DNA from: a virus
Lineage: Duplodnaviria > Caudoviricetes
Reading direction: 5' to 3' (one strand)
Length of the DNA: 64,000 bases
Virus record (IMG/VR): IMGVR_UViG_3300037114_000073
Location: 427 to 64,426 of that record
Position numbers and translations under genes: made by a program. The notes beneath the pieces are model-generated. The model searched no databases. It was not told where the DNA came from and worked only from the letters and a program-made list of their open reading frames with translations. This document shows, piece by piece, positions 1 to 64,000 of this stretch. The stretch's first letter is position 1. Each line of letters begins with the position of its first letter.

Positions 1-13
1 TAAAGGCTTAACT

Positions 14-940
14 TCACTGAGATGCAGTTTCATTAAGCCTCTCCATATATACACGAATAGCATCCTGCAACTTAGGATTAGCACCAGTAAAACGATACAA
101 GCCTTGCCAATCCTTTATAATATCAATACTGGGATTAAACGTATGGTCTACGAGTAGTTGTCTACCAGAAGTGTATTCTCTATTTTTCCTATGACCATGA
201 AAGTAATGAATAATCGTTCCTGGTAAGTATCCTATATTTCCTCTTATTACACTATATGCTCGATTTCCCCAGACTCTCCACTTATTACAGTATGGTGCTG
301 TATATCCTTTCTCGAATGATACTTCAACGTGACCTAATAATCCCATTGTTATTCCAAGGTCTGCACTAGCGGTAATCGCCCAATCTGGTAGCATTCCTAT
401 TTGAGATAGAACTGATTTTCTAATTGCCCAGGGACCACCAACTATTTTCTCATTTAATGATGCTAATTGACTCCAGTTTCTTTCTAATTGTATGTAAGAG
501 TAAATGTAACTTTCAACTCTTTCCTCTAATGGCATAAAATTTGCATCTAAATCTTGACTATGACTAAACATCTGAACTGCATCATAACGATGCAATAACT
601 TAATTGTATCTTCTGCCCAATTTGGATTTAACCAAATCTGATCCGGATCAGTCCAACAAATATACTCAGCACTTTCTGGTAGTCGTTGAATAAGTAAATT
701 TAATGCAGCTTCTCTTCCCCATATCTCACAATCAGTTTTAAGCTGCAAATGATGTGCATTATCTGGACTTGTAACTACAAACGGCGAATCTTTAAATGCA
801 ATCTCAGCTGTAAATAACGCAACTGCATATTTACTAGTAATATTATAAATATGATTTCTAAATATACTATAATTACGATATCTAGATTCCCATCCTAATT
901 TATTTTGCATTACACATAGAACATATAAAGTCTCATCCAT
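14..940 (-). CDS. Putative GT-A fold glycosyltransferase
   Basis: DxD-like WTDPD motif, GGPWA and late HYFHG motif; likely start at MDETL (940), directly after the queC stop. Confidence 0.55.
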   Translation of the reverse strand: MDETLYVLCVMQNKLGWESRYRNYSIFRNHIYNITSKYAVALFTAEIAFKDSPFVVTSPDNAHHLQLKTDCEIWGREAALNLLIQRLPESAEYICWTDPDQIWLNPNWAEDTIKLLHRYDAVQMFSHSQDLDANFMPLEERVESYIYSYIQLERNWSQLASLNEKIVGGPWAIRKSVLSQIGMLPDWAITASADLGITMGLLGHVEVSFEKGYTAPYCNKWRVWGNRAYSVIRGNIGYLPGTIIHYFHGHRKNREYTSGRQLLVDHTFNPSIDIIKDWQGLYRFTGANPKLQDAIRVYMERLNETASQ

Positions 941-942
941 AC

Positions 943-1752
943 TTAGCCTTTCAAGATAGTCTTTAAAACTGTTCCTGGTGTTATAGCACATAAGTTACGA
1001 TCATATGCACTCTTGTATGCTCTCCAAACATCCATGATCCACTTTCGTTTTTCCCACAAAGGAATACTAAGAAGTGATTTCTTAAACATATTCTTATTTG
1101 TACTTCTAGAACGTTTGAATTCTTCTATCCCCCAGAATACTGGATGCGAGAAGTAATCATCTATATCGTATAACTTATTGTTTTCAAAAGCAACCCATCT
1201 ATTAAAACATGGAGGACATTCTCCACACACAGTTCCTTTTAAACATCCTATTGTTTCACTGAGCTGGAATGGGGTGACTTTCTGATCTAACAGATATTTT
1301 ACGACTTGTGTTTTTGTTTTATTCCCAAACGGTGCAAGTAATTCAATCTTACTTTTTGCATGGTATAGATTTTCTTTTGTTTGGCTATCGAATAATCTTT
1401 GCATTCGACGTAGAAATGGAAACCCTTTGTCTTCGGATAATTCTCCATGTAACATTCCAAATAAAATTGTGTTTCCATATAGTGCTGCTATCTCGAGTAA
1501 AAATATATTTCTAAGTGGAACATGTCCAACTTTATCTGAGAAGATACCCATGAACTTCATATCAACTACTTTAAAGTCCAGGTTTAAATCAAAACACATT
1601 TTCTTAGCTTTTACTATCTCTGCTATAGTATATGACGTATCTAAATTAACATACAACCCCATTATATCCTTGTAACGTTCCTTTGCCCAGTAATAACAAG
1701 CTAACGAATCTAATCCTCCACTGAACAATACAATTACTTGGGAATCATCCAT
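943..1752 (-). CDS. queC: 7-cyano-7-deazaguanine synthase-like (QueC family) with C-terminal extension
   Basis: PP-loop LFSGGLDS, VPLRN, KTK, Zn motif C-x5-CGECPPC-x2-R; likely start MDDSQ at 1752. Confidence 0.85.
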   Translation of the reverse strand: MDDSQVIVLFSGGLDSLACYYWAKERYKDIMGLYVNLDTSYTIAEIVKAKKMCFDLNLDFKVVDMKFMGIFSDKVGHVPLRNIFLLEIAALYGNTILFGMLHGELSEDKGFPFLRRMQRLFDSQTKENLYHAKSKIELLAPFGNKTKTQVVKYLLDQKVTPFQLSETIGCLKGTVCGECPPCFNRWVAFENNKLYDIDDYFSHPVFWGIEEFKRSRSTNKNMFKKSLLSIPLWEKRKWIMDVWRAYKSAYDRNLCAITPGTVLKTILKG

Positions 1753-2288
1753 TACTCTTCCCCCTTCCAACTTTGATTATTTAATATTGCACTGATGTTC
1801 TGATGTGTAACTCCAAACTTATAGCCTAATCTTCTATGAGTATAACCTTTATATTTATATAACTTACGTATCTTATGCACATCCTCTTTGGTTAATTTTG
1901 AAAACCCTTGATCCTCTCCTTTAGCAGCATGCGTATAATCAGAACGCCCTTTCTTTACTCTATCTTTACTATTATCATCAGATGTCCCTAAAAATAAATG
2001 ATTAGGATTACAACAAGGTGGATTGTCACATTTATGACAAACTTGTAATTTTTCCTTTCCATGTCTTTTAGGAATTTTACCAATAAATAATCTATAAGCC
2101 ACTACATGAGCATAAACAGTATGACAATACTTACACTTAAAATACTTATGGCCATAATTATTATTATTGCACCCTTGAAATTCCCAACATTCATCAAATG
2201 CTCCAATACTAATTCTAGATAAAAATCTAGCTATCATTAAACATTTTCTAAACCTGGGATACTTCTTAGCTGATTCACTATGTGCCAT
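1752..2288 (-). CDS. HNH homing endonuclease with C-terminal HTH
   Basis: ECWEF, YGH, AHVVAY, VCHKCDNPPCCNPNHLFLGT motifs; KLT..IR HTH tail. Confidence 0.9.
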   Translation of the reverse strand: MAHSESAKKYPRFRKCLMIARFLSRISIGAFDECWEFQGCNNNNYGHKYFKCKYCHTVYAHVVAYRLFIGKIPKRHGKEKLQVCHKCDNPPCCNPNHLFLGTSDDNSKDRVKKGRSDYTHAAKGEDQGFSKLTKEDVHKIRKLYKYKGYTHRRLGYKFGVTHQNISAILNNQSWKGEE

Positions 2289-2300
2289 AATTCTTTATCC

Positions 2301-2648
2301 TTAAAATGTAAACAACGATCTCCTTTGCCAGATTTCCTGGTGTGTCCATTGATCCCAGATTACATGTACTAACGATTGTAATGCTGGTTTCCATCCAAAC
2401 ATTAACATTAGTACTGGAAAGTAAATCGTGTGTGAAAATCGATGTAAACGTAATAACACGGTTCCTTTAAGACTTATTTCTGGTGGAGTTATCCGATCTG
2501 TTTTAATCCAACTAATCAACATACAGATAACAAAAATACTGTCTGGTGCAAACTGCCAATACCATTTTCCTGGTAATAAAAGAGCAAACGTACAATGCCC
2601 AACTAAGTCTACTACTCGATATACTTCATCTCTTATAGTGTCGAGCAT
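2301..2648 (-). CDS. Small membrane protein, possible YdjM-like metal-dependent hydrolase
   Basis: Hydrophobic segments with GH, PD, HRFSH and H-x3-D-x3-H pattern. Confidence 0.4.
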   Translation of the reverse strand: MLDTIRDEVYRVVDLVGHCTFALLLPGKWYWQFAPDSIFVICMLISWIKTDRITPPEISLKGTVLLRLHRFSHTIYFPVLMLMFGWKPALQSLVHVIWDQWTHQEIWQRRSLFTF

Positions 2649-2939
2649 TGTACGTCCTTAAAATAAATTCACGGGGTGTACGGCGTTTCTCAGAGCTCGG
2701 TCTATGGGATATAAGCACTTAGTCTTAACATCCGATCCCTTACCCTTCGCCTATAGAGTCATCAACCCCGTGAAACTTTTAAATTTTCGTAGTGGCAAGC
2801 ACCTGGGTATGTGCTAACATCCTTTGGCCAAGAACATTCTAGAGTACCCGTCCGAGGATCAATCATGCCTCTAGTGCCACTACGTATTCTGCACGCTTTA
2901 CTGACAACCTTATATCTGATTGCCATGCGTGCATTCTTT

Positions 2940-3410
2940 TTACCGGAATGCTTTAGGGTCTTTCTTAAGATTAAGCATTCTATAGCGATCATGCGAATCG
3001 TCAAATTCCCATCTCCAACCTTTGGTATCTCCTGCTTTAACAGTTCGGAGCATTCCAGCAGCACTGCATTCCATTTTCTTACACATTTTAACAAAATCCT
3101 TGTGCTTCATTCCTCCCTTTTTAATTAGTTCCTTAGCAAGTTTATTAGCACAGGAATCTGGTTGATAAGGTTCTTTCCAACTCTTCCACTGTGGCCCTTT
3201 AGGACCACGTGTTCCTTCTTTCTTAGACTTCTTATCTTTACCCTTAGCCTTCTTTTCCTTTTTCTCTTTCTTCACTTTCTTACCTTTCTTCTTGCTCTTC
3301 TTACTGGAGGAATCACTAGCACTGCTATTGGATGCACTGCTATCGGAACTGCTTGCATTAGAACTGGAACTATCTGACGCTTCATCCTTATCCTTCTTAT
3401 GTTTTGCCAT
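2940..3410 (-). CDS. Lys-rich, histone H1-like basic protein with Ser-rich tract
   Basis: Composition: SDSSSSNASSSDSSAS tract followed by KKEKKEKKAK tract; GGAG RBS. Confidence 0.6.
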   Translation of the reverse strand: MAKHKKDKDEASDSSSSNASSSDSSASNSSASDSSSKKSKKKGKKVKKEKKEKKAKGKDKKSKKEGTRGPKGPQWKSWKEPYQPDSCANKLAKELIKKGGMKHKDFVKMCKKMECSAAGMLRTVKAGDTKGWRWEFDDSHDRYRMLNLKKDPKAFR

Positions 3411-3715
3411 CGTTATTCTCCTTTATTTTAATGCATCGGAATTAATTACAAATGTACCTGCTTGATAACTAGTACTAGGCATTGATCCAGCTGTGGTGTA
3501 TGTTGGGGCATAAGAATTATCAATTAATGCTCTATTACTTATCTGCCCTATAGATAATGGAGCTACTACTTTGTAAAAATCCTGTGTCGGATATTGCATT
3601 GCTTTCTTAAATTGTTCTACGGTATCATCTTCATCACCATCCGTATCTAAATGCCTCAATTTTCCCATAGCTGATGGCTTCGCCGCTTTCTGCTTTTCTT
3701 CTTTAACAGAAGCGG

Positions 3716-3946
3716 CTACAAAGGGCGGATGATTATCTCAACATCATCTAGTTTATTATCGTATTCAGGTGGAATGCTTTTAGCTGCCATCATTCCAACT
3801 TCTTTTTCACTAGTTGCAAGGATAGAAGTAATATCCTTTACGATGATTGACTTCTTATCGTCCAAAGGATTACCAGCTGCATCCTTCTTTTCCTTAGGAT
3901 GATATAGAACTGCATATTCGAACAACTTTCCTTTTGCCATTTTCAT
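3716..3946 (-). CDS. Hypothetical protein
   Basis: ORF with AAGGAG RBS in the operon. Confidence 0.6.
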   Translation of the reverse strand: MKMAKGKLFEYAVLYHPKEKKDAAGNPLDDKKSIIVKDITSILATSEKEVGMMAAKSIPPEYDNKLDDVEIIIRPL

Positions 3947-3957
3947 TCTCCTTAATT

Positions 3958-4299
3958 TTAGTCCAATTCAACCATTGCTAATATACTAGAATAGGGACTC
4001 ATTCGTGCATGGAGTGATTTAGTTAATTTCGGTCCATTCGGTAGTCCAACAATTGTTAATTCATCAGGTATATGCATTCGATTTTCATCTGAAGATTGCT
4101 GATACTCACAAACTGCTGCATGTGTAAATACTGGATTTTCATTAACCATTACACATATTTGCTGATTAAACGTTACTAACACCTTTTTAGTAACAAATGC
4201 TAGTGCTTCAGTTTTAGCTTCCTGTACTGCCATACTAATATTCCTTTCTGTGATTGATGAACGATTTACATATAACACTATCCTGACATTCCTGGCCAC
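3958..4299 (-). CDS. Hypothetical protein (start probably internal, MAVQE)
   Basis: ORF in the operon. Confidence 0.5.
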   Translation of the reverse strand: MARNVRIVLYVNRSSITERNISMAVQEAKTEALAFVTKKVLVTFNQQICVMVNENPVFTHAAVCEYQQSSDENRMHIPDELTIVGLPNGPKLTKSLHARMSPYSSILAMVELD

Positions 4300-4465
4300 A
4301 TGCTACTGTACTACTGTCATACATCTTTTTCTTCCCAAAACATCGTGCTTTACTTTTGTACATACTCTGGTAACAATTTAAACATACACCTGTACTTGGA
4401 AAGTATCTTCCTTCTTGTACATCTTCTAACTTATAACGCTCCGGACATTGTGAACATGCAAACAT
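4235..4465 (-). CDS. Cys-rich small protein
   Basis: CxxC, CxxC, CFGK and C-x3-C-x5-C pattern. Confidence 0.55.
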   Translation of the reverse strand: MFACSQCPERYKLEDVQEGRYFPSTGVCLNCYQSMYKSKARCFGKKKMYDSSTVACGQECQDSVICKSFINHRKEY

Positions 4466-4965
4466 TATCGAAAACTCGGTTCATCCCAACGTTCAATAAT
4501 AAATCGAGTTCTACCGTTGTCGTTAGTGATTAGCAAGAATGGATCTTTTTCATCTGATTTTCTTGATTCATCACTAATAAAGAATTTCATAGTTGGACAC
4601 TCTGCTAGAATTGATTCTACTGTCTTTAAAACAGCAAATGGAACTGGCTTTTTATAAATTGTTTCCGAATCTCCAAAATTAAATCCTTGTACTACATCTG
4701 CAGCGCGCAATGGATACCATAACCAACGTATGAACTTTTCATTCAAATAATTCTTAACCTCCTCATAATCATATATACGCAATCCCAATCTACCAACTAG
4801 TACTGGAATTGTTATTACACCTAGTTTCTTGCACATTTCATAATATTCATCTGTAGGTTGTTCACTATATTCAGTTGCAACTGGTACTGGGGTAGGCGTT
4901 TCTTCTTCATCTTCTTCAACTGGAGAAGAATCTACGACTTCAACTACTTTTTTATTGAACCACAT
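4465..4965 (-). CDS. Hypothetical protein
   Basis: AAGGAG RBS; tight packing with neighbours. Confidence 0.6.
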   Translation of the reverse strand: MWFNKKVVEVVDSSPVEEDEEETPTPVPVATEYSEQPTDEYYEMCKKLGVITIPVLVGRLGLRIYDYEEVKNYLNEKFIRWLWYPLRAADVVQGFNFGDSETIYKKPVPFAVLKTVESILAECPTMKFFISDESRKSDEKDPFLLITNDNGRTRFIIERWDEPSFR

Positions 4966-4976
4966 AAATTTCTCCT

Positions 4977-5282
4977 TTAGCTTAAATGTTTACTAATAGC
5001 TCCAGCGATTTCCGTCATGAATATTGCGCCCTTAGGAATCTTAATCTTCTTGCCACGCATTTCAATTGTACGTTTGTCTTTAATCAACTTCTTAAATATA
5101 GGTTCCATCCTTTCATCACACTGGATAATGCGACCATCTTCATGCTTCTGATTTAACTTGTGCTTCTTTATATGCTTCCAGATTGATTTCGTGACTTCTT
5201 TCCTTGATAGTTTCTTTTCTTTTACTATTGCTTGTAGTTCCTCACTGCACTTCATTTCCTTATCTAACCCTTTACCTGCCAT
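4977..5282 (-). CDS. Stand-alone SWIB/MDM2 domain protein
   Basis: SEELQAIV...SRKEVTKSIWKHIKKHKL...IQCDERMEPIF matches the SWIB pattern. Confidence 0.85.
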   Translation of the reverse strand: MAGKGLDKEMKCSEELQAIVKEKKLSRKEVTKSIWKHIKKHKLNQKHEDGRIIQCDERMEPIFKKLIKDKRTIEMRGKKIKIPKGAIFMTEIAGAISKHLS

Positions 5283-5299
5283 ATTGTTTCTCCTTTAAT

Positions 5300-6076
5300 T
5301 TATAACATCCTCTCAACTATAGGCGTTGGATTCGAAAGATCATATGGAATTCCTAACAACTTCCTAGATAAACTATCTAAACATCCTGGTGATCGAATTA
5401 AATGCAAACAATCACTGCACGTTACATTATGACACTTACATAATTCCCTAAATTCCTTTGATACTCTTTTAAATCGTTTTCCACTCTTATGTATTCTGGT
5501 ATTGACATCTTTACAAAGGAACCACTGCACGAATGCGACTTGCATTGGAAATGATGCTTGTCTGTATATTTCTTGCAAGGCAGGAACAACTACACACTCG
5601 GTTAGCAGATTATCGATTATTGACTGTGGAGATACTACCAATGCTGGAATGAATCCAACTACATCATCTAACGATGCTTCTCCTCTCTGAGATAATCTTT
5701 GTTCCATAGCTTGCATTGAAATATGTGGAATTGGTTTTCCTTGTGTTGTCTTTGATTTAAATGGTCGTGTCCATCCTCTTTGTTGTGCTGAATGAAACTC
5801 GAGATATTCATTTATATAGAACTGATGTAACCTGTGATATGCAGCTGTACTGAATGATGCTAACTCAGGATTATACTTGTAACTCAAACTAACAAGCTGT
5901 ACCATTCCATCTTCTATCATGTCCTCTACTCCAATCCAAATACGTGTCTGGATTGAAAGTCTTCGCCACGCTTTCCACGCTAGCATGGCAACTAATGAGC
6001 GATAACTTTCAAGATTGATAGATGACTTTTTACGTCTCACTTGTTGTAGACTCCTTATACAAAAGAAAATGTCCAT
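5300..6076 (-). CDS. Phage sigma70-family-like factor
   Basis: Region 2-like EDMIEDGMVQL...KYNPELASFSTAAY. Confidence 0.6.
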   Translation of the reverse strand: MDIFFCIRSLQQVRRKKSSINLESYRSLVAMLAWKAWRRLSIQTRIWIGVEDMIEDGMVQLVSLSYKYNPELASFSTAAYHRLHQFYINEYLEFHSAQQRGWTRPFKSKTTQGKPIPHISMQAMEQRLSQRGEASLDDVVGFIPALVVSPQSIIDNLLTECVVVPALQEIYRQASFPMQVAFVQWFLCKDVNTRIHKSGKRFKRVSKEFRELCKCHNVTCSDCLHLIRSPGCLDSLSRKLLGIPYDLSNPTPIVERML

Positions 6077-6102
6077 GAGGACGAAGCCCCAAGGACAGGA
6101 TA

Positions 6103-6131
6103 ATTATAATGAATTTTCGTGCATTTGTCAA
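6103..6131 (-). promoter_or_regulatory. Perfect-consensus sigma70 promoter
   Basis: TTGACA-N17-TATAAT upstream of the sigma-like gene. Confidence 0.85.
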
Positions 6132-6161
6132 TCTATATTTCATGCAATGAATATAAGGTTC

Positions 6162-7307
6162 TCAAGGTATTTGCCAGAGCTCAGTTCTACGTGCAAGGAT
6201 CGATGCAAGTTCGTACCTTGTAAGTGAGAAACTTACCCTCCTAAATGCATCTGGTGATTTCCCTTTTGCATGTCTATAAAAACGACTATTCTTTACAAGG
6301 CTCTCAAATATTGGAAACAACTTTTCTCTGACATCTCTACTCAACAACTTATCATCTGGATCACAAACTAGTTTGCACAACTTGTAGTTGCCATGTAACG
6401 CTGGCCATACATGTTCAATTCCACCTGGGAAGTATTTACCAAAATCTTGTCTTGCATCATCTGATATATGCTCACATACGGACTGGGAAGGATCTATTCC
6501 TGCTTCCAGCATTTGTTTAGCTCTGACGGGCCCTATCTTTTTTAAATGTGGCAAGTTATCAGATGAATCTCCAGTTAATGCACGATACTTGGTCCAATCT
6601 TCCACACTGACTCCGTATTCATTTAATACGTCATCTGCTTTTACTTTAGTTAATTTTCCTTCCTTCATCTTGGTAATTATTCTGACTTGTGGCCACGCAA
6701 GTAACTGGTAGAAATCTCTATCTCCACTGTTTATGTATACTTTGCAATCCTCATCTAATTCAATAAAACGTTTCGCTAACATCGCTATCATATCATCACA
6801 TTCTAGTGCGGGGACTTCAAAGTTTCGAATTCCCATTCCTTCTAATATCATCTTAAGTACTGGTATTTGGAGCAATGCTCGTTCTCTTGGAGTTTCAGGA
6901 TACTTTGGTTTCTTACCTTTTTTCTTCTCATCTTCTGGATGATGCCGATTGGCTTTATAACCTTTGGCTTTTATTTTCTTCTTTGCTTCATTCATTCCAA
7001 AATAATCCAAAGATTGCTGAACCATTATATCCGTATAAGCACTTAATTCTGATTCTTCTGGTTCGGGTAGAGTATCTAATTGTGGTAATGTAGACATAAA
7101 TTTATGACGCCACGTTTCTCCTCTTCCGTCCCATACCCACACTATTGCTGCATCTGGTAACTTGGTATGAATACTTAGCATAGAAGTAAGACACCCATAT
7201 ATCGCTCCAGTTGGCTTTCCAGAACTAGTTGTTAAAAAATTATGAACATGTGCCTGACGAAAAATTTGATTTCTGCCATCAATTAAGACAACCTGGCTTC
7301 GTACCAT
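6162..7307 (-). CDS. 5'-3' exonuclease / flap endonuclease (PolI N-terminal-like)
   Basis: LIDG, YKANR, ECDD, SGDRDFYQL, LTGDSSDNLP..IGP motifs. Confidence 0.92.
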   Translation of the reverse strand: MVRSQVVLIDGRNQIFRQAHVHNFLTTSSGKPTGAIYGCLTSMLSIHTKLPDAAIVWVWDGRGETWRHKFMSTLPQLDTLPEPEESELSAYTDIMVQQSLDYFGMNEAKKKIKAKGYKANRHHPEDEKKKGKKPKYPETPRERALLQIPVLKMILEGMGIRNFEVPALECDDMIAMLAKRFIELDEDCKVYINSGDRDFYQLLAWPQVRIITKMKEGKLTKVKADDVLNEYGVSVEDWTKYRALTGDSSDNLPHLKKIGPVRAKQMLEAGIDPSQSVCEHISDDARQDFGKYFPGGIEHVWPALHGNYKLCKLVCDPDDKLLSRDVREKLFPIFESLVKNSRFYRHAKGKSPDAFRRVSFSLTRYELASILARRTELWQIP

Positions 7308-8041
7308 ATAACCCCCTTTAAAAAAGTAGGGTGGTAATTTTTAATAGCGTATTCTGTTAATCGTAATACTTTGTAACCATTTTTCTTATATACTACATCT
7401 TTAATTTTATCTCGCCTAATTCTATCCGGTAGAGAATGCCAATATGTTCCGTCACACTCAATAACTAAACTGTTCTCAATTAAAAAATCAGCGATAAATC
7501 CACAAATATGTGCTTGAGCTTTATACTTCAGTTTCATTTCAACTAATAATTTTTCAACTGCAACCTCAATTTTAGTGGGACGACTGCGTAAAGCTTTTGC
7601 TAAATTTTTCCAGTACTGTGGATTGTGTTTTTGTCGTTTTAACGCCCTGGCATTCCTCCTTATCCAATCTGGATCATTACTTCTTTTCCTTGCACCTTCC
7701 ATCATTTTAGATCTATTATTTTGCCACAAGTTTGAAAACATATTACTAAAAAATTTATGAGCCTCAGGAATACGCATCCAATGACCTAAACAATAGTCTG
7801 ATCCCGGTGATTTAGGAGTTTCACCACATCCACACTTACAAAAATCATTCCTATTACGTAATTTTTCCTTTAACTTATTTATTTCATATTGTTCTTCTTC
7901 AGCTTTTTCAACAGATGTTAATTTCAATTTATGTACCCGAACCATATGTTTTCTATATTCTTCATTTTCCCATTGATGTGTAACAATTCTACTTATACGT
8001 CTGCGAGTTTTCTTCGAATGTTTGCATTCTCCCTTAGGCAT
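7283..8041 (-). CDS. DUF559/Vsr-like homing endonuclease
   Basis: CKCGCGE module; ADF..IECDGTYWH..D..KD..GYKVLR. Confidence 0.8.
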   Translation of the reverse strand: MPKGECKHSKKTRRRISRIVTHQWENEEYRKHMVRVHKLKLTSVEKAEEEQYEINKLKEKLRNRNDFCKCGCGETPKSPGSDYCLGHWMRIPEAHKFFSNMFSNLWQNNRSKMMEGARKRSNDPDWIRRNARALKRQKHNPQYWKNLAKALRSRPTKIEVAVEKLLVEMKLKYKAQAHICGFIADFLIENSLVIECDGTYWHSLPDRIRRDKIKDVVYKKNGYKVLRLTEYAIKNYHPTFLKGVIWYEARLS

Positions 8042-8453
8042 ATATCACCAATTAATAACCTGTTAAATTATGCTCTTCATTTCGATCATCACTTGCATGC
8101 CTAAACCAATCAGTATAATATTCATTATACTTAACTATTTGAAACGCACCCTGGCGGTCCTCATGACTTATAGATAAATTATACTTTTTACATACAGCAA
8201 TAATTGCATCAGTAAATTCTTCTAAATCCTGCACTACAACAAATTCTTTACCATTCCATTCATAACTCATATGTTACCTTAGTGCTTTCCAAATATCTGT
8301 TCAAAGTGTGATAATTTACCTGTCCTGTCCAAGATTTCTTTTATCTCCATCAACAGTAGTACACATTCTTTTTGTAATCTATACCCAATTGTAGAAGCTG
8401 TATCATTATCTGCACCCCAAAATTGCATACGCTCTACTTCGTCTTTAGTTAGT

Positions 8454-9401
8454 CTACTCATCAAACGCCCTCCAAGCAGCTAATTTCTCAACTAACGATT
8501 CTGTGAATGTTTCCGCTCTCTCCAACCTACTTTTTATTTCTGATGTTTCCATTTCATCTGGGTCACGCTTATCGAATGAATCACCTTCAATCATTCCTTT
8601 TGGTAAGATAACTTTTACAATCTTATCTTTTAACTTATTTCGTATAGAGATTAATCCTTCTACGCCGGCATCATCTGGGTCCATCCATAGAACTATTCTT
8701 TTGTAATGTTTTAATAATCCTACCTGGTCATCTTTCAACGAGTGTCCTAGAAGTCCTAAGGAATCTATTCCTAACTTTTTAGAAGCATGTTCTATTACTA
8801 GTGCTGTAATTACTGATTCGCTTAATACACAGGTACTATGTTTCTTTTCTGGCAAATTGTAAATACACTTAGCTCCTACTGAATTCTTGTATTTAGGTTC
8901 TTGCTTACCTGTGAAATCTCTTCCTACTAATCCTGTAAGTACTCCACTTAAATAGACTGGAAACACAACTCTATAAGCCATGGGACCGATTAGAGAATAT
9001 CCTATTTTATTATCTCGTATTTGGTCACTAGTAATACCTCTTTTTCTTACAAAATCTCTTGCACGCCAAAACCAAGAATCTTCTTTATGACGTACCTTAA
9101 CTAATAATTCAAACCCCTCTGGAAGTTCTAGTTCCATATGTTTTTTCTTCCGTTTGCGTTTTTCTTGCTGTGCTTCTATATCTCCTGTGTCTAACGCTTC
9201 CTGTAACTTATTGAATGTATACTCTCCATAACCTTTCCAACCACATCCATCGTTGAAACAACTGGCTAATCCACTTCTTACATTTACACCTAAACGGAAT
9301 CTCTGCTCATAACAAAACGGACAACAGATAAATATCTCTTCATCATCTCTTCCCTGGTGATAATCTATTTCTGCTGCTTCGAGAGCATCAATCAGATTCA
9401 T
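8454..9401 (-). CDS. DNA primase
   Basis: N-terminal Zn finger CPFC..CF..GC, GR, PKY and TOPRIM E..DPDDAG, DPD. Confidence 0.88.
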   Translation of the reverse strand: MNLIDALEAAEIDYHQGRDDEEIFICCPFCYEQRFRLGVNVRSGLASCFNDGCGWKGYGEYTFNKLQEALDTGDIEAQQEKRKRKKKHMELELPEGFELLVKVRHKEDSWFWRARDFVRKRGITSDQIRDNKIGYSLIGPMAYRVVFPVYLSGVLTGLVGRDFTGKQEPKYKNSVGAKCIYNLPEKKHSTCVLSESVITALVIEHASKKLGIDSLGLLGHSLKDDQVGLLKHYKRIVLWMDPDDAGVEGLISIRNKLKDKIVKVILPKGMIEGDSFDKRDPDEMETSEIKSRLERAETFTESLVEKLAAWRAFDE

Positions 9402-9533
9402 AATTAATCTTTAGTTTCATGGAAAATATACGTTTATTCGCCACAAAATAATACCTAATCCTATAATAAGAAATACAACTAAACTTAAAGCAATTCGTCT
9501 AAGAATTATTTGGGGATTTATATACTTAACTCC

Positions 9534-9842
9534 CTAAGCTCTTTCGTTTGACTTCTCTGGAGGAAAATCCCCCAAGTCGTAATCCTTCAGCTTCAGAAAT
9601 ACATGCCACTCGCAGCCGCTGGCGTCTTCCGGGTACACGGTGCCGCGTTTGTGATAGAAACTAGCCGTCACTGTGCCGTCTGCATGAACGTGATGCAGGC
9701 CAATCCCCGACCACTGACCGCAGTTGCAACGAATGAGCGGCTTGAGGTACTTGCCGTCCTGTGTGACTGGCGACCAACCAGGACTTTTTGCATACCAGTC
9801 ATCGCCTTCCGTGATCTTAGGAATTTCTATGAAATCAGCCAC
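9534..9842 (-). CDS. Hypothetical Cys/His protein in GC-rich island
   Basis: CNCG..H..CEWH; markedly higher GC than flanks. Confidence 0.6.
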   Translation of the reverse strand: MADFIEIPKITEGDDWYAKSPGWSPVTQDGKYLKPLIRCNCGQWSGIGLHHVHADGTVTASFYHKRGTVYPEDASGCEWHVFLKLKDYDLGDFPPEKSNERA

Positions 9843-10023
9843 CGAAACCTCTAGCGATCTGCGAATTAATCATGACCTCAATCCGCTGTTGTTCGTCGTG
9901 CTCAAGAGGGCCGTTGGCTTTCGTCCATTCCGCAGCACGTTCAATGCGCTCGGTAAGGTCATCCATGCCGTCTATAAGCGTCCATCCATCAGTGATCTCC
10001 GCGAATTCAGCACGCATTTTCAA
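9835..10023 (-). CDS. Hypothetical protein in GC-rich island
   Basis: GGAG RBS; overlaps the next gene. Confidence 0.5.
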   Translation of the reverse strand: MKMRAEFAEITDGWTLIDGMDDLTERIERAAEWTKANGPLEHDEQQRIEVMINSQIARGFGG

Positions 10024-10146
10024 TCTCCAAGGGAGTCAAGTATGTAATTCCCATTATTTGCCACTTCTCATTGTCTATTGTAAACATACCTATAAATGCT
10101 ATAAGTATAAAGAGTAAATATATAGTACCTACAATTTTAAGTAAAA

Positions 10147-10500
10147 TCATTTCTTATTCCTGTGCTTATGTTTATGCTCTACTGTTTTCTTCCAAGGACG
10201 TTTCTTCTCGGTTTCCTCTGCTACGTGTTTAATTGCTTTCGCCATTCTGGAAGTAGCTTTTATTCTTTCTTTTAGGTAATTTCTCAGAGGATTGTTTATT
10301 ATGTGCCTTTTATTTACATGCTTTAAAATACGTTTTCCTTCTCTTGATCTAGCATAAGACATAAATGCTCTAACATACTGAGCACAAACGTTTGCCATCT
10401 GTATACTGTCTGTCTTGGTACCGTAAGTTTTCAGACGTTTTTTCTCTAACGAAAACTTCTGTGCTAGTAGATCGCGTATTTCTTCAATCTTTAAGCTCAC
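10147..10500 (-). CDS. Basic hypothetical protein
   Basis: ORF coupled to upstream gene. Confidence 0.55.
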   Translation of the reverse strand: MSLKIEEIRDLLAQKFSLEKKRLKTYGTKTDSIQMANVCAQYVRAFMSYARSREGKRILKHVNKRHIINNPLRNYLKERIKATSRMAKAIKHVAEETEKKRPWKKTVEHKHKHRNKK

Positions 10501-10760
10501 TCTATTTCCTCAGCTTCGACATGTAATGTTACTCTATACTTTTTAGATGCATCTAACCCAGATAGCTGAATATATGTACAAGCGTTGTGCCACTTATTAC
10601 TTTCTTCCCTACTTTTAACTTCATTTCCTGTTGATATTGAATTGAAACAAGCACATTCGCAATCTCCAGTCCAGTATCCTTCATGTACTTCATCAAACAA
10701 AATAATTTTCTTTGGTGGATCAGTTGATTTCATTGTAACCATATAATTTTCTATCCTCAA
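10497..10760 (-). CDS. Hypothetical protein
   Basis: ORF directly downstream of the promoter motif. Confidence 0.55.
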   Translation of the reverse strand: MRIENYMVTMKSTDPPKKIILFDEVHEGYWTGDCECACFNSISTGNEVKSREESNKWHNACTYIQLSGLDASKKYRVTLHVEAEEIE

Positions 10761-10763
10761 GTA

Positions 10764-10776
10764 TATTATACAGATT
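10764..10776 (-). promoter_or_regulatory. Conserved phage promoter motif, copy 1
   Basis: AATCTGTATAATA, identical in 4 intergenic positions. Confidence 0.75.
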
Positions 10777-10800
10777 TGGATGAATCGTATCTAATCGTAT

Positions 10801-12165
10801 TTAATCGTGATGCTTCTTGTGTTGTTTTACGGCCTCTTCTGTCAGTTCTCTATCGTAGAATATGGCTCTCTCGAAGTCTCCCATGATAGGCCATCCACGA
10901 TTCATCTTATCGTAACGATGTATCGCTATGTTTATATAACGACTGTCATCACCCCATTCTTCTGGACCGTCACCGACTCCTATTCCCATCGCACAACGTC
11001 GCATCTTGGAAATGTCTGTCGCTGAATCATCTCCTCTAACAATCATCTTCCTTTGACCGGTCCCTCTTTTTGTTTGTGCAAACATCCACAACCATAAATC
11101 TCTTCTGGCAGCAAAATGTTTTGCTTCTTGGTATATTATTTTACTTTCTCTTGTCTCAGCATTGTCACCTTTGAAATGTTCTGGTGGTAGTATACCTTCA
11201 TCTGAATCAACTATAACTACATCAGCGGTGAATCCTTGATTCCGATAGTTTTCCCAGACTTCTTCTATCCGCTGCATACTCATTCCACCATCGGTTCCAT
11301 CTACTACTTTTATATCTGCACGTAATTTAACTAGTGCACGTCTGAGTCTACGTTTTAGTTTACTAGACTTATCGAATAAATACTTCATCTTAATACCAGC
11401 AAAACTGGAATCAAGACGATCTTCGACCATTTCAAGATTATCTTCTAATGTAAAATGCAGGACTTTAAATCCTTGCAACGCGTACGCGTGATCGAAATGA
11501 ACTGCCAATGTGGATTTTCCAGTTTTGTATTTAGCTACTACGATTCCCATTTCTCCGCGTGGAAATGTTCTGACTTCTTTATCTAATGGATCTATAAATA
11601 GATAAGGGAATTTCCTGTTTACATTCTTTTCTCTACGCCTAATCCTTCGTTTTATTTCTTCATCATTGGAATAATTACTGACTTTCAAATTATTATCGAA
11701 TACTTCCAATGCATTTTTACAGATACGTCTGAACTTACTATCTGATAACTCTCCTTTTTCCTGGGCATCAATTAAATCATGGATCGCTTTACGTTTATTT
11801 TCCCTTTGTTTATATTCTGCTACTTTACGTTCTATGGCTTCTACTGCTACTAGGTTATCTGTATGACGTATCTTTTCTACAAGTTCGGTTAATCGTTCTC
11901 TGGATTTACCTCCAAGTTTACGTTTATGTTCTCTGATATAATCTAAGACATCTGTTCTTAACATTCCACCAATTGGTTCTCTGTAATCATGCCAATATTT
12001 AAATGCGAGTTCTGCTATTATGTATGCTTCCGGTATTCCTTCATTCTTTCTGGGTTTAAAATCAACTGGAGATAATAGACCACTTGTCTTCTTTAAGAAG
12101 TTCTTATCTCTGCACACAAATGCTAGGAGTCTTTCCTGGAACTCAGCATCTCTGAAATAACTCAT
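10801..12165 (-). CDS. DnaB-like replicative helicase
   Basis: Walker A AKYKTGKS, FTLED, VVIVD, AQ motifs; start MSYF with GGAG RBS. Confidence 0.85.
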   Translation of the reverse strand: MSYFRDAEFQERLLAFVCRDKNFLKKTSGLLSPVDFKPRKNEGIPEAYIIAELAFKYWHDYREPIGGMLRTDVLDYIREHKRKLGGKSRERLTELVEKIRHTDNLVAVEAIERKVAEYKQRENKRKAIHDLIDAQEKGELSDSKFRRICKNALEVFDNNLKVSNYSNDEEIKRRIRRREKNVNRKFPYLFIDPLDKEVRTFPRGEMGIVVAKYKTGKSTLAVHFDHAYALQGFKVLHFTLEDNLEMVEDRLDSSFAGIKMKYLFDKSSKLKRRLRRALVKLRADIKVVDGTDGGMSMQRIEEVWENYRNQGFTADVVIVDSDEGILPPEHFKGDNAETRESKIIYQEAKHFAARRDLWLWMFAQTKRGTGQRKMIVRGDDSATDISKMRRCAMGIGVGDGPEEWGDDSRYINIAIHRYDKMNRGWPIMGDFERAIFYDRELTEEAVKQHKKHHD

Positions 12166-12317
12166 GCAATCTCCTGTAGAGTGCATTTTGTAGGATTAAC
12201 TGGTATTAGCTTATGGGCCTCAGCTGCGTCACGATTGGAAATGGCGCGTGCTTGGAGTGGACTGGCATAGTAGGATGGGTAGTCTCGTAGCGTGGCATTT
12301 AAACGCATTCTTGTCAT

Positions 12318-12572
12318 TTATAATTCCTGATCGCACCTAGCACATCTTACACTAACTACTTTCTCACAACTGGGGCAATACTTTTGTGGTAACTCTTTTA
12401 TTTTAATTGCTTTAATTATATCTTCTACTGTTGTGTAATGTGGTGGTAAATCTAATTCCTGAGCTATTCGTGCTATTTCAGCATCATGACTTTTCATTTC
12501 TTGTACTAACTTTGCATCTAACTTATTAACTTCATTTAATACTTTTCTTACATCCTCATTTAAAGTAGTCAT
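12318..12572 (-). CDS. Hypothetical protein with C-terminal Zn ribbon
   Basis: CPSC..CARC. Confidence 0.55.
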   Translation of the reverse strand: MTTLNEDVRKVLNEVNKLDAKLVQEMKSHDAEIARIAQELDLPPHYTTVEDIIKAIKIKELPQKYCPSCEKVVSVRCARCDQEL

Positions 12573-13222
12573 AAAGTTTCCGGTTTGAAAGGATTATTAC
12601 GATAACTACGTTTCTTCATCTGTTCTTCTAGCTTGTCCCTGGTAATGTGTTCTTTTTTCATATAACTTCTGTAGTAAGTCAAAAATTGCTTTGGAGTACT
12701 AAAGTCAGAGAGGTTTAATATTCTACCATTGGTATCTCGCATTGAACTGGGATCAGATCTTGAATGTACTCCATCATCATTTAGTTTCTCTAACTTATGT
12801 AATTGGTTTTGGATAATACGTTCTCTTTCTTCAGCCAACCACATTTGTATATTCTCTCCATTGGGATATAGCTTCTTAATACTTTCCTGGAGTATCTGTT
12901 CTGATTTCTTTCCAATTAAAGTCGAGACTCTTACGTTTAATCCTGCGCGTTTCATTTTCTTGCTTCTTCTTTGTACGAATGTTTCCCAGAATGGAAGTAA
13001 TATAATTAATATGAACTTTAGCGAGACTTTGTATTTATCTTCCCAGACTTTTAATGTTAACAATGAATATTGATCGTTTTTTGTTAACCATAACTTCACG
13101 GTTTCATTACGCATACTACCTAATACTTCTTCTGTATACTGGAGATAAGATCTTACTGTACTATCTAACTGTTTGAGTTCTCGTTTAATGATATCTGATT
13201 TGTCCATATGACCATTGACCAA
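12569..13222 (-). CDS. Hypothetical protein in replication module
   Basis: 217-aa ORF between the two helicases. Confidence 0.6.
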   Translation of the reverse strand: MVNGHMDKSDIIKRELKQLDSTVRSYLQYTEEVLGSMRNETVKLWLTKNDQYSLLTLKVWEDKYKVSLKFILIILLPFWETFVQRRSKKMKRAGLNVRVSTLIGKKSEQILQESIKKLYPNGENIQMWLAEERERIIQNQLHKLEKLNDDGVHSRSDPSSMRDTNGRILNLSDFSTPKQFLTYYRSYMKKEHITRDKLEEQMKKRSYRNNPFKPETL

Positions 13223-13282
13223 TGACGTAATGACTATTGGTACGTTTATACGTTTAATGTTAATATTATTAAATGTTAAGTG

Positions 13283-13308
13283 TTCTTATATTCTAAAGAA
13301 TATAAGAA
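13283..13308. repeat. AT-rich perfect 12-bp inverted repeat
   Basis: TTCTTATATTCT-AA-AGAATATAAGAA. Confidence 0.8.
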
Positions 13309-13700
13309 GTGAAACTTGTCATTTATTTATCTGGAACAAGTGTAGGTCCTTCTATCTTTTTCAGGAAAGTAAAGTTCCAATGTTGTATCTTCTTATATCC
13401 ATCTAACAATACAAGTGCGCAGCCATCTTTTCCGACTCCTGTAATTACTCCTGTTCTGCATTTTAAAAATCCATTGTAACTGGGTAATACCTCGACTCGT
13501 GTTCCTTTTATCATTTCTGATTTAAGCATCGTTGCCTCGTTTGGGGTGATCTTTTCTATCAAGTGGTAACTGGTGAAAACTATAACTGCAATGTGTACAC
13601 GTTCGTTTTAGACTATCTAATTGAACGTCGTATGTTGACATTAAATTTTCACACCCACATTTAGGGCAGCTTGCTTGGAGTCTGAACTGTTCAAAGTTAC

Positions 13701-15290
13701 TCATGGCTTATCCTTCTTTATTTCTTTTTGTAACCATTTTTCTGATTGCTTTAATATTTTACTGGAAGATAGGTCTTCGTTGTATTCAATCTTCTTTATT
13801 ATGATACCTGCTTTTCTAAGTGCACGCATTCGCTTCTTGGTGGCTGTATGTAACCAATTCTTCTTTTTCCTATCTTTATCCCTGGAATCGGTATCACTAA
13901 TGTCGATGCAAATTAACCCGCTCTTGTCTTTGTGTAATCTGACTCCTCTTCCGAATATCTGGATAGTATCGTTTTGGTTTGGTTTTGCAGCTGCATTGAT
14001 GATTAGATCAACTCTCTTTATATCAATACCTTTTTTGAAAACTTTATTTACTAATAGGCATTTAATTTCTCCGGTTTCAAACTTATCTTTACTTTTGAAC
14101 CGATCTTTAACAGCTATACCTTTTCCTTTATACGTTCCAGCTACAATTTTATGTGGTACTTTTCTTACTCTTAATCGTTCACTTATCTCTTCCAGGTGAA
14201 GTAAACGTTCTACGTATACGATTACGTACTTATTATTCTTTACTGCTCTTCGAACTAGGTTACAAATTAAATGGTTGCGTTCTCCGTTCTTAATTACTTT
14301 CTTTTCATATATCTCTTTTGAATCCCACCCTCTGATATTGTCAACGCTATTTTTATACTGGAGTGAAACACATATTCCTCTACTTAGTACTCCTTCTTGC
14401 ATTCCACGCTGTACGGGGTACTCATAAATTACAGGTCCACATAAAGAGTAAGCTTTTATACGAGTGTGTTTCTGGGATAAGCCTAACGTTGCAGTTAAAC
14501 CTATAACAGAAAGTGGACGTGCTATGTTTATTACGTCAAAGTTCGAGCGATTTAGCATTTCGTGAATCTCATCAATAATCAGTACGTCCACTCGTTTGAA
14601 CCACTTTAAAAATTTCTCATCGTTTCTATGTAAGTGTAAAGTTTGAATTGTTCCTACTGTTACACGTTCCAATCTGAACTTTGATTCTCCTACGTATCCT
14701 ACTTTCTCTCCTAAATGTTTGGATATCTCTTCTTGTGCTTGCCTTAATAGAACTAACTGGTCGACTATAAATAATATGTCACAGTCTAATCTAGATGCTA
14801 ACATACTCGCGATCCGCGTTTTCCCTGAGCCGGTGCAGTTTAGGATTAGACCACCTTTTCCTGCCTGGCATTGTTCTTCTAATTTATCAACACATGTATT
14901 CTGGAAATAATACTTTCCTTCAGATTTAATCCAATACTTTTTATTCCGGATACATGGTAAATCCATTCTTTTAATAACTTCAAACTTTATGTTTTCCTTA
15001 TCGTCTATTTCTTTTCTAGTAGCCCAAAATAAACCTGCTGGTACTCTATCTCGTTTCAGTAACTTTATCTTTCCATCCCACACTGGAAGATAATCGTGAT
15101 CGTACTCTTCATCTTTTCTGTGGTATTGATTGCAGTTCTTACATTTTCTGTACCAAGGTCTGGACTTTAACATGTACCCGTAATTCGATACTGGATAGGA
15201 CCAGTACTTTAGGAGTGTATTGTAGTCGTATGGCTGGGACAGTAGTGCTGTGCGGTTGGAAATCTGGACCTTGATAGTATGGCGGCTCAC
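13701..15290 (-). CDS. Superfamily 2 DNA helicase (UvsW-like)
   Basis: TGSGKT, DEIH, TAT, GIDI, Q..GR..R motifs. Confidence 0.92.
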   Translation of the reverse strand: MSRHTIKVQISNRTALLSQPYDYNTLLKYWSYPVSNYGYMLKSRPWYRKCKNCNQYHRKDEEYDHDYLPVWDGKIKLLKRDRVPAGLFWATRKEIDDKENIKFEVIKRMDLPCIRNKKYWIKSEGKYYFQNTCVDKLEEQCQAGKGGLILNCTGSGKTRIASMLASRLDCDILFIVDQLVLLRQAQEEISKHLGEKVGYVGESKFRLERVTVGTIQTLHLHRNDEKFLKWFKRVDVLIIDEIHEMLNRSNFDVINIARPLSVIGLTATLGLSQKHTRIKAYSLCGPVIYEYPVQRGMQEGVLSRGICVSLQYKNSVDNIRGWDSKEIYEKKVIKNGERNHLICNLVRRAVKNNKYVIVYVERLLHLEEISERLRVRKVPHKIVAGTYKGKGIAVKDRFKSKDKFETGEIKCLLVNKVFKKGIDIKRVDLIINAAAKPNQNDTIQIFGRGVRLHKDKSGLICIDISDTDSRDKDRKKKNWLHTATKKRMRALRKAGIIIKKIEYNEDLSSSKILKQSEKWLQKEIKKDKP

Positions 15291-15295
15291 ATGTT

Positions 15296-15331
15296 TATTA
15301 TACAGATTTCGCTAGATCTTATTTGAACTAG
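15296..15331 (-). promoter_or_regulatory. Conserved bipartite phage promoter, copy 2
   Basis: CTAGTTCAAATAAGA-N8-AATCTGTATAATA; TATAAT ends 6 nt before the GTG start. Confidence 0.8.
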
Positions 15332-16299
15332 GATGAAATCCATACATTTGGTTGCTGTCCTGTGATTAAGGCAGGTGGAGTAGGCGGTGGTGGCGGGGTA
15401 CCTCCCACATAGTATACTGCTAGCCCGAAGCAATTCAAATTGTAAGTCATCACTGTCGGTGTAAATGTACTAGTTGTATATACTAATTTTGCAACAACTC
15501 CAAATGATGAATCGTTTACTTCGGCTGGTGACCAAGTCTGCTTCAACTGACTCATCGCAAAACCTTTGTAGGCAGGATAGTTGGGGTATCCTCCACAACT
15601 TCCATAACTACCTCCAAGCTGCACATCGGCCAAAGTTGGACACGTTACAACCCAATCTGTAGTAGTTATAGGTGAGTCATCTGCAACTCCTGAAAAACCA
15701 ACACTACTTACGACATACGGAGATGCTTGAGCTGACACCCCGGTGCCTTGATACTCGAATTCAGCTTCATTAAACCTTGGATCAAACATATAATACTGAC
15801 TTCCACCACTGGTTAGTCCAACACCTCCCCCCATTAAAATTAAATCTCCATGGCTATCCGAACCATGCCCTTTAAGTGCTGCTGCTATTCCAAGTATAGT
15901 TGCTCCAGTTGGAATAGCAAAACCGTAACCTGTAAGCATTATATAATCGGTAGAAAAATCCTGTCCGGTTGGATCATGAAACGTGGTTGTTACTACAGCA
16001 TATGAACCATCATCCGCTAACGCATTACTTGGATTTGCCCATGACCCAGCTGTTGATGGATACGATGTTGCAAAAGTATCAGCATATGTTGAAGCTGATG
16101 TTGCTGTAGTACTATATACTCCTATTATTCCAGGATAATTATCATTACTTGCTCCTAACCAAGATAGATCATAACCAGGACCACCACTAGATGACGGATC
16201 AGCTGGAGTACATCCTCCTCCATCACATAAACAGAATGCTAGATCCCATGATGTATGATCGCAACTTGTGAGTGACGCACAATTAACTACAGCTGTCAT
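15328..16299 (-). CDS. Putative tail tip/fibre structural protein
   Basis: S/T/G-rich beta-type sequence, GFAIPTGATILGI; position after the large tail protein. Confidence 0.55.
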   Translation of the reverse strand: MTAVVNCASLTSCDHTSWDLAFCLCDGGGCTPADPSSSGGPGYDLSWLGASNDNYPGIIGVYSTTATSASTYADTFATSYPSTAGSWANPSNALADDGSYAVVTTTFHDPTGQDFSTDYIMLTGYGFAIPTGATILGIAAALKGHGSDSHGDLILMGGGVGLTSGGSQYYMFDPRFNEAEFEYQGTGVSAQASPYVVSSVGFSGVADDSPITTTDWVVTCPTLADVQLGGSYGSCGGYPNYPAYKGFAMSQLKQTWSPAEVNDSSFGVVAKLVYTTSTFTPTVMTYNLNCFGLAVYYVGGTPPPPPTPPALITGQQPNVWISS

Positions 16300-16301
16300 G
16301 A

Positions 16302-16487
16302 CTATTTCTCCACACGAATGATTTGTCTTACATTTAACTTTCTTCTAAGCATAGCCAATGATCTTCGGTAAGTATTCTTTATATCATTCTTACAAATCCA
16401 AGCTTTGCATAATTCACACCACTCACACTCTTTTAATGTTTCATCATTATCTAATAATTTACAAACATCGCATACTTTATGTTCCAT
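16302..16487 (-). CDS. Small Cys-rich Zn-binding protein
   Basis: CDVC..CEWCELC..IC. Confidence 0.5.
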   Translation of the reverse strand: MEHKVCDVCKLLDNDETLKECEWCELCKAWICKNDIKNTYRRSLAMLRRKLNVRQIIRVEK

Positions 16488-19400
16488 AGTATTTTGTCCC
16501 TGATAATGTCATACCAAAGTTTCCTGCATTCGTGTCTAAACTATTCTGGCTAACTACTTTAACTAAATCTCCTACGTGGAATACGATACTAGTGGCAAAA
16601 TTAGACGTGAAAGCGCCCACGTTACTTCCTGCGGGGAACGTAATAGTTCCAATTGCTGTATCTGTTAGTGATCCTTTGAGTCTCTGGTAAATCGTAAATG
16701 TATACGTAGATGTCGGTGCTGACTCTAAATAAGCTTGACTGGGAACAAAACTATTATAAAATTGTACTACCTGATCAAATGGAATCCTGGCCATTGCTGT
16801 TCCTGTTGCCATTAATCCATTATACGTAGAACCTATCGTGTATGATGCTATATTCGGTGCTCCACTTACTGCTCCACTCACTCCTGGCCATACAACGAAA
16901 CTAGGAACCCCATCTCCTAGAGCATCAAACGGAGTTACTTTAATTAGACGTGGATTTAGATAGTCAGAAGGCGGAAGATTCGCTTGAAGCAGTATCTGAG
17001 GATTATTTGGATGGTCGATTGTGTACTTACTATATGTAACTCCACTATTTACATCCAACGTTTCTACACGATGTCCGTTTGGACTACCTGTTAATAACTG
17101 CCAAGCTATTCCTTGGTATACTGGAATAACGGTTAAACCTGTAATCGCTGGAACATTAAATGATGGAATAATCGTTGCTAATGAATAATCCCAGGTCAAG
17201 TTAAAGAAGTAAGCAGCTAATCCTGCAATTCTACTTCCACCATTCGCTGCCTCGAGTAGACTTAATGCGTCTGCTAAATTTGACTGTGTTAAGTCTATCA
17301 CTAAATCTGATGGAGCTGTTACTGTTCTTTGAATTAACGTTCCTGGTGGTGCATCTGGCAAGAATGCCGAGAATGCTATCGTTGTCGGTATTCCTGCAAC
17401 TAATCCGTTCAATGGAACATTAGAACACGAGAATGGCGTTGTAACTGGTACTCCACCTTCAATGCTAACGTTTATTCCTCCACCTGGTAATAGTGCATTA
17501 GGAATATAAAACGTAAATATAGTGCTACTTACTACACTTAAAACCTGCCACGTTCCGCAAAAGAACGATCCATTTGCTGGTACAAATCCAAAGCCTGCGG
17601 GGTATGGATTTTCTGTTAATCCATTTAATGCCATCGCGGCGTTAATTACTGCTAACTGTCCTATGCCTAAATTATGTGCAGTCTGCGTGACTACTGTCGC
17701 TACATTATTTACAAAACTTCCACTTGCTGCATTTACGTAACCGGCCCCTCTTGAAACTAACTGTGCTGTTCCAACTGTTAGATACTGGAATCCGATTGGA
17801 ACTTTCGTTGGGCCTATATTTGTAGGGTATGATAATAAATAGCTATCTTCTGTGCTATACGTTCCTGGTGATATTACTGATCCAAACGTTACACCATTAC
17901 TATTCGGTGAAGTTCCTACAGATGTAACTATTTTGAAACCATTAAACGAATTATCTGAATAACATATTTCACTTATTATATCTCCGACTTCAAATACTGG
18001 CGATAAGCCATTTGTTGTATTAGGAAGTATCTGAAACTGTGAACAAGAAAAATCTGCAAATGGTGTAGCAGGTGCTGGTAACGGTTGCTGTGATCTACCA
18101 AATGCTGTTACATTATAAACCGGATTTGCATCTGGAATCTCAATAAAGAAATTATTTAAATTTCCAGTTCCTGCTAATGCTCTTACTTCTAAACCGTATA
18201 TATCTCTAACATCCCCTGCAAAGTCTAGTACTATATCTGTGGAGTTAAAACTTACTAGTGCTGGAGCAGCTGGTATTAGTGGATATACTACACGTAGAGC
18301 TTTACTAAATCTAGAAACATACGGGCCATTTACAGCTCTTAAATACCATGTTTGATCCCGTACTGTTCTGGGAAGTGTAAATGTACTAGATGTAAAAAAT
18401 CCTATTCTACCTTGATCAGCTATGCCCCATCCTGAATCTACACTTCTTACTTCACACCCTGTAATCGGTAATGTTCCCAAACTAACAGAAATGTAATTTC
18501 CTGTTGCAGAATTAACTACAGAAGTAACTACTGCATTATCTAAAGTAGGTAAATAATAATTCAGTACTTGTTCTAGAGTAATCGGATTCGGTGGTGCCAC
18601 TGTCTGTGTTGGAGTTAAAACGTTTTGGTCTCTTTCTAAGAATGCTGGCAGTAATTTCTCTAAGTACAGATCAGGACCATAATCAATTCCTATACTTAAT
18701 ACTTCCTGCTTCATTTCTAAGATCTGTACTCTTACTGTATTACTCGCAAAGTTCTGTCCTGTAACACCTCTTGTCGGAGCATTGATATATAGAAACCTCC
18801 CGGCCATCGGGTAATTATACATCGATGGAGAAAATAAATTTTCAAACTTATAGGGAATTGTTTCTACTGTATACGTTCCCTGGAATTGGGGATATTCTCT
18901 ATCTAGTATTGCGGCTCCTGCTGCGGCTTCGCATTCAGCGGATGTTCTTGGCAGCGGAGATAGATTATTCATTATAGCTGAGCGTATTCCATTATCTCCT
19001 GTAATGGATGCTTCATTAGATATAGCAACTAAGTCCTGAACTCTGGCCACACTTTGGCCTGCTGCCCAACTTTGAAACGCTATTCTGGACCCAACTGCTG
19101 GAATATCGTCTGTATAAAAGCCTAATGCATAAGCTTCACCTTGTGCTGATATCTGTGCTGTCTGATTATCTTGACCTTCTCCTAACTGATACACTATAGC
19201 TGGAGATAATTGTGATGGCAGCCAAGGAAGATTTCCTCCCGATGCTCCTGTGAGTGACCGTACTGTTAGATATCCTTGTGGTGGTAAACTTAATAGAGTG
19301 TAGTTAATTGATACGTTTAGATCTATTCCATTTAACAAACAATACAACGCAAACGGTGGCAGTGATGCATTATACTGTGTGTACTGTGTTATTATTGGTG

Positions 19401-21147
19401 CTGGTGCTGATGGGAATAATCCAAACAACGGATTCTGTTCTTCAATTACATACACTCCTAGATTTACATCTGTAATTACCCATGTTATGCTTCCAGACGC
19501 AACTAGGTTTTGATTGCCGTAGGTCGCCGTCTGGGTCATGTTTGTATATGGCCGAGTGTACCTAGTTGGAGCTCCGGCACCGATCCACGTCTGTAATAGG
19601 TACTGATGATTTGCTTGGGTTACTACTGGCTGTCCTACAAACTGTCCATTGTAGATTGGCTGAATAACTAATCCAGCTGCTCCTGATGCGGTAACGAATA
19701 CTGCATTCGATCCAAATGTTATTGTTCCTGAATCTGTTGCTGGACCATATGCTGCGGCATAAGTAAATGATCCTTGGGCAGTAATAACGTAATTACCGGT
19801 ATTCTGTGCTATTCCTACTACAGTCTGTTGTGTTCCATTTAAGAAACTAGCTCCTCCGAAACTAGCACAACTCATTACATATCCGGGCTGTAAATTCGTT
19901 GGAGCTATTCCATTAATTTGTAGCTGGACTAGATTGGTATTTCCTTGTGTGATAGTTACTGATACTACTGTAAACGTTCCAATATTTGATTGGCCTGTGA
20001 TACCAAATCCTGCCAAACAATTTCCTGGAGTAAAACCGGATGAGCCGAATATAGCTCCTATTAAACCTCCACCACCACTTGCTGTATCATTGAATGTAAT
20101 TGAACCATGCTGTAGATTTATTCCACCACCTAGTTCTAATCCATTCTGTGCTTGTATAAATGTGGCATTTACTTGTGGCACATATACTGCTAATGGTGAT
20201 CCTTTCTGTACTACGTTTAAAGCACCTAAAGCATTACCATTACCATCTGCTAGACTAATTACATTTTCTGGATCATTTACTATCCACGTTCCTTGTGCAA
20301 ATGTACTTTCAGTCCAATCATCCTGTAAAAGTATATCTGATGTTCCTTGGAATACTTGATGCTTTAACTGAAAGTTACTTGTGAATCCATCTCCAACAAA
20401 ATAATCAACGCAATTCGTTTGTGGTTCAACATCTCCGATAACTATACAATCATTTACTGGAGGTACGGTAACTACACCCGTGGACATCTGTGCTGGGCTT
20501 ATTTGGCTCTCTAGCTGCGTTTGCTCATTATAAGCAATTCCAAGCGGTGCATCTCCGAATGGTTGATAAATAAACTTTTTATTTATTACCTTGTAATGAT
20601 AACGATTTGCATCTGCAAATGTTTTAGCTATATCTGACCATGTCTGAGTAGGATCATACTGATAATATGGAATGAGTGTACCACTAGCGGCTAGAGAAGT
20701 TGTATCTAAAAATCCAGGATTTAATGCTTGAGCTATTGCTCCTAGGATTTGTGAATCTGTTTGATTTACGAATGCTGGTATATAGGATACAACTTGGGAA
20801 TTAAGTATCCATTCTTCAGAGGTTACTTGTACATTGTAATTGTACTGTGCTTTCTTAGAATTGGCAGCTGTAGCAGCTAAGCCTAAATATACTCTTTCTG
20901 GTTCTGTAGTTACTACTCCTGTAGCTAATATTTTCCCTGATCCATATCCTCCATTTAGAGCATACACTTCACTTTGAATCGTTACGTATGTTCCTCGTTT
21001 CGGTGAAACAAAAGTATTATCAACGGGGGAGAGCTGGAAAGTTATTAGCGTAGGAACATTTAACGAATCTTCTATTGTTACAGAGCCCGTGACAACGTGG
21101 CGAGTGTAATCAACCGTTCCTGCTGTCGTCGTAAAAAGGATCTTCAT
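16477..21147 (-). CDS. Large tail tip / host-specificity protein
   Basis: 1556 aa, beta-rich, immediately after the tape measure gene. Confidence 0.75.
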   Translation of the reverse strand: MKILFTTTAGTVDYTRHVVTGSVTIEDSLNVPTLITFQLSPVDNTFVSPKRGTYVTIQSEVYALNGGYGSGKILATGVVTTEPERVYLGLAATAANSKKAQYNYNVQVTSEEWILNSQVVSYIPAFVNQTDSQILGAIAQALNPGFLDTTSLAASGTLIPYYQYDPTQTWSDIAKTFADANRYHYKVINKKFIYQPFGDAPLGIAYNEQTQLESQISPAQMSTGVVTVPPVNDCIVIGDVEPQTNCVDYFVGDGFTSNFQLKHQVFQGTSDILLQDDWTESTFAQGTWIVNDPENVISLADGNGNALGALNVVQKGSPLAVYVPQVNATFIQAQNGLELGGGINLQHGSITFNDTASGGGGLIGAIFGSSGFTPGNCLAGFGITGQSNIGTFTVVSVTITQGNTNLVQLQINGIAPTNLQPGYVMSCASFGGASFLNGTQQTVVGIAQNTGNYVITAQGSFTYAAAYGPATDSGTITFGSNAVFVTASGAAGLVIQPIYNGQFVGQPVVTQANHQYLLQTWIGAGAPTRYTRPYTNMTQTATYGNQNLVASGSITWVITDVNLGVYVIEEQNPLFGLFPSAPAPIITQYTQYNASLPPFALYCLLNGIDLNVSINYTLLSLPPQGYLTVRSLTGASGGNLPWLPSQLSPAIVYQLGEGQDNQTAQISAQGEAYALGFYTDDIPAVGSRIAFQSWAAGQSVARVQDLVAISNEASITGDNGIRSAIMNNLSPLPRTSAECEAAAGAAILDREYPQFQGTYTVETIPYKFENLFSPSMYNYPMAGRFLYINAPTRGVTGQNFASNTVRVQILEMKQEVLSIGIDYGPDLYLEKLLPAFLERDQNVLTPTQTVAPPNPITLEQVLNYYLPTLDNAVVTSVVNSATGNYISVSLGTLPITGCEVRSVDSGWGIADQGRIGFFTSSTFTLPRTVRDQTWYLRAVNGPYVSRFSKALRVVYPLIPAAPALVSFNSTDIVLDFAGDVRDIYGLEVRALAGTGNLNNFFIEIPDANPVYNVTAFGRSQQPLPAPATPFADFSCSQFQILPNTTNGLSPVFEVGDIISEICYSDNSFNGFKIVTSVGTSPNSNGVTFGSVISPGTYSTEDSYLLSYPTNIGPTKVPIGFQYLTVGTAQLVSRGAGYVNAASGSFVNNVATVVTQTAHNLGIGQLAVINAAMALNGLTENPYPAGFGFVPANGSFFCGTWQVLSVVSSTIFTFYIPNALLPGGGINVSIEGGVPVTTPFSCSNVPLNGLVAGIPTTIAFSAFLPDAPPGTLIQRTVTAPSDLVIDLTQSNLADALSLLEAANGGSRIAGLAAYFFNLTWDYSLATIIPSFNVPAITGLTVIPVYQGIAWQLLTGSPNGHRVETLDVNSGVTYSKYTIDHPNNPQILLQANLPPSDYLNPRLIKVTPFDALGDGVPSFVVWPGVSGAVSGAPNIASYTIGSTYNGLMATGTAMARIPFDQVVQFYNSFVPSQAYLESAPTSTYTFTIYQRLKGSLTDTAIGTITFPAGSNVGAFTSNFATSIVFHVGDLVKVVSQNSLDTNAGNFGMTLSGTKYYGT

Positions 21148-24100
21148 TACGGTGTTTCTCTACGGAAGTTACCACTACCATATCTACCACGAGTCTGATA
21201 TACCTGATTAAGCATTGATTCTAAAACTGGAGATCCAGTATTACTATTATTTACTGCCGATAGTGTATCCTGCAATGATTGCATATATTGCATCTCTAAC
21301 TGTATCTGACTTTGTCGTGCACTGATAACTGTCATTTCTAGACTAGCTCTTTGCTGGGTAATATTTAACAATGTCTGATGCGTTTGTACTAGATCTGATG
21401 TTGAACTAGACGTTGGTGGAGCACTTGTTCCCATCATCGTATTTAATGCACTAACAATTGGATTAGATAATACAGTTCCTTTAGTTGGCGGTAAGAGTAG
21501 CTCAGGACCATTTTCTCCAACCATAACTGGAGCTGTAATATCACCACCACTTGCAGCACCGGGAGGATTAGCTGCTTGGCTCTGCAACCAAGAAACCAAT
21601 CCAGTCATATCAAAGCCTTCAATTTCACCTTGCTGTACATACTGGGATGCGTCTGATGCTGCTGATGCATATTGTCCGGCTAAAATCATATTCGGAAAAT
21701 TAGGATCTAATCCTGCTACGTAAGATGCTGCACTAGCGTCTGTTGCTGGTATTGCAGACAACCAATTTGTAATTCCATACTGTCCTTGTGTAGCAGTAGG
21801 TGGAACATTTCCCGCTAATCCTAATTCCTGGAGCAGAGTATACATAATACCTGATTCAGTTGGCATTGCTCCTGAACTCATTAAATTTGTAATCGTTGCC
21901 GATAAAGCTCCACTAGACATACCTGATTGCAATGCAGTTACAACTTGTGCTAGAGCTTGGACTTGCAATATCTGGTAATTGGCTTGTTCTTCTTGTGCTT
22001 CTAATAATTGCGTTTCCAATCCAATTCTAGTAGTAGCTAATCCAAATATTTGCTGCTCTGATGCTACCTTATACTGCTGTAAGGATATTTCTTCATTGAT
22101 CTGCTCTAACTGCATATCTCTTTGATATCGTAACTGACCAATTTCTTGTCCTTTGGTCATTGCAGTTGTACGCTGTCTAGTTAATACACCTTGTGTCAAG
22201 ACATCGTATTCTTGCTGAGCTTCCTGATTTATTATCTGCTGTCTCTGGTATTCAAGATTAATTAGAGTCAACGCATCTTGAATTGCTTGCTGCTGTGCCT
22301 GGTTTAATTGCTGACTTAATGTTGTAACATATTGCTGTAGACTATCATTTAGATATTGATTAGCTGCTGCTACTTCCTGAGCGTTACCTTGAGCTGCAGA
22401 AGCGAATTGCTGATACTTCTGAATTATCTGATCCAATGACTGGAGATAGTCTTGGAATTGAATCGGATTTGACAATTCCATCAACGACGTACTTAGATTT
22501 TCAAGTATTACTGACTGCTGACTTACAAGTGCATTTATTTGTGTATCTATTTGTTCAATTACAGCCTGAGCTTGGCTTGGAGTATAACCTTTCTTAGCCC
22601 CTTTACCTCCACCTTTACCACCCTTTGGATTCTGGGATAATAATGCGATTGCTTGCTGACGTTCTTGGCGCAGATCAGAAATTGCTTGTGACATGGAAAT
22701 AGTTCCAGCCGCCATATCTGATACTATGGATTGCATTTGAGTCTGGATCTTATGAATGTCCTCTGTTAGACTTTTTGTTTTAGATCCAAATATTCCACCT
22801 AATGTTCCTCCGACTCCAGCTCCTATTAAAGCACCCCAAGGACCAAACATTGCTCCTTCTTGCATTCCTGATGCTGCTCCACTTAAGGCACCTGCTCCTC
22901 CGGATTTTCCACTAGTTACTCCTTTAACCATTCCCATTACACCTGATATAACAGATGTTAATGCAGTTTCAAATTGAGTTAATCTATCTGATAAAGGTTC
23001 TGTGGCTTTAAACAACCCTGTAAAAGACTGAGTAAGGCTTGTGATTATATTTGTAGGACCCGTAGCTGTAGCTGCACCACCTGTAGTAGCAGCTATATCA
23101 TTTTGTCTTACTGCTTCCTTATGCTGTTGCATTATAGCAGCATTATAATCAACTGACTTTGATATATCTTGACTTGCTCCTGCCATATTACCAAATAATT
23201 CTGATGCACCTGCTGCTGTTCTACTTCTTGGTATTGCACCAGCTAAGCCTGATATAGAACTAAATATTCCACCCAATGGCCGGCTCATATTTTGTGACTT
23301 AATAAGTTCAAGATTTAACTTTTGTATCTCTAACGTAGTCTTTTCTATGTCTTCTTGCAACTTCAACCAATCGTCAGATCCCTTCTTCGGTGTCTGTTGC
23401 ATTAAATCATTAAGATGTTGCTGAGCTAATCCTAATAACTGTTGTCTAGCACCAGTTTCTACTCCTGCTGATCTTCCTGTTATATCTCCCTGGGCAATAT
23501 TTACTTGTGTCTGATATGGTCTTGTACTTAACTGGTATTTGGTTTGCAGGGTCTTTAATTTTATTTCATCCTGTTGCCCCATTAATAACGTTACTTGTTT
23601 CTCACCATTAATTTTTGCTTCTGCAATCTGACTATTTATCTTAGCTGTTTCTGCTGCATTATTTTTAGCTGCTCCCAACTGATCTTGAAGTCCTGTTACT
23701 GTAATTTGAGTTTCTTGGTTAATTAAATCTCTACGTTGCTGTAGATAATCATCTGCTCCAACTAACCCTTGTTTAAATTCCTGTTCTAATATCTGTAATC
23801 GTTCTTGTACACCATCTTTAGCTATCTTTGATAATGCATCAACATAAGTGCGATAAGCTGCTTCTTTATCTGCTGCCGATTGTTTATCTAATCCGGCACC
23901 CTTTTGTTGATAAGCTGTATTCTCAGAAACAAATTTTTGTTGTGCTCCTAGATTAGCAACGTCAACTTGCTTTTTAATTATGTCAGCTGGAGTTCCGGAT
24001 TCTTTACCTTGTACACGTATACTTTTAATCTTAGCATCTCGTTCTTCTTCTATATCTCTAATCTTAGCTTCATGTTCAGCTTTGTTTATTGCTCTTTGTT

Positions 24101-25943
24101 TTGTGACTTCAGTATATAGATCTATCGTTCCAGCTTCATATGCAGCTTTAGTAGCATCTTCTTGCTTCTTTAAATACTCCAATGCCATTTCATATTTAAT
24201 TTGAGCAGTTTCCTTAGCTATCTGTAACTCTAATTGCTGACGTTGTTTCGTAGCAGATGGATTAAAGTTTACATCTTGCTGAGGGCCTGCTTTTTCTGGT
24301 TTTCCCTTATTTAATCCATAACCTTCTCTTATAACTCCAGCTACATCTGCTCCATATTGCAAACGAGAATCAGCTATTTTGGTATCAATGGAATCAAATA
24401 TAGCTTTGGCAGCAGAAAACTTACCTTTTGCAACTGCTTCTGCTATATCACCAGCTGCACTAATATGGATAGCTGCTTCATTAGCATACTGGGATAGAGT
24501 TAAAAATCCTAACGATAAATCCATAATAAGTTCTTTAAACGGACTTATCTTTTTCTGTGCTTGTTCAACACTAGACGCTACACCTGTAAGTGCATCTACT
24601 ACCTGGAAGAAAGCAGTAACTGATGTCTTTAAAAGATTAAATGTTGAAATTATTAAATTTAACCCCGGCATTACTAAATCTAATGCATCACCTATTCTTG
24701 ATCCTATGAATTCGGCAAATTCTGATAGTATTGGTGTAAGCTTTGTTAGAACTCCAGACAACTCTGAAATAACATTTTTAAATCCATCAGTTCGTGTAAT
24801 AGATACAGCCATATCATCAATAACATTTTTCTGTACAGTTAACCACTGTTTAAATAATTCTGGTAATGTAGCTGCTGGAGTTCCTATTGCTTTTTCTCTG
24901 GCTTCAAGTGCAGCTAAGACTTGATTAAACTGGAGTGTATTTCTTGTGGTTGCATCCATCGCGGAACTCACTCCCTTTAATTGCAGTTCTTGACGAGTGA
25001 GTCCTGTTACCATCGCTAATACTTGAGCACGTCCAGTTTTAGATGCTCGTTCTAATGCAGCCATTGCTGTCGGTGCATCTTTACCTTGAGCTCTTGCTAA
25101 ATTTACTGTTGCTGCCACTAACCGTACTATCGAATCATTGCTTACTTTTAATCCTTGTTGCATGTAATTATTTGCTATGCGATACAAGGATACGTCATCA
25201 GCCAATCCACGTGTTGCTGTTCTAAGCTTATTAAGATAATCAGACGGATCAGTACCGGATCTAGCAGTTAATTTTTCAAACTGTTCTCTTAACTGTACAG
25301 CTGGACCAGTAGCATCTAATAATGCTTGCCCTAGAGAATGTATTTTCTGGCCAGCTGAATCTAATAACTTAATAGCACCTTCTCCGATTAATCCTCCAGT
25401 TAATACTCCTCCTGCTATACTTCCTAACATTCCACCACCAGCAATTCCACTTACGAATCTACCTATACCTCCCATTAATCCACTACCACCACCGCTACCA
25501 GATTGGGCTTTCTGCTGGCGAAGTTGTTCTTGTGTCTGACGTTGCTGGAATGCATACTGCTGTTGGGCTAGACGTAATTTCTCTTGTTCTAATCGTACAG
25601 TTCCTTGTGCTAATACTTGTTGCTTTTTAACTTCTGTGGTCTCGAGTACTCTCTGCTGAATGGTGGTGCGAATAGCTTCTTGCTGCTGTTTCTGCCATAC
25701 CGCTTTTGCTCGATCTACTTCTTGTAATACTTTCGCTTCTGCTTGTAAACGTTTCTGGTCTGCTATCTGCTGTCTGGTTAAATCAATTGATTCTTTCTGT
25801 GTTGCTTTTTGCTGAGCAGCATCTCGTTTTGCCGCTTCATTGACTGTATTTAACTGGGATTTGATTTCATTAATGGCAGTTTTCCAATCGGACGTAGAAA
25901 TTCCGAGCTTGATCAGAAGTTTCTTAATTGGTTCATCTGCCAT
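21147..25943 (-). CDS. Tail tape measure protein
   Basis: 1598 aa, helical Q/A-rich, Gly-rich hydrophobic segments, C-terminal ASGG..VGENGPEL motif. Confidence 0.92.
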   Translation of the reverse strand: MADEPIKKLLIKLGISTSDWKTAINEIKSQLNTVNEAAKRDAAQQKATQKESIDLTRQQIADQKRLQAEAKVLQEVDRAKAVWQKQQQEAIRTTIQQRVLETTEVKKQQVLAQGTVRLEQEKLRLAQQQYAFQQRQTQEQLRQQKAQSGSGGGSGLMGGIGRFVSGIAGGGMLGSIAGGVLTGGLIGEGAIKLLDSAGQKIHSLGQALLDATGPAVQLREQFEKLTARSGTDPSDYLNKLRTATRGLADDVSLYRIANNYMQQGLKVSNDSIVRLVAATVNLARAQGKDAPTAMAALERASKTGRAQVLAMVTGLTRQELQLKGVSSAMDATTRNTLQFNQVLAALEAREKAIGTPAATLPELFKQWLTVQKNVIDDMAVSITRTDGFKNVISELSGVLTKLTPILSEFAEFIGSRIGDALDLVMPGLNLIISTFNLLKTSVTAFFQVVDALTGVASSVEQAQKKISPFKELIMDLSLGFLTLSQYANEAAIHISAAGDIAEAVAKGKFSAAKAIFDSIDTKIADSRLQYGADVAGVIREGYGLNKGKPEKAGPQQDVNFNPSATKQRQQLELQIAKETAQIKYEMALEYLKKQEDATKAAYEAGTIDLYTEVTKQRAINKAEHEAKIRDIEEERDAKIKSIRVQGKESGTPADIIKKQVDVANLGAQQKFVSENTAYQQKGAGLDKQSAADKEAAYRTYVDALSKIAKDGVQERLQILEQEFKQGLVGADDYLQQRRDLINQETQITVTGLQDQLGAAKNNAAETAKINSQIAEAKINGEKQVTLLMGQQDEIKLKTLQTKYQLSTRPYQTQVNIAQGDITGRSAGVETGARQQLLGLAQQHLNDLMQQTPKKGSDDWLKLQEDIEKTTLEIQKLNLELIKSQNMSRPLGGIFSSISGLAGAIPRSRTAAGASELFGNMAGASQDISKSVDYNAAIMQQHKEAVRQNDIAATTGGAATATGPTNIITSLTQSFTGLFKATEPLSDRLTQFETALTSVISGVMGMVKGVTSGKSGGAGALSGAASGMQEGAMFGPWGALIGAGVGGTLGGIFGSKTKSLTEDIHKIQTQMQSIVSDMAAGTISMSQAISDLRQERQQAIALLSQNPKGGKGGGKGAKKGYTPSQAQAVIEQIDTQINALVSQQSVILENLSTSLMELSNPIQFQDYLQSLDQIIQKYQQFASAAQGNAQEVAAANQYLNDSLQQYVTTLSQQLNQAQQQAIQDALTLINLEYQRQQIINQEAQQEYDVLTQGVLTRQRTTAMTKGQEIGQLRYQRDMQLEQINEEISLQQYKVASEQQIFGLATTRIGLETQLLEAQEEQANYQILQVQALAQVVTALQSGMSSGALSATITNLMSSGAMPTESGIMYTLLQELGLAGNVPPTATQGQYGITNWLSAIPATDASAASYVAGLDPNFPNMILAGQYASAASDASQYVQQGEIEGFDMTGLVSWLQSQAANPPGAASGGDITAPVMVGENGPELLLPPTKGTVLSNPIVSALNTMMGTSAPPTSSSTSDLVQTHQTLLNITQQRASLEMTVISARQSQIQLEMQYMQSLQDTLSAVNNSNTGSPVLESMLNQVYQTRGRYGSGNFRRETP

Positions 25944-25946
25944 TTA

Positions 25947-26309
25947 TCACCGCCTAATCCCGTAAGCTTGTCTTATTTGATTCGACATATCACTCTCATC
26001 GCGTATTTTACTTATACCTGTTGGCATAGGAATGCCCAGACGTCTTTCAAAATAACCTCTGGCTTCTTCTCCCTTTACTTTACTAAGATCAATCTCTCCG
26101 TCCTCGTTAAAAAAGTGCTCAGGCATACCCTCTGGTCCGATGTCATCAGCACTGTACTTATTACCTTTCCTTCCCTTTTTCTTTTTAGCCGGCATGTCTT
26201 TTTGTAAGTTATGGTGCATTTCCTGACTACGCCATGCCATTAATACTAATTCTGACTTCGTAAATCTTTCCTCTATTTCTCGTAAGGGCATATGAAACGT
26301 CTCTATCAA
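25947..26309 (-). CDS. Tail assembly chaperone, gpT-like part reached by -1 frameshift
   Basis: Open in the -1 frame from the slippery site; weak TTG start of its own. Confidence 0.75.
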   Translation of the reverse strand: MIETFHMPLREIEERFTKSELVLMAWRSQEMHHNLQKDMPAKKKKGRKGNKYSADDIGPEGMPEHFFNEDGEIDLSKVKGEEARGYFERRLGIPMPTGISKIRDESDMSNQIRQAYGIRR

Positions 26310-27064
26310 CGAGCTTGCTGCTGCAACGTTTGGAAGGATAGACCGCCCAGCATCGTCTGGGTCGTCTGGCCACTTGACGAGAGTTTGGAGAAAAAATCCT
26401 TTAACCGATTTACCATTATCTGTGCTTCAATAATGTTCCACTGACGCATAGATGAAATATTACCTTGCACCCACGTGCGATTTATATCTTTACGCTTATC
26501 AAATGGATTTAATACAATGACTGTAGCATCAGCCATCATATCTGGAGCTTCATCAAATAATTCTAAGAAAGCGTGTACTTTCTTTTCAAATGGCTGATCT
26601 ATTTCTGACTGGGAGAAAGCTTGGAGTGCTCCAATTTTAGTTAGGATTGTTTCTTTGAACTGACGGTAGAATTTCTTTTCAGCAGCTTGTGGTAATTCGC
26701 GTAGAGTAAAAACTTCTGATTTTTCTTCGTCTTTGTCATTTACATAATCTACCTTAACTGTAAAGGTAGCATATTCTTGAGATAGCAATTGCTGAATATC
26801 ATCATGTGATGGAGGTTTCTGTTGTTCTTTCCATTCATTGAATACCTTTTGAATTCCTTCATTTGCTATCTTTTCTGAATCTTTTCTGACTTGATCTAAT
26901 TCTGTATTCTTCCATATCTTTAAAATTTCTTCGTATTCACCTCTTATTGCTACCCTTAGCTGTCTTTCAAGTATTGATCGATTCATCCAGTCTGCTGGTT
27001 GTGCATCTTTAGGAACATCAAGCGGGACCTCTACTTCTTTCGTTTCCTGTTTCTCGTCTGCCAT
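26306..27064 (-). CDS. Tail assembly chaperone (gpG-like)
   Basis: Between major tail and tape measure genes; slippery site near 3' end. Confidence 0.75.
   Translation of the reverse strand: MADEKQETKEVEVPLDVPKDAQPADWMNRSILERQLRVAIRGEYEEILKIWKNTELDQVRKDSEKIANEGIQKVFNEWKEQQKPPSHDDIQQLLSQEYATFTVKVDYVNDKDEEKSEVFTLRELPQAAEKKFYRQFKETILTKIGALQAFSQSEIDQPFEKKVHAFLELFDEAPDMMADATVIVLNPFDKRKDINRTWVQGNISSMRQWNIIEAQIMVNRLKDFFSKLSSSGQTTQTMLGGLSFQTLQQQAR
26390..26396 (-). other. Programmed -1 ribosomal frameshift site T TTT TTC
   Basis: GAT TTT TTC; the -1 frame runs without stop into LIETFHMPLR. Confidence 0.8.
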
Positions 27065-27112
27065 GTTTATCTCCCTTTATCATTTTACTAATCTTTATAC
27101 TTCGATTTAAAC

Positions 27113-27185
27113 CTGGGTAGGAGTGGGCCAACCCTCATTAACCCACTCCATCCAGATTATGTTGCACCCCATACACCGTGCAACA
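27113..27185 (-). terminator. Two tandem hairpins after the major tail gene
   Basis: TGTTGCAC..GTGCAACA and CTGG..GGAGTGGG..CCCACTCC..CCAG stems. Confidence 0.55.
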
Positions 27186-27191
27186 ATATTA

Positions 27192-28307
27192 CTAAATTGC
27201 AGCTGCTTCAAAACCTCGGAAGTAGTATGCTTTGTATGCTACAACTGTTTCACCGTCTAGTGGATCATCAAATGCTAGTGCATTGAATTGAGCATCCAAC
27301 TGAAATCCGCTCTCATCGGTGGTACCAGCATTTTCAATCGTCCACGCTGCGGCTACATCTTTATTCTGTGCAATAGACAAGTGCGGATAATAAATAACCA
27401 ACTGCGCACCGTCTACTGTGTTACACATCATTAACCCAGTCCATTCGCCGATAAACGTTCCACCTTCTCTAGCGGCGAATCCCTTAATTGCTTGACACCG
27501 AACTTGTGGACTAATAAAGCTTGTAAATGTAGTCCCTGTAAAATTCGGAGTAGGATTACCTGATCCTCCACCAACAAATGGCTGGTCGAGGGTTAATACG
27601 TTGGCATTAATTGCTGTTACTCTAGCTACAAAATCTGAATTCTTTCTTATATAATCAACGTCTGTTATTGCCCCTTGATAAACGTTGACACCTGCGTCAC
27701 CGACTGCCCCTCCGAACTGTCCTGGTACGTAATCCTGATCAGCTACGATATAACTTCCAACACTGATCTGGGCAGCTGATGCAGAAGTGACTGTTAACGT
27801 TGGAGCTGTGTTTTGTGGTGCGTTCCAGGCTACGGGTGATCCTGGAGAGTAATTTGTTACAGTAGTAGATGCTGCACCTGATGCTGACAACGGTCCAGCT
27901 GTTCCACCACTTAGTCCAGTAGCAGCGAATAGATTCATTACGTTTGAACCGGTAGCTAAACGATACTGCATTCTACCGTACTCATTAAACTGACATTCAA
28001 ACGATTCTGCTACTTGACCTCTGTACTGCGCTCTGATTGCACCACGATAACCTGAAGCTACTTGACCAATCTTACTTCCGACTGTTAGCTTAAAGTTTTT
28101 AATCCATCCAAGATCTGCCAATCCAAACGGCGGATAGTAGGAATCAAATGGACCCTGTGTTAAATCTACGATTGTAGGACCTGACACCGTACTAGCTACT
28201 GCTGAACCTAATGCAATATTGTACGGTGCAAAGTAAGCTCGCCATCCAGCTCCGACTACTAATTTATTCTTTCTGAACGGTTGTTGCAAACTCTTTGGAA
28301 AACTCAT
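27192..28307 (-). CDS. Major tail (tube) protein with inserted domain
   Basis: Synteny, DLGW motif, strong RBS, S/T-rich insertion. Confidence 0.7.
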   Translation of the reverse strand: MSFPKSLQQPFRKNKLVVGAGWRAYFAPYNIALGSAVASTVSGPTIVDLTQGPFDSYYPPFGLADLGWIKNFKLTVGSKIGQVASGYRGAIRAQYRGQVAESFECQFNEYGRMQYRLATGSNVMNLFAATGLSGGTAGPLSASGAASTTVTNYSPGSPVAWNAPQNTAPTLTVTSASAAQISVGSYIVADQDYVPGQFGGAVGDAGVNVYQGAITDVDYIRKNSDFVARVTAINANVLTLDQPFVGGGSGNPTPNFTGTTFTSFISPQVRCQAIKGFAAREGGTFIGEWTGLMMCNTVDGAQLVIYYPHLSIAQNKDVAAAWTIENAGTTDESGFQLDAQFNALAFDDPLDGETVVAYKAYYFRGFEAAAI

Positions 28308-28417
28308 TGTGTCTCCTTTTCGTCACTTTACGTGACTGGGAAAGAGCTGCTTCTTTACGATGCAGTCTCATTTATATATCCATCTTAATAATCTGAGTTT
28401 TCCATACTACATTATTC

Positions 28418-28942
28418 TTAACTGGTAATAGGATCTGTCATATCTACTAATCTTGTTGCTCCGGCTCCATATATTAATCCTGACGGTGTATCTAGTTTAG
28501 AATGAAATTCTATCGGCTTCCATAAAATAAATTCTACTGGATTTTCTGGTGCTGATATCCAATTTCCATTTCCATCTAATGACCAAGTAAACTTTTCGGC
28601 AAAGTTTGGATAAGAACCGTACAATAACTCACCTTTCATTTGCAATGAAGTACGAAATTTAGTTCCGCGATTTGCTTGCCTTATTCCTGGTGTTAAATCT
28701 GTTCCTTGGTTTATCCATACCCACTGTACATTACGAAATAACACTGGTGTTTGTGCTGAATAAAAATTATGCCCTAATGGAGTATCTGCTAAATCTAAAA
28801 GATAAAATGCATCAAATTTAATATTCTTACTAGGCCAATCTTGAGCTGCTAATAATCCTGCTACTACACGAGCAGGATTCATTATTAAAATCCTAGCTTT
28901 TACATATTGGTAGTAGCTATCTATGGAATCACTATAACTCAC
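28418..28942 (-). CDS. Putative tail terminator protein
   Basis: Size and position upstream of the major tail gene. Confidence 0.45.
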   Translation of the reverse strand: MSYSDSIDSYYQYVKARILIMNPARVVAGLLAAQDWPSKNIKFDAFYLLDLADTPLGHNFYSAQTPVLFRNVQWVWINQGTDLTPGIRQANRGTKFRTSLQMKGELLYGSYPNFAEKFTWSLDGNGNWISAPENPVEFILWKPIEFHSKLDTPSGLIYGAGATRLVDMTDPITS

Positions 28943-29436
28943 ATCTGCCTCGTAGCGTAGAGGTTTCTAAGTACGGCAAACTTTTCTTCCCCAAAAAATA
29001 ATGTTAACTTATCTTTATCTTCTGGTGTAGGAGGTTCCATAAGTAAACCGTAGAACAAAAATCCGTACCACATTCCTGGGTCTACTTTCATTCCTTTCCA
29101 GCTTCTACATTCCATTGTAAATGTAGCACCTAGAAAATCCTTTACTCCACGAAAGTCAGCATCGCAGAGACTAGCATCTTTAAAATTAGCTCTATGTAGA
29201 TTTGATCCTGACCAATGGGAGAACATTAATTCTGCTCCCTCGAACTGAGCAAACTTACAATTAGTATCCTTGAAATTAGCATATGGACATGAAGCTGAAC
29301 GAAAGTCAGCTTTACTTAAATCCATTCCAGTGAAATCAGCCCCATGTAACTTTAATCCTCTAAAATTAGCTGGTCTTCCACTTTTTTCTGCTACTTCACA
29401 GATAGCATTAAGCTGTTCACGGGTCCATTGTGCCAT
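28939..29436 (-). CDS. Pentapeptide repeat protein
   Basis: ANFRG, ADFTG, ADFRS, ANFKD, AQFEG, ADFRG repeats; likely start MAQW. Confidence 0.85.
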   Translation of the reverse strand: MAQWTREQLNAICEVAEKSGRPANFRGLKLHGADFTGMDLSKADFRSASCPYANFKDTNCKFAQFEGAELMFSHWSGSNLHRANFKDASLCDADFRGVKDFLGATFTMECRSWKGMKVDPGMWYGFLFYGLLMEPPTPEDKDKLTLFFGEEKFAVLRNLYATRQM

Positions 29437-29450
29437 AAAATCATTCCTCT

Positions 29451-29987
29451 TTATGCAGCATGTAACTCTTTCCAAGTTTTATGTACAAGAATAGGCCAAA
29501 TAGTAGCCTGGGTAAGGTTGAATTTTTCAGCTAATTCTTGTTGGGTATACTTATTAGTTACATCCAACTTACGTATCTTCCTAACCATATCCCAATTCAA
29601 TTTTGCACTCGGATTATTTTCACCATGTGTATCACGTCCTGCTGCTCCAAACTTAGCTCCATGTTTAAGAGCATGTTTTATATTCTTAATTCCAGTCTTA
29701 TATTCTAAATTCTTGTAGTAATTATTTACCTTCTTTAAATCTTTATGGTTTATCTGCAAACCTTTTGGCCGAGGTCCGATAAATGCTGCAGCAACTAATT
29801 TATGTACAAAGTAACACTTATTTTTTCCATCTACATATAATTGAACTGCAACATATCCTTTATGAGTTCGTCCAAGTTTAATCATTTTTCCGACATATGT
29901 GTTAGACCCCGGCTTAGCTCTACGTACTTTACCGTGGTCAGAGATTTCATAACTTCCATCTCCAAATTCCTTCCATATTTCTTTCAT
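29451..29987 (-). CDS. NUMOD4-HNH homing endonuclease
   Basis: EIWK..YEISDHGKVR; VHKLVAAAF..INHKD..NN..NLEY. Confidence 0.9.
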   Translation of the reverse strand: MKEIWKEFGDGSYEISDHGKVRRAKPGSNTYVGKMIKLGRTHKGYVAVQLYVDGKNKCYFVHKLVAAAFIGPRPKGLQINHKDLKKVNNYYKNLEYKTGIKNIKHALKHGAKFGAAGRDTHGENNPSAKLNWDMVRKIRKLDVTNKYTQQELAEKFNLTQATIWPILVHKTWKELHAA

Positions 29988-30021
29988 ATATAATCATCCT
30001 TTTAAAGTAACTGGTGGAGAG

Positions 30022-30531
30022 TTATTCCTCTCCACCTATTACTAGTAGTCTTGTATCATCACTATCGTCAAGCATTGGATCACCTGCTTTAACTACTCTG
30101 AAGCTCTTACTCAAATCTCCGGTATCAACTGGAGCATGATCTGCTATTATTTGAGCACAGATCTTCATAGCTTTTTCAGCAGCTTTTTCCAATTCTTCTG
30201 TTATTCCTTTTGCATTTGTACTCTTAAATTTTACTTTACCTAACTCTTGCTTTAAGACTTCCCAGTACTGGTTTTCGTTTATTTTAATATACCCAAATGG
30301 AGCACTAATACTTAACCATACCTGTTCCCCATTTGGATTAGTGCCTAGGACGGTCTTTGGTCCTGGTTTGGTTTGGCGTACGTTCCCCCATTCCCAAACT
30401 TCAGCGTAGGCAGCTGCATCACCTGTACTTGCTACTCCAGCTGTTATTTCCTGGTCGTGTTCTAACATCTCAAGCAGAAATTCATCAAGATGATCAAACA
30501 TTGCAGTCGCGTATACAGTTGGAACAGCCAT
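30022..30531 (-). CDS. HK97 gp10-like tail completion/neck protein
   Basis: APVDTGDLSKS motif; synteny. Confidence 0.65.
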   Translation of the reverse strand: MAVPTVYATAMFDHLDEFLLEMLEHDQEITAGVASTGDAAAYAEVWEWGNVRQTKPGPKTVLGTNPNGEQVWLSISAPFGYIKINENQYWEVLKQELGKVKFKSTNAKGITEELEKAAEKAMKICAQIIADHAPVDTGDLSKSFRVVKAGDPMLDDSDDTRLLVIGGEE

Positions 30532-30911
30532 TACTTTAGGATCTGGAAAATGCCGACTAGCAAATTATACGTGGCTGAATCCGAACTCGTGGTAAGCAAA
30601 CCACCAGTCGGGGCAGTCAAGCTAGCTGGCGATACCATTGAACCACCAAGAATATAATTCAACTTCATCTGTATTTCTTGGAAGCTCAACAAAACCGATT
30701 TTACCATTCCTGGCAAATCTTCAATCGGTCCAGCTGCTGCAATTGCTGCTGCGGTCGCTGTTGCGCTATATGGCTGGTTAGCAATTGCAGTCGTCATGTC
30801 TGTAAGTATCTGGGTAGAGTTACCGACATCCATCTTCATAGGGTTGGAATCAAACCATACATTCCGCTCCCCCATGTTATTGTCCACAATCATCTTAGAA
30901 AAATTACGCAT
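30531..30911 (-). CDS. Hypothetical virion-module protein
   Basis: GGAGG RBS; synteny. Confidence 0.55.
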   Translation of the reverse strand: MRNFSKMIVDNNMGERNVWFDSNPMKMDVGNSTQILTDMTTAIANQPYSATATAAAIAAAGPIEDLPGMVKSVLLSFQEIQMKLNYILGGSMVSPASLTAPTGGLLTTSSDSATYNLLVGIFQILK

Positions 30912-30921
30912 TGTATTCCTC

Positions 30922-31236
30922 CTATATCCTTGGCCTAAAGGCCTGGTTGAATTGTATTGACTGCCGTTTGAAACTATCTGTTACAGGTGAAAGATCATTT
31001 AAACTAATAGTTACTTTCTGTGTAATTCCACCTTGCTTTGGAACTGACACGTCCGCGGTATGTTCTCCGACTGCTAGAATCCTTCCAACAATAACTTCAC
31101 TCGTAGTTGGGCCTGACCTATTAGACTTCCTACGAATAATTACATCTGTATTTGGTGTAAAAACATCTTTACTAACTACAGGTGGAAGATTTAATTGTAG
31201 ACTTCCTGCTCCGTCAATCATACCTCTTAAATTCAT
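30922..31236 (-). CDS. Hypothetical virion-module protein
   Basis: GAGG RBS; synteny. Confidence 0.55.
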   Translation of the reverse strand: MNLRGMIDGAGSLQLNLPPVVSKDVFTPNTDVIIRRKSNRSGPTTSEVIVGRILAVGEHTADVSVPKQGGITQKVTISLNDLSPVTDSFKRQSIQFNQAFRPRI

Positions 31237-31248
31237 TTTACCTCCTCT

Positions 31249-31767
31249 CTAAGGCTGTAATACTTCAACTGAACCACCCTGTAATGCTATCTCATTAAAG
31301 TTTGCAGTGACGGTCCAACTTATTCTCTGTCCTGCTAATTCTCTGGGATTAATATCTACAATTGAAAACATTCTATTATCATACACAAACCCTATAACTG
31401 GAGTTTTAGTATCCCAGTTACGGAATACGTCATACGGATCTGTTATATTTGGATACTGTAGCATCATATTACTAACAAAAGTGTCACTAATAAAGAATCT
31501 TCTAGCTCCAAACTGTAATCGCCCACCACTTAGTCCAATGTCATGGCTAGATATTGCTGTTACAGCTGGTGGTGGATCAATTAATATATCTGTAAATCCT
31601 GTCATTGCGGCTGCTGTTCCAGTCGGTGCAAAACTAACTCCCACTTCTTGCCAATCACCTTCCGGTTGAAAATTCTGTGCCCGGAGGAAACATTGCAGTC
31701 CACCTCTGGTATAACGAAGCTGTCCATCCAAAACCATCTCTAACCCGGAAGCGTATAGTATTCCCAT
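31249..31767 (-). CDS. Putative head closure protein
   Basis: Size and position after the adaptor gene. Confidence 0.45.
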   Translation of the reverse strand: MGILYASGLEMVLDGQLRYTRGGLQCFLRAQNFQPEGDWQEVGVSFAPTGTAAAMTGFTDILIDPPPAVTAISSHDIGLSGGRLQFGARRFFISDTFVSNMMLQYPNITDPYDVFRNWDTKTPVIGFVYDNRMFSIVDINPRELAGQRISWTVTANFNEIALQGGSVEVLQP

Positions 31768-31774
31768 TGTTAAA

Positions 31775-32098
31775 TCAACGCGAAGGAATTGATTCCCAAG
31801 GATTCTTTCTACCTAATTCATGTAATGTAGATGGCTGACTTACATCCCGATCTGTTTTAACCGAATACGTTGGTTTCATTCCAGGTGCAAGCAATCTATT
31901 CAATTGCCCAACTTTGCGCTCTGCCTCTTCCCTTGTTTTATGTGTACTAACAACCCTGATTTTTCCGGTATCAGGATTATTTTCAATTACTTTATGCCTG
32001 CCACTTCCGGGGCCACCAGCGGAGATATCTATTCCTACTGCATTTTGTAATCCCATTTGCTCTGCTGGTTTATCTAACATCTCTCTGATAGTTGCCAT
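31775..32098 (-). CDS. Small protein with GGPGSGRH motif
   Basis: ISAGGPGSGRH; GAGGAG RBS. Confidence 0.6.
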   Translation of the reverse strand: MATIREMLDKPAEQMGLQNAVGIDISAGGPGSGRHKVIENNPDTGKIRVVSTHKTREEAERKVGQLNRLLAPGMKPTYSVKTDRDVSQPSTLHELGRKNPWESIPSR

Positions 32099-32108
32099 CT
32101 TATTCTCC

Positions 32109-32996
32109 TCAGTAAGCCATCATGGATTTATAAGGATCTAAAATTCGGTCAACTGTTGTATCAATTAAATCTGGTGAGAAAGAAATATTAGCTGTTCCGG
32201 ATGTAGTTATAGAGCGTAAACCTGTCGTACCACCACCACGTGATAAGAAATTTTTCACTAACATCGCACATGCTTGTTTAACTGCTCGTGGCATATTTAG
32301 CGGATCAAACCCGGAATCGTAACACACAACTATTTCACTGTACTGTGATAAATACAAACCTGCTGGTACCCATATCTCTCCTGTTTGGACATCAAAATCA
32401 CTCATGGTTAAATCTATAGGAGACCAATTTGGTGGGCCTCCGAAAAATCCTGCTATCATTAAAATATTAGCTCCATAAGACAGGTCTGGATAAATCTGTT
32501 GTGTACCACGTCTTCCGTAACTATATCTTCCACTTGCCCCAATGATAGGACTAATCGTAGATCCTGGAACCCCAACTATCGGTATCGTAGCTGGTTGCAC
32601 ACCTGTGTAGAAATAATTCGTGTATAAAAGATTAGTCGCTCCGACTAAAGTCTTTCCTGTAGGATTTAATGGAACATTATTTGCTGATGCTTGGAGATTA
32701 TTTACAGTACTGGTTGAAATAGCAACTAATGGTTTAAAACTTAAACGTACTATGTTCCGGTTTGGAGCTTGCATTAACAATCGTTCGAAGTATGTACTGT
32801 AGACTAATGATCCTTGACCAGTTCCATCTACTCTTCCACAGTGTACATCAATTAAACTGGATGCAGCATCTACTAAGCTTAATATTTGCGGTGTCTTATT
32901 AGCGTCGGGTAGACCGTAGGCAGTGAGTTCGTTGGGCAAAATAAATCTAGGTGTAAATGGTCCTCTTGCTGGGATCGGTAGTGGTGAGGAACTCAT
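32109..32996 (-). CDS. Head-tail adaptor with insertion
   Basis: AASSLIDVHCGR; Y.SGF..MPRAVKQAC; ILDPYK. Confidence 0.75.
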   Translation of the reverse strand: MSSSPLPIPARGPFTPRFILPNELTAYGLPDANKTPQILSLVDAASSLIDVHCGRVDGTGQGSLVYSTYFERLLMQAPNRNIVRLSFKPLVAISTSTVNNLQASANNVPLNPTGKTLVGATNLLYTNYFYTGVQPATIPIVGVPGSTISPIIGASGRYSYGRRGTQQIYPDLSYGANILMIAGFFGGPPNWSPIDLTMSDFDVQTGEIWVPAGLYLSQYSEIVVCYDSGFDPLNMPRAVKQACAMLVKNFLSRGGGTTGLRSITTSGTANISFSPDLIDTTVDRILDPYKSMMAY

Positions 32997-33463
32997 TATG
33001 CTGCCTTATTAGGATGAAATTCTAAAACTTCTGCTAAATGCTTACCATGAAACATCCATAACTTTACATCTGGATACTGTTTGTAAAAAGCTTCCATCTT
33101 TCTCTCATTTGCTTTTGTAAATCTTCCTTTTAATTCAATATAAACCCCTTGATCTGGTAAGTAAAAATCTGGTGTATAACTGACACCTTTCCAACGTCCT
33201 TTACCAACATTAAACCATCGTGGCTCGTATATCCACTCTACTTCACCCTGGTCTAACCATAATGCAAAAGCAACTTCCCATCCAGAACGCATTTCTATCT
33301 GCTTGTCATATTTACTTGGATACCAAGACTTATACTTGTTGTACTGCGGTAGTCTCCCAATTAATTTCTTTAAACTTTTAGTTATTTTAAGTCGGCCTTG
33401 GGCAAGACGTTTTTGATGCTTTTCTCCACTGTGTTTCTTCGAATTGCACATATAACATCTCAC
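32996..33463 (-). CDS. PD-(D/E)xK endonuclease (TnsA/T7 endo I-like)
   Basis: RSGWE..YEP..YTPDF..IELKG. Confidence 0.85.
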   Translation of the reverse strand: MRCYMCNSKKHSGEKHQKRLAQGRLKITKSLKKLIGRLPQYNKYKSWYPSKYDKQIEMRSGWEVAFALWLDQGEVEWIYEPRWFNVGKGRWKGVSYTPDFYLPDQGVYIELKGRFTKANERKMEAFYKQYPDVKLWMFHGKHLAEVLEFHPNKAA

Positions 33464-33488
33464 CCAAGACCTCCTTAATTACCTATAA

Positions 33489-34523
33489 TTACCTTACTGT
33501 CCAGACATGGCTGTGACAGTAGCTAGCCCCCTTCGCAACTACACTTCCAAATTTCAGAATTGTAAATTGCGCAGCGAGATTCCCTAGCAAACCGAGCTGG
33601 AATACCCTAGGCACAGGTGAAGTCAGCCAGTGATATTCTACGAACTCCTCGGATAACACGAAGCCTTCATACTGGTTGTTAGTAACTCCAGCTGAATTAA
33701 GCCCAGATGATAACAACACAGGAATAAAGGGTTCAGGTACAAGTGGTAAGAGACCAGCTTGAGTGGGAATCGCTTTAACGATTACACCTGGCTGGATCTC
33801 TGTTTCGTTAAAATATAACTGGAACGATTTTGCTTCCCGATCGATCAAGTCATTAAATAGCGGAGACGAATACCACGCACTGGGCTTGACTTCAAAGTCG
33901 GTGCGGGATACCATCTTAGCTACTTGTGTCTTGATTCCATCGACAAGAGAACCGGTTGCACTGATTTGCAGATTCTGACTATATCCTGGAGGTGCTGTGT
34001 TAGTTCCTACAATTAGAGTAGGAGCATTTAGGATCTGTCCAGAGATACCAAAGTACTGTAGAGTAGTCGGGATAATTAAATTTGTATCCGAACCAATCCA
34101 CAGTTCTTTATCATGCTCTTTCAGTACAGAATCAACTGCATCAGTAAGATCCTTAGCTTCAAGGTAAGCAAACTGTCCTTGCTGCTGGTTCACTTCCACA
34201 TCGAAAATGGAATAGTTAATCTGAGCGACTAATGCTTTCAGCGTAACTACCTGTTCGATTCTCTGTGGTTGCGTGGCTACATTTGTTATTACCCTTGGAT
34301 CTGTAGCCTGAGCGGTTGGAATTGCTATTTCTTCGAAGTATCTCGAAGGTTGTCCGGTTGCTGGTGTTTGATTAATTCGTTGACCTAACACGCCTCTTCG
34401 ACGTACTAGATCGAATATCTCGGACTGGTATTTATTTGTTTCAATAGCGCCCGGTCCGAGGAAATCAGCGGCTGCGCTGATACTACCAATTGCTTTACCA
34501 CGCCTTACGTTTCCTGCTCCCAT
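33489..34523 (-). CDS. Major capsid protein
   Basis: 344 aa after protease/scaffold gene; GGAGG RBS; HK97-like spacing of motifs. Confidence 0.8.
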   Translation of the reverse strand: MGAGNVRRGKAIGSISAAADFLGPGAIETNKYQSEIFDLVRRRGVLGQRINQTPATGQPSRYFEEIAIPTAQATDPRVITNVATQPQRIEQVVTLKALVAQINYSIFDVEVNQQQGQFAYLEAKDLTDAVDSVLKEHDKELWIGSDTNLIIPTTLQYFGISGQILNAPTLIVGTNTAPPGYSQNLQISATGSLVDGIKTQVAKMVSRTDFEVKPSAWYSSPLFNDLIDREAKSFQLYFNETEIQPGVIVKAIPTQAGLLPLVPEPFIPVLLSSGLNSAGVTNNQYEGFVLSEEFVEYHWLTSPVPRVFQLGLLGNLAAQFTILKFGSVVAKGASYCHSHVWTVR

Positions 34524-34556
34524 CTGATTGCCTCCATTTAGATTTAACTCCGGACG

Positions 34557-36194
34557 CTATGCACGTCCATAACTACGTTCTATTTTACCATCATCCAATA
34601 ATCCTTCTTGCTCTAACTGCATCTTCATTGCCATCCGTTGTTCTGGTTCAATACGAATGCCTTGGGATGCTGCAATGGCAAACATATTATCTACCAACTC
34701 TACGGACATTACTTGACCAGCTGCTTTGATTTCACCTAGGTTATATCCTGCTTTTGCTGCTAGGTTAGTCAACTCATGTGGAACTGCTGACCGACGACTT
34801 TCCAGATCAGTAAAATGTTCCAAACTGGCTTGCATAGATCCGATCTGGTTTTTGTACTTCTTCCGGTCTGCTTTGTGTTGCTCAGCCATTGCCAACATTG
34901 TCTTCTTCATCTTGCGATTAGAAGCATGTAGAGTATGTAGCTGCACTGCTGCCGCCTCCAGTCCAGGGAAAGGCTTCTTGAACTTCATTTTCTTATCTTT
35001 TCCGGAATGTATACGGCCTTTTGCTACATTCCCCTTGAAATGTTCTTTCTGCTTGGGAATACCAGTTACAGTTGTTTTATTACCCCGATTGGAGGCATCC
35101 TTATTTATTTCTCCGGGCCCTTCACTTGGATCTTCTAGTTCCAAGTCTTCCATTGCTTCTAGATCACTTGCATCACTGGCATCGGATGAATCCGAAGCGG
35201 AACCATCGGATGCAGACGGATCGGAAGCCATACCCTTTTTAAAAGGATTTCCTGCTGCTTCCATTTCTGCTTCCTCTTCTTCTTCATCATCGTCTTCGTG
35301 ACCTTTTGCATGAAGTACGACCTCATCGTCGTCATCTTCATCGTTATCTTGCGCGGCTGCTTGAATAAGATGGAGACCTTTTATCTCCTCAAATCCTTCC
35401 AATACAGTCTGGTTGGATGCTTTGATCTCATTTACTATGGGACCCAGCACCGTTTGCAGTGATCCAGTAATTGCCTGAGTAATTAGAGCAAGGTTACCTT
35501 GGTCATGATCCGACTCTCTGGCCGCGGCAACTTTCCTCTTTACATCTTTTACGTGCTTTGCCATTACCTTTTCTCCCTCTTCTCTGTCCTTTAACGCGGC
35601 CAGAGAAAGTTTATCTCTCGATGCACTGAGTGATGTATTAGTGTATGCAGCTGCGTCTTTCTTTAGAATAGTCGCACCTGTGAATACAAAGTCGGTTAAA
35701 TCCCAAACTGGTGCGTTCTCATTTTCTACCCACACCGATCCAAGCTCCATGCTTTGTCCTAATGCCTTTTGTTTCAAATCGCGTTCAGCTTCAGGAAAAT
35801 CTCTTTTCCATACAAATCCTTCTGTCCATACATCTCGACCTTCGCGCCATGCTTTTGTAATTACTCCAACCTTATGTGAAGTTTGATGCTCATCCATATC
35901 TGATGGATCATAATTAACTGCCATTCCAATTAAACCCGATAATCGCTTATCTAATATATCTTGCCTAACTAAAATTCTGTGCCCTTGGGACCCATGTGGT
36001 GGCTTATCTGATGGCTCATTTACTCGTAACAGTACCCCCTTAAACGGTAATTTATTAATATGTTTATCATTAGCTTTTACATCTGAAAATGTAATAACTG
36101 ATCCAGCATACATAGCTGTAATATGCTTAGCTATAGTACATGCGTTAGTATTTCCTCTACCACACGCACGAAGTAATGTAGATGATACTCTCAT
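34557..36194 (-). CDS. Prohead protease-scaffold fusion
   Basis: H..VGVITKA..G..W, SME, FTGATIL..AAY protease motifs, then acidic/coiled-coil scaffold. Confidence 0.8.
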   Translation of the reverse strand: MRVSSTLLRACGRGNTNACTIAKHITAMYAGSVITFSDVKANDKHINKLPFKGVLLRVNEPSDKPPHGSQGHRILVRQDILDKRLSGLIGMAVNYDPSDMDEHQTSHKVGVITKAWREGRDVWTEGFVWKRDFPEAERDLKQKALGQSMELGSVWVENENAPVWDLTDFVFTGATILKKDAAAYTNTSLSASRDKLSLAALKDREEGEKVMAKHVKDVKRKVAAARESDHDQGNLALITQAITGSLQTVLGPIVNEIKASNQTVLEGFEEIKGLHLIQAAAQDNDEDDDDEVVLHAKGHEDDDEEEEEAEMEAAGNPFKKGMASDPSASDGSASDSSDASDASDLEAMEDLELEDPSEGPGEINKDASNRGNKTTVTGIPKQKEHFKGNVAKGRIHSGKDKKMKFKKPFPGLEAAAVQLHTLHASNRKMKKTMLAMAEQHKADRKKYKNQIGSMQASLEHFTDLESRRSAVPHELTNLAAKAGYNLGEIKAAGQVMSVELVDNMFAIAASQGIRIEPEQRMAMKMQLEQEGLLDDGKIERSYGRA

Positions 36195-37063
36195 TGTATG
36201 TACTTTGTAAGCGATTTACCTATAGGATTTTCATAAATAACTACATATTCATACTTATGCATATCACAATATTTTCGTGCAGCTGGTTCTTTTTGAGGCC
36301 AATCTTTGTCTTGTGGACCTTTTAATTCAAAAATATATTTATCACCATTAGTAAATTCAACTAAGAAATCTGGATAATGTTTGTGTCTTGAGCCGTCTTT
36401 CTTATAATATTTAATTCCAAAAGGCTCACATACAAAACTTTTAACTATAGAACTACTATCGAGTATCAGTATAAATGCACGTTCCCATCCACAACGATGA
36501 TATACTCTCCCGGCTTTAATAGTGTTAATAAAACCACGATCCATATTCTTATATCCCATAGTTTGGGACATTTTCTCTCTATAAGCTGGATCATCCCATC
36601 TCTTACTAGCTGCTTTCTTTAAAGATTTAATTCTTTTAGCTCTGGAAATAGGATCTTTCCATGCTTGTTTCAAATACTCAACCATCATCTCTTTATAGTC
36701 GGGGTCTTCCCACGTTTCCTTACTTCTCTCGGAAGCTAGTTGTCTTGCTGCTTTAGTACCTCTCATCTTCTTTATTTGAACAGAACGTTTAGCATAATAT
36801 TCGGGATCATCCCAAAGTGCCTGTATCTTTGCTACCCGTTTTTCCTGGACCTCTGGGCAACGAGACTGATGATACCTTACAAACTTACCTTTTTCTTTTA
36901 CTTCTTCCCCACACTCACATTTACAATAAAAAGGACCCTCATGATCTAACTTATATTGAATACTTAACCGATTTTCAAACTTTCTACTATTATGTCCATG
37001 TACATATTTATGGGTACATTCATCGCCACAACCACAATCGCAAAAATGTATAGTATGTCTCAT
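36191..37063 (-). CDS. TnsA-like homing endonuclease
   Basis: CDCGCG/CKCECGE modules, W.DP.Y repeats, YPDFLV..ELKG. Confidence 0.8.
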   Translation of the reverse strand: MRHTIHFCDCGCGDECTHKYVHGHNSRKFENRLSIQYKLDHEGPFYCKCECGEEVKEKGKFVRYHQSRCPEVQEKRVAKIQALWDDPEYYAKRSVQIKKMRGTKAARQLASERSKETWEDPDYKEMMVEYLKQAWKDPISRAKRIKSLKKAASKRWDDPAYREKMSQTMGYKNMDRGFINTIKAGRVYHRCGWERAFILILDSSSIVKSFVCEPFGIKYYKKDGSRHKHYPDFLVEFTNGDKYIFELKGPQDKDWPQKEPAARKYCDMHKYEYVVIYENPIGKSLTKYIQ

Positions 37064-39105
37064 TGGTATGGGTTATTCTTTCCTGGTTTCAATCTCTTCT
37101 TTGGTTTCCCAGTTTTCATTGGAACATCATTAACTCTATCTTTACCTTCTTGATCTAAGAATCTACCACCACTTCTCGGATATTTTCCACGTTCTGGATT
37201 CTTTCTTATCTGCTGGTTGATCGAAGGTCCAAACACACCTCTCCGGTTTATAGTTTTTTCTGCCAAACTTTCCTGATGACTATCTTCCTGGAACTTATCA
37301 AGTTGTAGTTGTTCGTCTACTTTAGTAACTGGATCTGGTAATACCTCTTCTTCCAGTTCAGCTTGCTTCTCAGTTTGGAAGTATTCCCTAAGCTCATCTG
37401 ATATCTGATCTAAAATACCAGGTTGCTGCTGTTCCATCTGTTGTGGTAATTGCTGTCCTTGAGGAAGTATCCCAAGCTCTTGATAAAGCTGTATTGTCCC
37501 TGGGTCCATTTGAGCTATATCTTGTGCACTGAATTGCATACTTGTACTACCAATGGAACCTCCTGGGGCTCCTGTACCACCACGTCCTCCGCCTCCGCCA
37601 CCTGTCATACCACCACTACTACTTCCCATTCCTCCACCACCACCTGGACTTCCACCGGGTGCTCCCGTTGCACTACCTGTTAATTTAGCTTGTGCTTCTA
37701 CTAAGAGTAATTGTTTCTGCATCTGCGTTAGCTTGCCCCACGGTCCGGGAAGTGGTGACATGTCATTAGCTTTTCTAATCTCATCGGACGTTATAGAGTC
37801 CATCATATACAACTTCTGCTGGACTGCTACTCTTATAACTGGATCAGGATCGTCAAGGTTGCTGAATTCAAATTCTAAATCTTTCCAACCTAGATCATCA
37901 TGTATCCATTGTCTGGTAAATGCTGTCTGGAATCTTGTTGCTACTGGTACTACAGCATTCCTCCAATCAGATACTGCCATCACTTGTGCAGTTGAACGAT
38001 TGGCATTCTCTGTCATGTTTAAAGCTTGTGGAGATAAATCAAAAGCTGCGGCTATGATTTCAATAAGAAACTTCTGCCAATCTAGTAACAAATCATCTAC
38101 TGTGACTGGAGTTACATCGACTACATCTGGTTTCTTTAATCCTGCTATGAGAGAAAGTTTAGATTGACCTTCAATCTCATTCATTACATGTCGACGTACT
38201 TCTTGGATCTTAGCAGTACTTACTGTTTGCTCCCACCATAACCACGTTTTATGGATCTGATCTGATCCAGCTCTCCCTGACATTTCCTGTACGCCAAGGA
38301 ATGAGTTAACTGCATTGAATGCGACTTCAAGTCTTCCTAGACCAAATGGAGTAGCTGTACGGATATTATCTCGTATGTACATCAACTCATCTGTCAGAAA
38401 TGTAACTATACCACGCTCACCTTTTAATCCTGTCATCTGTGCATAGCGTGGTCTATCGGGAGTTGACTCCGTCCAATCGAGGAATATTCTCAGTGTAGAT
38501 GAATCTACTGCCCAAAACTTTGTTGGACGTTTCGCATATGGAGTAGCTCTATGTTCTGCTACTGCTGCTCCGTTCAACAGGAAATCTTCTACCATCTGTT
38601 CTAGAAGATCTCTAAACGATTCACCTGTGTTATTCGGACGTTTCAACGTCTCAGTTGCAATATGAATTCTTTTTTCTCGATCACCATTCTCATCGTCAGT
38701 AAAATCTTTCGTAGGCTTAATTTGCCATTTAAACGAAAGAACAGAGTTTTTGACAAGATTCATTGCACGTCTGGGAATGGGAGTTTCTGAAAATCTCCGG
38801 AGGGCGTAAGGCGTGTTCTTTAGAACTGGCTGGTTAAGGCGGTGCAAAGCTTCGGGCAGATAAGGAAAGGCCCAACTACGGCGATCAACAATATCGAATA
38901 CTTGACCACTCTGTACAGCTTGAATTTCTGAAATTTGTTTCTGTCTAACTAATGACCACTCGTTCCTAGGAGTATTCTTTAATTCCTCAGCATGTGTTAC
39001 CTCTAATACCCGTACTACTTCTCGTGTTACCAGATATTTAGAAACCCTGGCACGAAGGTCTTCCCTCCAGTGGAATAGTAAACGCCATAGCTTACGGAGG
39101 AACAT
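37060..39105 (-). CDS. Portal protein with low-complexity C-terminal extension
   Basis: L.RPN, DFLLNG, FGLGRLE, IAAAFDLSP..L, N..TA, DEIR motifs. Confidence 0.88.
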   Translation of the reverse strand: MFLRKLWRLLFHWREDLRARVSKYLVTREVVRVLEVTHAEELKNTPRNEWSLVRQKQISEIQAVQSGQVFDIVDRRSWAFPYLPEALHRLNQPVLKNTPYALRRFSETPIPRRAMNLVKNSVLSFKWQIKPTKDFTDDENGDREKRIHIATETLKRPNNTGESFRDLLEQMVEDFLLNGAAVAEHRATPYAKRPTKFWAVDSSTLRIFLDWTESTPDRPRYAQMTGLKGERGIVTFLTDELMYIRDNIRTATPFGLGRLEVAFNAVNSFLGVQEMSGRAGSDQIHKTWLWWEQTVSTAKIQEVRRHVMNEIEGQSKLSLIAGLKKPDVVDVTPVTVDDLLLDWQKFLIEIIAAAFDLSPQALNMTENANRSTAQVMAVSDWRNAVVPVATRFQTAFTRQWIHDDLGWKDLEFEFSNLDDPDPVIRVAVQQKLYMMDSITSDEIRKANDMSPLPGPWGKLTQMQKQLLLVEAQAKLTGSATGAPGGSPGGGGGMGSSSGGMTGGGGGGRGGTGAPGGSIGSTSMQFSAQDIAQMDPGTIQLYQELGILPQGQQLPQQMEQQQPGILDQISDELREYFQTEKQAELEEEVLPDPVTKVDEQLQLDKFQEDSHQESLAEKTINRRGVFGPSINQQIRKNPERGKYPRSGGRFLDQEGKDRVNDVPMKTGKPKKRLKPGKNNPYQ

Positions 39106-39113
39106 CTAGACAT

Positions 39114-39142
39114 ATACTAGTAGATATTTTCTTGTCTGTCAA
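39114..39142 (-). promoter_or_regulatory. Sigma70-like promoter for the portal/structural operon
   Basis: TTGACA-N17-TAGTAT, 8 nt before the ATG at 39105. Confidence 0.6.
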
Positions 39143-39261
39143 ATTATTAATTTTCGGAGTAGGAACTTACCTAAATATAGCTGCGGCTTATCTAAATATT
39201 CAATAAGTACTGCAATTGTATATACTAAGTGTTTTCTTGGATTTTTAGCGTTTAGACATAC

Positions 39262-39297
39262 AAAAAGCCCAGCACCACGTTTTTGTGGCACTGGGCT
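39262..39297 (-). terminator. Rho-independent terminator closing the early/accessory region
   Basis: AGCCCAGTGCCAC-loop-GTGGTGCTGGGCT-TTTT (G-U pairs work on the minus strand). Confidence 0.8.
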
Positions 39298-39593
39298 AAT
39301 TATTTAAATTAAAATCCTCTGGCTGCAAACATTCGTCTTAAAAAGTTCTGCATAAACATAAATGCTACTATTGCTCTATCTTCTTCAATCATTCGATTGT
39401 AGAACTGGACAAAGAGTTCGAAGCAATCTTCACTGTTCATTTTACCACCCTTTACAATAATCACTTTTAGACATGTCCAAACTTGAATGTCTACAAAAGT
39501 CACCATGTAATTGAAACAGTGTCCCTTGTTCAAATCCAAGGAAAAATAAAGCAGCACCCCAAACAATACATAAAATTACAATATACTTTGCAT

Positions 39594-40550
39594 TCATTGC
39601 TGCAACTCCAAAATTCCTGAGTCTCCACTAACATCATCTTGCAACCATATTCTATTATCGTTCAGTGGCATGTAACCGCTGAACGATTGTTCCCGCCCAA
39701 AACCACTAACAAAAGTATCCAAATTAAAATACGAACCAATCACTGTCCCCGACAAGCCGAAAGGTTCGCTATTATCATCACCGGTAGCAGTAATTGACAA
39801 ACCCGACTGAGATAGAGTTAATGTAATTGTTTCCATTGATTCTATTTGATCGTTTGCCAAGGTCCCAATCCACGTTCCATTGAACCGTGGCTGCACCGGA
39901 GTACCTAAAAACGATCCTGAATCGTTTAATGGACATCCACTCAATCCTTGGTTGTTAGGTCCAACATAGTTTCCTGTCATAGTCCCATCAGAATTTATAT
40001 CTGCTGTAGTTTGCACACTCTCCTGACTTCCTGTTGACAATACAAGATTAAAGTTAAGATTGAAACTATCATCGGATATAGTCCCTGTCAGACCTCCACT
40101 CTCAGGACCAGAATCTGCACAATCTAAAGAAGCTGATTGGTAGCTCGGTCCTGATAGTTGAGCAAACATAACCAATTGCCCAGCACTACTAGTAGCAGTA
40201 ATGTTGTCTCCTGACTGCTGCAAATTAACTTCCACTAAGTTTGCTTGTGGAGTACCAACTTCATCTCCCGCTTGAGGATTAGGAGTAAAACGAAACTCCC
40301 AAGGACCCGCTAAATTAATTACAGGTGCCGGAGGCGACGGTGGAACAGGCGGGGTAGGAATCGGAATAGGCGGAGGCACTGGTACTGGTGGAGTAGGACT
40401 TGGCGGTACAGGTGGTGGAGTAGGTGCCGGCATCGGAACTGGTACTGGAGTAGATACTGGTGGTAAAACAGGAAGCTGTGCGGAGGTAATATTTCCTCCC
40501 CCGCACGCAACCATAATTAAAGTAGCTAATAGTACAATTAAGATTTTCAT
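39594..40550 (-). CDS. Lipoprotein with Pro-rich linker
   Basis: Signal peptide with lipobox MVAC-GGG; PVPP repeats; beta-rich domain. Confidence 0.8.
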   Translation of the reverse strand: MKILIVLLATLIMVACGGGNITSAQLPVLPPVSTPVPVPMPAPTPPPVPPSPTPPVPVPPPIPIPTPPVPPSPPAPVINLAGPWEFRFTPNPQAGDEVGTPQANLVEVNLQQSGDNITATSSAGQLVMFAQLSGPSYQSASLDCADSGPESGGLTGTISDDSFNLNFNLVLSTGSQESVQTTADINSDGTMTGNYVGPNNQGLSGCPLNDSGSFLGTPVQPRFNGTWIGTLANDQIESMETITLTLSQSGLSITATGDDNSEPFGLSGTVIGSYFNLDTFVSGFGREQSFSGYMPLNDNRIWLQDDVSGDSGILELQQ

Positions 40551-40673
40551 ATCTCTCCTACTTGTCCCAAGACTGTTTCATACTGTGAGCTGATCTCTGT
40601 AGGTTAATAAAAGATCTAATTACTAACCAAACGTAACCAGCAATTACAATACCACCAAACAACAATTTAATAC

Positions 40674-41057
40674 TCATGTTGTTCCTCCTGGTAATGCGGA
40701 TGTTCCTGTTCTACGTATTGTCATCTTAGGAAACCAAACACCTAGTGCTTTATAGTTGTACGTCATCACTGTGGTGCAAGATGTAAAATTACATTGTGCT
40801 GATACTACAGTTAAATCCTGAACATGCATTCCTACGTTTGTTGCTAACTGAATCGTATACAGTGTTGGATTATTTGCTCCTGTACAAGCGTCTCCTTTTA
40901 TTGCTTCACACCTTGCGACTTCAGTTACGATGTAATCTAGATCTGCAGCTCGTTCAATACTCCACTGAATGTCAATCAATCCAAAAGAAATAAAAACGAA
41001 CAATGGTAAAATAACTGCAAATTCAAGGATTGCTTGACCTTTTTGTTTTTGTTTCAT
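40674..41057 (-). CDS. TadE-like pseudopilin
   Basis: Prepilin motif KG/QAILEFAVILPLF, hydrophobic helix, ARCEA. Confidence 0.85.
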   Translation of the reverse strand: MKQKQKGQAILEFAVILPLFVFISFGLIDIQWSIERAADLDYIVTEVARCEAIKGDACTGANNPTLYTIQLATNVGMHVQDLTVVSAQCNFTSCTTVMTYNYKALGVWFPKMTIRRTGTSALPGGTT

Positions 41058-41712
41058 ATGGCCTCACTCTTTTTCGAGTATGATTTTAACTTTTGTGCCG
41101 ACTGGGAATAATGTTGCATCTTCTTGTGATGCATTAATTATCACATTATACCAATCTTTTTCTAAAATAATATTGATATGCTTCTTACTAAGAGTATTAT
41201 GGTGTGCTTCTACTGTCCATCCATCTAACACTAAACTTGTTGTCATATAACTCCTCACTTTATGATTTTAAGATCATAAACTGTTCCAATTTCTTCCTGG
41301 TAACGCATTATTTTCCCATCAGTTGTTACATGAGCAAAACTTAAACCACTAAGTGTTATTACATCCCCGTTTTCATCGCAATGATCTAGTGGAGCTAATG
41401 CCCTACCTCCTCCCTCATGCACTTCTTTTAACAACCAATATGTAGTTCTCTTAAATTTAACTTTCATAGTTTCTAATAACTTAGGGATCATTTACTAATG
41501 TTACTGTCTTCATAGTACCTCACTTTATGATTCGAACGGTGACTTCTACTCCCTTAACTTTCTCGAGGCTGACTCCTAATACTTTCTTAGCTGCTTCTTT
41601 GTTGATGTAGATAGTAGAGAACAACGGATTCTCTTCATCTTCATCTGCATTGAATCGTACACTATGCCTCTTAGGATCCATATTTGTGAACTTCTGAGTC
41701 GCATGTGACATT

Positions 41713-42459
41713 TTATTTTCTCCTCTTCTTTTTCTTTAATGGCATTCTAACAACTCCTGGACTCCTACGCTTGGGTCTACGTCTTGGCTTAACTTTTGCT
41801 TCTCGTTTATAAATATCGGTTACTAGTCTGTCATTTAATTCTTCCAAGGTGCCAACGCGCTTTTTCAAAAACTGATTTTCCTCATCTAACTTTTTTAATG
41901 TTGTGGTCAAAACAAAGTTTGCTCTGTGTGCAGAGTGTCCTAGTATGTCTAATCGCTGCCATGCTTCACTAGGATCTTGCATGACACCTTCTGGCTGACG
42001 ATCACCCGGGTCCAGTTTTATTTCTGTCAATTGCCGTTTAAAGAATAATGCGACTTCAATTCCATGGTAACTGACTACGTAGACTTTTCCTCTATCTCCT
42101 ATTTCTGTACACGCCCAATAATTAGTTAACGTTGTTTGTTGTTCTGCAAATTCAAGTAAAGGCATTCCTGCTGCATCATGAGCTTTAATCCTTACACTTA
42201 ACGCCTGGGGTAAAGTCATTGCTTCTGGTCCGGTCGTTATTGTTTTCAATGTAGCTTCTACAAAGTCTCGATCTGTTTTAGTCATCTGTTGAATGGTAAG
42301 GACTGTGTGTCTAAGTTTATCGTAAACATATCCTTTGTGATAGCGGACTCCAGCATGGCTAATTTGGTTTACTGGCCCTGCTGACTTCAACCCCGCTCTT
42401 GGCTTTACGAATTTCCTCTTTTTCTTTTTGCCACGTAATGTCATTATGAATTTCCTCAA
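41713..42459 (-). CDS. Hypothetical protein with basic termini and coiled coil
   Basis: 248-aa ORF. Confidence 0.55.
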   Translation of the reverse strand: MRKFIMTLRGKKKKRKFVKPRAGLKSAGPVNQISHAGVRYHKGYVYDKLRHTVLTIQQMTKTDRDFVEATLKTITTGPEAMTLPQALSVRIKAHDAAGMPLLEFAEQQTTLTNYWACTEIGDRGKVYVVSYHGIEVALFFKRQLTEIKLDPGDRQPEGVMQDPSEAWQRLDILGHSAHRANFVLTTTLKKLDEENQFLKKRVGTLEELNDRLVTDIYKREAKVKPRRRPKRRSPGVVRMPLKKKKRRK

Positions 42460-42597
42460 TCTTCATTTTCATACGAGTAACAGCTCTGTAGAGAGTTCCC
42501 AGCGTTTGGATTACATCTTCATCTAAATGATATAAGATTGCCCTTTCTCTTGCCTGGAATAGATCATATTGTGCTTGGTCTAAGTGTTCTCTTATGG

Positions 42598-42867
42598 TCA
42601 TACTTTCCTCTTGGACTTAGCAAGTACACGCTTATCAAATTCCTTTTGTGTTTCACCTGGGATGCGTTGATTAACTTGAGTGTACCAATCACACGAACAT
42701 TCTGCTCTCTTACACCCTCCGCCTAAAGTGTGATGATGATGCGGATGCCCACAGTCGCATACGTAAATATGTCCATCACTTAATGGGCAATGATTGCATG
42801 GGATTCTTTCTAATGTCCTAGCTGCTCTCAGTTTTAAAAATGTTTCTTTACTCAACTTTATCACCAC
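42598..42867 (-). CDS. Cys/His-rich small protein
   Basis: CNHC..CDCGH..HHHH..C..C.C. Confidence 0.55.
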   Translation of the reverse strand: MVIKLSKETFLKLRAARTLERIPCNHCPLSDGHIYVCDCGHPHHHHTLGGGCKRAECSCDWYTQVNQRIPGETQKEFDKRVLAKSKRKV

Positions 42868-43753
42868 TTACCTCCTTAGCTTTGAAACGTTGGATTGCTT
42901 TTCCTAATGTAAATACTAACTGAGCTGGGCTCACGTGCACCGGATCCATTTGTACGAATTCTAAATTTGGATTTCCTTTGGGAAGTATGTAGTGCTGTGC
43001 TAGGCACCTGGGATACATTTCAAACATCGGTGTTTCTTGTGATGCACCAAGGTGTGCCATGCCGTTATCAATTGTGACTAACAACTTTGCTTTCTGCATG
43101 ATTAGTGCTAACCGATTTAAAGGTATACCAAACATCTGTTCGCCAAACTCTTTTAATATATCTGGAACAATATCTGTTGGAGCACCTAAAAATCTAATTG
43201 GTGTGTCTGGATACTCATTCTGAATTAATTGTAATACTGGTTTCCACTTAAAGAAAGGTAAACATTTATTCGGAGGAAGTCCTGGTGTATTCTTATCTCT
43301 GCTTTCACACGATGCTGAGAACATTGATATTAAAATCATTCCTTTTAATTCTTCTTGATATAGAACATTATCTAATGTTGGATTCATTGCAAATATTTCT
43401 GGTATATATGTGGGCTTTAATCGTTCAATACCTCCTGTTAATTCAACACCTAACATCTTCGCATATGATTCTGCAATGTGGCACTTATCCTGGTCACTAA
43501 TGATGAATGCTTTATTTACGTCGAAGTTAAATTCAAAGTCGAACGTTCCTTCTAGACGATTAAAGAATGTTTGTATCTTTACTAAATCTCTTACCATTCC
43601 CTGGTATAAAGGAGCAACGTGATCTGGTAATGTCTGCATGATTATTTCATCTTGCAGAGAATTTAATCCTTGTTTCTTTATCCACGTTCTCCAGGCTGGT
43701 GAAATATTCAATGCATCGCCTATCAGGTTATTGCTCTTGAATAGTACTCTCAT
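42848..43753 (-). CDS. Glycosyltransferase family 9-like (heptosyltransferase-like)
   Basis: IGDAL N-terminus; AKLLVTIDNGMAHLGASQETP. Confidence 0.8.
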   Translation of the reverse strand: MRVLFKSNNLIGDALNISPAWRTWIKKQGLNSLQDEIIMQTLPDHVAPLYQGMVRDLVKIQTFFNRLEGTFDFEFNFDVNKAFIISDQDKCHIAESYAKMLGVELTGGIERLKPTYIPEIFAMNPTLDNVLYQEELKGMILISMFSASCESRDKNTPGLPPNKCLPFFKWKPVLQLIQNEYPDTPIRFLGAPTDIVPDILKEFGEQMFGIPLNRLALIMQKAKLLVTIDNGMAHLGASQETPMFEMYPRCLAQHYILPKGNPNLEFVQMDPVHVSPAQLVFTLGKAIQRFKAKEVSGDKVE

Positions 43754-44595
43754 GTAACTTCCTCCTTAGGTTTTGCACGTCTCACAACTGTTCTTGGCCC
43801 ATCTTCTCGTTGGCAGTATTCGTTGAAATTATTTAAGAGAGATAAGACTGCTGGGTATCTATCTGCTTGATCTACTTTCATGATGCCAATTTTCTTTCCT
43901 CTTGTGTCTACAACTGCTTCACGTGCTGCAGCTTCTGTTAATACTGGAAGTAAGAGAATTACTGCGGATAGTAATCCTTTCTTACGTGCAAGTTTTCTGA
44001 GATCAGAAACCAATCTTCTGTCTAAAGTTATATTTCCTTCAATGCTTATCCTATGCGGGGCTGAGATTTTATCAACGGTTAACTTTATTCTTTTTCCTTC
44101 TGAGTTTACTGGTTGCAAGGAATCACTCAACAACTTTAGGAATGCTCCATGCTTATCTTGGAGCCGTTCTTTCCGGTGAATTAATCCTTTCTTTTCTTTT
44201 GTATATTTCCTCAAGTAACTTTTTAGTTTAGGAACTTGGTAACTTGCTGCCATGATTTCATACTGGGCTATGGCTCCTGTGAATGCTGATTCTTTGTAGA
44301 TTGAATTATTCGATTTAATTCCTGCTTCTCTTTGTTTCTCTGCATCATTTAAAGCACGCAACTGTCTGGTGGTAAACTTCTTTTTGTATTTCAAAAACAC
44401 TTGTACGTGATCGTACCATGTCATCGCTTTTGCTAGTGCGGTAACTCTCTGGTCGATGTCTGTTGATACTAGATCTTTGTAGATTTTCTTAAGATCACCT
44501 CGTTTAGGTCTGCTTGGTTTCGGTGCTGGGATTGGTCTTGGCTTCTTGTATCGTTTCAACTTCGGTCGTCCGTGTTTCCCTGCTGGAGTTGCCAT
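43750..44595 (-). CDS. Basic hypothetical protein
   Basis: 281-aa ORF. Confidence 0.55.
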   Translation of the reverse strand: MATPAGKHGRPKLKRYKKPRPIPAPKPSRPKRGDLKKIYKDLVSTDIDQRVTALAKAMTWYDHVQVFLKYKKKFTTRQLRALNDAEKQREAGIKSNNSIYKESAFTGAIAQYEIMAASYQVPKLKSYLRKYTKEKKGLIHRKERLQDKHGAFLKLLSDSLQPVNSEGKRIKLTVDKISAPHRISIEGNITLDRRLVSDLRKLARKKGLLSAVILLLPVLTEAAAREAVVDTRGKKIGIMKVDQADRYPAVLSLLNNFNEYCQREDGPRTVVRRAKPKEEVT

Positions 44596-45029
44596 AGATT
44601 GTTTTCACCTCAATTTGTTCAAACCAATGTTCTGGAAATTGTTCTGCTTCACTTAACATACGAATTGCGGAAGGAAAATCATCTGCCATTACACGATATA
44701 TTTTATCCTGATCTGATGTAAAGAAAAATTCATACGGCATAATTCCTCCTAGTGGATAGTTTCTGGTTTCAAATATCGTTAGCGCCGCCATTAATGATAT
44801 GTGGTACAGCCCATCGAAGAACTGTTGCTACTGCTTCTGCAACTTCTGGTGAAGGATCCCATTCAAAAAAGTCATTGTTGTTTGCTGCACCTCCTATCTT
44901 TTTTGCAATGAATTCTACTCCGACACGGTGAACTACAGAAGCTGCATTACGGGCGTCACTATTAGTTGGCCTTTTCCCTTGAACTCCTAGTCCTGCAGGC
45001 ATAACGAATTTTAGTTTCGGTAGTGTCAT

Positions 45030-45305
45030 TTAATCTCCTTTTGGATTAAAGAATTTGTCATATCTATCATACGTGTTCTCAGCTTCATTCTGATTTAGAA
45101 AAGATTGAAACTCATTTCCTCCTCCTAATTTCCTGGGATAAGAAACTCCGTACATTTTCACACCATCTCGTTCAACTGTTACAAGAGAAACTTCACCTGA
45201 TTTCTTTATAACAGTTGGCTTAGGCTGTTTTATCTTTCGTCCTGTAGAATGCCTACCACTACCAGGTCCTCCTGATCTAATATTTATTTCATCATTTAGT
45301 TTCAT
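45030..45305 (-). CDS. Small protein with GGPGSGRH motif
   Basis: IRSGGPGSGRH; GGAG RBS before MKLN. Confidence 0.6.
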   Translation of the reverse strand: MKLNDEINIRSGGPGSGRHSTGRKIKQPKPTVIKKSGEVSLVTVERDGVKMYGVSYPRKLGGGNEFQSFLNQNEAENTYDRYDKFFNPKGD

Positions 45306-45963
45306 TGTGCCACTCCTAGTGGATAGTTTCTGTTTTCTTACCACTGTCATTTAATGCTTCGAATACTTTGGTTTGCTCACTGGAAGTTAATTTATTGTAG
45401 CTTTTTCTGAACTTCATATGAGATAGTTCATTAACTATTTCCTGCTGACGTATTACACTATCTGGTAATGGAGGATTTCCGTTAATAAAGGATCTAACGG
45501 AATAAAGTAGCACTGTTCCGTTTGGTGCTTGTTTGGATTTAATAAATCGTTTCTTAGCTGCTCTTCGTGATTTATTTGTATGAATTACTACATCACTTTT
45601 AAACTCGTGATAGAAGGGCTTTTTGTGTTGTTTTCCCGTTTGGCTTATAGTTCGTAGCTGCGTTACGTTGGCATTACGTGCGTTCTGTTTTGTGGGTGAT
45701 GCTTTGGTATGGGTAGATTCACCCGGGGGATTTACGCGTGTTTTGGAATTATTAATTACCATTTAACTCCTCCTGGACTACAGTAATAATGTATTAAGTC
45801 TTCTCTGATCGTTGTAACAATATTTCTTATGAATTCTTCCATCTTAGGTACTTCACTTTTACGCATGAAACTAACTGGAATAAGAAATTCATGGTCATCT
45901 ATTTCAACGAAGAATTTAAGCTTATCCGGAATGTGAATTATTTTTATATGCATAAATAATTAA

Positions 45964-45984
45964 ACCGCAGATTTCGGCTGCGGT
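45964..45984 (-). terminator. Possible hairpin terminator
   Basis: ACCGCAG-CCGAAAT-CTGCGGT followed by TTAATT. Confidence 0.4.
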
Positions 45985-47041
45985 GCCCGGTTAGAATTAA
46001 CTGGTAATGATTACCACAATAACAATGGTAACCACGACTATTATTATTCCTACCCACATTGGTATCGTCACTTTAGGCAGCTTTCTTTGCTTCCTTCTTA
46101 ATTGCCTTCTTTACTGCTCTATTCAAAAGGCTATTCAGTTGTCCTTGATATTTGACTAATTCCTGAGATAGTTTATTCATTGAATCGATAGCTTTTGTAA
46201 TTCGCTTCTCAGCTTTCCTTACTGCTTTGAGACTCTTCTTACTGAATTCAATTAAGTGAAATATTCGTAAGTCCACTGACTTTCCTTCAAACGACATTTC
46301 AAGTATATTCTTCTTTGCCATTCTCAGTCTCCTGTATTTTCAAATGTATTTTCTACGATTTGTTCTTCAACATCATCAACTTCTGTTCCGGATTCATCAA
46401 CTCGTTTTCCAGCTGCATTTTCTTGTTCTATTTCTGTGGCATTAGTTTCAGCATACTTTAGAGCACCAGTTTGACGACTCCAGATCCAATTGCCTTCACT
46501 GGTGGAGAGTTTAATTTCCTTAGATAGAACTTTAACTTCTACCTGGTGTTCCTTGGAAATGAACTTACTCTTGGGAAGTAAGTAACCATCCTTCGAATTG
46601 ATTCCTTTTGGTGCCAATTTTTGCTTTTTAGTTACTTTCTTTTTTACCATGTTTCCTCCTTTTGAAATGATGATACATACTTTCTTTTCCTAGCAAAGCA
46701 CAGGTTGCTAACAATTCATAATACCGTCTTCTTGGATCGTCTCTTAGATCAGCCTCCTTTACAAGTTTATGTACAAACTTTGGAATTAAACTTTTCTTTG
46801 GACGATGTCCTAAATGTCTTTGCAACTGGAGTAAGTGTTCTATTCCAATGTGGAAGGCGTCACGATTGAGAGTCATTTTCCGCCTTTCTCAGGACTTCTT
46901 TTGCTAGTTGTATAGCTTCAAAGAATTCTCCTGCATGATCGACAAAATCAGCAGCGTCACACTTAGACATGTCATCACCGAAACTGTCTAATGGAAGAGT
47001 CTTCAATGCTTCGAGAGCTTCTTGTAGTAATTGTTCTCGAT

Positions 47042-47371
47042 TCATGCTACGTACCTCTCATTCGGCTCCACGTTCAAGCTCGTGACTGGAACTTTTGATT
47101 CTTCAGCAATATCGTCTTGCTTTGACTTCCATTTGTCTCCGAACAACTTCTTTGCAAGTTTCTTCCACTCTTCTTTCCACTCAACTGATGTTCTCTCATA
47201 CGACTGTAGAACAAGTTTGTACGGTGAATGTTTGGGAGCATACTCTTCCAACTTCTCAGCTTCCATTAACTTCTTCAATTCATCCACCAGATCTTTTTCC
47301 TTTTTCTTTTTGTCTGAAATTTCTGCTTTCAGAAGCGCCAGCTCGGTAACAACCTCCGCGGATAGCTTCAT
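47042..47371 (-). CDS. Coiled-coil hypothetical protein
   Basis: AAGGAG RBS; K/E-rich helix. Confidence 0.55.
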   Translation of the reverse strand: MKLSAEVVTELALLKAEISDKKKKEKDLVDELKKLMEAEKLEEYAPKHSPYKLVLQSYERTSVEWKEEWKKLAKKLFGDKWKSKQDDIAEESKVPVTSLNVEPNERYVA

Positions 47372-47838
47372 TGTAGTCTCCTTTTTTAGAGTTCGTTATC
47401 TTTGTGGTACTGCATATGCTGCTTAAATTCGCCTTCCAACTGTCTGACATGAAGTGCGAGTTCTATACTCAATCGACATACCTCATTTACATCTCTTCGA
47501 TCAGCTGGTAATTGATCACCTCCAACTAATTCAGTGTAGCTTCTCTGTTGCTTCTCAAGCCCTTGAATGATCTCCGTGATTGTCATTCTGCCCTCCGTAG
47601 AAGATATACACCTGGATCATCTGTTGCCTGGTACAAATTTAATCTTTTGTGTGCAGCAATCAACTGATCTTGCAATGTTTCCATTTTCTTTTTGATGTAC
47701 AAATAACAATAAGCTGCATCACCGCAAAATTCGGAACCACCTGGAGTAAGATCTTCCAAAGCTCTCATTGGATTTTCCCTATACAATTTACTTCTTGCAG
47801 CTGTTAATTCCTGTGGCATCCGTTTTCCTCCTTGTGTT

Positions 47839-47851
47839 TATTATACAGATT
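47839..47851 (-). promoter_or_regulatory. Conserved phage promoter motif, copy 3
   Basis: AATCTGTATAATA followed by AGGAGG RBS and ATG at 47819. Confidence 0.75.
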
Positions 47852-47861
47852 TGGTCGCTTT

Positions 47862-49397
47862 TTATTGTACGGAAGCTTTCTGTTTGTAGACTTGTTCTTC
47901 TGAGAGCGGGGAGTTAGCTGCTTTCTCTAGTTCTGCTCTCTCATCCTGTTCCCGCTTCACAATCATCTCTACTACTAACTTCACATCCTCCAGTGAGGTA
48001 TATGGTGCATGTAGTCTTCGGAGTTCAGGTGACATTGAACTCTGATAGAACATATCTCCACGACTCATCAGGTTCTCTGCTCCTTTGGTAGAGAGAATAG
48101 TTCTGCTGTCAGCATTGCTTGGCAGACGGAAGCAAAGTCTGGTTGGGAAATTAGCTTTGATACTTCCCTTGATCAGGCTAACGTCCGGCCGCTGCGTCGC
48201 TGCAATGACATGAATACCACTTGCACGACTGCGTGCAACGATGACAGAGAGTTTACTGGAATTGGATTTAGCTTCGTCTCGATCCAATGATGGTCCGATA
48301 ATGTCTGCGAGTTCATCGATCATAACCACTATGTAAGGAAGTTTGTGTTCCTTATTGAGTAGGTTATACTCGTGAATATTGCGAACATCCATCTGCCCAA
48401 TCTTATCCAAACGCAGCTGAGTTTCCTTCACACACCAATTCAACGCTTCCATTGTTTTGTAAACGTTGGTGCAAATCGGAAACTGTAAATGTGGTATTCC
48501 AGCGAATGCTTTGAATTCTACTCCTTTCGTATCGGAAATGATCAGCTTTAATTCTCGCGGATTCATTGTCCAGGTAATTCCCAACGCGATGGAATGCTGA
48601 ACAGTAGATTTTCCACTTCCGGTTGTTCCAGCAATTAACAAATGTGGCTGGTCAGTGAGATCATCCACAAATGGATTTCCACTACTGTCAATTCCAAAGT
48701 TCAATGGAATTGGCTTGTGCTTATCTCGTGTTTCAATCTGCATGTAATCTGCAACGTTGCTTAGAGTATCCCGGAACAATACCATCTTGCGATTCTTGTT
48801 GGGAACAAATACTCCTACAGCTGATTCCCCGGGCATTCTCTTTACTACGATTGACTCTGCTCCCAATGAGACTGCAAAATCCTTGCTCATTGATTCAAGA
48901 TGGGCAACTTTTGTTTTTCGGACTGGAAAGAAACGATAGGTACTGATGATTGGTCCTACACTTACAGGGCCAACAAATTCAGCATGGCGACCCAGGACTT
49001 CGATCTTCTCAGCTAACGTTTCCACGATTTCTTTCTGTTCAGGTGTAAGCTTCTCCTTTGCTTTCTTGGCTTTTACTTCCGGAGTGTTCTCAAAAGTACT
49101 CGTTACCTTTTCCAACATATGTGCCTTATCTTTTTCAGATAAGTTTACCAAACTCAATCTGAGCCTGTCACTGTGCGGACGATGACGCTTGGCTCCTCTC
49201 ACTTGTTCAACTCTTTCTCCGTTGACTGTTATGAACTCTCCGCTTACGTTAATGCAACGATGCCCTGGGAATACACCACAACGCGGGCAAACAATTGAGA
49301 GAACTGGATCGGTGATCTTCTTGTGCTTGCTGGAATGCTTTGACTTCGATACATGCTTCGACTTGGACTTCGATACAGACTTTACTTTATGTGACAT
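47862..49397 (-). CDS. Soluble FtsK/SpoIIIE-family DNA translocase with N-terminal Zn finger
   Basis: Alpha domain, PHLLIAGTTGSGKS, DELAD, ATQRP, LMSRGDM; start MSHK with AAGGAG RBS. Confidence 0.9.
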   Translation of the reverse strand: MSHKVKSVSKSKSKHVSKSKHSSKHKKITDPVLSIVCPRCGVFPGHRCINVSGEFITVNGERVEQVRGAKRHRPHSDRLRLSLVNLSEKDKAHMLEKVTSTFENTPEVKAKKAKEKLTPEQKEIVETLAEKIEVLGRHAEFVGPVSVGPIISTYRFFPVRKTKVAHLESMSKDFAVSLGAESIVVKRMPGESAVGVFVPNKNRKMVLFRDTLSNVADYMQIETRDKHKPIPLNFGIDSSGNPFVDDLTDQPHLLIAGTTGSGKSTVQHSIALGITWTMNPRELKLIISDTKGVEFKAFAGIPHLQFPICTNVYKTMEALNWCVKETQLRLDKIGQMDVRNIHEYNLLNKEHKLPYIVVMIDELADIIGPSLDRDEAKSNSSKLSVIVARSRASGIHVIAATQRPDVSLIKGSIKANFPTRLCFRLPSNADSRTILSTKGAENLMSRGDMFYQSSMSPELRRLHAPYTSLEDVKLVVEMIVKREQDERAELEKAANSPLSEEQVYKQKASVQ

Positions 49398-49459
49398 TTT
49401 GATCTCCTTGATTTTTGAAATGTGGCGTTTTAGGTATGCGCTCCCCACCTAGTTACAAG

Positions 49460-49918
49460 TTATGCAGACTTCTTCTTCATGGTATGGACCTTTCCCTTCA
49501 ATACAACCTTTCCTTTCTTGGTGCCAATCGAAATTCGCTGGCGGTGTGGGCGGTTGCGCTTCTCCCCCTTCTTCATCTTGATCTTCTCTCCGCCAGTGAT
49601 GATGAACTCACCTGAGACGTTTACGCAGCGATGACCACGCTTCGATTTGCACAAAGGGCAATCAATAGTGGAAATAACTTTGGAAAAAATCTCCACAACT
49701 TTGGGAGAGATCTTCTTGCTATGCTTGGTGGACTTCTCAGACTTCTCAGACTTCTCAGACTTCGTGGAATGCTTCTTGGAGCTCTTTGACTTCATCATAT
49801 TAATTCTCCTTTGTATTCGTTGATTGTTAAAATCTGTCTGGTAGCACTCATCAGAACAATAACTTTTCTTCTTACGAGCACTCCAGAACGATAGTAGCTT
49901 TCCACATTGACAGTTCAT
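49460..49918 (-). CDS. Basic Zn-finger protein paralogous to the FtsK N-terminus
   Basis: CPLC..GHRCVNVSGEFI..RPH.R; alternative start at 49798 with AAGGAG. Confidence 0.7.
   Translation of the reverse strand: MNCQCGKLLSFWSARKKKSYCSDECYQTDFNNQRIQRRINMMKSKSSKKHSTKSEKSEKSEKSTKHSKKISPKVVEIFSKVISTIDCPLCKSKRGHRCVNVSGEFIITGGEKIKMKKGEKRNRPHRQRISIGTKKGKVVLKGKVHTMKKKSA
49731..49763. repeat. 9-bp coding tandem repeat
   Basis: (GACTTCTCA)x3 plus partial copy, encoding KSEKSEKS. Confidence 0.8.
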
Positions 49919-50671
49919 TTGGCATCGTTTATTGCTTGAATTACCTGCTGCATTTCATTCCAATAGATTGCTACTAATTGTCGAAGCTGTTGCTTATCCA
50001 ACGACTCTGTATAAGCATCAATTTCTAACGGTGTACGATGCAATGCCAGATCGCAAGTAAGCTTGGCAACGTTCCGTTTCAAACGTTCATGCCACTCTTT
50101 TTGGCGAGCGGCAGCTCCAGTTGTAATCGTGTTTGCAATGTCTGTAACGTATGCTTCAATCTTTTCCTGCACACGATTATCCTGAACAAATCGATGAAAT
50201 ATCATGCTCTTTCCTCCTGAATTCTTCGGCAAGTTTGGCAATCGTCTTTGGGGTTGAATACTCCCTTTTCATACAAATGGTCAACGAACTTTCCGCAGAG
50301 TGATTTTCTGGGAGTACCATATCCACCCAGTATATCTTTTACGGAAAGTGCTAAATGACATGTAGAACTTCCACACGCAACAAGTACATACGGATATTCT
50401 TTACTTGGTGCCAATTTCTTATCCATAGATTAATTTTTCCTCCTTCCCATCTTTCTGCACAACAAAAACTCGCGTGAGAGGCCCGAACGAATCCCCATCT
50501 CCGGTGTAAACTCGGAGAACACGATAACCAAGGTCAGCAAGCTTGGGCCTGGCTGTTTTCTGTTCCCAATCGTACCACGTCAAACCACTTTTGTTATTGA
50601 ATTGAGGAAATGCAGTAGATGGCTGGGAACAAAATCCCAGTTCATAATCCGCTGCATCATTCCCAATAACA

Positions 50672-50971
50672 TCAAGCAGATTTTGCATGTTGTCTCTCCT
50701 TCATATGAAAGCTTCTGTGGCAAGTCCGATGGCAAGGTTTCCGGTTTGACGCATCATTGTTTTTGTGGTTGCCATCCTGGTGGTGGATGGTGAGCTTCGT
50801 TTTGATGGGAATTGATCCCCTGATGATATGCCAAGTGCCATCGTCTGCAATCAAGTCTTCTAGCTTCAGTAAAGGTTCTTTGCAGAAATAGCACTTGGTT
50901 GCAGTTCCGAAATGATTCATCATCATTCGAAGCATTCTGAGTTCTGATCGACTACTTTTTCGCATGCTCAT
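50672..50971 (-). CDS. Small HNH endonuclease
   Basis: CYFC..IHHQDGNHKNN..N..CHRTCH. Confidence 0.8.
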   Translation of the reverse strand: MSMRKSSRSELRMLRMMMNHFGTATKCYFCKEPLLKLEDLIADDGTWHIIRGSIPIKTKLTIHHQDGNHKNNDASNRKPCHRTCHRSFHMKERQHAKSA

Positions 50972-51146
50972 CCGACATACTCCCCTGAAGAGAGAAGTCT
51001 GTCTTTGTAAATAACAAAAAATTTCAAACCCTTCTGCACCACTTTCGTTTCAACTCTCGCCTGAGATGCCAACTGTTTTGCTGCGCGCTCAGCTGCAGAA
51101 AGCTTGAAATGTTCACTCGATTCAAACCATCCAAATTCATAAGTTT

Positions 51147-51296
51147 TCATGCTGCCCTCCGCGTGGTGCCAATCGATTTCAGTTGAAGAATGTGTTTACA
51201 ATCTTTTCTGGGAGTAGCAAAGTGCCATGCAGGACAACTGCAGGACCACTTTCGTCCGCGGAGAGTAATTGAATATTTTCGTCGCGCGTCGCTCAT
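51147..51296 (-). CDS. Small SWIM zinc-finger protein (absent from ORF track)
   Basis: Manual translation MSDARRKYSITLRGRKWSCSCPAWHFATPRKDCKHI..., CxC-x11-CxH. Confidence 0.7.
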   Translation of the reverse strand: MSDARRKYSITLRGRKWSCSCPAWHFATPRKDCKHILQLKSIGTTRRAA

Positions 51297-51895
51297 GGAA
51301 CTGATTTTGAAAAACTTTTTTCATAATTCACACTCCGCTTCCATACTCCCATGAACCTGGATATAGCACTCGTCGCACAGTTGACCGTGACCGCATTCAA
51401 TGGAAGCGGCTTGCTTTTCACACGCTTCACAATAATCATCGGGAACGCGTTTTCCTTCTCGTGTCACTTTTGTGAATGTAGCGGTCATGGGATTAATTTC
51501 TCCGAAAGTGGAAGGCCTAACAGTCCATACATCTGCTGGACCAAATACTTCACGGCGAACACGTTCACGAATTTTCATATTGTCCTCCAGAGCACCGTAA
51601 TAAAGAAAACCACTGAGCAAAGGTAGATGTAGAAGTTTATTTTCATAGCATCACCCCCGCTTGCATAATCACACGGCATTTACCACTGCGGGCTCCGGAA
51701 ATGTTCTTTTGGTTTTTGCTGGTGATATGTGTGCGAGTCGTTTTCGCCAAAGTGCCGACTTCGAAATTTCTGTGTGATTGAATCTCGTCGCGGACTTCTT
51801 CGTCCACGTAAACTTTTAGAGGTACACCATTTACTGTTATGTTGCTCAGATCCGGCATCGTAATCTCCTATGGAGTGGATGGTATCGGAATTTCG

Positions 51896-52277
51896 TGGTG
51901 CCAACGGAAATTTTAGTTTTTATCGTTTTGGAATGTGACCTGTTGCTTGCTTGCGAAAATGTGGATTATCAAAGGCAAAAAACTTATGCACCATTTTCTT
52001 CTGCTGAACATCGCTCGGATATCCTGAAATTGCTGCAACATATTCTGCAGTCATTTTCTTTCTGCGTGCAAGAGATGGCTTCGATTTTGCCAACTCCAAA
52101 GTTAATGTTTCATGTTTATAAACCATTTCTCCAACCTGGAGATAAGGAATAATTGATTTCAGCTTCGGATTTCAAAACCCAAGGATATGAGCGAGCAATC
52201 TTTTTCAATTCTGATTTCGTCATGTTAATTCTCCTTTTGAATTTTTTGTTCGATGGTGCCAACGGAAATTTTAGTTT
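51896..52277. repeat. Identical 24-bp direct repeats
   Basis: TGGTGCCAACGGAAATTTTAGTTT at 51896-51919 and 52254-52277. Confidence 0.9.
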
Positions 52278-52569
52278 CAAAGTTTTTCAACATCAAATTC
52301 GGTGCAAGTGATTCCCGTATTTTTTGTCAGCTGAATCATCAACGAAAATTTTGCATTTTTCACATGGTTAACTTTTTGTAGTGGATCAGGGGTGATGCAA
52401 CGAACAGTACCAATCGCACCAAAAGCACTTTCATAGGAACGACGAGTGGTTGTAACTTTAACGCGATCACCAACTTTTAATGTTTTCATACGACGTTTCT
52501 CCTTTTCTACAATGTGTGAATTCATTGGCCTTTACGAAGGTGCATATTCTACACTTCGTGCATACCATT

Positions 52570-52598
52570 ATTGTAGATTCTGGAGGTATGCCTGTCAA
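52570..52598 (-). promoter_or_regulatory. Sigma70-type early promoter
   Basis: TTGACA-N17-TACAAT at the head of the small-gene region. Confidence 0.8.
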
Positions 52599-52677
52599 GG
52601 AAAAAACAGGTTATTTTAACCAATGTTTATGGGGTTCTCAGTGGCCTGGAATTGATTAAAGACTGTAAAATCGAGGA

Positions 52678-54588
52678 TTATGTAGGATCTTGCTCTGGCT
52701 TAAACTCTTGCGGAATATCGCCATACTTTTCTTTATGCGGTTTAATTTCTGCAGGCAAATAACCCAATCTTCTGCTGCGAACAATTTGAGCAATAGCAAA
52801 TGCCATCACACAGTCATCATGGCAGCCAACGTCTCCTTCTGGTCTTCCTTGTTTATCCTGGTTGCGAACGAAAGTGCTCATTTCCTCAATAAGCTTAAGG
52901 CTGTGAATTTTATTGGGAAATTCACTGAGATAATATTTTGCACGATTTAATGCCAGTGGACGAGTTTTCGGTGTTGTAGGGAATCCATCTATTTCCCGCT
53001 GTCTTCCTTGGCCACCATCCTGAGCTTTTTCTGTGATATGCCCTCTCCCCCATCCTTCCTTCCACCAATCTCTATGCTTGTAAATATTCATGTAGGAACA
53101 CGCACGCTGCATTGTAAGAATTACCGTTCCTCCATCATTGTTTCTTTCCACAGCGACAAGTGCATTATTATATCGTTCCCCTAGATCTGCTAAATCCCAA
53201 CCAAATTCTTCTGGTAATAATTGTGAACGATATTCTGCAACTTGCTCTCCAGATTCTTCGTCAATTACCTCAGCAACGCTCCAGTCCAATCTGCTTGCGG
53301 GATCTTCATCACTGCCGACTTCCAATCCGGATGCTACGTCTGCTCCGATAATATAATTATGATGTGGCTTTTCTTGTTTGAAGATTGTAATTTTCCCATG
53401 CTTTTCCCTGGGAGAGTATGCAAGTAATTCTTTATAACGCTGACGAACGATTTCCTTATCGAAAAATGAACTGCCGGTTAATAGGAAACAGGTAATATCG
53501 TCTTCAGGATATTTCTCATCGAACTCATCTCTTAATTGTTCCTTCTTCATTCTGCGCCAAGCAATTTGATTTAGATTTACTTGGACGCTTATTTGTTCCT
53601 GGTCTGCAATAAATAATAATTCGTCCTTCTGTAAAGAATCCTGTTCGACTGGTTTATCAAGATAATATTCATCATGACGATTCCAGGTATGAAAGTGATA
53701 TGTGAATTCTCTATATCCTTTTCCAGTGTCTCTTGCTCTCATACATTCGGAAAAGAAATACCCGCCATGTCCATTGGCGGTGGATTCCATATCGAATGTT
53801 CCATCTTTCGGAATCGCTTCTTTCATATTTGCAAGAGTGGCCTCAGGACTTCCTTCCCATCTTGCGACTTCAGTTGCCACTACATGCTGGAGAGTTAATC
53901 CTTGCCCAACTTCTTCGACTTCAGCTGATGCACAACGAATAGCACAATCAATCTGATCAAATATTATTTCTTTTCTGTTGGACGCTACCGTGTGAAGTAG
54001 ATGCTGGTGGAGTTCCTGTGCAAAGGAATTCTTTGAACGATCAAAAGGATCAACCATTCCAAACAGATTGTATACGCGTTTAAGCATTCTAAAATGTGCT
54101 GTTGCATACTCACCTGTCTGGGAAATGAGAAGGCCATTATGTCCGGGATTTAAAATACAAGGAAGAAATAAACGGCGGATAATCATATACGTCGTGTATC
54201 CGCCTTGCCGTGGCTTTAGGAATATATTTCTTGAGCCAAGCTTTGATTCAATATCTCTTTGGATTGTATTTAAAGCAAAAGGAACAAGGTTACGGTTCCA
54301 GAAGATTGATTCAGATGGGAGTATTTCTTTTTCACCCTTTTCAGGCTGCTTACGCTGAATCCAACAAAAACGCAGCATGAACTCCTCAGGTCCATACTGC
54401 GTCCAAAGGTTTTGTAGTTGGAATAATTGTTCTTTTACACGACCGGGATCTGGTCCGTGGTAAGCATCTTTTGATCTAGCAAATCCATATGTAGATTTTT
54501 GTGGTTGTACTAATTGCAGTCTTTCGGCAACAAGCTTTTTTACTAAAAGCTGGATCCCAGGATTAGAACTTTTAACTAGAGCCCCCAT
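52678..54588 (-). CDS. terL: Terminase large subunit
   Basis: LKPRQGGYTT, TEVA, ESTANG, GADVA, VERN, HDDCVMA. Confidence 0.93.
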   Translation of the reverse strand: MGALVKSSNPGIQLLVKKLVAERLQLVQPQKSTYGFARSKDAYHGPDPGRVKEQLFQLQNLWTQYGPEEFMLRFCWIQRKQPEKGEKEILPSESIFWNRNLVPFALNTIQRDIESKLGSRNIFLKPRQGGYTTYMIIRRLFLPCILNPGHNGLLISQTGEYATAHFRMLKRVYNLFGMVDPFDRSKNSFAQELHQHLLHTVASNRKEIIFDQIDCAIRCASAEVEEVGQGLTLQHVVATEVARWEGSPEATLANMKEAIPKDGTFDMESTANGHGGYFFSECMRARDTGKGYREFTYHFHTWNRHDEYYLDKPVEQDSLQKDELLFIADQEQISVQVNLNQIAWRRMKKEQLRDEFDEKYPEDDITCFLLTGSSFFDKEIVRQRYKELLAYSPREKHGKITIFKQEKPHHNYIIGADVASGLEVGSDEDPASRLDWSVAEVIDEESGEQVAEYRSQLLPEEFGWDLADLGERYNNALVAVERNNDGGTVILTMQRACSYMNIYKHRDWWKEGWGRGHITEKAQDGGQGRQREIDGFPTTPKTRPLALNRAKYYLSEFPNKIHSLKLIEEMSTFVRNQDKQGRPEGDVGCHDDCVMAFAIAQIVRSRRLGYLPAEIKPHKEKYGDIPQEFKPEQDPT

Positions 54589-54592
54589 TCAG

Positions 54593-55153
54593 TTATTGTG
54601 CAACCTCACTGGGAGTAGCTCCTCTCGACATGCTAACACCACTAGTGGTAACAGACGAAATCTTATTAGTAAGCACTCGTATCTTTTTGCTAACTTCAGC
54701 ATCACCTTGGTAATCAATTGTACCCAAAACCCCGCAATAAGGAAGATCTTTCTGATTAACTTCTTCTCGAACTAAACGATAATATTTATCGTCAAGATAC
54801 GATCCTGTTGACATTCCCTCGAAATGTGCAAATGCTATACGAGATCCTATTTCAAAAGACGAACGATGATAAATTGTTTCGTCTGATTCTCCACCTTCAC
54901 TATCAATAATTACCCTACGTACTGTATAAGGTTTCCAAACTGCGATAACTATTCCTTCATAGACTGTTTTTTGCTGGGCGGTTTCTGCTAAAATAATTCC
55001 CCCTTCAGTAACGTGTTCCTTAGGGAGTACCCTTGTTAAACAATACGGATAATTAGGAATAAAACGTCTACCACCAATATTTAATTCATATATTTCCTGG
55101 CAAATAGACGAAAGCTTTTTCTCAAGTAACGCGATTCTCTTTTCATTATTCAT
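54593..55153 (-). CDS. GroES-like co-chaperonin
   Basis: Mobile-loop motif TEGGIILAETAQQK..GIVIAV. Confidence 0.75.
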   Translation of the reverse strand: MNNEKRIALLEKKLSSICQEIYELNIGGRRFIPNYPYCLTRVLPKEHVTEGGIILAETAQQKTVYEGIVIAVWKPYTVRRVIIDSEGGESDETIYHRSSFEIGSRIAFAHFEGMSTGSYLDDKYYRLVREEVNQKDLPYCGVLGTIDYQGDAEVSKKIRVLTNKISSVTTSGVSMSRGATPSEVAQ

Positions 55154-55533
55154 TGTTTTACCTTCGAGGCTAGATTATTCATCTGTAACGTTTCTTTTAC
55201 ATTCTTTTCTGTTGGTGCAATTAATGATGATTGCTTTGTTTCTACTTTTGCCCAAGTAGGAATCATATATCCATGAGAATTAAAATGGCTAACAGCGAAT
55301 GTATAAGCTGTTCCACAATTGGGGCACTTATCTAACTTCTCATGTGCAAAAGCAATAACCGTTACGTCAATAGAATTTAAAATTCTGGGTCTAGGAATCT
55401 TAACTACTATTTCTTCTTGACAGTTTTGGCATTTAAACCTAGCTGCTATTGGAAGTGCTCGTCCTGCATCTGGAACTGGTTGTTGTGGTTGATTATTATT
55501 TTCTTCTGTCATCGTACAAGCTCCCCTGTGCAA
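55150..55533 (-). CDS. Zn-ribbon protein
   Basis: CQNC..CPNCG. Confidence 0.55.
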   Translation of the reverse strand: MHRGACTMTEENNNQPQQPVPDAGRALPIAARFKCQNCQEEIVVKIPRPRILNSIDVTVIAFAHEKLDKCPNCGTAYTFAVSHFNSHGYMIPTWAKVETKQSSLIAPTEKNVKETLQMNNLASKVKQ

Positions 55534-56288
55534 GCTGAAAATACTTTGTGTAGTTGAACCGATATTCTAAGACTCGGATATTGTTTCTGCCATTCTAGGC
55601 AACGTTGTAAATTATCATTATTTACTGAGTTCTCAAAATTGATCGGCTGGATAAACACGGGTTTCCTTTTTGAAAGCTCTACTAAGTCAATATCCCAAAA
55701 ACTTTTATCGTCAAACATAACTTGCATCTTAAATAAATCATCGGTAGTAAAATTATCATCAATTAATACTTTTAATTCATCTGCCCTATTAATCATCGAT
55801 GAATAGCAATTAAGTTTCGGTGATAGTGTTACCCATATTCCTTGATCTAAATGCTTATTAACTGTTCCTGATGTTTCAATATGTATCTTCTTATCTTTAT
55901 GCCATAGATAAGTAATTAATGTTGTAAGATCGTGATCTAATGGTTCTCCTCCTGTAATACAAACGTGTTCTACATCAACTGGAATACGATTCATTAATTG
56001 TTCTATATTTAAACGTTCCTTTACACGATAATCGGTGTCACAAGGAAATTCTAATTCGTGTGCACTTGTACACTTGTGAGTATATACAGGAAGTAAAGGC
56101 ATCATGTTAAGTTTATTCTCGATCATCTTCTGATTATCATTTAAAGGAAATAATTCATATCTATTCTTAGGATAAAGTTTACCAACACTGCATCCAGCTA
56201 AGCGAATAAAATATTGCATCTGTCCTGCATAACATCCCTCACCTTGTGGACTTACGAATATTTCACTTATTGGATATTTCTTTTCCAT
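55509..56288 (-). CDS. queE: 7-carboxy-7-deazaguanine synthase (radical SAM)
   Basis: EIFVSPQGEG, FIRLAGC, CDTDY, ITGGEP, IETSG, LSPK, SVQLHK. Confidence 0.92.
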   Translation of the reverse strand: MEKKYPISEIFVSPQGEGCYAGQMQYFIRLAGCSVGKLYPKNRYELFPLNDNQKMIENKLNMMPLLPVYTHKCTSAHELEFPCDTDYRVKERLNIEQLMNRIPVDVEHVCITGGEPLDHDLTTLITYLWHKDKKIHIETSGTVNKHLDQGIWVTLSPKLNCYSSMINRADELKVLIDDNFTTDDLFKMQVMFDDKSFWDIDLVELSKRKPVFIQPINFENSVNNDNLQRCLEWQKQYPSLRISVQLHKVFSACTGELVR

Positions 56289-56449
56289 GCCACTTTGCTC
56301 CTTCTTCTTGTACTCTAGGTTGCGTTACACTATACAATACGTTTATGAATTGTGTAAGTAAATAAAAAGAATCTGCTGGGGTTAACGTACAACCCCTTAA
56401 CTCTACAGTTAACTTATTACATATTTTATCTAAGACTTCTGTTTTCATA

Positions 56450-56902
56450 TTACCTAATCCTATCGTCATACAACCCTCCGGTTCTTTTTCTCTTGGCAAC
56501 ATCTCTTGATACCGTTGGTTCTTCTTTCTTTACTTCAAATCCGAAAACACGAAATAATGATTTAACTGCTCCGAATAAACCGCCTACATACGGTGTCTTA
56601 TCTCCTGTTTGTTCTTCATCTGGATATAGGATTAATATACCACCCTCTTGTGACATGTCTGCATCTATAGGGGTAGGCATCTTATTCATATCATTTGATA
56701 GATAATATTGTGTTAATACGACATCTTCGGGATTCTCTATTCCTGCTTCTTTCATTTCACAAATCTTACACTTGCTAATCGTTCTGATCAGAGGATTTAC
56801 TGCTCGCATTATTTCTCTACCACATTGACGGCAGAAAATACTCCTCAGCCCGTCTGCTCTGACTCTTCCACCGTCCTGATGATGGGTGAACTCTCTTGCC
56901 AT
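56450..56902 (-). CDS. Zn-ribbon hypothetical protein
   Basis: CRQC..CKIC. Confidence 0.5.
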   Translation of the reverse strand: MAREFTHHQDGGRVRADGLRSIFCRQCGREIMRAVNPLIRTISKCKICEMKEAGIENPEDVVLTQYYLSNDMNKMPTPIDADMSQEGGILILYPDEEQTGDKTPYVGGLFGAVKSLFRVFGFEVKKEEPTVSRDVAKRKRTGGLYDDRIR

Positions 56903-57654
56903 AAATCCTCCCAGACTGAAAACAAAAAATTAGCTGTGACATTGTTTCCAACTACAGCACGATATTTATCTAGTCCTGAGTTACCGTATAATATTCCTTG
57001 CAGATTAGATGGAAAGAATTCTATGACTGACTTCTTTAATACGGCTGCTATATACGTTGCTGTACTTGCTTCTCCTATAACTATCTTTGCATGATTAATA
57101 TATCCTATAAATGACATCGGAGCAGCTTCATATTTTTCCATTTCTCTACCATCTATGATTATATTTAATTCTGGATAATTATTTAAAAGATAATCATAAA
57201 ACTTTTGTGCTTCTTCTCCATCACCCCAGGGAAATATTAATACATCCATCATTAAATCTTTTTCTGGTTCTTCCACCTGGAGTGCAGCTAATATAGGCCA
57301 CTGTCCCGCTCCAGTTCCTATTAATGTATTCAACCCTGCGGTTATATGTATTCCAACTCTACTAGATATCTTTTCAGCACGTTGGAAATCAAAATTAATA
57401 AAACAATCAAATTCTCCTCTTTGCCATTCATTCCATCCTGAATAATCTACAACTGGTATGTTATCTTTGACTACTCTCAATGCGGGTTCGAAGTATTTAA
57501 ATTTCTCATCCATACGAATGGTTATTAGATAATGTTTTTCTCTTTCATTTCTCTGAGCTCCAGTTGCAGCTTGCAGAGAATAATCCTGGACTATAGCCAT
57601 AGCTAGGAGAAAATCTCTTAGATTATCGGGCATCTGGATGAGGATTGAGTCCAT
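56845..57654 (-). CDS. Divergent GT9-like glycosyltransferase
   Basis: LRDFLLA and AKIVIGEASTATYIAAVLKK resemble degenerate GT9 motifs. Confidence 0.5.
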   Translation of the reverse strand: MDSILIQMPDNLRDFLLAMAIVQDYSLQAATGAQRNEREKHYLITIRMDEKFKYFEPALRVVKDNIPVVDYSGWNEWQRGEFDCFINFDFQRAEKISSRVGIHITAGLNTLIGTGAGQWPILAALQVEEPEKDLMMDVLIFPWGDGEEAQKFYDYLLNNYPELNIIIDGREMEKYEAAPMSFIGYINHAKIVIGEASTATYIAAVLKKSVIEFFPSNLQGILYGNSGLDKYRAVVGNNVTANFLFSVWEDLWQESSPIIRTVEESEQTG

Positions 57655-57658
57655 AATT

Positions 57659-58204
57659 TTATTGCACCCTATAAGTCTTACCTTTTAATACAGCATAAAT
57701 TGGCCAAGATGATACCTTAAACTTATCAGCTAAATCTTGTTGTGTATACTTTCCTGTTTTATATAATTTCTTTATTTCTTTAACTTGTTCCATTGTTAGT
57801 TTAGAATGCCAATTATCCTCTCCTCTAAGCCCGTGCCATTCACGACGACCCTTCTTCATCATATCATGTACATTTTGTTTCTGTGTCCCTAACCATAAAT
57901 GATTAGGATTTACACAAATAGGATTATCACAAGAATGACAAACTTTTAATCCATGACGACGACCTATAAAAAACTCATACGAAGCTACATGAGCAAACTG
58001 TATCCGTTTTCCATGTAATTTGAATAAACACTTACCATAACCATAACTATCAGTTGCACCTTTCCATTCCCAACATTCATCTTCTTCACCTATATCTACA
58101 TAATGTAAAAATTGTGCAAACTTAAAATAAATATCAAACTTCTTATAATTATAACGAGCTATTTGCTCACTCTGTGTTGGATGTACTTTTTGAGATTTAG
58201 ACAT
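57659..58204 (-). CDS. HNH homing endonuclease (paralog of 1752..2288)
   Basis: ECWEW, YG, AHVASY, VCHSCDNPICVNPNHLWLGT. Confidence 0.9.
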   Translation of the reverse strand: MSKSQKVHPTQSEQIARYNYKKFDIYFKFAQFLHYVDIGEEDECWEWKGATDSYGYGKCLFKLHGKRIQFAHVASYEFFIGRRHGLKVCHSCDNPICVNPNHLWLGTQKQNVHDMMKKGRREWHGLRGEDNWHSKLTMEQVKEIKKLYKTGKYTQQDLADKFKVSSWPIYAVLKGKTYRVQ

Positions 58205-58514
58205 GACTTTTTAATTTCTTATCTGGATCTACAAAAACAGCTTTGTAATAGCAACTCGGACATACAAAACTATTTTGAGCTTTCCCACCTAACTCAGGAA
58301 ATAATGGCAAACAATGTTTTTTACGAAAATAAGTTCTACAAGTACTACACCAAAACATTTCTTCTCTTGGTTTCTTTCTTACATCCATCCAAGCTTCAGC
58401 AACGGCACTTCCAGCCATACATACAAATACTATAACCATTAAAACAATTAGAAAAACGATATGGTGTGAAATAAATCTCATTGGCTTAACACTTGCTTGA
58501 ATACGTACTTCCAC
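58197..58514 (-). CDS. Membrane-anchored Zn-finger protein
   Basis: TM helix then CSTC..CPSC. Confidence 0.5.
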   Translation of the reverse strand: MEVRIQASVKPMRFISHHIVFLIVLMVIVFVCMAGSAVAEAWMDVRKKPREEMFWCSTCRTYFRKKHCLPLFPELGGKAQNSFVCPSCYYKAVFVDPDKKLKSHV

Positions 58515-59569
58515 GTATCAGCTATAACAGCTGCATTATAAAATTTGAACATAACATTGTACATTTTTTGAGCAATATCTTTTCTCATCTCGGGTTCGTT
58601 GATTAGTGTAGTTAATTTTGTTTTCCACTGGGAAATGGAATTGCAAAGTAACCATTTAAGATCGTCACCACCTAGTTCGCAGAATTCTCTATACGGTTGT
58701 ACATCACTTACTAAACAAGGAATCTTTATTGCTGCGGCTTCAAGTAACTTGATATTCGATTTTGATCTGTTGAATCTGCTATCTACCAGCGGTGCAATCG
58801 ATATATCCCATCCCCAACTAGCAAAACGGTTTGCATATTCTCCTACGGCACATCCTTGTCTGTACCCCGTTTGTGGATGGATAGCTATTTTATTTGTAAC
58901 GACTGTTCTTGATTTAGCTCTACCAACTAATCTACCTTGTTTATCATACTTAGCTTTCCAAGTATCTTTTATATCTAATGCTGCTGCTCCTACAATCTGC
59001 ATAATTGCTGTTGGATTCTTATCTAATACTTCTGGAATAATATCGAATACATCTTTGCAGTCTTCTGAATGTGTAGTAGAACCACCCCAACCGATCATTA
59101 CTAGATTATCTTTTACTAAGTTTTTAGGATAGAAAAGATCTGTATCAATTGCATTAGGCACAATATAGATTGGTTTATTTAACCTGAATCCTGTACGTGC
59201 TGCTGATGCCAGCCTTTGAGTACTGACTGTTATTGCATCAGCTTCAGCTGCACATTTCCAAAACCCTTCTTGCATAGAATCAAATACTTGTTTTCCAGGA
59301 TTAGCAGATGGAAGATCCCAAAGGTTATCATCTGTGTCATAGATAACTTTTATTCCTACTTCTCTCATTCTCTTAATAGCATTCAAGTTATGATCTGATA
59401 CTTGTCGCTGTACGATAGCTATCTTACATCCTTGTATTTCCCTTAAATCAACTGGTCCGAGTCTAAATACAAAAGACGATCCTGGAATATTTAAATGTGG
59501 TTGATACATACGCCACAAGGCACATCCATCAATCGCAGCTGGGAAGAAAACTATTTCAGATGGATTCAT
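58478..59569 (-). CDS. GT-B (GT4-like) glycosyltransferase
   Basis: YDTDD, VPNAID, IGW.GS..H, APL..FN..KSNIKLLEAAA. Confidence 0.85.
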   Translation of the reverse strand: MNPSEIVFFPAAIDGCALWRMYQPHLNIPGSSFVFRLGPVDLREIQGCKIAIVQRQVSDHNLNAIKRMREVGIKVIYDTDDNLWDLPSANPGKQVFDSMQEGFWKCAAEADAITVSTQRLASAARTGFRLNKPIYIVPNAIDTDLFYPKNLVKDNLVMIGWGGSTTHSEDCKDVFDIIPEVLDKNPTAIMQIVGAAALDIKDTWKAKYDKQGRLVGRAKSRTVVTNKIAIHPQTGYRQGCAVGEYANRFASWGWDISIAPLVDSRFNRSKSNIKLLEAAAIKIPCLVSDVQPYREFCELGGDDLKWLLCNSISQWKTKLTTLINEPEMRKDIAQKMYNVMFKFYNAAVIADTWKYVFKQVLSQ

Positions 59570-59967
59570 TGCTTTACTTCCTTAGCTGATTTGAACTTAA
59601 TAATTCCAAATGCCCCAAGTGGGTAGAATATTCCAGAGTCACCCCTTATTCCCATAGTACTGGTATACTTAACAAATACTTCCTTAGCTGATTTAATTGA
59701 GTCGGAATGAATTCTGATACTGTCGTACATTTTAGATTTCACTCTCTTGTATTTAACCAATGAGCTAAACTTTATTTTTACGATCATTTATGTTTTCCAT
59801 GTGACTTAGACTTATGTTTAGATTTATGTTTCTTCTTATTGTCAGCTAACTGTTTTTTAAGCTTCTCTGTTTCGTATCCCACTGCTGTAACATCCTCATA
59901 ACCAAGAATCCAAAGTGTATTTTTTCTTAACTGTTTAAGTACTTCACCAACTGGACGATAGGGATTT

Positions 59968-60552
59968 CTATCCCTTCCCTGTTTCTTCTTGGCTGCAGCT
60001 CGTCCCTTTTGATAGTAATGATTCTTCTTCATTCTTTTGATGTAATTTTCCAGATTCCTCAATGCTAACGTTCTGCGATCTATTCCTAACGATGATTTCA
60101 TAATCCTCACGCGTATATGTAGCTGAACATTTACTTGTCTCCCATAGTTTAACCTGTACTAAATTACAATCCAAATGTGCTAATAATCCTGGTGCAACAT
60201 CTTCTACAAAATACTGTGCTAAATTTTCTACTGTTGGATTACACGGAAGTCCTATTACTGCTGACGAATCGTGGCAGAATGCCATCGGTGCTGCTATTCT
60301 CATTGCTGTGTAAAGATGATCCTCTTTCCATAACAACATCTTATGATCCCAATTCTTTTCTAACCAATTACACAATACATCTTTTACTACTCCAAAATCT
60401 AATACTCTTCCTAGTTTATCTAAACCATTCATGGAACCTATAGTTAATTCAAATCGATAATTATGCCCATGAATATTCCGACAGGCTCCTTCATGACCAT
60501 ATACTCTATGCCCCGCACAAATCTCATGCTCGCGGGTAATAAGGACTGCCAT
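59968..60552 (-). CDS. queD: 6-carboxytetrahydropterin synthase
   Basis: H..C..HGHNY, LDF, WDH, NPTVENLA, LWET. Confidence 0.92.
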   Translation of the reverse strand: MAVLITREHEICAGHRVYGHEGACRNIHGHNYRFELTIGSMNGLDKLGRVLDFGVVKDVLCNWLEKNWDHKMLLWKEDHLYTAMRIAAPMAFCHDSSAVIGLPCNPTVENLAQYFVEDVAPGLLAHLDCNLVQVKLWETSKCSATYTREDYEIIVRNRSQNVSIEESGKLHQKNEEESLLSKGTSCSQEETGKG

Positions 60553-60555
60553 AAA

Positions 60556-61293
60556 TTAGCCTCCAATAAAGTTGAGCATTTCATCAATATCTATATCTTT
60601 AGAATATGAAACTAAAAACGTATACCCATATTTCTTACACCATTTCTCAGCGGATTCAAATTTAGCTTCGTCTTGTTTTGTAGTTCGTGTGCTAAATTCA
60701 ATTACAAGTTTTTCACCTGTTAATAATGTAACATAATAATCTGGGAAGAAAGTTCGCTTTAATCCTTTCCATACATAAGATATACGCGGATAATCTTTCT
60801 TAAATTTTTTAACTGCTTCAACCATATCTAATAACATTGCAAACATTAATTCTATACCGGTATTACCATGGCATATTATTTCCCCACCTTTAGCAGTTTT
60901 AATTTCAACTCCATCATTGCATAACCCAGGCTTAGTACCACCGTTTGCATAAGAACGTAACAAACGTTGTTGATTAGCTTTTCTATTGTATCTTTTACTA
61001 TAATACTTAACTAGTTTACGTTTATGCCTCTCTCTCAATTTAGGATCACTATTTATCTTAATCTGACTCTCTGAACGTAAACGACGTTGCTCTGGATCTT
61101 TAAATCGACGTCGTTGTCCTTTAGAAGCATTAACATGATACTCAGTAGAATTTAATACTTTCTTTCTTGCAACCATAAAATGCTTTACATATAATTTATT
61201 ATCCCATAATGCCTTTCTTAAACGTGACATCTTAGCTCTATATACTGGATCCTGCCAACGCTTATTAGCAGCTATTTTGTGCGCTTCGGACAT
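60556..61293 (-). CDS. TnsA-like homing endonuclease
   Basis: W.DP.YR.KM helical repeats; FPDYYV..IE. Confidence 0.7.
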   Translation of the reverse strand: MSEAHKIAANKRWQDPVYRAKMSRLRKALWDNKLYVKHFMVARKKVLNSTEYHVNASKGQRRRFKDPEQRRLRSESQIKINSDPKLRERHKRKLVKYYSKRYNRKANQQRLLRSYANGGTKPGLCNDGVEIKTAKGGEIICHGNTGIELMFAMLLDMVEAVKKFKKDYPRISYVWKGLKRTFFPDYYVTLLTGEKLVIEFSTRTTKQDEAKFESAEKWCKKYGYTFLVSYSKDIDIDEMLNFIGG

Positions 61294-61718
61294 GGTTTCC
61301 TTAAACCTACAGTAGATTCATAACTCCGTAAATATTTAGCTGCACGTAAAAGGTTGATTGGTTTATCATGCCACTTTCTAAGTCCTGTATTACAGGCCCA
61401 ACACAACAATCCTCTTGTACTTCTTTTAAGTAATTCACGCTTAACCGACTTAATAGCTTTCTTTCGTACTTTATTCTTCTTACGTATATCAAGAAACTCT
61501 TCCACTCTAGCTTGCCAATACCCACCTCTTTTAAAAGATACAACTTTTAACTTTTCTACCCAATGTGCATGGTCAACAGCAAGGGGTAGATTCTTCGGTG
61601 GCCGTCTACATATTGCACATTTGTGATGCTGTTCTTTGTCAACTCTTCTATACCACTTAAGACCTCTCCCATATTTCCACTTAAGGTATACATCTCGTTT
61701 TCGTTCCTTTTCTGTCAC
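61272..61718 (-). CDS. Recombination endonuclease VII family
   Basis: KYG..Q..CAIC..LAVDH.H..RGLLC..CN..L. Confidence 0.88.
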   Translation of the reverse strand: MTEKERKRDVYLKWKYGRGLKWYRRVDKEQHHKCAICRRPPKNLPLAVDHAHWVEKLKVVSFKRGGYWQARVEEFLDIRKKNKVRKKAIKSVKRELLKRSTRGLLCWACNTGLRKWHDKPINLLRAAKYLRSYESTVGLRKPCPKRTK

Positions 61719-61722
61719 AATG

Positions 61723-61758
61723 TATTATACAGATTCAGTCTATTCTTATTTGAACTAG
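61723..61758 (-). promoter_or_regulatory. Conserved bipartite phage promoter, copy 4
   Basis: CTAGTTCAAATAAGA-N8-AATCTGTATAATA. Confidence 0.8.
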
Positions 61759-61945
61759 TTGTACTTTCCGTAAACAATTTCAAGTCTAGCAAATTGTTTA
61801 GGAGTTAATGCTTTCTCTTGTTTGATAAACCAATCAATCATACTTCCTACAAATTCAACTTCCCAAATCGATAGTTTATCTTCATCCTCTAAATGAGTAA
61901 GCATCGCTAGTGTACGTTTTCCTGTTTCATTTAAACCAGTACTGT

Positions 61946-62362
61946 CTACAGTAGAAGTGTGAGCTCTGACTCTTTTTCTAGCCATGATTCACCTTCCTTA
62001 TTTGCTACTTTATGTACTAGAATGTTACCTTTCTTTGTATGTCCTGCTGATGCCTGTATAATCGTAAGTTTCTTTCCTTGTAGATTTTTAACTCTTGCTC
62101 CGTTTACAAATTTAAGTTTTTTACGAACTGGAATAGTATCATATCCTGTATTTCTATCTGGTTGGGATGCTCTGGATATTACTTGGTCTTCTCTAACTTT
62201 ACCTGTAGCTTTCAGCGCATTCAATACTCTACTATGGAATGGTGGTGCTCCTGCTTCCATTGACGATAATTGTGATGAATCTGTCATCTTAGAAAAGTTA
62301 TTTCCACCTACTGGTATTAATGCTGATGGTGGAAGTACTTCACCTTTTTTCTCATCTGCCAT
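61946..62362 (-). CDS. Hypothetical protein
   Basis: GGAGGAG RBS. Confidence 0.6.
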   Translation of the reverse strand: MADEKKGEVLPPSALIPVGGNNFSKMTDSSQLSSMEAGAPPFHSRVLNALKATGKVREDQVISRASQPDRNTGYDTIPVRKKLKFVNGARVKNLQGKKLTIIQASAGHTKKGNILVHKVANKEGESWLEKESELTLLL

Positions 62363-62374
62363 GTTACTCCTCCT

Positions 62375-63130
62375 TTAGTTAACTGTTACTGACTGCAAGT
62401 CCTGCAATAACTGTGCCTGGTTATAGGTGTTAGGTGCTACTCCTGATGCAACCCAATCCTGGGAAAGTAATGCATACGCTTCTGAACAGTACTTGTGGAA
62501 GAACGGCCAGCTCATCGTAAGTAGTCCTCCCCATGTAATACAGGTAAGACCATTAACATCGTATTTAGGAACAAATACACAATGTCCGCCCCATGATTCT
62601 GGAGCATCTGTTCCATCACTTACTGGAACTACATTCCAGGAAGTCTGTCCTTGGGCGGTAAGAGGAAGTTCTACTCCAATATACGTTCCTCCAAACAAAT
62701 AAATCGCTTGCTTTACATGTATCGGATTCAAAGGACTGACTGCCATAAAAGCTAGTAATTGATGACCGTCAAATCCATTCTTTCTCCAATCATTTAACAC
62801 ATCTAATTCTACACCACCTTGATCTGTTGTAGGATCTCCAACTACGTATCCATCCCAATCAGAATAGTACTGGGTAATTATTTGATCTGGGAATGTTGGT
62901 AAACCTACGCCTGTAGCAACATCCCAAACTTGTACTGCATGGCCAGTGCCTGCTATGGTGCAACAGCTTAGTGTATCATTTAACATCTCACCCCATTCGG
63001 TTACTCCTCCAGTGTAATCAGTTTCATCCGGAGGAGCTGGAGCTTGATCAGTATACTTAGACATGAGTAGTGTCCTCATGTCATGTCTGACTGCATTTTT
63101 ACCTAACTTTACTTTTGTAAAGTCAATCAT
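62375..63130 (-). CDS. Papain-like (C1) cysteine peptidase
   Basis: ND..SCCT.A, GGHCV, TWG catalytic pattern. Confidence 0.7.
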   Translation of the reverse strand: MIDFTKVKLGKNAVRHDMRTLLMSKYTDQAPAPPDETDYTGGVTEWGEMLNDTLSCCTIAGTGHAVQVWDVATGVGLPTFPDQIITQYYSDWDGYVVGDPTTDQGGVELDVLNDWRKNGFDGHQLLAFMAVSPLNPIHVKQAIYLFGGTYIGVELPLTAQGQTSWNVVPVSDGTDAPESWGGHCVFVPKYDVNGLTCITWGGLLTMSWPFFHKYCSEAYALLSQDWVASGVAPNTYNQAQLLQDLQSVTVN

Positions 63131-63792
63131 TAGTTACCCCACTTAACTTTTACTTGTTTAGCTGCATTATCCACAACAGGATCATTGACTGATGTATGCA
63201 AAACAACGGTATACTTTTTCTTGAAATCACTTCCATTCTTTACAGTGAAAGGTTTTCCAAGTACAGTCTTAACTGGCTTGAGGCTGGTTTTACCTTCCAA
63301 CTGTAGAATGAAATTATCTGCGGAGATAAGTGCTCCACCAATTGCATTAACTAGATTTTCAATCTTCTGTCTGGTTGCAGTATCCAAGACTTGAATTACA
63401 GTTAAAATACTGTCAACATCATTTTCACTTGTCTGGACTAATGAAGCTAGCGCAGTTTGGAATGTTTTATTCGTAGCTAAATCACTTTGATACTGGGTAA
63501 TGTAGGATTCTACTGCTGCTACGTCTTTCTCACCTTTTGTGATCCAAGATTGAATTTGTGCATCAACAGTGGCTGGGATATTCTTTACACCTAACAATGG
63601 GAGTAACTCGATAATTACTGACAATGCTGGTCCTACATCTGTAAGAATACCATTGATGGTAGTAATTACTGACTGTGGATTACAGGAAATTCCCATCGTA
63701 GATTCAACTAGTAATCCTGTTCCTACGACTCTAAATGCTAGAATTCCTACTGGTATTGATCCTGTTGTCTTTAAGAAATCTCTACGGTTCAT
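63130..63792 (-). CDS. Tat-signal putative lipoprotein
   Basis: MNRRDFLK twin-arginine motif and lipobox-like GISC. Confidence 0.7.
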   Translation of the reverse strand: MNRRDFLKTTGSIPVGILAFRVVGTGLLVESTMGISCNPQSVITTINGILTDVGPALSVIIELLPLLGVKNIPATVDAQIQSWITKGEKDVAAVESYITQYQSDLATNKTFQTALASLVQTSENDVDSILTVIQVLDTATRQKIENLVNAIGGALISADNFILQLEGKTSLKPVKTVLGKPFTVKNGSDFKKKYTVVLHTSVNDPVVDNAAKQVKVKWGN

Positions 63793-63801
63793 ATTTTCTC
63801 C

Positions 63802-63999
63802 TTAAGGTTCATAATTGTAATTTACTACATCTAGACTATATGGGAGTAATCCAAGTATCTGGCCCCATGATTTTCCGCCTACGTGTCCTACGTTTGATTT
63901 AAATGCTTTGACACACTGCCATCCTAATGCATTAAGCTGCCAACAAATGTAAACGTCACTGTGTATGTGAATCGTACTCACTTGTGTTTCATCTAAATA
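63802..63999 (-). CDS. GT2-family glycosyltransferase, C-terminal part (truncated by window)
   Basis: Manual translation YLDE..HSDVYICWQLNALGW..VGHVGGKSW. Confidence 0.6.
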   Translation of the reverse strand, partial: YLDETQVSTIHIHSDVYICWQLNALGWQCVKAFKSNVGHVGGKSWGQILGLLPYSLDVVNYNYEP

Positions 64000-64000
64000 G

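Follow-up and report, generated by a model that had tools for sequence, protein, structure and literature searches.

A minus-strand gene of a phage encodes a 259-residue radical SAM protein, homologous to the CDG synthase QueE, in which the three cysteines proposed to hold the iron–sulfur cluster are arranged as C33-X39-C73-X9-C83. The relatives gathered here show that C-Xn-C-X9-C is the signature of a large and mostly viral QueE branch, to which hundreds of sequence clusters belong, drawn from metagenomic data and from contigs of viruses. With a probability of roughly 80%, as judged from sequence motifs and a predicted structure, the gene would code for a functional CDG synthase whose usual two-residue spacer is replaced by a conserved hairpin. 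With the help of a [4Fe-4S] cluster, SAM and Mg2+, QueE enzymes contract 6-carboxy-5,6,7,8-tetrahydropterin to 7-carboxy-7-deazaguanine (CDG), which is the third of the four steps of preQ0 synthesis (FolE, QueD, QueE and QueC).

The source record is a 64,426-bp IMG/VR virus estimated to be 54% complete by CheckV, and the window, i.e. the whole stretch of 64,000 nucleotides analysed here, covers almost all of it. Nearly all genes of the window run on the minus strand, and its GC content lies between 36 and 44%. The queE-like ORF (55509..56288, minus strand), delineated by its translation and by profile and fold matches, starts with an ATG preceded by AGGAG 9 nt upstream. Cysteines are found at positions 19, 33, 73, 83, 110, 161, 230 and 253 of the protein. 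The CX39CX9C motif announced in the preliminary description of this DNA is exact: RLAGC33 is followed by 39 residues, C73, nine residues and C83-D-T-D-Y, and the three Cys codons could be confirmed in the DNA. All elements of this motif are read from the minus strand. The codon of C33 (56190..56192) marks the first cluster Cys, at the end of strand beta-1 (R29-L-A-G-C33), which aligns with the first Cys of the Escherichia coli and Burkholderia multivorans QueEs. It is followed by the first spacer (residues 34–72; 56073..56189), with conserved ends and a hypervariable middle according to the family alignment and to pLDDT values, and by the codon of the proposed second cluster Cys, C73 (56070..56072), which lies in strand 71–75 of the model. 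The second spacer (residues 74–82; 56043..56069) is predicted to be a beta-hairpin, from DSSP analysis of the AlphaFold2 model and from the alignment. The C83-D84-T85 codons (56034..56042, with C83 at 56040..56042) then provide the third cluster Cys together with the invariant ‘CDT’ motif of QueE, the same as in the E. coli enzyme.

Apart from this spacing, the protein looks like a complete QueE. The motifs described earlier as intact are indeed invariant or nearly so in the family alignment, namely E9, F11, Q15-G16-E17-G18, G22, F27, R29 and G32, as well as T112-G113-G114-E115-P116, E138-T139-S140-G141, S156-P157-K158 and Q245-x-H247-K248. QGEG, R29, TGGEP, ETSG, SPK and QxHK presumably correspond to the residues facing SAM, the substrate and Mg2+ in QueE structures. 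The predicted model has the radical SAM fold of QueE, three conserved Cys follow strand beta-1 at the sequence level, where they would bind the cluster, and the SAM-binding GGE is present along with the QueE-specific motifs (QGEG, R after beta-1, CDT, ETxG, SPK and QxHK). What is lacking is one of the published triad spacings, CX39CX9C being found instead of CX3CX2C, given earlier as canonical and indeed seen in E. coli QueE, or of CX14CX2C, which is the name of the NCBIfam family TIGR04508. Since the spacing already differs among accepted QueEs, CX39CX9C marks a variant and does not exclude the protein from QueE.

Profile searches locate the protein within QueE and at a distance from its curated members. 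The best NCBIfam match is TIGR04322, QueE_Ecoli (6.4e-23), with 81.4 bits versus a cut-off of 200, followed by TIGR04508 (67.2 bits, cut-off 240), TIGR04349 (59.8, cut-off 300), TIGR03963 (56.6, cut-off 260.1) and TIGR03365 (47.6, cut-off 206.1). The phage protein belongs to none of these five curated QueE subfamilies, and two further C-X9-C members also score below the NCBIfam cut-offs. Only residues 94–144 match the Pfam Radical_SAM model PF04055, with 18.4 bits versus a gathering threshold of 29.5. This model expects the canonical loop; a precomputed PF04055 match exists for 9 of 119 listed relatives. In PHROGs, the match is to phrog_2076, ‘QueE-like radical SAM domain’ (2.6e-26). The only solved relatives detected by sequence are three QueEs, 6nhl (2e-16), 4njg and 5tgs/5th5, and the family profile aligns end to end with the QueEs of E. 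coli (2.5e-40) and B. multivorans (1.1e-29).

The structural comparison points in the same direction. The AlphaFold2 model, built on 148 relatives, has a mean pLDDT of 94.9 and a pTM of 0.90, and its six best Foldseek matches are all QueE chains. The Z scores obtained with VIA-align are 19.5 for 4njg, 18.5 for 6nhl, 18.4 for 5th5 and 17.9 for 5tgs (rmsd 2.5–2.8 Å over 188–196 residues), the next family being pyruvate formate-lyase activase (PFL activase) with a Z score of 14.0. The solved QueE structures are homodimers.

Another argument comes from the relatives. An alignment of homologues, as proposed for a check in the preliminary description, reveals C33, C73 and C83 in each of 246 aligned relatives, in a family with a mean column identity of 27%; these rows had been selected for GEG and C[DN][TS], which partly selects for C83 and leaves C33 and C73 unselected. 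Of the other cysteines of the query, C110 is found in 91% and C230 in 74% of this 246-sequence alignment, C19 and C161 being not conserved. A larger set of 341 sequences, of which 320 are unique, was pooled from database sequences and from the ORFs of 81 loci (80 metagenome, 1 genome) and of 3 further loci in IMG/VR. Scored by a Cys exactly ten residues before the Cys of C-D-T, plus the beta-1 Cys, C-Xn-C-X9-C-D-T is present in 307 of these 320 relatives, and those which keep the architecture share 30–64% identity with the query. The 13 exceptions consist of X8 (three sequences), X10 (one), CX6CX2C (two), an intein-like insert whose removal restores X9 (three) and absence of the motif, in fragments or others (four). 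The first spacer, measurable in 298 relatives, can be as short as 7 or as long as 56 residues (median 29), the 39 residues of the query being at the long end. Such conservation (307/320 and 246/246) far exceeds what chance would give, and identifies C-Xn-C-X9-C as a family signature and not as an accident or an error. In these sequences, X39 is just one of the lengths that the first spacer can take, and it is X9 that stays constant in the family.

Database searches indicate how widely the arrangement is distributed. Among the matches listed by a word-indexed search, 119 relatives with 40–63% identity all contain C-x9-C-D-T. An exhaustive search of 50%-identity cluster representatives retrieved 4,452 proteins at E<=1e-3, 101 of them at E<=1e-30, and the same arrangement is seen in nearly all of the best 150 of these 4,452. 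A scan of IMG/VR with the single query protein found no close relatives, and the matches listed by an IMG/VR profile scan are mostly distant QueEs. A scan of 185,579 species genomes with narrow patterns, and thus no census, revealed a single locus, which lies at one extremity of a contig from an Acidobacteriota MAG. With three family members as tblastn queries, no C-X9-C was found among the best matches inspected in cultured phages; the matches there reach about 35% identity at most, and CX3CX2C is found in the best ones inspected (MT838590, Vibrio phage ALK and Mycobacterium phage Coffee).

The two spacers differ in their behaviour. Among the closest relatives, the first one has a conserved start (G-C-x-V-G-K-P-[YF]-P-K) and a conserved end (L-P-[IV]-Y-T-E-x-C), with a middle part varying in both length and sequence. 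The confidence of the model is lowest in this first spacer, where the mean pLDDT values of 10-residue blocks are 79, 65 and 85 versus at least 95 elsewhere. The second spacer has the family consensus T-L-Y-D-G-R-x-F-x, the query reading T-S-A-H-E-L-E-F-P, and the positions of G78 and F81 are conserved at 90% or more in the family alignment. DSSP assigns strands 71–75 and 80–83 in the AlphaFold2 model, in which the C73–C83 segment is thus predicted to be a tight beta-hairpin, with a D-G turn in the family consensus and a Cys at each foot. The query itself is atypical, with E78 in place of the G of 94% of the relatives and H71 in place of the E of most of them; the two nearest relatives among the matches listed share H71 and keep G78. 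The aromatic residue (F81) stands two places before the third Cys, instead of the normal one place, so the hairpin loop does not look like a simple copy of the canonical cluster loop. A His/Cys mini-motif occurs in the variable loop of some family members.

Lengthening of the second spacer is found elsewhere among viral QueEs. We classified 78 QueE-like ORFs from IMG/VR, which were fetched with patterns derived from the C-X9-C family and are thus a biased sample rather than a census: 46 have CX2C and 32 another second spacer, i.e. X6 (n=7), X8 (n=5), X9 (n=4), X13 (n=5), X31–40 (n=10) or X3 (n=1). The corresponding IMG/VR motif groups are CX3CX8-9C, CX3CX13C, CX5CX6C and CX3CX31-40C. In a quick maximum-likelihood tree of 123 sequences (columns less than 50% filled being dropped, SH-aLRT support only), the C-Xn-C-X9-C sequences fall together with a small clade of CX6CX2C type (51 rows, support 94); CX3CX8-13C and CX5CX6C jointly make up the second clade (support 98), and CX3CX3xC the third one (support 99). 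This separation into three clades implies that the second spacer was lengthened at least three times; resolution within the first clade is too poor to call CX6CX2C ancestral or derived. Only the C-X9-C family changes both spacers among the viral variant groups compared, and no variant type tested reaches an NCBIfam cut-off, except one CX14CX2C. Annotated viral variants are also known, with CX3CX22C in the QueE of the halovirus HVTV-1 and CX3CX34C in that of Phage NCTB. In the DNA of HVTV-1, dPreQ1 accounts for about 30% of the Gs (PMC6884629), which makes this virus a precedent for a QueE of altered spacing. Its host may supply its own QueE or preQ0, so that this precedent is no proof.

The gene context is that of preQ0 synthesis, with queD and queC in the same record. 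The queD gene (59968..60552, minus strand) encodes a 6-carboxytetrahydropterin synthase of the PTPS family (Pfam PF01242, 1.4e-28), which acts one step before QueE, and queC (943..1770, minus strand) a 7-cyano-7-deazaguanine synthase (PF06508, 8.3e-23), acting one step after it. The queE-like ORF is the only radical SAM match in this 54%-complete record, in which FolE was not found and DpdA/TGT was sought as a PF01702 match with a negative result. In close relatives (QueE 40–55% identical), a conserved block is observed in the order QueD, glycosyltransferase, small ORF, orf269, orf150, QueE, four-Cys protein, GroES-like protein and large terminase. Distant C-X9-C loci (30–37% identity) are organized as nuclease, QueC, ..., QueD, QueE, ..., FolE and UDG-PolA, with FolE recognized by PF01227 (1.5e-40), and thus combine all the preQ0 genes within a module for replication; no second QueE is seen in the C-X9-C loci with folE, queD and queC.

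Two candidates for a transglycosylase were rejected. A DpdA upstream of queC in the relatives was not supported by a Pfam scan of chosen ORFs, those at this position being PD-(D/E)XK nucleases or ORFs without a match, and the 325-aa ORF adjoining queC, considered as a TGT, resembles instead a GT2-type glycosyltransferase (a lead only, from the ESM Atlas). Three glycosyltransferase-like genes lie near the deazaguanine genes of the record. In such phages, preQ0 serves mainly for DNA modification. Modification of phage DNA by 7-deazaguanines has been demonstrated by experiment in such a gene context, and some modified phages are without DpdA, according to PMC6884629 and PMC10516641.

Directly downstream of queE, a gene conserved in the close clade (55150..55512, minus strand) encodes a 120-aa protein with four Cys (CxxC...CxxCG) and no assigned function, its ATG overlapping the queE stop codon (ATGA). 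At E<=1e-5, tblastn detected homologues in 19 of the 81 loci (metagenome and genome), with more rows at E<=1e-3, many loci being too short to show the gene. The four Cys are invariant in 17 of 17 sequences, and the weak zinc-ribbon matches in Pfam are all below cut-off. A predicted complex of QueE with this neighbour, 4Fe-4S and SAM gave a score of 0.00, which has no bearing either way on binding. In some distant loci, queE is likewise followed by small ORFs with four Cys, of a kind that is common in this phage genome.

The motifs and the preQ0 gene context together lead us to read the protein as a working CDG synthase. Its cluster would be held by C33, at the end of strand beta-1, and by C73 and C83, at the two feet of the conserved nine-residue hairpin that would replace the two-residue spacer. 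The hairpin excursion would return C73 and C83 side by side, so that a single cluster could be within reach of both feet. The stretch of 39 residues from C33 to C73 would form a surface loop of freely variable length, tolerated by the fold, and the 7-deazaguanine product would probably go into the phage DNA. The inserts observed in three relatives also count for this reading: these HINT/intein-like sequences end with ...HN immediately ahead of C-D-T, which would make the third cluster Cys the intein +1 residue, and inteins favour functionally essential sites. Counting against it are the scores far below the curated QueE cut-offs and below that of Pfam Radical_SAM, the atypical E78 and H71, and the failure to find DpdA/TGT and FolE in the 54%-complete record.

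Loss of function would be another way to account for a cluster motif with two non-canonical spacers, the insertions having destroyed it and left a decayed or non-catalytic relic, and the substitutions E78 and H71 in the hairpin of the window copy fit such a decay. This is highly improbable, given the intact frame and ribosome-binding site, the persistence of the architecture in 307 of 320 unique sequences at only 30–64% identity to the query, the confident AlphaFold2 model and the retention of the pathway partners queD and queC. An active enzyme might still use another set of ligands, in which C33 and C83 would be joined by a third one other than C73, such as C110 or a non-Cys residue, C73 then having a structural role, e.g. 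in pinning the hairpin. The frequency of C110 (91% of relatives) and the shifted F81, in a loop that is no plain canonical copy, are compatible with this possibility, which we regard as very unlikely: C73 is found in 246 of 246 relatives, whereas C110 is absent in 9% of them, including the closest relative among the matches listed, and the C110 position is occupied by a Cys in B. multivorans QueE as well, where it is not known to be a cluster ligand. Furthermore, the fixed X9 between C73 and C83 (307/320) is what would be expected from two hairpin feet on one cofactor.

The chemistry itself could also differ, with a QueE fold acting on another pterin or purine substrate, or giving another product, and a loop remodelled for this new function. 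Scores below all curated QueE cut-offs, the glycosyltransferase-like genes close to the deazaguanine genes, which suggest that the final product may be unusual, and the failure to find DpdA in the 54%-complete record could be taken in this sense. Such a shift nevertheless seems quite unlikely, since every motif common to the solved QueEs is invariant (QGEG, R29, CDT, TGGEP, ETSG, SPK and QxHK) and the gene is accompanied by queD and queC in this record, and in relatives by folE as well as these two, with no second QueE in the same loci.

The preliminary description had presented the motif as a new cluster-binding architecture. The arrangement is real, conserved, uncurated and carried by an otherwise intact QueE, although it is not special to this phage. 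Its spacing also has to be seen as one of several second-spacer variants among viral QueEs. No C-X9-C QueE is described in the literature searched; an earlier mention in the QueE structure papers or in supplements is possible. The cysteines are not discussed in the portions of the phage deazaguanine papers covered (PMC6884629 and PMC10516641), the words ‘cysteine’ and ‘radical’ occurring 0 times in that of PMC6884629, and no C-X9-C QueE is described in those of PMC9477430, PMC11142719 and PMC11994313. This QueE cluster loop is of an uncurated kind, and undescribed as far as the literature was searched.

The further suggestion, that the insertions alter the choice of reductant or bind partner enzymes, finds no support here and is at present conjectural. 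Only the two ends of the first spacer and the X9 hairpin are conserved near the cluster, and the hypervariability of X39 (7–56 residues, with lower pLDDT) argues against a conserved docking role. As for a phage-encoded reductant, no flavodoxin or rubredoxin gene was found in the record, which is about half complete. A precedent for insertions near the cluster setting reductant specificity is reportedly found in the title given to the structure paper on E. coli QueE. A wider scenario, which we consider doubtful, would make the viral QueE cluster loop an evolutionary hot spot, rebuilt independently at least three times; the hairpin and the conserved loop ends would then create a different cluster environment, altering reduction (electron donor, oxygen tolerance) or control in the infected cell, and the His/Cys mini-motif could bind a second metal.

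Within the radical SAM signature, the CX2C pair is to our knowledge what varies least, and both motif annotation and profile models rely on it. Where CX2C is expected, hundreds of sequence clusters have a conserved hairpin of nine residues, and the sampled viral QueEs show other second-spacer lengths as well. Owing to this altered CX2C, such enzymes fall below the Pfam and NCBIfam cut-offs, and phage surveys can therefore under-call the 7-deazaguanine DNA-modification pathways. These modifications protect phage DNA from restriction enzymes. A family with first spacers of 7–56 residues also offers natural test cases of how far a cluster loop can be changed and of how the loop controls reductant specificity.

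E. coli QueE (6NHL, TIGR04322) is the best match of the phage protein by sequence and profile, and also matches it strongly in fold (Z 18.5, rmsd 2.8 over 188 residues). Both contain QGEG, FIRLxGC, CDT, TGGEP, IETSGT, SPK and QxHK. They differ in the cysteine loop, which is CX3CX2C in E. coli (C31, C35 and C38) and CX39CX9C in the phage, where the position of the second E. coli Cys is a Lys (GCPVGC versus GCSVGK). The variable region comes after the third Cys in the E. coli enzyme and before the second one in the phage protein. B. multivorans QueE (4NJG, TIGR04508 ‘queE_Cx14CxxC’) comes closest in structure (Z 19.5, rmsd 2.8, 194/209 residues), with a Cys at the C110 position (VVCTGGEP), and provides the published precedent for an insertion in the first Cys spacer. 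This insertion is fixed at 14 residues with CX2C kept, in contrast to the first spacer of 39 residues (7–56 in the family) and the second one of nine in the phage protein. HVTV-1, Phage NCTB and the IMG/VR variants resemble the phage QueE by their QueE-like core and by a third Cys (C-D-T/S) moved away from the second, but the first pair is still the canonical CX3C in most of these groups, which lie in two other parts of the tree (SH-aLRT 98 and 99). Outside QueE, ThiC has CX2CX4C. The E. coli variable region (E45-W67), just after the motif, is not needed for Q synthesis and has a different role (PMC11142719). The RadicalSAM.org perspective (PMC9477430) shows the QueE megacluster as CX3CX2C and lists CX4-, CX5-, CX6-, CX7-, CX8-, CX9- and CX11-CX2C as non-canonical motifs. 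These variants share with the phage QueE three Cys after strand beta-1 in a non-standard spacing; they change the first spacer only and keep CX2C, whereas the phage QueE changes both.

The first spacer of this QueE family, i.e. the variable loop between the first and second cluster cysteines, carries at least three additional cysteines in 12 of the 298 relatives in which it can be measured (for example P0018, P0048, P0060, P0066, P0097, P0109, P0110 and P0124). Most of these 12 loops share a recurrent H-C-x3-C-...-D-P-D-[ILM]-G-H-x3-C motif, and this His/Cys pattern could correspond to a small metal-binding knuckle, at present a candidate proposed from the sequences, lodged within the spacer itself.

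An insertion is also observed at the third cluster cysteine. In three relatives, P0122 (565 aa), P0128 (571 aa) and P0136 (599 aa), about 320 residues are inserted immediately N-terminal to this cysteine, with the same layout in each case: the N-terminal part extends up to R-x-F-x, the insert runs from C to N-H-N, and C-D-T-D follows. A Pfam HINT domain (PF07591) is detected in P0122 with a score of 31.4 bits, above the cut-off, and weak Pfam matches to HINT and Intein_splicing are found in P0128; the Pfam search of P0136 gave no match. Judged from its sequence, the insert looks like an intein, for which the cluster cysteine would serve as the +1 residue. Another relative, P0214 (408 aa), consists of a QueE of this family joined to a GroES-like part, with an altered Q-x-H-K motif, and this fusion may be a frameshift or gene-calling artefact. 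A GroES/Cpn10-like gene (54593-55153, minus strand, 186 aa; PHROG/Pfam) lies in the window between the four-cysteine gene and the large terminase gene.

Two conserved small CxxC...CxxC proteins are encoded beside queE, both on the minus strand. The downstream one (55150-55512), whose ATG overlaps the queE stop codon (ATGA), has homologues at 19 loci, and the upstream one (56450-56902, 150 aa) has homologues at 17 loci (E<=1e-5). Searches against Pfam and PHROG assigned neither of them to a family.

Glycosyltransferase-like genes also lie near the deazaguanine genes. One ORF (14-991, minus strand), which overlaps queC, is GT2-like according to an ESM Atlas match, to be taken as a lead only. The interval between queD and queE holds a phrog_7162 glycosyltransferase gene (58478-59569, minus strand; PHROG) and an uncharacterised ORF of 269 aa (56845-57654, minus strand), which has no match in Pfam or PHROG and looks GT-B-like by eye; the synteny of both is kept in relatives. 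This neighbourhood could reflect a sugar-bearing DNA modification, or the two sets of genes could have no connection.

Of two HNH_3-type homing-endonuclease-like genes (Pfam), one adjoins queC (1752-2288, minus strand) and the other lies within the queD-queE block (57659-58204, minus strand), the latter being absent from most syntenic relatives. Elsewhere in the window, a protein of 101 aa (4977-5282, minus strand) contains a SWIB/MDM2 domain (PF02201, 1.4e-18), which is unusual for a phage, and two giant ORFs of 1,556 aa (16477-21147, minus strand) and 1,598 aa (21147-25943, minus strand) adjoin each other.

A narrow pattern scan of 185,579 species genomes returned a sole match for the C-X9-C QueE type (L163, 36% identity), which lies where a 560-kb contig assigned to an Acidobacteriota MAG ends. 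A prophage or an error of binning could explain this locus, and an ordinary TGT is encoded elsewhere in this MAG. Long second spacers are found in other annotated viral QueEs, namely CX3CX22C in HVTV-1 gene 73 (L167:5983-6768), from a virus whose DNA is reported to contain dPreQ1 (PMC6884629), and CX3CX34C in Phage NCTB (L168:1501-2376).
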